38,486 bases of DNA from assembly GCA_000375685.1 (NCBI GenBank), contig AQVQ01000003.1, positions 1 through 38,486 on the forward strand, in the 5' to 3' direction. The notes below the pieces were generated by a model that saw only the letters and a program-made list of their open reading frames with translations, was not told the origin of the DNA and searched no databases. Made by a program: the position numbers and the translations under genes. Origin of the DNA: a crenarchaeote SCGC AAA261-N23. Its GTDB lineage: Archaea; Thermoproteota; Thermoprotei; Gearchaeales; Gearchaeaceae. Of the stretch, positions 1 through 38,486 are shown in pieces. Position 1 is the stretch's first letter; each line of letters starts with the position of its first letter.

Positions 1-405
1 AACGCTTAAAGCAGAAAAAACTGAAGACAAAAATTGTGGAAGAGTAGCTAAGTAAAAAGTTGGATAATATGAAATGTAAATAAATTCAACAGTGATGCTT
101 GGAAGAAAATATTGTGTAATATTTATTATTTGCTTGTAAAAAATTAAAGGAAAATAGTACGTGATAGTTATAGGTAGAATGATAAATGCGATCGTAAAAA
201 TATAGGGGAAATAACTTTTTTTGAACAAATTAGAATAGTTCCTAATAAAGATTATAAAGGAAATCAATATCAAAATTAAAGACGATAAAGAAGTTATGCT
301 GTAAGTAAGAATGAAACCTACTCTTACAACGTTTAGACAGTAAAAGTAAGTTAACAAATGCATCAATGACAAATGCACTATGACCGTTGTATTGAAAAGC
401 TTCAT
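1..405 (-). CDS. Hypothetical multi-pass membrane protein (partial; runs off the window start)
   Basis: Not in the ORF track. ATG at 405-403 and an open frame to base 1 (135 codons, MKLFNTTVIVHLSLMHLLTYFYCLNVVRVGFILTYSITSLSSLILILISFIIFIR...), strongly hydrophobic; TATA-like palindrome 22 nt upstream. Confidence 0.7.
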   Translation of the reverse strand, partial: MKLFNTTVIVHLSLMHLLTYFYCLNVVRVGFILTYSITSLSSLILILISFIIFIRNYSNLFKKSYFPYIFTIAFIILPITITYYFPLIFYKQIINITQYFLPSITVEFIYISYYPTFYLATLPQFLSSVFSALSV

Positions 406-427
406 ATTTTAAGCTAAATATGTGTCA

Positions 428-439
428 TTTATATATAAA
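428..439. promoter_or_regulatory. Palindromic TATA box probably shared by two divergent genes
   Basis: TTTATATATAAA is a perfect palindrome, 24 nt from ATG 464 (+) and 22 nt from ATG 405 (-), the spacing expected for leaderless archaeal transcripts. Confidence 0.6.
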
Positions 440-463
440 CTATACAACTTTATTTGATAATCC

Positions 464-1240
464 ATGAACATAGCGATCCTTGATAATATCTTAAATTTTT
501 ATAAATTTGCGGTAACACTAGCGATTTTCATTTTTGCATCCTATTTCGATTTGAAGTTCAGAGAAGTGTCTGATTTATTATGGATTTTACTAACTGTGCT
601 AACTTTGCCAGTAACCATATTTCAGGTTATTTTTATTAATACTATAAACCTCTTTTCCTTTTTGTTTATAATATTAATTAATTCAATAATAGCTGGAGTG
701 ATTTATTATTTAGCTCATTTTGGCCCAGCTGACAGTATTGCAATTATTGTTTTATCTCTAGCTTTACCTTTCCCTCCAAATTTTGGTTTCGGCACATTAC
801 TTATTAAGCCGCTTGATTATCCTTTAGCAGTTGTTTTGAACGGGATAATACTTTCAGTTTTTTATGTAATGGTTAATTTGATTAAAAATATTCGAATGTT
901 CCTTAAAGAAGGAAAATTGTTTGATGAAAATTATACCCTTAAGGATAAAATAGCCCTTTTATTCCTTTCTGAAAAGATTAAGAAAGATAAAATGGAGAGA
1001 GAGAAATTCTATATTTCCTTGATAGTTAATAGGAATGGCAATAAAAAGTTGGAACTTTTTAGAAATGTAAACGAAATGAATTTTGAAGATATTGAATCAA
1101 GAAAGGGTTATTACGAAAGTGATTACTATTGGGCTGAAAATGTTCAGCCTTTTTTGGTTTATTTAACGATTTCACTCGTTTTTACTATAATAGTTGGAGA
1201 TTTGATAACAAGTTTTGTGCTAAGTTTAATTCAATTATAA
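464..1240 (+). CDS. Archaeal prepilin/prearchaellin peptidase (A24 family, PibD/FlaK-like)
   Basis: Multi-TM protein with ASYFDLKFREV (first catalytic Asp), FGPAD (GxGD/GGAD-type second Asp), a soluble insert and C-terminal PFLVYL typical of FlaK/PibD. Confidence 0.88.
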   Translation: MNIAILDNILNFYKFAVTLAIFIFASYFDLKFREVSDLLWILLTVLTLPVTIFQVIFINTINLFSFLFIILINSIIAGVIYYLAHFGPADSIAIIVLSLALPFPPNFGFGTLLIKPLDYPLAVVLNGIILSVFYVMVNLIKNIRMFLKEGKLFDENYTLKDKIALLFLSEKIKKDKMEREKFYISLIVNRNGNKKLELFRNVNEMNFEDIESRKGYYESDYYWAENVQPFLVYLTISLVFTIIVGDLITSFVLSLIQL

Positions 1241-1271
1241 ATATTTCTACAATGAAATTGATAAAGTAAAC

Positions 1272-1583
1272 ATGGAAGGGAAGAAAATCATCGCTGTAGT
1301 TGCGGATTGGGAAGAATCTTCTAAATATATAAAAAGAGTTGTAGAGGAAGTCTCAAAAGAAACCAATACAAGCCTAGAAATAAAGAACGAAGATTGGGAT
1401 TTCTTGGTAACTTACGGCGTCAAAGATGAATATGGCGGTGTTGAAGTCCCACAGGTTTTCATACAAGATGAAAAGGATAAGATTAGATTTGTAATGGGTC
1501 GTGTACCTTTAGATGAAAACGGTAAGCCTGATTTAAAAAAAGCTAAAGAGATTTTAAAGTCTGCACTTCAATCTACTTCATAA
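1272..1583 (+). CDS. Thioredoxin/glutaredoxin-fold protein lacking cysteines
   Basis: IIAVVADW then a helix where WCxxC is normally found, and VPQVF cis-Pro motif; no Cys in 103 aa. Confidence 0.6.
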   Translation: MEGKKIIAVVADWEESSKYIKRVVEEVSKETNTSLEIKNEDWDFLVTYGVKDEYGGVEVPQVFIQDEKDKIRFVMGRVPLDENGKPDLKKAKEILKSALQSTS

Positions 1584-4158
1584 AAACTCCCAAGTTATTT
1601 GAACCAAGTATAGATTCAAAATCTATTTCTGCAGGCTCAAGCAACTGCTCTAAGCTGCTTTTCATCATTTCAACATATTTGCCGATGTCTATTTCGTCTA
1701 ATCTAGCAAGTTGTACAGGCTTAACCCCCTCTTGAGTCCTTACTTTTACATAAGCCACACTTTGCCCTGCCTTAACTTCTAAGCCAAAGTTCCTCAATTG
1801 AATTGCTGCCTTTACATGTTGCGGAGTAGTTTTTGAATAATCTTCTATACTTTTATTCATTGTTACCTTAATAGCAAGTTCTGAAAGCGAAATACGTCCT
1901 GTTTTTAATAACCTATACTGTTCGTATGTTAAATTCCTTATTTTCTCCTTTGCCTTTATAAAATCTTCAGGTTTATTCACCTCTTTAAGGATTTCCACTA
2001 TGTTGTAAAAGGTTTTTTTAACAAATTCAGGTATATGTCTTTTCTTTCCCATCAAGCCTTTTATATCAACATTGCCATTTTGCGTTACACCAAAATAGTT
2101 CTTCTTTCTTTGTGAAAATACGACGTATTTATACACTTTATCAACATCTATATCTATTTTTAATTCACTCTCAACAATATCAACGAATTTATGGAGAATT
2201 TCTTTCGGTGGATTCTTTATAAATAATGAATCAGTATCGCCATATAAGATCATTAGATTTAAGCTTCTTGCAATTTCGATGGTTTTATCAATATTGTAGC
2301 GTCCTATAGCTGTTATGCTTTCAGCCGCTGCAGGTGAATATAGATCCGATGTCTCTGCTCCTAATACACCATAAGCTGCATTTAGGATGACCTTCATTGA
2401 GGCTTGTATAACATCGTATTGGAACCTTGTTTGTGGATCTAAACTTTGATCCTTTGATTTGACTTTGTAATAACTAACCCTTAAATCCCTTAGGCTACCT
2501 ATTAAAAGACTTAAAATTCCTCTTCTTTTCTTACATACCCAATGCGAAATACCTGGTAATTTATTACTTTTACATTCTTCATGAACACAATCGATCGTTT
2601 CATATGAAATATTCCAAACTTTTATTATGGAAGGATACAGAGAAGCAAAATCAACGACTACAACATCGAAATGTATTCCTGGAATTGGATCAATTACTTT
2701 AGCGCCCTGATATTTCTTCCCTTTTATGATAGCAGTAGTAGCAAGTGTACCTTTTGCAGCTACAATCTCTTCTTTATTAGGTATAAGCTCTCCTCTATTC
2801 CTTAATTTAAAAGCTACAATACTTTTAATCCAATTTGAAACACCTATCCGTGTAACATCTTCTATAGGAAGTTTAGTTATTCGCATTAGAATTATTATCA
2901 GATTAAGGATTAGCCTATTATTGAAGTTTACCAAATTGTAAGTTATCCAAGCATCATTAAAACAATATAAAGCTAATTCATAAAGAGGTACTAAATTTAT
3001 AAAATCCTTTAGTACCTTTTTCTCGGTTCCAAGCAACGCTTTAGCTATCGAGTTTAAATCCGTTTCATCATATCTTCTTGCAAATGCATAAATCTGAATT
3101 ACTTTGTTATGAAAAAATTTATACAAATCAACATGCACCCCTGGAAGAACCATAGCAATTTCCTTACCCAATGCTATAGGTATTTTTTCCTTAGGTATGC
3201 CAAGTTTCAGAGCTCTATTATATAAATATGGCAAATCGAAATTATCACCATTGAAAGTAAAAATTATTGGATATGATGCGATTATACTAAAAGCTTTCTG
3301 CAAAAGAGCTAATTCATCATCCACAAATTCAACATCGACATCTTTAAGTTCAGCAGGCCTTTCTCCTATTTCAACGTTCCTTTTAAGTATGAGAACTTTT
3401 TTGAATCCTTCGCTTCCTACAAAAGAAATTGCGATGACTTTAGATGCTGCCTTTTTAGGTGAAGGTAAAAGAGTAGGGGATTCCATCTCAACCTCTATAT
3501 CCATTGCAGCATGTTTTATTGTATAAATAGGCTGATTCAAAATTGTAATCCACTCCTTAACTGCTTGAAGATACTCAGGATCTTCGTTTTTATAGAGCTC
3601 TTCTATTTCAGAAAATTTTACATCTTTAAAATCCCTTAAAAGCTCCCCGTTAACTATTTTATAAGGAGCGCCTGGTATAAGAGCTAAATCAAATATGTAT
3701 GATGAATGATATTTTATGTTAGCTTCCCACTTGCTCTTTAAGTATTCTCTAAGAGAATTTTTCTGTCCACCTACTGATAATGGATCTTTAGCGATTATTT
3801 TAGTTAGTTTTACCTTTTTATCAAATATAGGATGATAACGTTCAACTCTATCGAATCCAAGAAATCCTGGATGAAGAGTTATAGATGGATTATTTCTTAA
3901 ATCTTCCTCAGGAATGTCGGTATAGAAATATGGTTTATGACCAGTATTATCGTACCAATAATATACTTTGCCATCTTCAGGATTATATAGCTTAACTAAA
4001 GCTTTCCCATACTTGCCACTGTAGGTCACTGATAGTAGTATACTAGTGCTTAAGTTCTTAGGAGTTTCCGCCTCATATGCTGAAGATTCAATTCTTAATT
4101 CTTCTTGTTCAGCTTCATATTCTTCTTCAGATTCTTCTAAATGATCCAATTTTTGCAT
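1573..4158 (-). CDS. polB1: Family B DNA polymerase, PolB1 type
   Basis: Exonuclease motifs DIEV, FNGDNFD, YCFND; polymerase motifs DFASLYPS, KVILNAAYG, YGDTDS; N-terminal YDNTGHKPYF typical of TACK PolB1. Confidence 0.95.
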   Translation of the reverse strand: MQKLDHLEESEEEYEAEQEELRIESSAYEAETPKNLSTSILLSVTYSGKYGKALVKLYNPEDGKVYYWYDNTGHKPYFYTDIPEEDLRNNPSITLHPGFLGFDRVERYHPIFDKKVKLTKIIAKDPLSVGGQKNSLREYLKSKWEANIKYHSSYIFDLALIPGAPYKIVNGELLRDFKDVKFSEIEELYKNEDPEYLQAVKEWITILNQPIYTIKHAAMDIEVEMESPTLLPSPKKAASKVIAISFVGSEGFKKVLILKRNVEIGERPAELKDVDVEFVDDELALLQKAFSIIASYPIIFTFNGDNFDLPYLYNRALKLGIPKEKIPIALGKEIAMVLPGVHVDLYKFFHNKVIQIYAFARRYDETDLNSIAKALLGTEKKVLKDFINLVPLYELALYCFNDAWITYNLVNFNNRLILNLIIILMRITKLPIEDVTRIGVSNWIKSIVAFKLRNRGELIPNKEEIVAAKGTLATTAIIKGKKYQGAKVIDPIPGIHFDVVVVDFASLYPSIIKVWNISYETIDCVHEECKSNKLPGISHWVCKKRRGILSLLIGSLRDLRVSYYKVKSKDQSLDPQTRFQYDVIQASMKVILNAAYGVLGAETSDLYSPAAAESITAIGRYNIDKTIEIARSLNLMILYGDTDSLFIKNPPKEILHKFVDIVESELKIDIDVDKVYKYVVFSQRKKNYFGVTQNGNVDIKGLMGKKRHIPEFVKKTFYNIVEILKEVNKPEDFIKAKEKIRNLTYEQYRLLKTGRISLSELAIKVTMNKSIEDYSKTTPQHVKAAIQLRNFGLEVKAGQSVAYVKVRTQEGVKPVQLARLDEIDIGKYVEMMKSSLEQLLEPAEIDFESILGSNNLGVFMK

Positions 4159-4196
4159 AATAATAAAGACTAAAATAGATTACTTCTAAGAATATA

Positions 4197-6035
4197 TTAA
4201 CTTAACTTATTATGCTTATTTATTATTCTCTTAAGTTTTCCGAAATTCCAAGCAATTGCGACTTTCTTCTCTTTATACCACCACGGTAAATAATTCATTA
4301 CATATTCTTCACTGAATCTTGAATCCAAAAAAATTACTATCCCACTATCTGAAGGGCCTCGAAATGCTCTTCCTAAAGATTGAATAGCCTTTCTCACAGC
4401 AGGCAATACAGAACCGTACAACCAGCCTTTGAGTGGAAATAAATTATCGTAATATTCTATACGCTCATTCAGTGAAGGCGAAGGAGGATCATAAGCTAAC
4501 CCTACTACTGCAACCACATCAATTATTCCAGGATAAAAATCTTCTCCTTCTGAAAACTTCCCTCCTTGAACAGCCAAAAGAACTTTATTTTTTCCCTCTT
4601 TGAATTCAGTCATTATTTTTTCTTCTTCATGTTCACCCATGTTTTTTTGCTCAATATACAGTGTTTTCTTTACTTTATTCATGAGATCCGATTTCAGGAT
4701 GGATTCTAAAACATTGTATGAAGGAAAAAATATTATTGTGTTTTTCTTTGAAGCTTCAATTATTTCACAGACCATTTCACAGTATTTATTAAACGTTTCA
4801 TCATTCCTTTCCACATATCTTGTACTTGTAGAAACTTCGAAAATGCTAAATATTTTACTTTCCTTAAAAGGATTTGCTTCAATTATATCTACATCTTTAA
4901 TATTAAGCATTTTTATGAAAAAGTCGTGTGGCTTTATAGTTGCTGAAACAAATATTTTAGAGGTAAAAGGCTTGAATATTGTCTCAAAGTAATTTGAAAA
5001 ATCCAACGTTAATAAGCGAACAATCAAGGATCCATTTTTTCTTTCAATTAATATTTTAGAGCTTGAGTTTAAGTATGCTAAATTTCTAATAAAGTTATAT
5101 AGATTATATAAAATATTGGATAAATTCTTTTGATCTTTAGCTATTAAATTTATTATTTCTTTATTCATAATTTTTAATAATTCATGAAACTCAACCTTCC
5201 CACCAAATGTTTCTATAAATTCTGAAAAAGTTAGCTTCAAACGATTTTTTGATGACTGTTCTTCAAAAAATTTTATGATAAAATAAGTAAAGTCTCTTAA
5301 TTCTGTATTAATCAACTTATCTACAATTTTGCTTATCTCACCAATATCTACATCCTGATTGAAGAGATTGCTTACAAAATCTAGAATATTATGTGCCTCA
5401 TCGATTACTAGTATTTTAGTTTCGTATTTTCTGTTTAATATATTAAAGTCAAGCAGAATGTCTGGGGATAAAAAGTAATTATAGGTAGATAATATAACTT
5501 TAGCTTTACTAATCAGAACTCTTTGGATTTCATAAGGGCAACAACTAACATTTATACCTAGATCACGTATTGTTGATCCAAGCATTGGAAAATATATTGT
5601 TTCTATATTGAGAAATTTTTGTTTTATTTTAAAAAAATTTTTAAAATATATACATTTATTATTAGAAATTAACATATTACACATACTGTTAAAGCTACCA
5701 TGATCATAGATGTTTAATCTAAGTAAATTTTCATTAACACAACTATCTTTTTTGTTTTTTATTGAAATAGCAGGTATTGGAAATTTAGATGATATCAATA
5801 GAATTTCATCTTCGACCCTTTTTACCTCTCTGTTTGTCCTTGTAAGATAAAACACAATACCGTTTTCATGTATAAAAGGTAAAGTTGATATTAGTACTGC
5901 TAAGGTTTTGCCAAATCCATTTGGAGCATCTACTATCGCATTCCTTTTATTCTGTATAGCTGTATAAACTTTGCTTACTATTTCAAACTGCTTTGGCCTG
6001 AAATCATCATAGGGCAAGTACTTTTTAAAGTCCAA
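4197..6035 (-). CDS. XPD/Rad3/DinG-family SF2 DNA helicase with Fe-S cluster
   Basis: Q motif RPKQ, Walker A GFGKT, Cys ligands ending CCPYE, DEAH, SAT, FSEGEDF, QSLGRAFR; TTG start. Confidence 0.9.
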   Translation of the reverse strand: MDFKKYLPYDDFRPKQFEIVSKVYTAIQNKRNAIVDAPNGFGKTLAVLISTLPFIHENGIVFYLTRTNREVKRVEDEILLISSKFPIPAISIKNKKDSCVNENLLRLNIYDHGSFNSMCNMLISNNKCIYFKNFFKIKQKFLNIETIYFPMLGSTIRDLGINVSCCPYEIQRVLISKAKVILSTYNYFLSPDILLDFNILNRKYETKILVIDEAHNILDFVSNLFNQDVDIGEISKIVDKLINTELRDFTYFIIKFFEEQSSKNRLKLTFSEFIETFGGKVEFHELLKIMNKEIINLIAKDQKNLSNILYNLYNFIRNLAYLNSSSKILIERKNGSLIVRLLTLDFSNYFETIFKPFTSKIFVSATIKPHDFFIKMLNIKDVDIIEANPFKESKIFSIFEVSTSTRYVERNDETFNKYCEMVCEIIEASKKNTIIFFPSYNVLESILKSDLMNKVKKTLYIEQKNMGEHEEEKIMTEFKEGKNKVLLAVQGGKFSEGEDFYPGIIDVVAVVGLAYDPPSPSLNERIEYYDNLFPLKGWLYGSVLPAVRKAIQSLGRAFRGPSDSGIVIFLDSRFSEEYVMNYLPWWYKEKKVAIAWNFGKLKRIINKHNKLS

Positions 6036-6067
6036 CTCATAAATACTTAGTTTTTAACTATAAAATC

Positions 6068-7411
6068 GTGGAATACACAAATAATTTAAAGAGTTATCTT
6101 AATCAAGTAAAAAAAGAGATTGTAACTATCAAAGCAAGTATAAAAAAAGATTATGAAATATCCGCCGTATTAAAGAAACTCGATGATGGACCAATAGTTT
6201 TATTTGAAAACGTAGAAGGATATAAATTAAAAGTTGTGGGAAATCTATGCTCTAAAAGGCAAAGATTATTAGAATCATTTGGAGCTAATGATAAAAACTA
6301 CCATGATAAAATTTACAGCGCGATTGAAAATCCTTTACCCTGTGATTTAATAAGCGGACCCTATTTTAAACCCGACCCCAACATGAGAATATCCGACTTA
6401 CCGATTCCAAAGCATTATGAGAGTGAGAAAAGCGATTATATAACATCAGGAATTGTAATAGGAAGGTTAGAAGAAGAAAAGATTCAGAATTCATCTGTTC
6501 ATAGACTTATGAAAATAGATGATGAGACTTTTGGAATAAGGGTTGTTCCTAGACATCTTTATTCAATGATCCAAGAATCAAAGAAAAAAGGTAAAGTATT
6601 AAACATAGCTATATGTATAGGAGCCCACCCAGCTGTATATCTTTCCGCAGGTTTATCTCCAAGGTATGGATATGATCATATTCATGTAGCAAATAGGTTG
6701 TTAAATGGTTCTCTTCATCAATTTAAATGTGCAAACGGAGTTTATGCATTAAGTGAAAGTGAAATAATAATGGAAGGTTACATTGATCCGTCAGAAGAAC
6801 TTGAAGAAGGTCCTTTTACAGATCTCACTGGAACTCCGGATATCATAAGAAAGCAGCCTGTTGTTCATATTACTAAAATTTACGTAAATAAAGATTCAAT
6901 CTACCAAGATATTCTTCCTGCAGGGAACGAGCATTATCTGCTAATGGGATTAGGTAGAGAAGTGCTAATTCATAGATATGTCGAAAGAATAACACCTTTC
7001 GTTAGAAAGGTAAGGCTCATAAAAGGAGGCTGTGGCTGGCTCATTGCAGTAGTATCTGTTAGGAAAATCAGGGAAGGAGATGCAAAAAACGTAATAGCAG
7101 CGTGTTTTGCAGCACATCCTTCATTGAAAATTGCTATAGTCGTAGATGAGGATATAGATCCAGATAATCCTGAAGAAGTACATTGGGCCTTGGCTACAAG
7201 GTTAAATCCATCAAAGGGGATAATAGTAATTAACGATGCTACTGTTTCATCATTGGATCCCTCTGCAGACCAAGATCTTGCTTTAGGAAGTAAGCTGGGA
7301 ATCGATGCCACAATTAGCTTCAAAAAACCAATTAGTAAGTATATGAGATCAAAAATCCCTGTAAATGAAGATAGATTGAATGAGATCTTGAAATATATCC
7401 AGCCTTACTAA
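6068..7411 (+). CDS. UbiD-family prFMN-dependent decarboxylase
   Basis: NSSVHRLM, RHL, EGPFTDLTG, VVDEDID, WALATR, SSLDPS, KLGIDAT motifs; GTG start. Confidence 0.92.
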   Translation: MEYTNNLKSYLNQVKKEIVTIKASIKKDYEISAVLKKLDDGPIVLFENVEGYKLKVVGNLCSKRQRLLESFGANDKNYHDKIYSAIENPLPCDLISGPYFKPDPNMRISDLPIPKHYESEKSDYITSGIVIGRLEEEKIQNSSVHRLMKIDDETFGIRVVPRHLYSMIQESKKKGKVLNIAICIGAHPAVYLSAGLSPRYGYDHIHVANRLLNGSLHQFKCANGVYALSESEIIMEGYIDPSEELEEGPFTDLTGTPDIIRKQPVVHITKIYVNKDSIYQDILPAGNEHYLLMGLGREVLIHRYVERITPFVRKVRLIKGGCGWLIAVVSVRKIREGDAKNVIAACFAAHPSLKIAIVVDEDIDPDNPEEVHWALATRLNPSKGIIVINDATVSSLDPSADQDLALGSKLGIDATISFKKPISKYMRSKIPVNEDRLNEILKYIQPY

Positions 7412-7493
7412 AAAATAAATATTTCATTAGTTTGTGAGATAGATTTTTATTTAGCTAAGATGATTAAAAATAAACTTCTGAAAAGAGACATAT

Positions 7494-8756
7494 TCAGTAA
7501 ATAGATTCTTCAAAAATTTCATAATTTTCTAGTATTTTTTTGCCCACTTCAGCAACTTTTGTTCTATGTTCTTTTTCAGTATATATTCTAAAAATGTTAA
7601 TAACTGGTTTAAGTTCCCTTATCCAGCTACTAACTTCTGATAATTTATAAACTCTTTTATCTCCGTCATTTTTTACTACAGGAATCTCGTAAGGGTCATG
7701 GGTATAGGCATTATGATAAGGAACCGAAGGTAAAGAAGATAAATCGAATTCTATGTTTTCTTTATCTATGCCTACTCTCTTTGAAATGTCTTCCTTAATC
7801 TCATTTAATATCTTATTTAAATTCTCTTGAATAATGTTGCCAACTATTTTTACTTCAAGAGCGCATTTTATTAAATTTCTGCTTTCTATTCTTGATAAAT
7901 ATTTACTACCTTGTTTGCTTTGAGAAATAAGATGCCATAATTTAAAATCGTCCAGATTGAGATATTCATCCACATTAAATTTGTTTAAAAATCCAAACTC
8001 ATCAAGTGTAAATCGGATAGCCTTCAATAAAAGGATTTGAGCTGCTCTCAATGTTTTATGAAAATATATAGCTTCAAAACTCTTTATTCGGCTCAAAATA
8101 AAAATCTCAAAAGTATATAGTGCAGTCATGTTGACTGATAATTCATCATTCCATATTTCCATTGTTGTAACAAGTCTTTCTATATCTATGTTTCCATATC
8201 CTGCTCCACTATGGAAATTATCCCTTTTTATAAAATCAAGCTTATCTGCATCTAATCCGCTTTTAATGATTTGACCTAAATATTTCTTTACAGATTTTGC
8301 CTCCCCAGTTATAATCTCTCCAATTTCTTTTGGATTTATTCCTGCATCTTTAAGCTTGTCTGCGACTTCACTTCTTATTATAATTTCTTTTCCTACATGT
8401 TCATGATCGAGTTTGAAATTTTCAAGCAAAATAGGTTCAAATAAATGGGAAAAAGGTCCATGACCGATATCGTGCAATAACGAAGAAAACCTTATTTTTT
8501 TACTTTCTTCATAACTAACTTCAATAGGCAAGCTAGATAGATATAAGTTTGCTAAGTGCATAGCACCTAGACAGTGTTCAAATCTAGTATGAACTGCTGC
8601 AGGATAAACTATATCAGCAAGAGGTAATTGTCTAACTCTGTGAAGGCGTTGAAATGCCTTAGTATCTATTGCCTCTTTTTCTTCTTCGGTTATATGTATA
8701 TATCCGTAAATTGGATCTTTGATAAACCCCCAATACTTCAGCTGAAAATTAATCAT
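7494..8756 (-). CDS. HD-domain phosphohydrolase (SAMHD1/dNTPase-like)
   Basis: DPIYGYI, FQRLHRVRQL, HTRFEHCLG, LLHDIGHGPFSH, DADKLD, IYFHK. Confidence 0.9.
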   Translation of the reverse strand: MINFQLKYWGFIKDPIYGYIHITEEEKEAIDTKAFQRLHRVRQLPLADIVYPAAVHTRFEHCLGAMHLANLYLSSLPIEVSYEESKKIRFSSLLHDIGHGPFSHLFEPILLENFKLDHEHVGKEIIIRSEVADKLKDAGINPKEIGEIITGEAKSVKKYLGQIIKSGLDADKLDFIKRDNFHSGAGYGNIDIERLVTTMEIWNDELSVNMTALYTFEIFILSRIKSFEAIYFHKTLRAAQILLLKAIRFTLDEFGFLNKFNVDEYLNLDDFKLWHLISQSKQGSKYLSRIESRNLIKCALEVKIVGNIIQENLNKILNEIKEDISKRVGIDKENIEFDLSSLPSVPYHNAYTHDPYEIPVVKNDGDKRVYKLSEVSSWIRELKPVINIFRIYTEKEHRTKVAEVGKKILENYEIFEESIY

Positions 8757-9373
8757 TTTCTTTCCAAAATTTCATCGATTAAATAGTTTGTGACTTTTCT
8801 TATCTTATTTTGAACAGTTTCTAAATTTTCGTTTGAAGATATAACAACAAAATTGAAATCTGAGGCCATTTCTAAAAATTTTTTTCTTATATCATTTAAA
8901 AAATCTAAATTTTCATAAAATTCCTTATCACCGTGCTTCCTTTTTATAGCTGTTTCTGGTTTTACATCTAATAATAGTACCAAGTTGGGTTGAGGAAAAT
9001 TCTTATTCATCTTATAAATTAAATTAAAGTCAACACCATGAACTGATTGATACGCTAAGGTAGAGTAGAAATATCTATCACATACTATTATCTTTCCTAA
9101 TTCTAAATTAGGAAAGATAAAGTTTTTAACATGTAGCGATCTGTCTGCAGTGAAAAGTAAAGCCATTAAGTATGGATCCAGATCCGAACTTGATTTCAAA
9201 TACCCCCTTATCAACTTACCTATTGGGCTGTCGGTAGGCTCTTTAGTATACAAAGCATTAAATTGATTTTCATTTAACCAATCAACCAACAATCTGCTGT
9301 TTGTAGTTATTCCAGCTCCATCTATTCCCTCAATAACAATGAAAATTCCTTTCTTTAAATCCCCATTTTTCAT
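8753..9373 (-). CDS. tmk: Thymidylate kinase (P-loop Lys replaced by Ile)
   Basis: FIVIEGIDGAGITT, TKEPT, LFTADR, DRYFYSTLAYQ, LLDV..ETAIKR. Confidence 0.85.
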   Translation of the reverse strand: MKNGDLKKGIFIVIEGIDGAGITTNSRLLVDWLNENQFNALYTKEPTDSPIGKLIRGYLKSSSDLDPYLMALLFTADRSLHVKNFIFPNLELGKIIVCDRYFYSTLAYQSVHGVDFNLIYKMNKNFPQPNLVLLLDVKPETAIKRKHGDKEFYENLDFLNDIRKKFLEMASDFNFVVISSNENLETVQNKIRKVTNYLIDEILERK

Positions 9374-9744
9374 TATTCTTTTTCCTTCTTAAGTTTCACA
9401 AGCCTATCATAGGCTTCTAAAATGCTGTTTAAAACTTTCATTTTTTCATTTAATTTTAAAATATCATCTTCGTTAGCAATCGATACATTAAGCTCTATTA
9501 ATTTATTAGTTATTGTATTCATTATTTCTTCGATTGCTTGATATCTTTTTACCATATATTCTTCACCATGCTTCACATAAATTACTACCCTTTCACATGA
9601 AGGACAAATTATTTTTCCATCGCGAAGTTTAAATAATGGAACTTTACAATCAGGACAAGAATCACTCAACATTACATTCCCTCCTTTTAACAGTTCAGCC
9701 ATCTTTTTTGTGACATAATCCTTATCACGTTTCTCCATAACCAC
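9373..9744 (-). CDS. UPF0148 / Auto_anti-p27 (SSSCA1-like) zinc-ribbon protein
   Basis: MAELLKGGNVMLSDSCPDCKVPLF...ICPSC followed by a coiled-coil. Confidence 0.85.
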   Translation of the reverse strand: MVMEKRDKDYVTKKMAELLKGGNVMLSDSCPDCKVPLFKLRDGKIICPSCERVVIYVKHGEEYMVKRYQAIEEIMNTITNKLIELNVSIANEDDILKLNEKMKVLNSILEAYDRLVKLKKEKE

Positions 9745-9800
9745 TTTAAACTAATATTAAATAACTTTAATAATTATTTATACAGTCAAAAAAAGTAAGA

Positions 9801-10064
9801 ATGTCTACCAACGAGGAGAAAATAAGGCAGGCAATTGAGATATTGAACAATTTACTTAAGGATATAGGTGTTGCTAGACAAGTTAAAGAGGCATGTAAAG
9901 ATGCTATTAGCTACTTAAACGACAAAAAGATAACCTCCTATGGAATCAGAGCTGCTAATAGCATTAGCAGAATAGAAGAAGTCACACAGGACCCAACGGT
10001 ACCGCCCTATATAAGGACGACACTTTGGAAAGTAATAAGCATATTAGAACAGGTAAAAGATTAA
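9801..10064 (+). CDS. UPF0147 family protein
   Basis: 87-aa helical protein with RAANSISRIEEVTQDPTVPPYIRTTLW, matching the archaeal UPF0147 pattern; typically divergent from UPF0148. Confidence 0.85.
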   Translation: MSTNEEKIRQAIEILNNLLKDIGVARQVKEACKDAISYLNDKKITSYGIRAANSISRIEEVTQDPTVPPYIRTTLWKVISILEQVKD

Positions 10065-11446
10065 TCCAAAATTGGAGTTTGAATATGGAAAATTCCTGGC
10101 TTATCTATTCTTTGGAAACCGTGGCCTCCGAAGTAATCCCTCAGTGCTTGAGTTAAATTTGCATGAAGATTTTCAGTGAACAAGTACAAGATGTAATTCA
10201 AATTGGCTGCCAAAGTCATGCATGGCATGCTTGATTTCAAAGCCGTTGAAACTGTTTTAATCAATCCTCCAATATTTTCTCTTATTGTTTTAATAATAAA
10301 CGTTTCTTCAAAAAGATTGTTATTTTTTTCGCTAATTAAAAACAAATTATTAAGAAAACTACTTCTTATTATACTTCCAGCTCTCCACACCTTTAAGCAA
10401 TCCTTATACTTGAAATCGTAGGAAAAGGTGTTGCATTTTTCTAGAAGTTTAATTCCCTGTAAATAAGACACACAATAAGATAAAGATAATGCGCATTTTA
10501 AATCATCCCTTGTTAAAACGTTTGCATCCCTTTCTTGTTTAAGAGAAAAGAATTTCGATAATTTAACTCTTTCTTCCTTCTTGCTTGATAACATTCTAGC
10601 TATTACTGCAGATTGTATACTAGGTATCGGTTCCTCGGCTTCAAGAGAAGTTTGAACAGTCCATATGCCTGTTCCTTTTTGTTCGGCCTTATCAAGAATA
10701 AAATCCAATAGGTATCCTTTATCTTCTTTGATTTTTAAAATTTCACTTGCAGCGTTAAGAAGAAATGAATTTAATTCACCTTTATTCCATTCACCAAAAA
10801 TATCTGATATTTCTTCATTTGTTTTACCTAGAAGATTTTTAAGTATATAATAAGTTTCAGAAATGCTTTCTATTAAGGAATATTCTATTCCATTATGAAC
10901 CATTTTCACAAAATGTCCTGCACCTCCTTCACCAAAGTATTCGTTACAAAAGTAACCATTATATTTTGCAGAAATATTGTTTAAAATTTCTCTAATTAAA
11001 TAATAACCTTCTTTACTACCCCCTGCCATTATACTTAGCCCATATCTGGCTCCTTCTATCCCCCCGCTTATTCCTAATCCTAAAAATTCAACCCCCCTTT
11101 CTTTTAATACTTTATATCTCCTATCTGTGTCTTTAAAATAAGAATTACCTGCATCAATAATCATATCACCTTTTTCCACTTCCTTGGATAAATTATCTAT
11201 CGATTCATCAACTGGCTTACCTGGTTTAACAAGCATTATTATTATTCTTGGTCTTTTTAGAGATCTGACAAACTCCCCAATAGAGAATGTAGCCTGAACA
11301 TTTTTAGGCTTAACGCTTTTAATGAATAATTCAGTTTTTTCCTTTGTTCTATTGTATATGCTCACTTTATAACCTTTTTCTGAAAACTGTAAGGCCAAAT
11401 TTGCTCCCATTGTGCCTAAACCGAAAATACCTAAATCCGAGACCAC
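10061..11446 (-). CDS. gnd: 6-phosphogluconate dehydrogenase, decarboxylating, NADP-type long form
   Basis: GLGTMG, YNRT (NADP 2'-phosphate motif), DAGNS, ISGG, GHFVKMVHNGIEY, QKGTG, QALRDYFGGH; 461 aa. Confidence 0.95.
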   Translation of the reverse strand: MVSDLGIFGLGTMGANLALQFSEKGYKVSIYNRTKEKTELFIKSVKPKNVQATFSIGEFVRSLKRPRIIIMLVKPGKPVDESIDNLSKEVEKGDMIIDAGNSYFKDTDRRYKVLKERGVEFLGLGISGGIEGARYGLSIMAGGSKEGYYLIREILNNISAKYNGYFCNEYFGEGGAGHFVKMVHNGIEYSLIESISETYYILKNLLGKTNEEISDIFGEWNKGELNSFLLNAASEILKIKEDKGYLLDFILDKAEQKGTGIWTVQTSLEAEEPIPSIQSAVIARMLSSKKEERVKLSKFFSLKQERDANVLTRDDLKCALSLSYCVSYLQGIKLLEKCNTFSYDFKYKDCLKVWRAGSIIRSSFLNNLFLISEKNNNLFEETFIIKTIRENIGGLIKTVSTALKSSMPCMTLAANLNYILYLFTENLHANLTQALRDYFGGHGFQRIDKPGIFHIQTPILD

Positions 11447-11477
11447 GACTTTAAAACTATTTTGACATTTATAAATT

Positions 11478-11550
11478 AGCCTCGGGTGGGATTCGAACCC
11501 ACGACCTTCCGCTTACAAGGCGGATGCTATACCAGCTTAGCTACCGAGGC
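11478..11550 (-). tRNA. tRNA-Thr(TGT)
   Basis: GCCTCGG acceptor stem, anticodon arm TCCGC-CTTGTAA-GCGGA, T-loop GTTCGAATC; no intron, no encoded CCA. Confidence 0.95.
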
Positions 11551-11629
11551 TTTTCTATTTTATAATTTTACTTGAGAAACTATAAATTGGTTTTCATAAT
11601 GAACCAAAAGGAAAGCATTAAATGTATTA

Positions 11630-11714
11630 TGCGGGGGGTGGGATTTGAACCCACGCAGCGCTTACGCACAAGCGCCTCAGGCTTGCCCCTTTGACCTGGC
11701 TCGGGAACCCCCGC
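11630..11714 (-). tRNA. tRNA-Leu(GAG)
   Basis: GCGGGGG acceptor stem, anticodon arm CAAGC-CTGAGGC-GCTTG, long variable arm, GTTCAAATC, discriminator A. Confidence 0.95.
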
Positions 11715-11843
11715 AATACATGTATATTAAGATTCAAAACAAATTTACTTTTAGGATTTTTTATATTTTTCCCTAAAAAATTGATGAAATGAGTATTAAA
11801 CTGCTAGCTTTATTCAACAATTCATTTAGAGAAGGAAGAAATC

Positions 11844-14336
11844 ATGAGGAAGATTAATAAAGCCTCACCTAAGCTATTTAGCGATATACAAGTAAATTTT
11901 AAATGTTTATCAGTTAATGAAACCAACTTAGATATAATAGAGAACTATAAAATAGGATTATCTTACGTAATTATTACATCAGATGGAAGATACCTTATAA
12001 AAGACCCAACAATAGCTCAAAACGAAATTGAAACTTTAAACAACATAATAAACGATCTTGTATACAAACTCCCAAGTATTCAAGTAGATGACAGAAACAA
12101 ATTTAGAGAAGTATTAGAGAAGTTTGGAATATACGAAAATAAACTCATTTATTATTTAGAAAGAGAACTTTTTGGATACGGTGTTTTAGAGCCTTTAATG
12201 AAAGACCAAAAAATTGAGGATATTCAAATTCCTTCACCGAATGTTCCTGCAAGAGTTGTGCACTCTGATTATGGTAAAATGGTAACAAATGTAATTCTAG
12301 ATGAGAATGAGCTGGACCTCTACATAGAGAAACTTGTTTATAAAAGTGGGAAAAGCGTGAGCATGTTTAAACCAATGCTTTCAATTAAATCTTCTGATAC
12401 AGCAAGAATAACTGTAACTTATAAAAAAGAAGTAGGTTATAAAGGAAGTAGCGTAACTATAAGAAAATTTCCTGAAAATCCTTGGAGTATAACACGCATA
12501 TTATGCAAGAATACGATAGATGTGGTAAGTGCCGCATACCTAATGAAATTGATAGAGAATAAAAAAGCAGTTTTAGTAATCGGTGGAATGGGTGATGGTA
12601 AAACGAGCCTAATAAACTCCCTGACAAACTTCATACCGCATAATTCTACTGTCATAACAGTTGAAGACTCAGTTTGCGGAGATGCATACATTTTATGTAT
12701 ATTAGAAAATGAATTAAAATTTATAAAAATTGGCGAGTTGATTGAAAGTTTATTCTTAATGAATAATAAAGAAAAAGAAGGATTCTTAAAAGTTGATAAT
12801 CTATATGTCTTAACAATTGATGAAAATAATAATATAAATTGGAAAAAATGTGATTATGTTTATAAACATACTGTTTTTAAAGAATTCGTCAAAATTATTA
12901 CAGAATCAGGAAAAGAGATAGAAGTAACAGCTGATCATTCACTATTTAAATTCGATGAAAACAGTAAAACTCTGATACCTGTTAAATGTTCTCTATTAGA
13001 AGTAGGTGATACGATTGCCGTATTGGCTAATTTAAATTTAGAAGATTTAATCCTTAATTCTAATTCACTAGCGATTCGGTGTCAAGATCCAAACATTATA
13101 TCAAGTTTTAAATCATCAAGCTACTCAGGTTCTGTAAACACTGAATTCAATAGCGCATATGAAATCTTACAAACGAATATAAACGAGGCAAAAGCAACAA
13201 GACTTTTTGAAAAGCTGATTTATAGCGGAAAGGAGGCAAGAGAAGAAATCCTAAACAATTTGGTGGAGGAAAAAGCAGATAACAAATACAAATTTATCAG
13301 AGTGAAAAGCAGGGATGAAATGATAGCTATCCAGACTTTACTGCTTTTACTTGGAATAGAAAGCATTGCGATCAAGAAAAGTAAAGGGAATGACGAATAT
13401 TATGAAATTATAATTAATGACCATAGTTTAATAGATAAAATTGCATTTTATCATAATTACCATATAAATAAAAATATAAAACACAATTGTATAAAAAATG
13501 AAAAAATTATAAATGTTGAAAAATCATTTAAAAGAGAAACAGTATATGATTTAACAGTATTAGATACAGGAAAATTTATTGCCAACAACTTCATTTGTCA
13601 CAACACACCTGAGCTAAGATTAGCGCATCAATATTGGATACCATTGGTAACGAGGGAAAGCATAACCTTAGATGAAAAAGGGAACATAGATATGTTCTCT
13701 TTAGTCAAGCACGCATTAAGAATGAGTGGAGATTACTTGATCGTAGGTGAAGTTAGAGGAGAAGAAGGCAGAGTATGGGCGCAAGCGATAATGACAGGCC
13801 ATGGAGGTATTACTAGTCTTCATGCTGAATCACCAAGCTCTGCAATTGAAAGATTATTAAGCGATCCAATAAAGGTTGAAGCTGGAAGTTTAAGTTCATT
13901 ACATTCAATAGTTGATATACGTAAAGTATCGCAATACAAGGAAAATAGTAAAGGCAAAAAAATTGTCACATATCATAGAAGAGTGACAGGCTTATACGAT
14001 TTAAATTTTTCCACATCCACTAAAGAAGCAAAATTCTATAAAGTAACTTCTTACGATGGTGAAAATGATACATTTAAGACTATTTCTCTAGAAGAAATCA
14101 TCAAACTTCCTACAATGATCCAAATTATGGAAGAAAAAGGTATCGATGAGAAGAAATTACTGAAAGACCTTGAAACTAAAGTAAAATTCCTCAACAAAGT
14201 TAAAGAAATAGCTTTAAGCAATAATGAATACTTAGATTACAGCAATATTTGTAGAGTTATTTGGGAGTTTTACAAAGATCCTGATACTTTCAAGTTTGAT
14301 GAAATTCCCAAGAGAACCGAGATAGTTCTCGAATAA
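11844..14336 (+). CDS. Type IV pilus/type II secretion assembly ATPase (VirB11/FlaI/TadA family), intein-containing
   Basis: GYGVLEPLMKDQKIEDI, TIRKF, Walker A GGMGDGKTS, Asp box TVED|TPEL split by the insert, Walker B LIVGEVRGEE, His box TGHGGITSLHA; 518 aa after removing the intein. Confidence 0.93.
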   Translation: MRKINKASPKLFSDIQVNFKCLSVNETNLDIIENYKIGLSYVIITSDGRYLIKDPTIAQNEIETLNNIINDLVYKLPSIQVDDRNKFREVLEKFGIYENKLIYYLERELFGYGVLEPLMKDQKIEDIQIPSPNVPARVVHSDYGKMVTNVILDENELDLYIEKLVYKSGKSVSMFKPMLSIKSSDTARITVTYKKEVGYKGSSVTIRKFPENPWSITRILCKNTIDVVSAAYLMKLIENKKAVLVIGGMGDGKTSLINSLTNFIPHNSTVITVEDSVCGDAYILCILENELKFIKIGELIESLFLMNNKEKEGFLKVDNLYVLTIDENNNINWKKCDYVYKHTVFKEFVKIITESGKEIEVTADHSLFKFDENSKTLIPVKCSLLEVGDTIAVLANLNLEDLILNSNSLAIRCQDPNIISSFKSSSYSGSVNTEFNSAYEILQTNINEAKATRLFEKLIYSGKEAREEILNNLVEEKADNKYKFIRVKSRDEMIAIQTLLLLLGIESIAIKKSKGNDEYYEIIINDHSLIDKIAFYHNYHINKNIKHNCIKNEKIINVEKSFKRETVYDLTVLDTGKFIANNFICHNTPELRLAHQYWIPLVTRESITLDEKGNIDMFSLVKHALRMSGDYLIVGEVRGEEGRVWAQAIMTGHGGITSLHAESPSSAIERLLSDPIKVEAGSLSSLHSIVDIRKVSQYKENSKGKKIVTYHRRVTGLYDLNFSTSTKEAKFYKVTSYDGENDTFKTISLEEIIKLPTMIQIMEEKGIDEKKLLKDLETKVKFLNKVKEIALSNNEYLDYSNICRVIWEFYKDPDTFKFDEIPKRTEIVLE
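12669..13604 (+). mobile_element. Intein (312 aa) with degenerate LAGLIDADG remnant
   Basis: Block A SVCGDAYIL, block B IEVTADHSLF, block F VYDLTV, block G FIANNFICHN followed by Thr; removal restores ITVEDTPELRL. Confidence 0.93.
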
Positions 14337-16171
14337 TGCTTACAAAGAGAAAATACGAGTTCTTAAGCACTAAAATATTTTCAAATATTCCATTTTTGAA
14401 TATATGTGTTCCACTAATTATTTTAGTATCAGTGATAACTGTTAGCTTTCTTAACGGTATAACATTAATGCATATTATACTTTTAATCGTTTTCTTATTT
14501 TCCATAATTCTAGTAAATAAAAGAATAGAAACAATATTCAATTTTTTTAATAAGAAATTTAACTTAATAGAAAATTACAAAACAAAGTTATTTTATTCTG
14601 AGATAAATGAGAATCCGTTTGAATATAGCAAAAAGATGGTATTATATTTACTATTATATACTATATCTTCAATTCTTTCTTTATTCATGATTCTTTATTT
14701 TAAGTTAAGTTTTTGGTTCGTAATAATCGTTATTTTAGGCAACGCTTATTTAGTGTTCATATTATTTTATCCTTCGATAAAAACTAACCAAATTAGTAGT
14801 GGAGTTGAAAAAGAAATCCAAATGCTTTATGCACTGCTATCATCATTTCTAACAGTAGGTATCAACCCTTACCTTACTTTATCAGTGATTAATGAAAATC
14901 CATTCTTTAGCTTTTTTAAAAAAGTCTTCAATCAGATTGAAAAAATAAAGATTCTTTACATTCTTAATCCGATGGATGCAATTGCAAAGTATTCTAGAAT
15001 CGCTCAAAGTGATCAATTGCGAGACTTATTACAAACAATTTCTGCGAGCGAGACTATAGAATTGCATAAATTAATCAAGAATAAAATGATAGATAGCTTT
15101 AAACTTCTAGAAAAGAGAATTGAGAACTTACTTGAGAAGTTTAATATTCTACTAGCTTCCCAACTTTTGGTGTTTATATTGGTTCCAATTACAATGATCG
15201 TCACAGCTATTTTTACTGGATTAGATTTGGGTTTAGCTTTGGTCATTTTCATTTTGGTTCCTATCTTATTTTTTGTAGCATTCTTCTTTATGCTTAGAAC
15301 AAGCATACCTTCACATTTAAGTCTTCAAATAAGCCTTGATTATAAGTATGGGGGGATTTTGCTTATAGCTATTACACCCTTACTTGGAATTTTTTATCTA
15401 AAAGGAATTATAGGATTGGATAATCTAGTGTTTATAGCTTTAATGTCCTTCCTACTTTGCATGTTTTATTTTAATTATAAAAAACAGAGTATATACGAGA
15501 TTCTAATCAGTTCAATACCTAAAGTATTTCGAGAAATTGCTGAGGAAACAAAAAAAGGTATAAGTCCTTCGCAAGCATTGGAAAAAGTAATAGAAAGAGT
15601 TGAAGAAATCGTCAAGTTATTCATAAAAAAGCTGCTATTCTCTAAAAGATTGGGTTTAAGCATTACTTCAATTTTGACAAAGGAAAATCTTCCATTACTG
15701 TTTAAGCAATTATTCAGCATACTTGAATACACAGATCAGGTAGGTGCTGATCCATCTATTTATAATGATTTGGCAGATTTTGTTGAAAGATTAGATAATA
15801 GTAGAAGAGTCTATAAAATTAGAACCAGATTTTTCAAATATTCTAGCTACTTTGTTACAGCATTATTAGGAGTTTCAATTTCGATATCAATATCAGTCTT
15901 AGGAAGTTTAATTAATGCATTCGGTTCTATTGTCACAATATACACAATTTCCTCTTTTTTGTCCTTCAACACTGCTCCTTATTGGATTTACTTAATAGCA
16001 AACATATCAGCTTATATCAACTCTGCAATGTTAGGCTATTTAGGTGGATCATTAGGATATGACCATGTAGAAGGATTTAAGAATGCGATGATATGCATGT
16101 TAATTGCCTTTTTTGTTTTACAAACTTTCAATCTGATTGGTATCTGGGGAAGTAATGGAAAGTTCTATTGA
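14336..16171 (+). CDS. Pilus assembly membrane platform protein (TadC/FlaJ/T2SSF-like, two repeats)
   Basis: Many TM segments alternating with two soluble domains (e.g. IPKVFREIAEETKKGISPSQALEKV); TAATG-coupled to the ATPase. Confidence 0.8.
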   Translation: MLTKRKYEFLSTKIFSNIPFLNICVPLIILVSVITVSFLNGITLMHIILLIVFLFSIILVNKRIETIFNFFNKKFNLIENYKTKLFYSEINENPFEYSKKMVLYLLLYTISSILSLFMILYFKLSFWFVIIVILGNAYLVFILFYPSIKTNQISSGVEKEIQMLYALLSSFLTVGINPYLTLSVINENPFFSFFKKVFNQIEKIKILYILNPMDAIAKYSRIAQSDQLRDLLQTISASETIELHKLIKNKMIDSFKLLEKRIENLLEKFNILLASQLLVFILVPITMIVTAIFTGLDLGLALVIFILVPILFFVAFFFMLRTSIPSHLSLQISLDYKYGGILLIAITPLLGIFYLKGIIGLDNLVFIALMSFLLCMFYFNYKKQSIYEILISSIPKVFREIAEETKKGISPSQALEKVIERVEEIVKLFIKKLLFSKRLGLSITSILTKENLPLLFKQLFSILEYTDQVGADPSIYNDLADFVERLDNSRRVYKIRTRFFKYSSYFVTALLGVSISISISVLGSLINAFGSIVTIYTISSFLSFNTAPYWIYLIANISAYINSAMLGYLGGSLGYDHVEGFKNAMICMLIAFFVLQTFNLIGIWGSNGKFY

Positions 16172-16553
16172 GACCGTTGTAAGTGCTTTCATAATAATAG
16201 TGATCATAACATGGTCTTTAAGCAGCGTAACATATTTATTACATATCTACCAACAGCAAGAAATTACATTATTCTTGAATAGTTGTGCAAAGAATATTGC
16301 TTTAGCCTATTTAAACACAAAACCATACAATAATGTAAATCTTACGGGTTTCTGCGAAGGAAAAATAGGTAAAGGACTAATGTACTTTATTAAAATTAGT
16401 TTGTTCTATATAGTTAACGGTGACGTAAATGTCAAGGTTATATATCAAAATGGAAGTGAACCCAGCAACTTTGTAAACAAGGCGGTTTATTATGCATGCT
16501 TGTTGAAAGGTAATTTAACCTGCGTTGAAGTTTACGTATATGGCGAAACTTAG
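16155..16553 (+). CDS. Minor pilin-like protein
   Basis: ATG at 16155 preferred over 16137; MESSIETVVSAFIIIVIITWSL N-terminal hydrophobic helix then a small globular domain with Cys residues; pilus operon context. Confidence 0.6.
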   Translation: MESSIETVVSAFIIIVIITWSLSSVTYLLHIYQQQEITLFLNSCAKNIALAYLNTKPYNNVNLTGFCEGKIGKGLMYFIKISLFYIVNGDVNVKVIYQNGSEPSNFVNKAVYYACLLKGNLTCVEVYVYGET

Positions 16554-16950
16554 ATCACAAGCAAGAATAATAGAAGCACTCCTTTCTTCTCTCATCATAA
16601 TTGGAGCTGTAACGATTTCTTATACGTTCTACACGCCTTTTTCCAGTTACAGCATAAGTACCGAATATGGAATACCTAGTAATGTAATAGGATTCATAGT
16701 AGAGAATGGTTACCTTAAATATGTGTTTGAAAATCCAAGTGTGTTGATAAGCGTTTGTAATGAAATAATACCCCAAGATTTCGGTTTCAAGATTACCTTA
16801 TATGATGAAAACTGGAATATTATATGGTCATATCAAACTGCTGATTTTACTTCACAAAATGAAATATCCGCTTATCTTATAATTAATGGTTTTTATGAAG
16901 AAAATTCAACTGGTTTCTTTATTTTTGTTGTTTCCATAAGTAAGGCATGA
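16540..16950 (+). CDS. Minor pilin-like protein with class III-like signal (+1 Gln)
   Basis: ATG at 16540; MAKLRS|QARIIEALLSSLIIIGAV. Confidence 0.7.
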   Translation: MAKLRSQARIIEALLSSLIIIGAVTISYTFYTPFSSYSISTEYGIPSNVIGFIVENGYLKYVFENPSVLISVCNEIIPQDFGFKITLYDENWNIIWSYQTADFTSQNEISAYLIINGFYEENSTGFFIFVVSISKA

Positions 16951-17678
16951 GAAAAGCACAAGTATTGATTCCTATAGTTGCGATACTAGCTATAATGTTG
17001 ATATTATTCTCGTTATCTCTAAGGGAAATCGGTGTTGATTATATTATACAAGGTTCTGAACCAACTAGCAAATATATCCAACTTTTTTATTTCATTGAAG
17101 AATCTTTAGCTAATGGCACTCAAACAGGCTTCAAATACATCAATATGAATTACAATAAAAGCGATTTTAATCCTAAAACCAACATATTAGCGATTTATTT
17201 AACCAAAATTTTTGCACTGCATTACTACAACTACACCCTCAATAAGGCTTCTGCAATAATAGGCCAAACTGATATGAAATTTTACATCAATTCTACAAGT
17301 AATCCATATTTGCTTTACTTGAATGGAAGTTTAAATAAAGGCAAAGGTTCGTATTTCAATCTGACATTTTTCAAGAATGGTATATTTAGACTTAATTTTT
17401 ACATGATAGTTAGCGAAGCAAAAATTGTGATCTCCAATTCTAGCATATATAATTATTATTTAGTTATCTTGAACTATAAATATGAAGTTTATTTTGGAAA
17501 CGAAAGAATTAACATTACAAATCAATTTGAGACTTTAGTTAACGGAAGTGAAAATGGCAATTTTGCTTATCTAAGAGGCCAAACATATTTAGAATTTATA
17601 CTACCTGCAAACTGCATAGGAAAAACGATCATAGGCTTAAAGGATTCCTATGGAATTATTGGCTGGGTGCTAGTGTAA
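16947..17678 (+). CDS. Minor pilin-like protein with class III-like signal (+1 Gln)
   Basis: MRKA|QVLIPIVAILAIMLILFSL; many N-x-S/T sequons; ATGA overlap with the upstream gene. Confidence 0.7.
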   Translation: MRKAQVLIPIVAILAIMLILFSLSLREIGVDYIIQGSEPTSKYIQLFYFIEESLANGTQTGFKYINMNYNKSDFNPKTNILAIYLTKIFALHYYNYTLNKASAIIGQTDMKFYINSTSNPYLLYLNGSLNKGKGSYFNLTFFKNGIFRLNFYMIVSEAKIVISNSSIYNYYLVILNYKYEVYFGNERINITNQFETLVNGSENGNFAYLRGQTYLEFILPANCIGKTIIGLKDSYGIIGWVLV

Positions 17679-18127
17679 TGCCATCAATTATATTATCAAA
17701 CATAGTGGTAACGGTAAGTTTGATCATTTTAATATCAATATCTTTCTCTCTTAGTTACGCTGAATTGCTTAACTATTACAGTTATTTGGATCAAGATGTT
17801 TTAATTAAAGATTTAGTCAAAATTAATAATGCAATAAATTATATATACGGAAAAATTCAAACATCCATAAACATCGAGTTAATACTAACGCCCGGAAGCA
17901 GAATAGACTTCTATCTAAACGGAACAATTATGTTTTACCCTTCAGTAGATAGCAGAACTTTGAAGTCTTTTATTCTTGATCCTAACAATCTAATTGTCAA
18001 TATCGGTTCAAATTTTATATATTATAAAGTAACCTTCTCTGGAGAGAGAGTTGTAGCAACACAAATGAGCCATATAAGTTTACTTTATAGTAAGCCAAAC
18101 GAGATTGAAGTTTTCTTATCTAATTAG
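17678..18127 (+). CDS. Minor pilin-like protein without a basic leader
   Basis: MPSIILSNIVVTVSLIILISISF, then an amphipathic helix and beta-rich domain; TAATG coupling. Confidence 0.55.
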   Translation: MPSIILSNIVVTVSLIILISISFSLSYAELLNYYSYLDQDVLIKDLVKINNAINYIYGKIQTSINIELILTPGSRIDFYLNGTIMFYPSVDSRTLKSFILDPNNLIVNIGSNFIYYKVTFSGERVVATQMSHISLLYSKPNEIEVFLSN

Positions 18128-18310
18128 AAATACAGTTTAATTGGTGAAATGAGAAAGTTAAGTATTGTTAATAGCTAATATCCTTTATTCAATTGATTCA
18201 ATGAGTCGTTGAAAGGAAGATTAACGGCTTAATATTTCCATCTAATATGCTTTGATTTGATCAATTAAATCTTTTTAATTCGCAAAAAAGAGAATCAAAA
18301 GACTAGTCGT

Positions 18311-18320
18311 TTTTATAAAA
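18311..18320 (+). promoter_or_regulatory. Putative internal TATA box for the adhesin sub-operon
   Basis: TTTTATAAAA near the end of the ~210 bp gap, shortly before the starts at 18336/18339. Confidence 0.4.
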
Positions 18321-18335
18321 ACTTTTAAAAAAATT

Positions 18336-20333
18336 TTGATGAACTTAAGCAACTTCAGGACAAAGTTATTGATATTACTAACATTATCCTTGCTTATAGC
18401 AGCTACGATAAACATCCCAACCGTTTTTTCAAACCTAAATGGTCCTTTACTATGTTTTAGAGGATATCTCATAACGCCTATAGGTACGGAGCAATCTTAT
18501 GGCCAAGGGGCAATTATTAACTTCGATGGTAGCACTTATGTTTTAAACTCATGTACAGATTACAAAGTTGGGATTTTCAATCTGATTGCATACGTTGATT
18601 TGGATTACATATTTGTTAAATGGAGTTCAAGCTCAAATATAGTAATAAAAAATCCGTATAATTCTTCTACTTCAGTTCAGCTTTTATCACAAACTTCTGA
18701 TAGATCATACATAAATTTATATATTAGGAAACCTTGGCTGTATTTTCATACATATCTCATTACATCAGTAGGATATGAAGTAGCAAAAGATGCTCAAATA
18801 ATTTTCAATGGGGGTATTTACAATGACAACGGAGTAACTGCTTACGTTCCTGGAACATATACCATAAAAGCTAATTATCCAAGTAATTATAAGTTTGACC
18901 ACTGGGCAAGTTCAAGCACAATCTTAATAAATGACGTTCTAAGTCCTTCAACAACTGCAACACTAAGAATACAGAGTTTAGCAAAAGATCAGCAAATCTC
19001 GCTATATATTAAAGGTAGACTTTTTAATGTGACTTTCTTTCAAAAAGGAGTCCCAAGCAATCTAATATGGAAAGTATCAATAGGAAATATAACAAAGTCT
19101 GCGCTAGGTAGCAACGGTATAAGCTTTAATCTACTTGAAGGAGATTATCAGTTTAAAGTAACACCAATTGCTTTTGATAACAATTTATATTATCCTAACC
19201 CTGATAGTGGAGTTATATATGTTAGAGATAACATGGTTGTAAATATAACATTCTACATGATACCTGAAAATAATGGTAATCCTTCTCAAATTAGCAATTT
19301 AAACAAAGTTCAAGCTAAGTTATTTATTATAGACCCTAATCGAAATAGTTCAAATCTAACTAAAAATGATTACTTTATTGGCATAGTTGGAGAGAAAATT
19401 AAATTTGTACTTTATTTGAATATTCAAGGAATAACTTTATCTCTTTTATCTCCAATAAAGATTCTAATTGAAAATATAATTATTAAAGCAACTCCAAGCA
19501 ATGCTTTTTTAGTTAACAACTATAATTCAACTGAAATACAAACTATAATAAAAATACCAAACATAACTTTAAATAATACGTTAAGCGGTTCTACATCTTT
19601 ATACATAATTCTTAATAACCAAAATAATATTGCGCTAAGCTTTAACAAAGGAAATTACACTGTGGACCTTACTGCGAATCTTGCTATTTATTACAATAAA
19701 ATCTCATCTATAATTCTACCAATTCAAGCATCTACAAACTTAATAATCGATGAAGCAAAAATAGCATTAAATGATTCACTATATTTCAACGATCAATTAA
19801 TTTTGATATTTAGATATTATTGGAAAACACTGAATTATCCTATTTACAATAAAAGTGGATTACTAAGCGTTATTATACTACCTTTTGGCGTAGAAGGAAA
19901 TTTCATAGATAACCGTGGTTATCTTAAGGTAACAATTAATGAAAACGTTGTGAAAAACTTGGTTAACGAAATCACTGGTCAAATCGAAATTGTAGGCATA
20001 TTTTTCGATGGAGCAAATGTTTATAACAGTATTAGCTACATCAATTACTCCACCGTCGCAATTAGCATGATAAATTCAGATAAAAGCTACGGTGTAAAAA
20101 TTAAGGTTGTTAATTTTGCTAATTTAAGGCCTATAAGTGATGCGGAAGTAATGGTAGTTATTAATGACATAATTTTTGGAATTTACAAAACAGATATGAA
20201 CGGGGAGATAAATATTATTTACGGTGGTTCAATTTATTCCCTACGTGTAGCAATATATTATTTACATTCCAATAACTTTATACTGCTACCCTCTAAGTAC
20301 TCTAACGTAACACTTTTGGTATCTGGTTTATAG
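18336..20333 (+). CDS. Large secreted beta-rich surface glycoprotein / putative pilus adhesin
   Basis: N-terminal signal/anchor; two tandem ~95-aa repeats with Y.F..W; a VTFxxxGVP..LIWKV module as in thermopsin-associated domains; C-terminal PISDAEV...TDMNG prealbumin-like motif; many sequons. ATG at 18339 is an alternative start. Confidence 0.7.
   Translation: MMNLSNFRTKLLILLTLSLLIAATINIPTVFSNLNGPLLCFRGYLITPIGTEQSYGQGAIINFDGSTYVLNSCTDYKVGIFNLIAYVDLDYIFVKWSSSSNIVIKNPYNSSTSVQLLSQTSDRSYINLYIRKPWLYFHTYLITSVGYEVAKDAQIIFNGGIYNDNGVTAYVPGTYTIKANYPSNYKFDHWASSSTILINDVLSPSTTATLRIQSLAKDQQISLYIKGRLFNVTFFQKGVPSNLIWKVSIGNITKSALGSNGISFNLLEGDYQFKVTPIAFDNNLYYPNPDSGVIYVRDNMVVNITFYMIPENNGNPSQISNLNKVQAKLFIIDPNRNSSNLTKNDYFIGIVGEKIKFVLYLNIQGITLSLLSPIKILIENIIIKATPSNAFLVNNYNSTEIQTIIKIPNITLNNTLSGSTSLYIILNNQNNIALSFNKGNYTVDLTANLAIYYNKISSIILPIQASTNLIIDEAKIALNDSLYFNDQLILIFRYYWKTLNYPIYNKSGLLSVIILPFGVEGNFIDNRGYLKVTINENVVKNLVNEITGQIEIVGIFFDGANVYNSISYINYSTVAISMINSDKSYGVKIKVVNFANLRPISDAEVMVVINDIIFGIYKTDMNGEINIIYGGSIYSLRVAIYYLHSNNFILLPSKYSNVTLLVSGL
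18444..19016 (+). repeat. Two tandem diverged protein-level repeats (aa 37-132 and 133-227)
   Basis: PLLCFRGYLITPIG...YIFVKWSSSSNIVI...INLYIRK versus PWLYFHTYLITSVG...YKFDHWASSSTILI...ISLYIKG. Confidence 0.8.
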
Positions 20334-20364
20334 AAGGTTAAATAATAAAGCAAAAAATTTTTTT

Positions 20365-21057
20365 GTGAATGTATCAGATTTATTAACTAAAGCATTAATC
20401 ATTGTATTTGTTTTATCGTTTGCCACAATATCGGTTTATTACTTCTATTCTTCAAACTATTATATAATTTACCATAAATCGCCACAGTTTAATAAACAGG
20501 ATATTCTTAATTATCTTGCAAGAACAATTTATAGTGCATACTTCAACAATTTGTACGAATTCTCTGTACTAGTTAATCTAGGAAACAGTACATTATATTT
20601 AGATAATTTGCTTAATACCAGCTTAACCTGTGAAACTAGATTTCAATACATGCAAATACCTTTATCTTATATAATAATAGGATTTGCGAGCAACTTTTCA
20701 GCAATATCTAATGTTTTAGTATCGAATAAAACTGTTTATTTGATTAATGGAGATTTTTTGATTCCATTGGTATTTTATAATATCAATGTTACAAAGTTGC
20801 CCAATAACCGTACTTTATATTATATACAAGTAATTTATCTCACTTCAAATTCTTCATACTTAATTCAAAACGAAAATGAAATAACCTTTGATTTCATTAA
20901 AAAAGTGGCACAAGTTACTTGGATTATATTAGATAACGATATCCTTGTTTGCAAAATAAACAATAACGTTGTCTTCAATATCATCATTTTTAAAGGAGAT
21001 GTTGTTCAATTCAGTTTTACTAAGATAGAAATCAATATCCTAAAAGCAACTGTATAA
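20365..21057 (+). CDS. Minor pilin-like protein
   Basis: GTG start; MNVSDLLTKALIIVFVLSFATISVYYF hydrophobic N-terminus, beta-rich body with sequons. Confidence 0.55.
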   Translation: MNVSDLLTKALIIVFVLSFATISVYYFYSSNYYIIYHKSPQFNKQDILNYLARTIYSAYFNNLYEFSVLVNLGNSTLYLDNLLNTSLTCETRFQYMQIPLSYIIIGFASNFSAISNVLVSNKTVYLINGDFLIPLVFYNINVTKLPNNRTLYYIQVIYLTSNSSYLIQNENEITFDFIKKVAQVTWIILDNDILVCKINNNVVFNIIIFKGDVVQFSFTKIEINILKATV

Positions 21058-21455
21058 TGGATAAAGCTGTAATAGAGATAATTAATACATTCGCGTTGAT
21101 ATTTTTAGGGGCGATTTTGTTAACGTCTTCTTTTATAATGTTCTATAACTTTCAAAATGTAAATTATTCAATTTTTCTGAAAAACTATAAAGAAAAAGTG
21201 GAAAACATTTTGAACGAAATATATTTTTATAAAAAATACTATAACTCGAATATCAGCTTTGAAATTTACTCTGAATACCTTGTCTTGATAAATGTTGTTA
21301 ATTCTACATTAATAAGAATATCGGTAGCAAGTTATTCAGAAAATGTTACTTCTATATTACCTGTAATAGGTGGAGGAATAGGATATTACTTTATCTTCTC
21401 ATATTCAAATAACGAAATAAAAATATTTCCAATTAACAATACGGTAGCGGCTTAA
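21057..21455 (+). CDS. Minor pilin-like protein with class III-like signal
   Basis: MDKA|VIEIINTFALIFLGAILL; TAATG coupling. Confidence 0.65.
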   Translation: MDKAVIEIINTFALIFLGAILLTSSFIMFYNFQNVNYSIFLKNYKEKVENILNEIYFYKKYYNSNISFEIYSEYLVLINVVNSTLIRISVASYSENVTSILPVIGGGIGYYFIFSYSNNEIKIFPINNTVAA

Positions 21456-21482
21456 ATATTAAAATAAAAAGACGAAGTAGCG

Positions 21483-21914
21483 ATGAGAAAAGTTATTAAG
21501 AAAAGACGAGGAGATATATCTGGTCCAATAGTTGCAGTATTATTAATAATCGCCTCTATTGCAATCGCAAGCGTAGTAATTACTTGGATGTATAGTTTAG
21601 GCACATCAGCTAGCAAACAAGGTGCGCTGCTTGTTGTTGGTACTCCTGTGATCGCAAAGAATGGAAATAATTATACATTATATATAACAGTTAAAAATTC
21701 TGGTAACGTTCCTGTAAACGTAACAGGAGTTATAGTCAATGGAGTACCTTGGACAATCATTTCTAATACACCAAATTTAGTAACTGTAGGGGTGGGCGCT
21801 GTGGTATCCTTTAGCGCTTCTTACAGCACTAGCATAACCTTAAATACCAATGTTAACGGGGTATTACAAACAACTGCAGGTACTATACCTTTTGTAGCAA
21901 TAGTACAAAGTTAA
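21483..21914 (+). CDS. Probable major archaeal type IV pilin
   Basis: Basic leader MRKVIKKRRG, then DISGPIVAVLLIIASIAIASVVITW, and an Ig-like head (LYITVKNSGNVPVNVTGVIVNG); last gene of the locus, followed by T-tracts. Confidence 0.85.
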   Translation: MRKVIKKRRGDISGPIVAVLLIIASIAIASVVITWMYSLGTSASKQGALLVVGTPVIAKNGNNYTLYITVKNSGNVPVNVTGVIVNGVPWTIISNTPNLVTVGVGAVVSFSASYSTSITLNTNVNGVLQTTAGTIPFVAIVQS

Positions 21915-21932
21915 TTTTTTTATTTAATTTTT
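21915..21932 (+). terminator. Archaeal oligo-T terminator after the pilin gene
   Basis: TTTTTTTATTTAATTTTT immediately after the stop codon, before the convergent tRNA. Confidence 0.55.
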
Positions 21933-22018
21933 TGCAGGGGGTGGGATTTGAACCCACGAAGGCCTTTAGCCACTGGATCTTGAGTCCAGCCCCTTAGACC
22001 ACGCTCGGGCACCCCTGC
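21933..22018 (-). tRNA. tRNA-Leu(CAA)
   Basis: GCAGGGG acceptor stem, anticodon arm CTGGA-CTCAAGA-TCCAG, long variable arm, GTTCAAATC. Confidence 0.95.
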
Positions 22019-22019
22019 A

Positions 22020-22691
22020 TTAGGGTGTAATTATTGTTCCAATATCATCATTTTCTAAAGCTCTTTTTATATTTTCCTCTTTTTTTCCGTTAAATACTCT
22101 TACAACTATTTTTGACCTCCTAATTATATGTAAAGATTGTGGATCAAAAAGCTTGTATTCTCCTGCAGAAATGGATATGGATTTCTCTAGAATTTTTGCT
22201 AATTCATCAATACTTAATTTTTTGATAAAAACAGCATCTTTGTATAAATTAGGATCCTTATCATAAACACCCTCGACATTAGTTGCATATAACAAAGATG
22301 CCCTACTTAATTCAGAAACTAAACATGCTACAGTAGTTGTCGATATTGAAGGAAATAAACCGCCGCATATTATCCTTTTCCCCTCGTTTATTTTTTCGAC
22401 CAATTCATCAAAAGTTTTTACGAAAGAGAAATCTGATTTATTGCTTAAACTTTCATGGATTATCTGCGCGTTAATTTGACTTATATGTATACCAATAAAA
22501 TCTAAATACGATTCGGGTAAACTTAAAGATCTTCCGATATTTATATAGCTTCTAGCCCATTTGCCTCCTCCTATTACGATATGAAAATTCTTGTATTTTG
22601 AAGAAAGTTTGTCAAGAATTCTTGCGTAGCTTATAAAAGTTTCTTCACTTTCTGTTATCAGATGGCCGCCTATTTTTAAAACCCACTGCAT
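22020..22691 (-). CDS. pyrH: Uridylate kinase (archaeal type)
   Basis: VLKIGG, VIGGGKWARSYI, LDFIGI, STTTVA, TNVEGVYDKDP, AGEYKLFD, IGTII. Confidence 0.92.
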   Translation of the reverse strand: MQWVLKIGGHLITESEETFISYARILDKLSSKYKNFHIVIGGGKWARSYINIGRSLSLPESYLDFIGIHISQINAQIIHESLSNKSDFSFVKTFDELVEKINEGKRIICGGLFPSISTTTVACLVSELSRASLLYATNVEGVYDKDPNLYKDAVFIKKLSIDELAKILEKSISISAGEYKLFDPQSLHIIRRSKIVVRVFNGKKEENIKRALENDDIGTIITP

Positions 22692-22736
22692 ATAACGACA
22701 ATATAAAATATGATGAATAGTTTAAAAAGAAACCTT

Positions 22737-23972
22737 TCAGTATTTCAATATTCCTATTATTCCTTGGAAATTAGACTTTATGGATTCACTTTCTCCTATA
22801 TTTTTACTTAAATATATTACATCAGCACCTATTTCCATAGACTTATCGACCAATTCATCGGTTATATCTGTTTGTGAAATAATTTTCACATTCTCAGAGC
22901 CACAATAATTGCATTTTAAACTTTGCTTAATTTTCAATAGAGGCTCATTTCCCGAAACTAATTGATTCATGTTATTGCAATTTAAACATAAATATTCTAT
23001 CTTTGTTATAGAAACATCTTCCACAATGATCAACTTGGATAAATTCTTTTGATTTATAGCTTCGATAACCTCCTTAACTCCTATTGCTAACCTCTTTGGA
23101 TCTTCGTTTAACAATTTCAAGAAATTATCTACCTCTTCTCTTTGCTTAACTAATTCTACTTTTTGGAATAATTCTCTACCTTTTTGCAAAAGTTCATATA
23201 CACCTTCTTCTCCTGAATAGCCCAAATCGACTACGCCTACTATTAATTTTTTTAAATCTCCAGGAATGTAATCACCATCTAAAAAATCATTTTTTGTAGG
23301 ACCAGGTCCTCCTACAACTAATCCGTCAACCTTGTTATCTTGAAGATAATACTTAACCATCCTTTCTCCTATTCTTTTATAAAACTCATGGGCCATTATT
23401 TCAATAACCCTTTCGAACCTCCTTGCAGATTGGCCCCCAGCTCTATGCTTTCCTGGGATACCTGATGTGATGGTTTCTATAATATTTAGATTGCTTCCTT
23501 CAAGAATAGCAAATGAAGCTTCTTCCCTATCTATAACAACTAAGCCATACTTATTACCAACTTTTAACATTTCTTCCAATATTTCAACATGAAATCTTGA
23601 ATCGCATCTGTATAAGTATGTTGAAATAGGCTTTGGAGGTTCAATTAAGTATATTTCAAATTTCTCATTTCCTGGAGCGTCGCCTGCGACATAACCTGCA
23701 AATACTATTAATCCGTTTCCTGAAGCCTTATTAAAGAATTTCAATCGTTGCATTATACTTACTAGAGATTCTTGCACATGATGGCGCGTAGTTCTGTCCT
23801 TTATGTTACCAGCTTGTGAATATTCGCTTTTTAATACGTCCATTATATCAGCAATTTGCCTCCCTGCAGGAATGTAAAGAGAAATTAGCTCGGTACCTCT
23901 GCCCTCTTTACTCTTCAATTCTTTTATTAACCTCCTTAACTTTATTAGTTCACCTGAACTGAGATCGGACAT
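22737..23972 (-). CDS. prf1: Peptide chain release factor aRF1
   Basis: GRGTELISLYIP, NIKD, YRCDSRF, GKHRAGGQSARRF, zinc-binding CLNC/CNYC insert. Confidence 0.97.
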   Translation of the reverse strand: MSDLSSGELIKLRRLIKELKSKEGRGTELISLYIPAGRQIADIMDVLKSEYSQAGNIKDRTTRHHVQESLVSIMQRLKFFNKASGNGLIVFAGYVAGDAPGNEKFEIYLIEPPKPISTYLYRCDSRFHVEILEEMLKVGNKYGLVVIDREEASFAILEGSNLNIIETITSGIPGKHRAGGQSARRFERVIEIMAHEFYKRIGERMVKYYLQDNKVDGLVVGGPGPTKNDFLDGDYIPGDLKKLIVGVVDLGYSGEEGVYELLQKGRELFQKVELVKQREEVDNFLKLLNEDPKRLAIGVKEVIEAINQKNLSKLIIVEDVSITKIEYLCLNCNNMNQLVSGNEPLLKIKQSLKCNYCGSENVKIISQTDITDELVDKSMEIGADVIYLSKNIGESESIKSNFQGIIGILKY

Positions 23973-24055
23973 TAAACTAAAACTAAAATAAATTCAAGCA
24001 CATAATTTATAAACATAACTTTGCTTTCAATACTAATTATTTTTAATGAATGAAA

Positions 24056-24127
24056 TGGACCGGGTGGGATTCGAACCCACGACCTTCCGCGTGCGAAGCG
24101 GACATTCTACCACTGAACTACCGGCCC
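24056..24127 (-). tRNA. tRNA-Ala(CGC)
   Basis: GGGCCGG/CCGGTCC acceptor stem with G3:U70, anticodon arm TCCGC-TTCGCAC-GCGGA. Confidence 0.95.
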
Positions 24128-24136
24128 TAAAGAAAG

Positions 24137-24208
24137 GGCCCAGGATGGGATTCGAACCCATGCAATAGGCTCCACAGGCCTACGAGCTGCCACTACTCAA
24201 CCTGGGCC
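24137..24208 (-). tRNA. tRNA-His(GTG) with encoded G-1
   Basis: G-GCCCAGG...CCTGGGC-C (G-1:C73), anticodon arm TAGGC-CTGTGGA-GCCTA. Confidence 0.92.
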
Positions 24209-24219
24209 ATTACATTATT

Positions 24220-24241
24220 TTTATCTAAAAATCTAGATAAA
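24220..24241. promoter_or_regulatory. Inverted pair of TATA-like boxes between tRNA-His and rnp4
   Basis: TTTATCTA (24220-24227) and its reverse complement TAGATAAA (24234-24241) in the divergent intergenic region. Confidence 0.45.
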
Positions 24242-24264
24242 TAATTTGCAGTGATATATGAAGA

Positions 24265-24603
24265 ATGATTAGAAAGAACAAAAAAATAAAACAAAAAGAT
24301 CTAGCTTACCAAAGATTGAAAATTCTAATCGGATTGGCCTTAAAAAAATATAAGGAGGATTACCAATTTGCTATAAACTGCATAAGAATAGCCATCAGAA
24401 TTAAAAGAAAATTTAATTTAAGATTACCGGAAAATTTGAGGAAGCTTTACTGTAAAAGTTGCTTCAATCTTCTTATTCCTCCCCATGGCGTAAAGATTAG
24501 AGTTCATGGGAAAGGTGCAAAAATAAAAATTGTGAAAATTTGTACAAACTGTGGAAGAGTAATAAGAGAAGAAAAGGAAAAAAAATTAGTTACCCTTATA
24601 TAA
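24265..24603 (+). CDS. rnp4: Ribonuclease P protein component 4 (Rpp21)
   Basis: LAYQRLKIL, RLP...LYCKSC..LLIP...IRV...CTNCG; position upstream of rps19e. Confidence 0.92.
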   Translation: MIRKNKKIKQKDLAYQRLKILIGLALKKYKEDYQFAINCIRIAIRIKRKFNLRLPENLRKLYCKSCFNLLIPPHGVKIRVHGKGAKIKIVKICTNCGRVIREEKEKKLVTLI

Positions 24604-24628
24604 ATGGTAAGAATAAAAGTATCTACAT

Positions 24629-25144
24629 ATGACTGATCCTAGATACGTCCCAGCAGATATGCTCATCAATGAGATAACAAATTATCTAAAAGAGAATGTA
24701 AAAGAGATTAAGCCGCCTGAATGGGCGGCCTTCGTTAAGACCTCAACCGGAAAAGAAAGATTACCTATACAAAACGACTGGTGGTATAGAAGAAGCGCCT
24801 CAATCTTGAGAAAACTATACTTAATAGGACCTGCGAGTGTGAAAACTTTTAGAACAATTTATGGAACTAGAAAAAGATACGGCCAAAGAATGGAACACCA
24901 TGTAAAGGGTAGTGGAAGTATAATAAGAGAGATCTTACAACAGCTAGAAAAGGCTGGCTTGGTGGAAAAAACAAAAGAGGGAAGAATTTTGACTAAACAA
25001 GGAAGGTCAATAATAAATAAGTTATCAACTAAAATATTTAATGAATTAATAAAGATTAGACCAGAATTAATTAAATATAAGCCTGGGGGTGGTAAAGTTG
25101 GAGGAGGACCAAGAACTGGAAGAGCTAAGGAGAAGAAAACTTGA
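24629..25144 (+). CDS. rps19e: 30S ribosomal protein S19e (eS19)
   Basis: PPEWAAFVKT, DWWYRRSASILRKLY, GSGSIIREILQQLEKAGLV. Confidence 0.97.
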   Translation: MTDPRYVPADMLINEITNYLKENVKEIKPPEWAAFVKTSTGKERLPIQNDWWYRRSASILRKLYLIGPASVKTFRTIYGTRKRYGQRMEHHVKGSGSIIREILQQLEKAGLVEKTKEGRILTKQGRSIINKLSTKIFNELIKIRPELIKYKPGGGKVGGGPRTGRAKEKKT

Positions 25145-25436
25145 AGAATATCAAAGAAGGATAGAAGAAGCATACATTAGGGAACAACAGAAAAAAGAAC
25201 TGGAAGAAAGGAAAGCACAAATACTTAGGAAAATACTTACTCCCGAAGCAAGAAGCAGGATGGAAACATTAAAGCTTGTTAAAAAAGATCTTGTTGAACA
25301 GCTTGAAGCACAACTTATACAGCTTGCACTTAATGGGAGGATTAAAGCTCCAATTACGGATGAGCAATTAAAGGCTATGCTGAAAAGTTTGCAGCAACCT
25401 TCAGAAACAAAAATTAGAATAATAAGAAGAGAATAA
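25098..25436 (+). CDS. PDCD5-like DNA-binding protein
   Basis: ELEELRRRKL, ILRKILTPEARSRM, ITDEQLKAML; TTG at 25098 after GGGGGTG preferred, GTG at 25089 possible. Confidence 0.92.
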   Translation: MEEDQELEELRRRKLEEYQRRIEEAYIREQQKKELEERKAQILRKILTPEARSRMETLKLVKKDLVEQLEAQLIQLALNGRIKAPITDEQLKAMLKSLQQPSETKIRIIRRE

Positions 25437-25600
25437 TGGCCAAAAACAAAACACTTTATAAAAAGAAAAAACTGGCCAAAGAGAATAAGTTATCTAAGCC
25501 TGTTCCAATTTGGGTCACAGCCAAAACAAGACCTGGAGGAAAAAGATTAAGAAGGACCAATCGTAGAAGGACCTGGAGAACATCATCAATTAAACCATGA
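25436..25600 (+). CDS. rpl39e: 50S ribosomal protein L39e (eL39)
   Basis: Below the ORF-track cutoff; MAKNKTLYKKKKLAKENKLSKPVPIWVTAKTRPGGKRLRRTNRRRTWRTSSIKP (54 aa); TAATG and ATGA coupling on both sides. Confidence 0.93.
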   Translation: MAKNKTLYKKKKLAKENKLSKPVPIWVTAKTRPGGKRLRRTNRRRTWRTSSIKP

Positions 25601-25932
25601 GTAAAGAAGAGAAAGTTGAAGAAAAGGTTGAGACAAAGAAAGAAGAAATCTATGAGGAATTTCTAGAAGAGGGCGAAAAAGTTAAAGAAGAAAAAGTTAT
25701 AACTATCAACCTTAGAAATTCCAAAAAAGCACCACAATTAAAAAGAGCTAAAAGAGCTATTAACGAGCTGAAAAATAGAATAGCTCAATATACGAAACTA
25801 AACGAAGTGATAATTCATAATAATGTTAACATGATTGTGTGGCAAAGAGGGGCAAAAAAGCCACCTTCAAGAATAAAGGTTAGGTTGGTTTTAACAGATA
25901 AAAATAAAGCATTAGTTTTACCATTACAGTAG
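25597..25932 (+). CDS. rpl31e: 50S ribosomal protein L31e (eL31) with acidic N-terminal extension
   Basis: TINLR...KRAKRAI...VNMIVWQRGAKKPPSRIKV. Confidence 0.93.
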   Translation: MSKEEKVEEKVETKKEEIYEEFLEEGEKVKEEKVITINLRNSKKAPQLKRAKRAINELKNRIAQYTKLNEVIIHNNVNMIVWQRGAKKPPSRIKVRLVLTDKNKALVLPLQ

Positions 25933-26609
25933 TGGCTGGAACATCAAGAGGCTTTATTTATAACTCAGAAATAGTAGGTGCTTATGCATTTGCTACAGAT
26001 GATGTTTGTTTTTTACCAAAAGGCATAGATAACAAAATTAAAAAGCTTTTCATAGAAACACTCGAAACTGAAATTGTTGAAATAAATATTTCAAACAGCC
26101 CATTGATCGGTGTATTCATAGTCGCTAATGAAAATGGCGCATTACTGCCTTGGACTTCTACCAAAGAGGAAATAGAGATATTGAAATCATATTTTAAAAA
26201 CGTAGAAATTTTACAATCTAAATATAATGCGTTGGGAAATCTAATCAGTGTTAATTCATATGGCGCAATATTACACATAAGTTTTGATAAAGAAGAAATC
26301 GAGACTGTAAAAAATACTCTAAAGATAAAAAAATTAGCTTATCTGAACAAGGGGAAACCTTTAGCAAGCTATATTTTTGTAGATAATAATGGTTTTCTTG
26401 CGTCCCCTTGCTTTGACGATAATGATCTAAAATTATTTGAGGAAGTTTTTTCAGTAAAAGGCGACATAGGAACAGTAAATAGGGGAAGTAATATTATTAA
26501 GCTAGGTATAATTAAGAATAATAAAGGAATAATTGTAGGGGGGTTGACCACAGGTGCAGAGATTGCGAAAATTGAACAAATCCTTGGATTCGCAAAAAAG
26601 CCTAAATAA
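25932..26609 (+). CDS. eif6: Translation initiation factor 6 (aIF6)
   Basis: VGAYAFATD, SPLIGVFIVANENG, NALGNLI, GTVNRGS, TTGAEI. Confidence 0.93.
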   Translation: MAGTSRGFIYNSEIVGAYAFATDDVCFLPKGIDNKIKKLFIETLETEIVEINISNSPLIGVFIVANENGALLPWTSTKEEIEILKSYFKNVEILQSKYNALGNLISVNSYGAILHISFDKEEIETVKNTLKIKKLAYLNKGKPLASYIFVDNNGFLASPCFDDNDLKLFEEVFSVKGDIGTVNRGSNIIKLGIIKNNKGIIVGGLTTGAEIAKIEQILGFAKKPK

Positions 26610-26805
26610 ATACGAAGCCAAGGGTATAGTAAAAAAAGGTAAAGATTTCAAGCTATCTTTTAGAACTTATGTATACGCATATTCTTTGAAACATGCTATA
26701 GATGTTCTATTATCTAGACTAGGAAGTAATTATAAAGCTAAAAGAAGCAACATTGAAATTGAATATATAGTAGAGGTTAAAGAAGATGAGCAGCAAGGAA
26801 AGTGA
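26554..26805 (+). CDS. rpl18a: 50S ribosomal protein L18Ae/LX (eL20)
   Basis: KYEAKG...AYSLKHAIDVLLSRLGSNYKAKRSNIEI; conserved position; the true start may be TTG at 26584. Confidence 0.85.
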   Translation: MQRLRKLNKSLDSQKSLNKYEAKGIVKKGKDFKLSFRTYVYAYSLKHAIDVLLSRLGSNYKAKRSNIEIEYIVEVKEDEQQGK

Positions 26806-27208
26806 AATAAATAGAAAAGTTTTAGAGTATGAGTATTATAAGCAACTTTTAGATAATTATCAGAATGAATTCACAGCTATAACTGCTTTATTAAATGAAG
26901 TAGATACCACTCTTTCCACAATCAACGAATTATATAAATTAAAGAGTGAGCAAACGGAAATTTATGCTTCACTTGGAAGCGGTTCTTATCTTAAAGTTAA
27001 TCTTACAAAAGAGAATAAAATTTTACTAAATGTGGGCGCTAAGATATTCATTGAGTATACTTTAGAACAAGCTACTGATTTCTTAAATAGAAGGAAACAA
27101 AAAATAACAGAATCATTGGAGAACACAAGTAAAATAATAAGGGAATTAAGTTTAATAGTTTCAAGATTAGAGTCTGAAATAGCTAAATTAACTGAAACAA
27201 AACGGTAA
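26786..27208 (+). CDS. pfdA: Prefoldin alpha subunit
   Basis: Coiled-coils flanking IYASLGSGSY...ILLNVGAKIFIE hairpins. Confidence 0.92.
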   Translation: MSSKESEINRKVLEYEYYKQLLDNYQNEFTAITALLNEVDTTLSTINELYKLKSEQTEIYASLGSGSYLKVNLTKENKILLNVGAKIFIEYTLEQATDFLNRRKQKITESLENTSKIIRELSLIVSRLESEIAKLTETKR

Positions 27209-28104
27209 TGTTTTCCGGTCTGAAGAAAGTTTTCAATTCGCTTAAAGAGAAAATTTTAACAACTGAACTAAGCAAAGAGGACTTAAAGGAAGAATTATGG
27301 CGATTTGAATTAAAGCTGGTAGAAAATAATGTAGCTGCAGAAATAGCCCATACGATAGTCGATGAAATTGCTAGTAAATTAGAAACAAAAAAATTTTCTA
27401 GATTTGAAGGAACAGATAAAATAATTAATTCAATTTATAGAGAATCACTTGAAAATTTATTGGAAGAGGTTCCTGAATATGATCTAATCAACGAAATTAA
27501 GAAAAATAAGCCCTACATAATTCTTTTTGTAGGAATAAACGGTACAGGTAAAACAACTTCTATAGCGAAGATTTGTAATTTTCTAAAAAATAAGTATGGG
27601 TTTAAATGTCTGCTAGCTTGTGCTGATACTTTCAGGGCAGGTGCAATAGAACAGTTAGAGAGTCATGCAAAAGTTTTGAATGTTATGATGATAAAGCACA
27701 AATATGGCTCTTCTCCTACAGCTGTAGCCTATGATGCTGTAATGTATGCGAAAAAGTATGATGTTGACGTCGTATTAATAGATACGGCTGGTAGAATGGA
27801 TACCGATATTAATTTAATCAATGAAATGAAAAAGTTAGTAAGAGTGATTAAACCAAATGCAATTTTACTTGTTGTGGACAGCTTGTCAGGAAATGATGCT
27901 TACTATCAAGCAGAAATTTTCAACAAAGAATTAAACATCACAGGCTATATACTAACCAAGGTAGATGCAGATGAAAGGGGCGGTACAATTTTATCTTTGA
28001 TATATTCTACAAAAAAACCAATCTTATTTGTAGGTACCGGAACAAGTTATGAAGATATTATACCTATTAATAAGGAATGGATAATAAGTAAATTGTTAGA
28101 ATAA
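27208..28104 (+). CDS. ftsY: Signal recognition particle receptor FtsY
   Basis: GINGTGKTTSIAK, DTFRAGAIEQL, DTAGR, TKVDADERGG. Confidence 0.96.
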   Translation: MFSGLKKVFNSLKEKILTTELSKEDLKEELWRFELKLVENNVAAEIAHTIVDEIASKLETKKFSRFEGTDKIINSIYRESLENLLEEVPEYDLINEIKKNKPYIILFVGINGTGKTTSIAKICNFLKNKYGFKCLLACADTFRAGAIEQLESHAKVLNVMMIKHKYGSSPTAVAYDAVMYAKKYDVDVVLIDTAGRMDTDINLINEMKKLVRVIKPNAILLVVDSLSGNDAYYQAEIFNKELNITGYILTKVDADERGGTILSLIYSTKKPILFVGTGTSYEDIIPINKEWIISKLLE

Positions 28105-29057
28105 TGGATCATTTTATGGAAATAATAAAGGGACTCAGGGGAAGAGATTTGCTTTCTATCACTGATCTATCTAGGCAAGAAATACTGGCTTTAATAGATT
28201 TAACAGAAATGCTTAAAAAATTGGCAAAAATAGGTGTAAAAGAGACAAAGTATTTGACCGGTAAAAAAATTGTAATGATATTTCAAAAACACTCTACGAG
28301 AACTAGATCCTCTTTTTCTGTTGCATTACAAGAACTAGGCTCATATGCGTACTACTTTGGATGGAATGAACTACAGCTAGCAAGAGGAGAGACAATAAAA
28401 GATACTGCCTTGATGCTCAATAGATACTTTGATGGTGCTATATTGAGGGTGTATAAACATTCTGATCTTGAAGAGTTTGCAAAATTTTTTGATGGACCTG
28501 TAATTAATGCATTAAGCGACTTGGAGCACCCTTGTCAAATTATTGCAGATTTCTATACTATTCGTGAAAAGATAGGAAATTTGAATAAAGTTAAAATTGC
28601 TTACTTGGGCGATGGAGGTAATAATGTTGCAAATAGCTTAATTTTAGGTTCTGCTATAATAGGAATAAACATTTTTATAGCTTCCCCAAAAAAATATCAA
28701 CCGTTACCAGTGATTCTACAGAAAGCAGAAAGATTCGCTGAAAAATCGGGTTCTATAATAAAGGTAACAGAAAACATTAAAGAGGCAATATCCGACGCTG
28801 ACATAATATATACTGATACTTTTGTCTCAATGGGCATGGAAAATGAGAGAGAAATTAGATTAAAAGAATTAAGAGATTACCAAGTTAATGAGAAAATATT
28901 CGAAATGAATCCAAATGCTTACTTTATGCATTGTGCTCCATGGCATGTGGGAGAGGAAGTAACAGAAAGCGTGGTCTATGGAAAAAATTCTATAGTTTTT
29001 GACCAAGCAGAAAATAGATTACATTCAAGCAAATCTATTTTGATAACCCTATTTTGA
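28104..29057 (+). CDS. argF: Ornithine carbamoyltransferase
   Basis: STRTR, RGETIKDTA, HPCQIIAD, GDGGNNVANS, SMG, HCAP (HCLP variant), QAENRLH. Confidence 0.93.
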   Translation: MDHFMEIIKGLRGRDLLSITDLSRQEILALIDLTEMLKKLAKIGVKETKYLTGKKIVMIFQKHSTRTRSSFSVALQELGSYAYYFGWNELQLARGETIKDTALMLNRYFDGAILRVYKHSDLEEFAKFFDGPVINALSDLEHPCQIIADFYTIREKIGNLNKVKIAYLGDGGNNVANSLILGSAIIGINIFIASPKKYQPLPVILQKAERFAEKSGSIIKVTENIKEAISDADIIYTDTFVSMGMENEREIRLKELRDYQVNEKIFEMNPNAYFMHCAPWHVGEEVTESVVYGKNSIVFDQAENRLHSSKSILITLF

Positions 29058-29104
29058 ATAAAGTTTATTAAAATGAAAGCGAGTAATATCACACATCGTC
29101 AGGT

Positions 29105-29380
29105 TTGTCAGAAAAATTAAAATCGATTTGGAACTCTGTTAGAAACATTTTATCTTTAGCAGTCAAACCTACGAAAAGTGAATTTAATTTAATGTTTAAA
29201 ATTGTAGGGGTCGGATTTTTAATAATTGGAACCTACAGTTTTGTAATTAGCATGTTAGGTTTTGGTTTGCAGAGTTTGAACATTTCAAGCATACCACAAA
29301 TAGTTATATTAATATTTACAGCTATAATTGGTTTAGTATTATTATTATATTACTATGGTTCAAGAAGAAAGCTCTGGTAA
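29105..29380 (+). CDS. secE: Preprotein translocase SecE/Sec61-gamma with extra C-terminal hydrophobic segment
   Basis: RNILSLAVKPTKSEF...GFLIIG..SFVI; directly upstream of spt5; TTG start. Confidence 0.88.
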   Translation: MSEKLKSIWNSVRNILSLAVKPTKSEFNLMFKIVGVGFLIIGTYSFVISMLGFGLQSLNISSIPQIVILIFTAIIGLVLLLYYYGSRRKLW

Positions 29381-29834
29381 GCAAGTAGATACTAAAATAT
29401 TCGCTGTTAGAGTAACAACTGGTTACGAAAACACAACGGCCTTTATAATAAATGAAAGATATAAGGCTGTAGCAGATAAAACAACCGTAGTTTCTGCGTT
29501 AGTACTGGATGAAATGAGATCATATGTAATGATAGAAGCTAAAAACATGGGTGATGTGCTTACCTTGATTTACGGCTTAAAACATGTTAAAGGACAAATA
29601 AAAGGAATGATAGACATTAAAGAAATAGAACACCTAATAGTGCCTAAGGAGGTTATTAAAGAACTTAAGGAAGGTTACGAGGTAGAAATAACTTTTGGTC
29701 CCTTTAAGGGAAGTATTGCAGAAATAATCGGTGTGGATAAAAGTAAAAATGAAGTTAGAGTAATTTTAAAAGATGCTCCAACTCAAATTCCTATACAGCT
29801 TTCTGCGGATTACATAAAAGTTATAAAGAAGTAG
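29355..29834 (+). CDS. spt5: Transcription elongation factor Spt5 (NusG)
   Basis: IFAVRVTTGYE, SYVMIEA, KOW motif VEITFGPFKG. Confidence 0.95.
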   Translation: MVQEESSGKQVDTKIFAVRVTTGYENTTAFIINERYKAVADKTTVVSALVLDEMRSYVMIEAKNMGDVLTLIYGLKHVKGQIKGMIDIKEIEHLIVPKEVIKELKEGYEVEITFGPFKGSIAEIIGVDKSKNEVRVILKDAPTQIPIQLSADYIKVIKK

Positions 29835-29850
29835 AAAGTAGGAATAAATT

Positions 29851-30339
29851 ATGCCCAAATCAAAATCGTTCAACTTTACCATTGAGGGCGGTAAAGCTAC
29901 AGGTGGACCGCCAATTGGTCCAGCCTTAACACCCTTAGGTATTAATGTGATGGATGTAGTTAAGAAAATAAATGATTTGACCAAAGAGTTTGCTGGTATG
30001 CGAGTACCGGTAACTGTTAAAGTCGATGAAGAAACTAAGGAATTTGAAATCGAAATAGGCACACCTTCAACAGCTGCGCTCTTATTACACGAGCTTAAAG
30101 TTGAAAAAGGGTCGTCTTCGCCTGCAAAACAAAAAGCTGGAAATTTGACCATAAATCAAGTTGTAAAGATTGCAAAGCTTAAAATGAAAGACTTATTAGC
30201 AAAAGACTTAAAAGCGGCAACTAAAGAGATTCTTGGTACGTGTCTTAGTTTTGGCATCACAGTAGAAAATAAAGATCCTAGAGAAGTTCAAAAAGAAATA
30301 GATAAAGGTCTTTATGATGATTTATTTAAAGAAGTATAA
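29851..30339 (+). CDS. rpl11: 50S ribosomal protein L11 (uL11)
   Basis: GGKATGGPPIGPAL, GMRVPV, KEILGTCLSFG. Confidence 0.97.
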   Translation: MPKSKSFNFTIEGGKATGGPPIGPALTPLGINVMDVVKKINDLTKEFAGMRVPVTVKVDEETKEFEIEIGTPSTAALLLHELKVEKGSSSPAKQKAGNLTINQVVKIAKLKMKDLLAKDLKAATKEILGTCLSFGITVENKDPREVQKEIDKGLYDDLFKEV

Positions 30340-30341
30340 CA

Positions 30342-31004
30342 ATGTCAAAAGCTTTACAAAAATCTGAAACCGACATTGAGGTAATAAGAGACGCTTTAAA
30401 AAAGCTAGAAAATACTAAAAAGAGGAAGTTTACTCAATCATACGAATTGATTATAAACTTATCAGATGTTGATGTTAAGAAAATTGCAAACAAATTTAAT
30501 CTTATACTTAAATTGCCAAATAAAATATCTAAGGATATCAAGGTTTGTGTTTTTGCAGAGAAGGATATAGCAAAATTAGCAGAAGAAGCGAGTGCAGATT
30601 TGATAATGAGAAGGACAGATTTAGAAAAACTTCAGGGAAATAAGAGAGAATTAAAGAAAATTGCCAAGAAATTTAACTTTTTTTTGTCACAACCAGACTT
30701 GATGCCCTTGGTAGGAAAATTACTTGGGCCATATTTAGGATCAAGAGGTAAGTTGCCCCAGGTGATTTATCCAAACTCAGATGTTGCAGGCATAATCAAA
30801 GATTTAAAGCAAAGTGTTAAAATTAGAGTCAAAAATCAACCTACTATAAGTTGTATTATAGGTAAAGAAAATGATGGTATTGAAAAAGTGGCTGAAAACG
30901 CATTATATATAATAAACGAGGTTCAAAAAATTCTAGCTGGAGAAGGTAGAATTAAAAGTGTTTATATTAAAAAAACTATGTCTGATCCTGTAAGAATAAA
31001 GTAA
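30342..31004 (+). CDS. rpl1: 50S ribosomal protein L1 (uL1)
   Basis: KRKFTQSYELIINL, MPLVGKLLGPYLGSRGKLP, YIKKTM. Confidence 0.96.
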   Translation: MSKALQKSETDIEVIRDALKKLENTKKRKFTQSYELIINLSDVDVKKIANKFNLILKLPNKISKDIKVCVFAEKDIAKLAEEASADLIMRRTDLEKLQGNKRELKKIAKKFNFFLSQPDLMPLVGKLLGPYLGSRGKLPQVIYPNSDVAGIIKDLKQSVKIRVKNQPTISCIIGKENDGIEKVAENALYIINEVQKILAGEGRIKSVYIKKTMSDPVRIK

Positions 31005-31005
31005 A

Positions 31006-31881
31006 ATGTCATTGCGTTATAGAGCTACTAAAAAAGTTACAAGAGCTAGAAAAGCACAATATATCAACGAATTGTTAGATTACTTTAGTAAATACAAGTA
31101 TCTAATAGTAGGAAATTTGGTCGGATTAGGTAGTAGTGAAATACAGGAATTGAGAAAAATAATAAGAAATTATGGAATATTAAAAGTTGCAAAAAACAGT
31201 TTAGTAAGGATTGCGCTAGAAAAAAAGTTCGGATCCGAACTTAAAGAAAAATTGGAGAAAAAGTTGGTTAACCAGAATTGCTTTATATTTACTAACTTAA
31301 ATCCTTACGAGTTTTACTTATTACTAGAAAAGAATAAAATATATACGGCTGCTCAACCTGGAATGAAAGCTCCTGTAGATATTGTTATCCCTTCAGGTAA
31401 TACTGGGCTGACGCCTGGACCATTACTGAGCAAATTTAGTAAGCTGAAGATACCGACTAAAATAGAAGAAGGGTCTGTTTGGATAACAAAAGATACAGTA
31501 GTAACTAAACAAGGTTCAGAAATAACTAAAGAAGTTGTTGAATTACTAAACCTTTTAAATATAAAGCCAATTGCCAAAACTCTTCAAATCAAATTCTTTT
31601 TCGACGGAAGGAGTATAGTCGAAGGTATTACTTTGGATGTTGAAGCAATAAGAAAAGATGTGATAGATGCGTATAGTAACGCAGTTAAATTAGCAATTAA
31701 CGCAACTTTACCTGTACCTGAAATATTGCACATAATACTTTCTAATGCGCAAGCAAATGCTATTAAAATACTTCAGAGTGTTGTTTTGCCCGAGAAAGAG
31801 AGCTTAAAATACAATGTAATTAAGGCGCATGCATTAGCTAAATCAATACTAGGTAGGATTGAGACCACAAAAAATGAATAA
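31006..31881 (+). CDS. rpl10: 50S ribosomal protein L10 (uL10/P0), lacking the acidic C-terminal tail
   Basis: KVAKNSLVRIAL, FTNLNPY, GMKAPVDIVIPSGNTGLTPGP, IPTKIEEG. Confidence 0.95.
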   Translation: MSLRYRATKKVTRARKAQYINELLDYFSKYKYLIVGNLVGLGSSEIQELRKIIRNYGILKVAKNSLVRIALEKKFGSELKEKLEKKLVNQNCFIFTNLNPYEFYLLLEKNKIYTAAQPGMKAPVDIVIPSGNTGLTPGPLLSKFSKLKIPTKIEEGSVWITKDTVVTKQGSEITKEVVELLNLLNIKPIAKTLQIKFFFDGRSIVEGITLDVEAIRKDVIDAYSNAVKLAINATLPVPEILHIILSNAQANAIKILQSVVLPEKESLKYNVIKAHALAKSILGRIETTKNE

Positions 31882-31920
31882 AAATATTTTTATTTTAGAA
31901 TAAAGATATAGTTTATTAAC

Positions 31921-32247
31921 ATGGAATACGTATATGCTGGTTTGTTATTGCATTTCGCGAAGAAAGAAATCAACGAAGATAATTTAACCAAAATATTCCA
32001 GTCTGCAGGAATACCTTACGACGAAAATAAAATTAGAATGTTTGCTGCTGCTTTAAAAGAAATAAATATAGAAGAAGTTTTAAAGAGTTCTACAGTTGTT
32101 CCAGCAGCTGTAACAGCAACGCCTACACAAGCTGCTCCAGCTACTGAAGTAAAGAAAGAAGAAAAGAAGAAAGAAGAAGAGAAGAAGAAAGAAGAAGAAG
32201 TATCTGAAGAAACGTTATCTGCTGGTCTTTCAGCTTTATTCGGGTAA
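31921..32247 (+). CDS. rpl12: 50S ribosomal stalk protein L12 (P1)
   Basis: [11 protein letters not shown], Ala/Glu/Lys hinge, GLSALFG. Confidence 0.97.
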
Positions 32248-32281
32248 AGTTAATAGTCCAACATCTTGAGACTGTTTTCTT

Positions 32282-33883
32282 ATGGAATTTGGTAAAGAGG
32301 AATATGATCTAAAATATTTTTATGAAAATAATTTCATAAGGAAGCAATGTAAAAGCTGTAAAAGGTTTTTCTGGACTCTTAATAAGGATTTTGAATATTG
32401 TCAAAGCGCTCCATGTGTAACTTATAATTTCTTAGGAAATAAAATAATGGAAGCTGACACGAATTTCGTTAGAAAAGAATTCATAAACTTTTTTAAGGGT
32501 AAAGGTCATACAGAAATAAGTCCAAGACCTGTTTTAGCTAGATGGAGAGAAGATATATTTTTGACAATAGCTAGCATAGCTGTTTTTCAACCATTCGTTA
32601 CTAAAGGAATAACAAATCCACCCGCCAATCCTCTGGTAATTTCACAACCTTGTATAAGACTTAAGGATATAGATCTTGTAGGAAAAACTGCAGGTAGACA
32701 CCTTACTATATTTGAAATGATGGCTCATCATGCATTCAATACCAAAGAAAAGATAATTTATTGGAAAGATGAAACTGTTGAATATTGTCAAGAATTCTCA
32801 GCATCGCGTATGAAGATTGACCCATACTCTATATGTTATATTGAGGATTCTTGGATGGGAGGTGGAGATGCTGGACCTTGTTTTGAAGTAGCTACTAATG
32901 GTTTAGAAATAGCTACCCTTGTATTCATGAAATATGAGATTGATGGAAATAAATTAAAGGATTTACCTCTATTCATTGTAGATACTGGATACGGGCTTGA
33001 AAGATACGTTTGGTATTTATCAGGGAAACCTTCAGCGTTCCATGCAATATATGGAGATTTAGCTGAAAAAGTTCTAAATAAAGCAAGAATTTCCTCGGAT
33101 TTAAAAGATTTACTTTTTATTCATTCTTCTAAATCTCTGTTTTATTTAGAAAATAAGGATCCTACCCATGAAATAAGTAGAGAAGTCGGAATAAATGAAA
33201 TTGAAACTAAAGAATTAATCAAAAGAATAGAGGGATCGTATGCTATACTAGATCATTCAAAGTGTGTACTTTTTATGCTTGCAGATGGTTTAGTCCCTTC
33301 TAACATGGGCGAAGGTTACTTAGGGAGACTGGTCATTAGGAAATTGCTTAAGACTTTAAAATCATTAAATATAGATTTAACCCTCGAAGAATTATTTAAA
33401 GAGCAAATAAAATTATGGGGCAGGATTTTTCCTCGTCTTGTTGAAAACAAAGAAAGAATCTTTGAGGTAATTGAATTAGAAAGTGAAAAATATGAACAAC
33501 TCTTAAGGAAAGCCGACATAATGCTCGAAAATATGATTAAGGAAAAGATCAATAAAAAAGAAAAGTTTAATATTGATGAGTTAATAGAATTATATGATTC
33601 ACATGGAATTAGCCCTGAATTTGTAGAAGAAAAAGCCGCTAAAAGACACATTAATTCTATAAAATTACTTATTTTCATATCTCCATTTAAAGCTTTAAGA
33701 ATTATTAGAAATTATATTAGTAATAATTTTCCTTTGTCTATTTTTATATTTCTTTTTATTACAGTTTTAGAAAGTATTTCGACGATTACTGGTTATATAA
33801 AATTTATATTAGGTGAAGATTTTTTAAAATGGAGAATTGCTTACACAACAAAAGAAATTCATAAGTATATACCAAGTGATTAA
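32282..33883 (+). CDS. alaS: Alanyl-tRNA synthetase aminoacylation half (aa 1-454) fused in frame to 79 unrelated residues at an inversion junction
   Basis: ARWREDIFLTIASI, QPCIR, GRHLTIFEMMAHHAFN, GGGDAGP, DTGYGLER, GYLGRLVIR, LYDSHGI; similarity stops at EEKAAK (33643). Confidence 0.9.
   Translation: MEFGKEEYDLKYFYENNFIRKQCKSCKRFFWTLNKDFEYCQSAPCVTYNFLGNKIMEADTNFVRKEFINFFKGKGHTEISPRPVLARWREDIFLTIASIAVFQPFVTKGITNPPANPLVISQPCIRLKDIDLVGKTAGRHLTIFEMMAHHAFNTKEKIIYWKDETVEYCQEFSASRMKIDPYSICYIEDSWMGGGDAGPCFEVATNGLEIATLVFMKYEIDGNKLKDLPLFIVDTGYGLERYVWYLSGKPSAFHAIYGDLAEKVLNKARISSDLKDLLFIHSSKSLFYLENKDPTHEISREVGINEIETKELIKRIEGSYAILDHSKCVLFMLADGLVPSNMGEGYLGRLVIRKLLKTLKSLNIDLTLEELFKEQIKLWGRIFPRLVENKERIFEVIELESEKYEQLLRKADIMLENMIKEKINKKEKFNIDELIELYDSHGISPEFVEEKAAKRHINSIKLLIFISPFKALRIIRNYISNNFPLSIFIFLFITVLESISTITGYIKFILGEDFLKWRIAYTTKEIHKYIPSD
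33549..33643 (+). repeat. 95-bp perfect inverted repeat, left copy (alaS coding sequence)
   Basis: TCAATAAAAAAG...GCCGCTAAA is the exact reverse complement of 38392-38486. Confidence 0.97.
33644..33883 (+). other. 3' fragment of an unrelated gene, possibly a GT2 glycosyltransferase C-terminus
   Basis: Very AT-rich; encodes a hydrophobic stretch ending ...GYIKF...KWRIAYTTK, resembling the W.IA.(T/S)TK ends of some GT2 enzymes (from memory, not searched). Confidence 0.45.
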
Positions 33884-33909
33884 AGCTCTTATAAATAGAA
33901 TTAAGTAAT

Positions 33910-33983
33910 CGCCCTGGCCGGGATTTGAACCCGGGTCGCAAGGGTGACAGCCTCACATTCTAACCGGGCTAAACTACCAGGGC
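33910..33983 (-). tRNA. tRNA-Asp(GTC)
   Basis: GCCCTGG acceptor stem, anticodon loop CTGTCAC, GTTCAAATC, discriminator G. Confidence 0.94.
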
Positions 33984-34031
33984 TTTACATCATTAATTAG
34001 TAATATATTTCCGTTAAAAATTTTTACTTAT

Positions 34032-34106
34032 CGCCCCGGACGGGAATTGAACCCGTGACCTCTGGCTTAGAAGGCCAGCGCTATGTCCATGCTAAGCTAC
34101 CGGGGC
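34032..34106 (-). tRNA. tRNA-Arg(TCT)
   Basis: GCCCCGG acceptor stem, anticodon arm CTGGC-CTTCTAA-GCCAG, GTTCAATTC. Confidence 0.94.
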
Positions 34107-34151
34107 TTATTCATACAGCCAAATCTTTCTACTAAATAATAAATTTTTAAT

Positions 34152-37025
34152 TTATTCTATATACAGTCCTATTTTAAAAGGTAGGGATCTTTTTGCCTTA
34201 TTCAGTGGATCGTAAATTACTTTCTCATCTTCTTTATATACTTTTACTTTTATTCCTTCTTTGCTATAGTATCTTTCCAACTCTTCAATAACCGCTTTAT
34301 CTATTTCTTCAGCATGATCAATGGTTTTCCTTAAAAGCTGATCCAAAGTATAGTAGTATTCAGCTAGTGTAGAAATTATCTGTTTCTGATTTTCTATTTT
34401 AAATTTTGAATTTATGATGCCCAAGACTTCTTTTTGTCCCTTGCCTTTCTTAGCTAGAAAATTAATTTCTTTTAAAATTTCGTATTTGACTTCCGAGGGT
34501 TCGTAAATTATTATGCTTTTAATCTGTTCTTTTTTAGCCATTATATTTTGTATATCGCTAAGGATTTTTACAAATAGCAACTCTCTTGCTTCTTCTTTTT
34601 CATTTATCAGATTTTCATTAGCTGAAGGCCAATTTGCCAAGGAAACAAATCCGGTTTTTCCCAATCTTTCCCATAGTTCTTCGCACGTATGCGGAATTAT
34701 GGGAGTAAGTAGTTTAATCCATGTTTCTAGTACCATCCTTATCACTGAAATGTTGGGTTTTTCTACCCTTTTCAAATACCATTTTACATCAGACCATATC
34801 TCGTATAACGCTATGTTGGTTGCACTTCTAATTTTCAGTTCTTCAAAAAATTCGGTAACTTGTTTTATTCTCTTTTGTAGAACACTTAAGATCCATTTAT
34901 CCAAGGATGTATTTTCGTTAGTTCCTTCAATAGTAATTAGCTTAGAAATAAAATTAAAAAGCGAGTTAAGAGTATTTTTAGTTTGATTCAAACCCTTGGA
35001 AGTCCATTCTACATCGTCCAAACCTTCCGCAGCCAAAGCCAGAAATAATCTTATTGTATCTGCGCCGTATGTATCCACGGCTTCCTGAATAGAAATTATA
35101 TTTCCTTTAGATTTTGAAAGTTTCTCTCCTTCCAAATTCATAAGGCCGTTAATACCTATTGCTACTGGCCATTTGTCTTCTGGAAATATTGCTACATGAT
35201 GGTAAATGAAAAAAGTCAAATGATTATAAATTAATTCTTTTGCTGAGTTTCGTAAATCTACTGGATACCAATACTCAAATTCTTCTTTAATTTCATTAAG
35301 AAGATGTTCATCTATACCACATCTTTGACTCACTTGTGCTGGATCACCTTTTCCTAAAAAGATATAATCAAAAAATTCGTGCAGCATATTCTTTTCGGTT
35401 ATAAGGCCTTGGTTTACATATTTCGCTATGATATAATAAGCCATGTAAATTGTAGAATCACTAAGAGGTTCGATTATCCAGCTTTTATCCCATGGCAAAT
35501 TAGTACCTAAACCAGATTTTCTTGTGCAAGCTTTATCTTCAAGCCATTCAACAGTATCTATAAACATTTTCCTTGCTTCATTGGGGTAGAATTTCATCCG
35601 ATCAATAGCTTTTCTGACCAAAGATTTCCAATTTTCATCTGAGTACTTTAAAAACCATTGATCTTTAAAAATCGCTACTATACATCTTGTACCGCATCTG
35701 CAAATAACTGGAGAAGGTGTATCATAAAGCTTATCTAGCATTGACTTGCTTGCTAATTCTTCAATGATTTTTTTTCTAGCTTCACTCACATTCATTCCTG
35801 AATAGTTTAAGCAATTTTCCTTGAGTTTGCCTTTTTTAAATTCTTCTGAATATACCAATTTCGTAGCTTCCTCAAGTTTTGGATCATTTTGGTTTTTTAT
35901 CTTCATCTTTTTTACCACTTCTATTGCAGAATAATCACCGAATTCGTCTGTGTGTATAATTGAAATAGGTTTGATTTTTATAATATCTTCTTTATTCAAA
36001 TTAAATCTCCTTAGCATCTCTTCATTATTTAGTAGATCAATCAATCCAACATAGTCATACGGAGCATGAGCCGGAACACTATATACTATTCCTGTTCCAA
36101 GTTTAGGATCGATAAAAGTAGCAGGGAGTATAGGTATTTCCTTATTAAACACAGGTTCATAGGCTTTCTTACCTATGAAGTATTCAGCACTTTTAATTTC
36201 TATGATTTCTGGTTCGAAATCTTGTTCCTTTAACTTTGTAATTGTGGGTTTTGATACAAACCAGATTTCTCCTTTTACTTTAACTTTTGAATATTCTTCA
36301 TCCGGTTTAATCCAAATGTTAGTTACACCGAAAATAGTTTCAGGTCTTAAAGTTGCTGCAACTAAAAATCCATCTTCGAATTTAAATTTAATTAAGTAAA
36401 ATATATCAGGCGAAACACCTTCCCCTTCTAATCTATCATGATCTCCTGTTGGAGATTTGTCATTCGGACACCATATCACAGGATGAGTACCTTTCGTAAC
36501 GTAACCCTTATCTCTTAAAACCTTATATTGCCAGCCTACAAATGCACTGTATTCCTTATTAAGTGACGTGGTATAAAATTCTCTTCTCCAATCAACTAAA
36601 TATCCTAATCTCATTATTGCAGGTTTAGCCCTTTCTGTATAGTATTTAGCTATGTAAATTGGATCTACAAAATTCTTTATATCATCGTCTGAAATCTTAT
36701 CTATTCTTTTCAATAGATTAATCAATTTCTCGTCGCCTTTCGCTATTCTTTTTGCCGTTCCAGCTATAGGTTCACCTGTCCAATGCCAAGCCATTGGAAA
36801 AAGTACATTGAATCCCTGCATTCTTTTATATCTACCATAAAATTCTCCTCTTGAAGAGGTAAATGCAAATCCTATATGTAAATGGCCATTCATATATGGA
36901 TACGGAATAGTTATAAAGATTTTTTTCTTATTTTTTATGGGATCAGCTTCATTAATTTTAGCTTTATACCATCTTTCTTGCCACTTCTTTTCTATCTCAA
37001 AAAAATTAATTTCTTGTTCGGACAT
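34152..37025 (-). CDS. leuS: Leucyl-tRNA synthetase, archaeal/eukaryotic type
   Basis: PYMNGHLHIGF, WHWTG, DHDRLEGEG, ATLRPET, SVPAHAPYD, IEPLSDSTIYMAYY, KLSKS. Confidence 0.96.
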   Translation of the reverse strand: MSEQEINFFEIEKKWQERWYKAKINEADPIKNKKKIFITIPYPYMNGHLHIGFAFTSSRGEFYGRYKRMQGFNVLFPMAWHWTGEPIAGTAKRIAKGDEKLINLLKRIDKISDDDIKNFVDPIYIAKYYTERAKPAIMRLGYLVDWRREFYTTSLNKEYSAFVGWQYKVLRDKGYVTKGTHPVIWCPNDKSPTGDHDRLEGEGVSPDIFYLIKFKFEDGFLVAATLRPETIFGVTNIWIKPDEEYSKVKVKGEIWFVSKPTITKLKEQDFEPEIIEIKSAEYFIGKKAYEPVFNKEIPILPATFIDPKLGTGIVYSVPAHAPYDYVGLIDLLNNEEMLRRFNLNKEDIIKIKPISIIHTDEFGDYSAIEVVKKMKIKNQNDPKLEEATKLVYSEEFKKGKLKENCLNYSGMNVSEARKKIIEELASKSMLDKLYDTPSPVICRCGTRCIVAIFKDQWFLKYSDENWKSLVRKAIDRMKFYPNEARKMFIDTVEWLEDKACTRKSGLGTNLPWDKSWIIEPLSDSTIYMAYYIIAKYVNQGLITEKNMLHEFFDYIFLGKGDPAQVSQRCGIDEHLLNEIKEEFEYWYPVDLRNSAKELIYNHLTFFIYHHVAIFPEDKWPVAIGINGLMNLEGEKLSKSKGNIISIQEAVDTYGADTIRLFLALAAEGLDDVEWTSKGLNQTKNTLNSLFNFISKLITIEGTNENTSLDKWILSVLQKRIKQVTEFFEELKIRSATNIALYEIWSDVKWYLKRVEKPNISVIRMVLETWIKLLTPIIPHTCEELWERLGKTGFVSLANWPSANENLINEKEEARELLFVKILSDIQNIMAKKEQIKSIIIYEPSEVKYEILKEINFLAKKGKGQKEVLGIINSKFKIENQKQIISTLAEYYYTLDQLLRKTIDHAEEIDKAVIEELERYYSKEGIKVKVYKEDEKVIYDPLNKAKRSLPFKIGLYIE

Positions 37026-37026
37026 T

Positions 37027-38484
37027 TCAAGTTAATTTGCTATTCAAATAGTTTATAGTTTCTTTAATCACTTTATCTGATTCAAATTTACTACTCAGAT
37101 ATACTCTAGAAAATTTATTATCACCGCCTCCCTTTCCTTCAGTAACGTTAATAATATTTTTCGCAATCTCATTTGCTCTAATACCTTTATTTATAGCATC
37201 ATCTCCTGCAAATATCATAACAAACGTTTGATCTTTCTTTTGTGAATAAACTAATAATACAGAATCTTTACTTTCTTTACGGAATATTTCCCCTAGACTT
37301 ATAATATCCTCTTCACTTAAGTTTTGCGAATCAATAAAATAAAATTTGACTTCCTTAGAATATACAGGGTTATCTTTAATATTTTCATAAATCTCGGTAG
37401 CTAAACTCTTTCTTAACCTTTCCATCTCTTTTTTAAGCAATTTATTTTCTGTGACCACTTTATTTATTCCCTCAAGTATTTTATTTAGAGGAGCATTTAG
37501 GGTTGTAGATATACTTTTCAACAAATCCTCACTATTTTCAATATATTCTAATGTTTTTATTCCTGCTGTATAAACTATTCTTTCTATACCGTCTTGTATG
37601 CGCTCAGCTTTGATTATCTTAATCAATCCTACCTCACCTGTACTTTTAACATGAGTGCCACCACAGGCTTGATGATCATAATCTCCAATACTAACAACTC
37701 TAATTATTCCTCCTTCATATACACCTCCTTGATACAATCCGAAACCATATTTTTCTTCTGCCTCCCTTCTATCCATGAACTTAGCAGTAACAGGTATGTT
37801 CATAAGAACTAGTCTATTAGCCTCTTTTTCTATTAATTTCAATTCCTCGTCGCTTATTCTTCTATAATGTGTAATATCTAGTCTTCCTTTTTCTTCGTCT
37901 TTATGTGATCCAGCTTGCCATACATGATTTCCTAAAATTTTTCTTAGAGAATAAAGTATTATATGTGTAGCTGTATGATGCCTCATTATATTAATTCTTC
38001 GTTCAAAATTAACTTCACCTACAATTTCCTTCCCTTCAACATCTTCTAAATTGCCTTTAACTTTATGCAGTATTACATTACCTGACTTATAAACTTCTAC
38101 AACTTCTAGAACTTTATTTTTGTAATATATTTTCCCAGTATCATAAATTTGACCGCCTCCTTCTGGATAAAATGCGGTTTTATCCAAGATTATCCAAGAT
38201 GGTTCAATCGCTTTTATAACTTTTGCCTCAAATGTGCTGAGATACGGATTTTCGTAATATATAGGGTAAGTTGCTGGTATATTTGGAACATTTGGTATTT
38301 CGGCTTTTTGAGAAACCTTGGGCATCGTAGCCTCATGTTTCTCAACAATTCTTGTTAGAAAATCTTGTGGAACAGTTATACTGATATTATATTTAGCGGC
38401 TTTTTCTTCTACAAATTCAGGGCTAATTCCATGTGAATCATATAATTCTATTAACTCATCAATATTAAACTTTTCTTTTTTATT
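37027..38484 (-). CDS. alaS: Alanyl-tRNA synthetase, middle to C-terminus (editing and C-Ala domains); frame open to the window end
   Basis: TAFYPEGGGQ, HHTATH, QACGGTH, GKGGG; the frame continues upstream of the tracked ATG (38325) through ...EEKAAKYNISITVPQDFLTRIVEKHEAT to the edge. Confidence 0.92.
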   Translation of the reverse strand, partial: NKKEKFNIDELIELYDSHGISPEFVEEKAAKYNISITVPQDFLTRIVEKHEATMPKVSQKAEIPNVPNIPATYPIYYENPYLSTFEAKVIKAIEPSWIILDKTAFYPEGGGQIYDTGKIYYKNKVLEVVEVYKSGNVILHKVKGNLEDVEGKEIVGEVNFERRINIMRHHTATHIILYSLRKILGNHVWQAGSHKDEEKGRLDITHYRRISDEELKLIEKEANRLVLMNIPVTAKFMDRREAEEKYGFGLYQGGVYEGGIIRVVSIGDYDHQACGGTHVKSTGEVGLIKIIKAERIQDGIERIVYTAGIKTLEYIENSEDLLKSISTTLNAPLNKILEGINKVVTENKLLKKEMERLRKSLATEIYENIKDNPVYSKEVKFYFIDSQNLSEEDIISLGEIFRKESKDSVLLVYSQKKDQTFVMIFAGDDAINKGIRANEIAKNIINVTEGKGGGDNKFSRVYLSSKFESDKVIKETINYLNSKLT

Positions 38485-38486
38485 GA
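38392..38486 (-). repeat. 95-bp perfect inverted repeat, right copy, ending at the window edge
   Basis: Exact reverse complement of 33549-33643. Confidence 0.97.

Follow-up and report, generated by a model that had tools for sequence, protein, structure and literature searches.

A type IV filament locus with small accessory proteins and a candidate adhesin in an uncultured hot-spring archaeon

Gene content and borders of the locus

The window, that is, the whole stretch of 38,486 nt analysed here, comes from an uncultured hot-spring archaeon of the Thermoproteota lineage. At 11844–21914, it carries ten mostly overlapping ORFs on the plus strand, at the coordinates given in the initial annotation. 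These genes, their borders and one distant candidate gene are listed below; a slash within a motif marks the cleavage or insertion point.

464..1240, plus strand: FlaK/PibD-like candidate for the class III signal (prepilin) peptidase, lying apart from the cluster; sub-cut-off matches
11629..11715, minus strand: tRNA-Leu(GAG), upstream border of the locus (ARAGORN)
11844..14336, plus strand: secretion ATPase, VirB11/FlaI-type, 830 aa with intein (Pfam T2SSE)
12669..13604, plus strand: intein, 312 aa, in the VED/TPEL motif of the ATPase (ATPase residues 276–587)
14336..16171, plus strand: platform, TadC/FlaJ-type polytopic protein, 611 aa (NCBIfam UpsF, hydrophobic segments)
16155..16553, plus strand: s138, small pilin-like accessory protein beginning MESSIE, one N-terminal hydrophobic segment
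16540..16950, plus strand: s141, accessory protein with the best conservation; N-terminus [KR][GA]Q-A-R-I-I-E close to canonical class III
16947..17678, plus strand: p243, family-specific accessory protein, class III-like K-A/Q-V-L motif, N-terminal helix
17678..18127, plus strand: s149, small accessory protein without a charged leader, N-terminal hydrophobic helix
18339..20333, plus strand: Sec-type secreted multi-domain surface protein, 664 aa, candidate adhesin, signal-like N-terminal segment
20365..21057, plus strand: p230, family-specific accessory protein, N-terminal hydrophobic helix
21057..21455, plus strand: s132, small accessory protein, N-terminus MD(K/R)A-I-V-E, class III-like motif
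21483..21914, plus strand: major pilin, 143 aa, class III signal KRRG/DISGP, pilin profile matches
21932..22019, minus strand: tRNA-Leu(CAA), downstream border of the locus (ARAGORN)

The run had been annotated as lying on one strand and mostly translationally coupled, and direct reading of the TAATG and ATGA sites bears this out. TAATG joins the ATPase to the platform gene at 14336, p243 to s149 at 17678 and p230 to s132 at 21057, and ATGA joins s141 to p243 at 16947. The most likely starts of s138 (16155) and s141 (16540), taken from ortholog alignments, create further overlaps of 17 nt between the platform gene and s138 and of 14 nt between s138 and s141. Only three real gaps are left: one of 211 nt between s149 and the gene of the large protein, and two others of 31 nt and 27 nt. 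For the large protein, the likeliest start is the ATG at 18339, which changes its length from 665 to 664 aa. Its annotation as a surface protein stands, and the analysis adds that it is secreted and multi-domain.

In the family, the pilus locus always occupies the same chromosomal position, flanked by two tRNA-Leu genes. The upstream tRNA-Leu(GAG) flank is also present in genomes G001 and G006, and tRNA-Leu(CAA) adjoins the pilus locus in five other loci of the family to which the host belongs. A mobile island between tRNA genes was considered and rejected: there is no integrase, the GC content is the same as that of the surroundings, and the site is identical in other genera. An apparent repeat flanking the locus reflects only the mutual similarity of the two tRNA-Leu genes.

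A chance run of ten ORFs is excluded, because all ten families recur together elsewhere. The search for the same gene order in related genomes, proposed with the initial annotation, found 10 of 10 families in a same-genus genome and the set in permuted order in five other family genomes (G002, G004, G005, G006, where it occurs twice, and G008). In all, the ten families are represented in seven of the eight other family genomes, in two gene orders.

The stretch holding the locus is present in six metatranscriptome runs. In four of them, from four studies, RNA contigs start at 11709–11798 and end at 18103–18206, restart at 18340–18432 and end at 20907–21263, and a separate contig spans the pilin gene from 21480/21500 to 21952/21962. 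A/T-rich TATA-like boxes were seen by eye about 25 nt upstream of the contig starts. The locus is apparently transcribed, in three blocks, and the contig gaps at 18108–18340 and 21263–21480 hint weakly at transcript ends; contigs from these libraries do not show the strand and may include DNA carry-over. The pilin contig has the highest word depth in all four runs (287, 200, 126 and 22, against 4–31 elsewhere), a weak hint of higher pilin expression, per-contig depth being a poor expression measure.

Motor, platform and pilin compared with known systems

The first gene encodes a secretion ATPase that passes the Pfam T2SSE cut-off (74.2 bits against 24.9) and remains below those of NCBIfam FlaI (240.9 bits against 550) and BasE (164.3 bits against 1000). 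Its intein matches Pfam Intein_splicing at 59.2 bits and archaeal inteins in the PDB, and direct reading found all splicing residues intact (Ser1, the TADH block and HN/Thr+1). Excision of the intein from the precursor would restore the VEDTPEL motif, which was read, together with Walker A, directly from the sequence. The intein limits give a spliced ATPase of 518 aa, the length that had been annotated. The intein occurs in the window and in G001, and is absent from six ATPases, readable as a whole, of five other family genomes.

The platform protein, with multiple hydrophobic (TM) segments, aligns with positions 14–463 of the 484 in NCBIfam UpsF (E = 1.8e-25), at 89.6 bits against a cut-off of 400, and reaches 15.5 bits for Pfam T2SSF, below the cut-off of 25.2. 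Orthologs are found in seven of the eight other family genomes; a locus search with this single protein as the query returned no related loci. The major pilin has a canonical class III motif in 10 of 10 orthologs, and its profile matches eight solved archaeal pilin chains. The best of these is 8q30 (E = 4.2e-11), which has the same N-terminus as the pilin encoded at L224, an Aap-type locus. Aap-type pilins (5e-16 and 2e-15) are matched better than UpsA (8e-8 and 3e-6), and the NCBIfam UpsA model gives 17 bits against a cut-off of 130. With a T2SSE ATPase, a TadC/UpsF-like platform and a pilin related to solved archaeal pilins, the original assignment to the type IV filaments (T4F) is sound.

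The system had also been called self-contained. This applies only in part, since the ten genes include no prepilin peptidase; a weak candidate for it, FlaK/PibD-like, is encoded 10.6 kb upstream. It is the sole class III peptidase (A24) candidate found in the host genome, which is 67% complete. The candidate has several hydrophobic segments and is below every cut-off (NCBIfam FlaK, 67.5 bits against 330; Pfam Arc_PepC_II, 21.6; Peptidase_A24, 19.6). Its residues 21–253 align with the FlaK structure 3S0X (E = 3.3e-9), and it retains Asp at both of the positions that are catalytic in FlaK. A FlaK/PibD-type peptidase, possibly this one, would remove the pilin leader at KRRG/D, and the 143-aa pilin would be polymerised by the ATPase and the single TadC-type platform.

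Phylogenies of the ATPase, proposed as a check of the annotation, were computed as a 38-row mixture-model tree and a 57-row tree. In both, the window ATPase falls in a 17-row clade (support 100/100), shared mainly with Methanomethylicia; the ATPases sampled from archaellum, Aap, Ups/Bas, two-TadC, MinD-linked and TFIIB-linked loci fall outside it. The labels of the reference loci in these trees, Aap included, are based on gene content. Both trees place the protein outside the FlaI clade (100/100) and apart from the AapE rows, and two UpsE rows lie outside its clade. Judged by these trees, as by the curated cut-offs, the locus is not an archaellum, Ups, Aap or Bas system.

The case for a divergent archaellum serving motility would be that, among NCBIfam models, the ATPase scores highest with FlaI, and that no other archaellum was found in the family. 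It is extremely improbable. The FlaI score is far under its cut-off, which is exceeded in 0 of 9 family genomes, and the ATPase is outside the FlaI clade. Archaellin, FlaF, FlaG and a KaiC-like FlaH have no Pfam or NCBIfam match at E ≤ 0.1 among the ten proteins, and the pilin matches adhesion-type pilins.

The Ups pilus and the Bas bindosome of Sulfolobales (clade/subsystem 4I) are among the nearest known systems. In the mixture-model tree the window clade is sister to UpsE plus BasE (SH-aLRT 95), which makes these the nearest characterised ATPases. Ups/Bas loci likewise have a single long platform gene, and the order pilin–ATPase–platform is found in the simpler relatives L042, L043 and L231. 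The locus could then encode an Ups-like pilus for cell–cell recognition, gathering cells for DNA exchange rather than adhering to surfaces; UpsF and UpsA are the best NCBIfam models for platform and pilin, and genes for PolB and an XPD-type helicase lie 6–10 kb upstream. Such a role is nevertheless unlikely. The larger tree does not resolve the sister group of the clade, both models miss their cut-offs widely, and the pilin profile favours Aap-type pilins. Moreover, PolB and XPD are ordinary, non-adjacent housekeeping genes, and a large cytoplasmic UpsX-like gene is missing from the locus. Ups/Bas loci also differ in having two to three PilA-type pilins and no s138/s141-type set. True UpsF exceeds its cut-off in 4 of 151 genomes, all from one other family, and in that family the s141 profile matches in 1 of 15 genomes, weakly and in a stop-interrupted frame (E = 3.4e-4).

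The Aap pilus of Sulfolobus acidocaldarius, which serves adhesion and twitching, has a major pilin of the same broad family. It differs in its ATPase clade, and the window locus lacks an AapX-like protein of ~600 aa and has, in addition, six small proteins and a large secreted one.

The locus had been put forward as the best candidate for an undescribed system. This is overstated: s141 is widespread beside T4F platforms, and comparable Thermoproteota loci are described in silico in two genome surveys (Makarova, Koonin & Albers 2016, PMC4858521; Sivabalasarma & Albers 2026, PMC13705601). The cluster falls within a type of archaeal pilus locus that is already catalogued. As described there, the "complex" clade-4 loci of Thermoproteota consist of a core followed, after the platform gene, by three to six small secreted proteins of untraceable origin, together with a large surface protein. 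For Thermosphaera aggregans, Table S4 of PMC4858521 gives TadC, arCOG08836 twice, arCOG03511 (871 aa), arCOG08837, arCOG10426 (130 aa, FlaFind-positive) and arCOG10615. On these accounts, complex (4A-type) loci share with the window the ATPase and TadC, a PilA-family pilin, a small secreted set and a large surface or adhesin protein, the likeness to the accessory arCOGs, arCOG11238 among them, being one of size, order and FlaFind flag only; s141 may correspond to arCOG10426. In contrast, the window ATPase is apart from the Aap ATPase clade, placed in or near 4A by both surveys (PMC4858521, PMC13705601), and from the ATPases of the s141-bearing loci L134, L237 and L238. The window also has one long platform instead of two, and for its p243, p230 and large protein no relatives were detected beyond the family.

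According to PMC13705601, the Epd pilus of Methanococcus maripaludis (system 1) is encoded by an 11-gene operon with several minor pilins. It resembles the window locus as a multi-gene, single-strand T4F operon with adhesin-like proteins that requires several minor pilins in addition to the major one. It differs in that two genes encode the platform, a dedicated peptidase, EpdA, is present, and the gene of the headless major pilin lies elsewhere (PMC13705601); moreover, the Pfam and NCBIfam searches revealed no sequence relationship to the window accessory proteins.

Small accessory proteins and the large secreted protein

The accessory genes form two conserved blocks, s138-s141-p243-s149 after the platform gene and p230-s132 after the large protein gene. 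In each of the seven small families, pilin included, the sole hydrophobic segment is N-terminal, in agreement with the N-terminal hydrophobicity annotated for four of the small proteins and with the single helix expected of pilin-like proteins. Comparison of the seven by hhalign gave no convincing homology (top probability 40%, p230–s132), and PDB profile searches with s141, s138 and p243 found nothing significant.

Best conserved among the accessory proteins is s141, whose predicted mature form has a conserved Glu/Asp at +6. Its profile matches 119 of 401 Thermoproteota genomes and 15 of 80 named T4F loci. In many lineages its gene adjoins that of the platform, as in loci of Bathyarchaeia, Culexarchaeum and Methanomethylicia. 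An AF2 model (pLDDT 85) predicts a helix at 2–31, a low-confidence linker, three short helices and a four-stranded antiparallel sheet. Foldseek found no PDB match to it at E ≤ 0.001, and VIA searches gave best Z scores of 8.0–8.2, a level classed as a common arrangement, for uS3 and PAS/Cache-like domains, with no pilin among the rows shown. The pilin fold foreseen for the small proteins can be judged on this one model: the helix-plus-sheet head is there, the match to a solved pilin is not.

In s138, M1 and E6 are invariant in a 16-row alignment that includes non-family loci; Pfam, NCBIfam and PDB searches gave no match. Weak homologs of s149 adjoin s141 in L130, L131 and L133, and those of s132 occur in L127, L129, L132 and L133. 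The class III-like motifs of s132 and p243 are each kept in 8 of 8 orthologs. For p243, which has one hydrophobic segment, the family HMM found no relative outside the family and the PDB no match; a similarity of 0.90 to unnamed archaeal clusters in the ESM Atlas is a lead only. No relatives of p230 were detectable outside the family, in whose loci the large protein is always followed by p230 and then s132. The absence of a charged leader from s138, s149 and p230 makes it doubtful that a class III peptidase cleaves these three. N-x-S/T sequons are dense (2.3–3.8 per 100 aa) in s138, p243 (3.7), p230 (3.5), s132 and the large protein, and sparser in the pilin (1.4), s141 (0.7), s149 (0.7), the ATPase (0.5) and the platform (0.2).

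The large protein has a signal-like hydrophobic N-terminal segment without a pilin motif. It has 11 full-length relatives among 150 listed representatives, and none detectable outside the family. Its repeat (approximately residues 45–235) recurs in giant surface repeat proteins; 9 of the 15 scanned are above the cut-off of Pfam Flg_new_2 (InlB B-repeat), for which the window protein itself reaches 14.5 bits. ESM Atlas similarities to CarboxypepD_reg/Big/SpaA-type clusters, at most 0.85, are leads only. A paralog in L041 carries a C-terminal membrane anchor instead. Having a Sec-type N-terminus and not that of a pilin, the large protein is linked to the filament only by synteny.

The bacterial T4a minor pilins FimU-PilVWXE with PilY1, and GspHIJK of the T2SS, serve as a working analogy; they are also cited in PMC13705601. 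These systems, like the window, combine four or more small pilin-like genes with a large non-pilin Sec-secreted adhesin, and share an acidic residue near the helix start (Glu6 in s138, Glu/Asp +6 in s141). They differ in that there is no sequence or fold match, and the host of the window is a single-membrane archaeon without a secretin. PilY1 is a propeller, whereas the large protein consists, by weak domain matches, of B-repeat/Ig-like modules.

Instead of a long fibre, the locus might build a short pseudopilus or bindosome-like assembly that moves the 664-aa protein, p243 and p230 into or through the envelope. This would fit with BasE as the second-best NCBIfam model for the ATPase and with Bas grouping with Ups next to the window clade. 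Six of the seven proteins with an N-terminal helix are not pilin-like by sequence, and the s141 head has been likened to ligand-binding PAS/Cache-type domains (Z 5–7), although such scores are at the level of a common arrangement. In PMC13705601, it is argued that T4F bases commonly serve binding proteins. Against this, the pilin closely matches filament-forming pilins by profile, and its RNA contig is by far the deepest; among the ten genes, Pfam and NCBIfam revealed neither an ABC transporter nor a substrate-binding-protein family. There is thus little probability that the locus makes no long fibre.

Proposed function and distribution

The explanation preferred here, with moderate confidence, is a non-motility pilus of the adhesion type, in which minor pilins form a priming or tip set and the adhesin is secreted. 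The six one-helix small proteins would be low-abundance pilin-like subunits that form a complex at the tip or base and prime assembly. They may also attach the Sec-secreted 664-aa protein, as a binding module, to the filament, in the manner of bacterial minor pilins and PilY1, and the function in adhesion is likewise suggested by analogy. No filament of this locus has been seen.

Homologs of s138 and s141 adjoin pilin–ATPase–platform modules in Methanomethylicia-type and other genomes, and these loci outside the family also encode secreted proteins, of 800–1467 aa. By named protein matches, the relatives in family f19 are Methanomethylicia and not Desulfurococcaceae. A literature search found no description of this system for pili in Methanosuratincola, Methanomethylicia or Verstraetearchaeota, and the main text of PMC13705601 is silent on these taxa and on inteins.

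A broader reading, possible but rather doubtful as a whole, is that the 17-row ATPase clade represents a T4F subsystem unnamed in the A–I scheme and equipped with an archaeal equivalent of the bacterial minor pilins and PilY1. The system would then be shared by an uncultured Thermoprotei family and methanogenic Methanomethylicia. Its s138 and s141, with their conserved acidic helix position 6, would be a bacterial-style priming set that couples a Sec-secreted non-pilin adhesin, and in one genus the motor would also depend on intein splicing.

Outside Sulfolobales, haloarchaea and Methanococcus, archaeal T4F are known almost only from gene catalogues. Against this background, the locus offers a practical test case of the "complex" Thermoproteota type, being compact, complete and apparently expressed, in three transcription blocks. 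Its accessory families are now defined, and s138 and s141 can be traced over phylum-level distances. If the accessory set is a priming or tip complex, a bacterial principle extends to single-membrane archaea; if not, the locus is another uncharacterised member of a very diverse family. The system also occurs in Methanomethylicia, which have lately been brought into culture, so that what the accessory set and the large secreted protein do could be tested on real filaments.

Layout of the locus and its core genes

The initial annotation described a ten-gene cluster on one strand at 11844-21914, and ten plus-strand ORFs are confirmed there. They encode, in order, an ATPase, a platform protein, the accessory proteins s138, s141, p243 and s149, a large protein, the accessory proteins p230 and s132, and a pilin. 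The coupled junctions it listed also hold on direct reading, with TAATG at 14336, 17678 and 21057 and ATGA at 16947. With gene starts corrected by alignment of orthologs, the platform and s138 genes overlap by 17 nt and the s138 and s141 genes by 14 nt. The sole sizeable gap within the locus, of 211 nt, lies upstream of the large protein gene. The genome assembly that holds the window as its contig C3 is 67% complete and comprises 1.2 Mb with roughly 31% GC. Further features of the region are:

464-1240, candidate prepilin peptidase, a divergent FlaK/PibD-like membrane protein, outside the cluster and 10.6 kb upstream
11629-11715, minus strand, tRNA-Leu(GAG), one flank of the locus
12669-13604, intein of 312 aa, ATPase residues 276-587, interrupting VED↓TPEL
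21932-22019, minus strand, tRNA-Leu(CAA), other flank of the locus

The ATPase matches Pfam T2SSE with 74.2 bits, and its intein matches Pfam Intein_splicing with 59.2 bits. The intein retains every splicing residue: it opens with Ser, contains a TADH block and closes with HN, the next residue being Thr. It also contains a LAGLIDADG-like stretch of weak score (Pfam E 0.064). Solved archaeal inteins resemble it. Without the intein, the ATPase comprises 518 aa, in agreement with the length first proposed. The intein is confined to a single genus, represented by the window and genome G001; between these two it is 42% identical, compared with 68-70% for the exteins, and so diverges faster.

The platform protein (611 aa) matches NCBIfam UpsF with an E-value of 1.8e-25, but its 89.6 bits fall short of the cut-off (400). 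The last gene of the locus encodes a protein of 143 aa with the leader KRRG↓DISGP. Its profile, built from 16 sequences, matches eight solved archaeal pilin chains, the best being 8q30 (E 4.2e-11), followed by 8fjs, 8fk7, 8tib, 6w8x, 6nav, 6w8u and 8gi2. Judged by its sequence, this protein is a genuine type IV pilin. The peptidase candidate scores under every curated cut-off, aligns to the solved FlaK (3S0X, E 3.3e-9), and has Asp conserved at both of the positions that we take to be catalytic. Its neighbours are PolB (1573-4158) and an XPD-type helicase (4197-6035).

Accessory proteins and the large secreted protein

The six small and mid-size accessory proteins, s138, s141, p243, s149, p230 and s132, have zero matches in Pfam and NCBIfam. 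Each contains a single hydrophobic segment, located at the N-terminus. A class III-like motif is present in all eight orthologs of p243 (K-A↓Q-V-L) and of s132 (D-R-A↓I-V-E). The motif of s141 is [KR]-[GA]-Q-A-R-I-I-E, with the acidic residue kept by almost every one of the 16 sequences aligned, and s138 begins with M-E-x-x-x-E, the second Glu of which is invariant. Proteins s149 and p230 are without a charged leader. N-x-S/T sequons occur at 2.3-3.8 per 100 aa in s138, p243, p230, s132 and the large protein, whereas the ATPase has 0.5 and the platform protein 0.2; the pilin, s141 and s149 have lower densities of 0.7-1.4.

Comparison of the accessory families and the pilin by hhalign gives no link by sequence (top probability 40%), and PDB profile searches with s141, s138 and p243 returned nothing. 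In the structure model of s141 (mean pLDDT 85), residues 2-31 form a helix, which a linker of low confidence (32-39) joins to three short helices, and these are followed by an antiparallel sheet of four strands, so that the predicted layout is a helix plus an alpha/beta head. Foldseek found nothing for this model at E <= 0.001, and the VIA matches to uS3 and PAS/Cache-type domains did not exceed a Z of about 8, pilins being absent from its list.

The large protein, with a probable start at ATG 18339 and thus 664 aa, carries a Sec-type signal-like N-terminus from which the pilin motif is absent. A search of 1.84 billion representatives yielded full-length relatives in 11 of the 150 matches listed. 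The remaining listed matches cover a repeat of roughly 65-90 aa, which is present in two copies in the window protein and, among the matches listed, in up to 23 copies in proteins reaching 5792 aa. A Pfam scan of 15 repeat proteins chosen out of the 150 placed Flg_new_2, a divergent InlB B-repeat, above its cut-off in nine, one of which also bears the bacterial pilin N-methylation motif. The window's large protein reaches only 14.5 bits to Flg_new_2, and its family has only sub-threshold Ig-like matches (bMG3 in 3/14). Because of the signal-like N-terminus, the repeat and the domain matches, the large protein is regarded as a secreted multi-module surface protein, and we infer that it serves as an adhesin. 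An adhesion pilus combining a minor-pilin set with a secreted adhesin is the favoured mechanism of the locus and appears somewhat likely.

Conservation, ATPase phylogeny and distribution

Platform orthologs are found in seven of the eight other genomes of the window's family. Looking for the same gene order in relatives, as had been proposed, reveals all ten genes in identical order, plus the intein, in G001, a member of the same genus. The locus of the other two genera begins with the large protein gene, continues through p230, s132, pilin, ATPase and platform to s138, s141, p243 and s149, lacks the intein, and is followed by a 250-aa TFIIB-like gene. This Zn-ribbon gene, directly 3' of the pilus locus (8031-8783 in locus L020, with equivalents in L021-L024), matches Pfam Zn_Ribbon_TF with 23.1 bits, under the cut-off, and was found neither in G000, presumably the window's own genome, nor at the G001 locus. 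Both tRNA-Leu flanks are kept in the other genera despite the swapped order between them. The reordered set at a kept tRNA-Leu site therefore behaves as two modules exchanged at a fixed chromosomal site.

Genome G006 contains two paralogous whole-locus copies (L024/L039 and L025/L041). In the second copy, the large protein bears a membrane anchor at its C-terminus, and its gene has the pilin gene upstream. More distant relatives (L035, L042 and L043) possess pilin, ATPase and platform only, with ATPases 43-52% identical. The orthologous ATPase of L035 (8381-10007) is split into two overlapping ORFs of 211 and 312 aa, which may reflect a frameshift or an assembly error.

The ATPase was placed in two trees, one of 38 rows (LG+C20) and one of 57 rows (LG+G4). 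Ups reference loci were recognised by UpsF above the NCBIfam cut-off; the archaellum, Aap, Bas, two-TadC, TadC-flanked, MinD-linked and TFIIB-linked labels are our presumed assignments from gene content and N-terminal motifs, made by eye. The window ATPase falls in a 17-row clade (SH-aLRT 100 in the 38-row tree, 100/100 in the 57-row tree) formed by the family, the three-gene relatives and Methanomethylicia-type loci. In both trees, this clade leaves out every reference type. The 38-row tree joins it as sister to UpsE+BasE (SH-aLRT 95), a grouping to which the 57-row tree lends no clear support. FlaI scores above its cut-off in none of the nine family genomes (best 378 bits).

Of the 401 Thermoproteota genomes sampled, 37 hold strong platform-profile matches (E <= 1e-25), namely 2/2 of family f1, 27/32 of family f19 and a few others. 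Family f19 is taken to be the Methanomethylicia group from NCBI protein names; of 18 protein matches to the s141 profile, 6 bear the names Ca. Methanomethylicia, Methanomethylicaceae or Methanosuratincola at NCBI. Methanomethylicia-type loci combine pilin, ATPase and platform with homologs of s138, s141, s149 and s132, and also encode secreted proteins of 800-1467 aa, one or two per locus. In the complete genome G048, which is of this type, the core and the accessory cluster (loci L128 and L231) are about 1 Mb apart; besides s138 and s141 homologs, the accessory cluster encodes secreted proteins with lengths of 947 and 861 aa.

Matches to the s141 profile occur in 119 of the 401 genomes, mostly across the N-terminal 90 residues, with full-length matches mainly in f19. 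Of 80 named type IV filament (T4F) loci gathered by ATPase profile, 15 have s141 downstream of the platform gene, including eight from Bathyarchaeia, Ca. Culexarchaeum nevadense, Ca. Methanomethylicia and two 'Nitrososphaerota' MAGs. Other s141-bearing loci, among them L134, L135 and L237, fall elsewhere in the ATPase trees, so the accessory set is not tied to a single ATPase lineage.

Makarova 2016 (PMC4858521) reports yet more complex loci in Thermoproteales. For subsystem 4A, Sivabalasarma & Albers 2026 (PMC13705601) places accessory components, in many cases with an adhesin, downstream of the platform; Methanomethylicia and inteins go unmentioned in the main text of that paper. A literature search for such a system in Methanomethylicia found no paper. 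The locus is confirmed as a real, conserved T4F system distinct from all those characterised, and its ATPase clade and three accessory families (p243, p230 and the large protein) are lineage-specific. The proposal of an undescribed system goes too far: by its architecture, and through s141 if not further families, the locus falls into an already catalogued class. This class is widespread, yet experimentally untouched.

RNA-library cover and other ATPase genes

The stretch is present in six metatranscriptome runs (26-91% of sampled words), and the locus is probably expressed. Contigs from four runs of four studies, placed on 11300-22200, form a first block starting at 11709-11798 and stopping at 18103-18206, a second starting at 18340-18432 and stopping at 20907-21263, and a separate piece from 21480/21500 to 21952/21962 that covers the pilin. 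Word depth is 287, 200, 126 and 22 for the pilin piece and 4-31 for the others. By eye, TATA-like A/T-rich boxes lie about 25 nt upstream of 11790, 18340 and 21480, and a T-run lies downstream of the pilin gene. Because such contigs reveal neither strand nor level, and DNA may occur in RNA libraries, three transcription units and a high pilin level are weak but coherent hints.

Two other contigs of G000 carry T4F-type ATPase genes. Contig C28 holds a fragment of 183 aa (4615-5166; E 1.3e-38 to the family profile), perhaps a truncated gene or perhaps a contaminant introduced by binning; the other ORFs of this contig look compositionally different. On contig C12, at about 8500-13000 (locus L002), a very divergent ATPase of 579 aa with a Cys-rich N-terminus has as neighbours a TFIIB-like gene, a pilin-like ORF of 77 aa and the genes of two small membrane proteins, an arrangement resembling 'subclade 4D' of Makarova 2016 (PMC4858521). 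Loci of this type also occur in G009, G048, G111, G013, G027 and G039.
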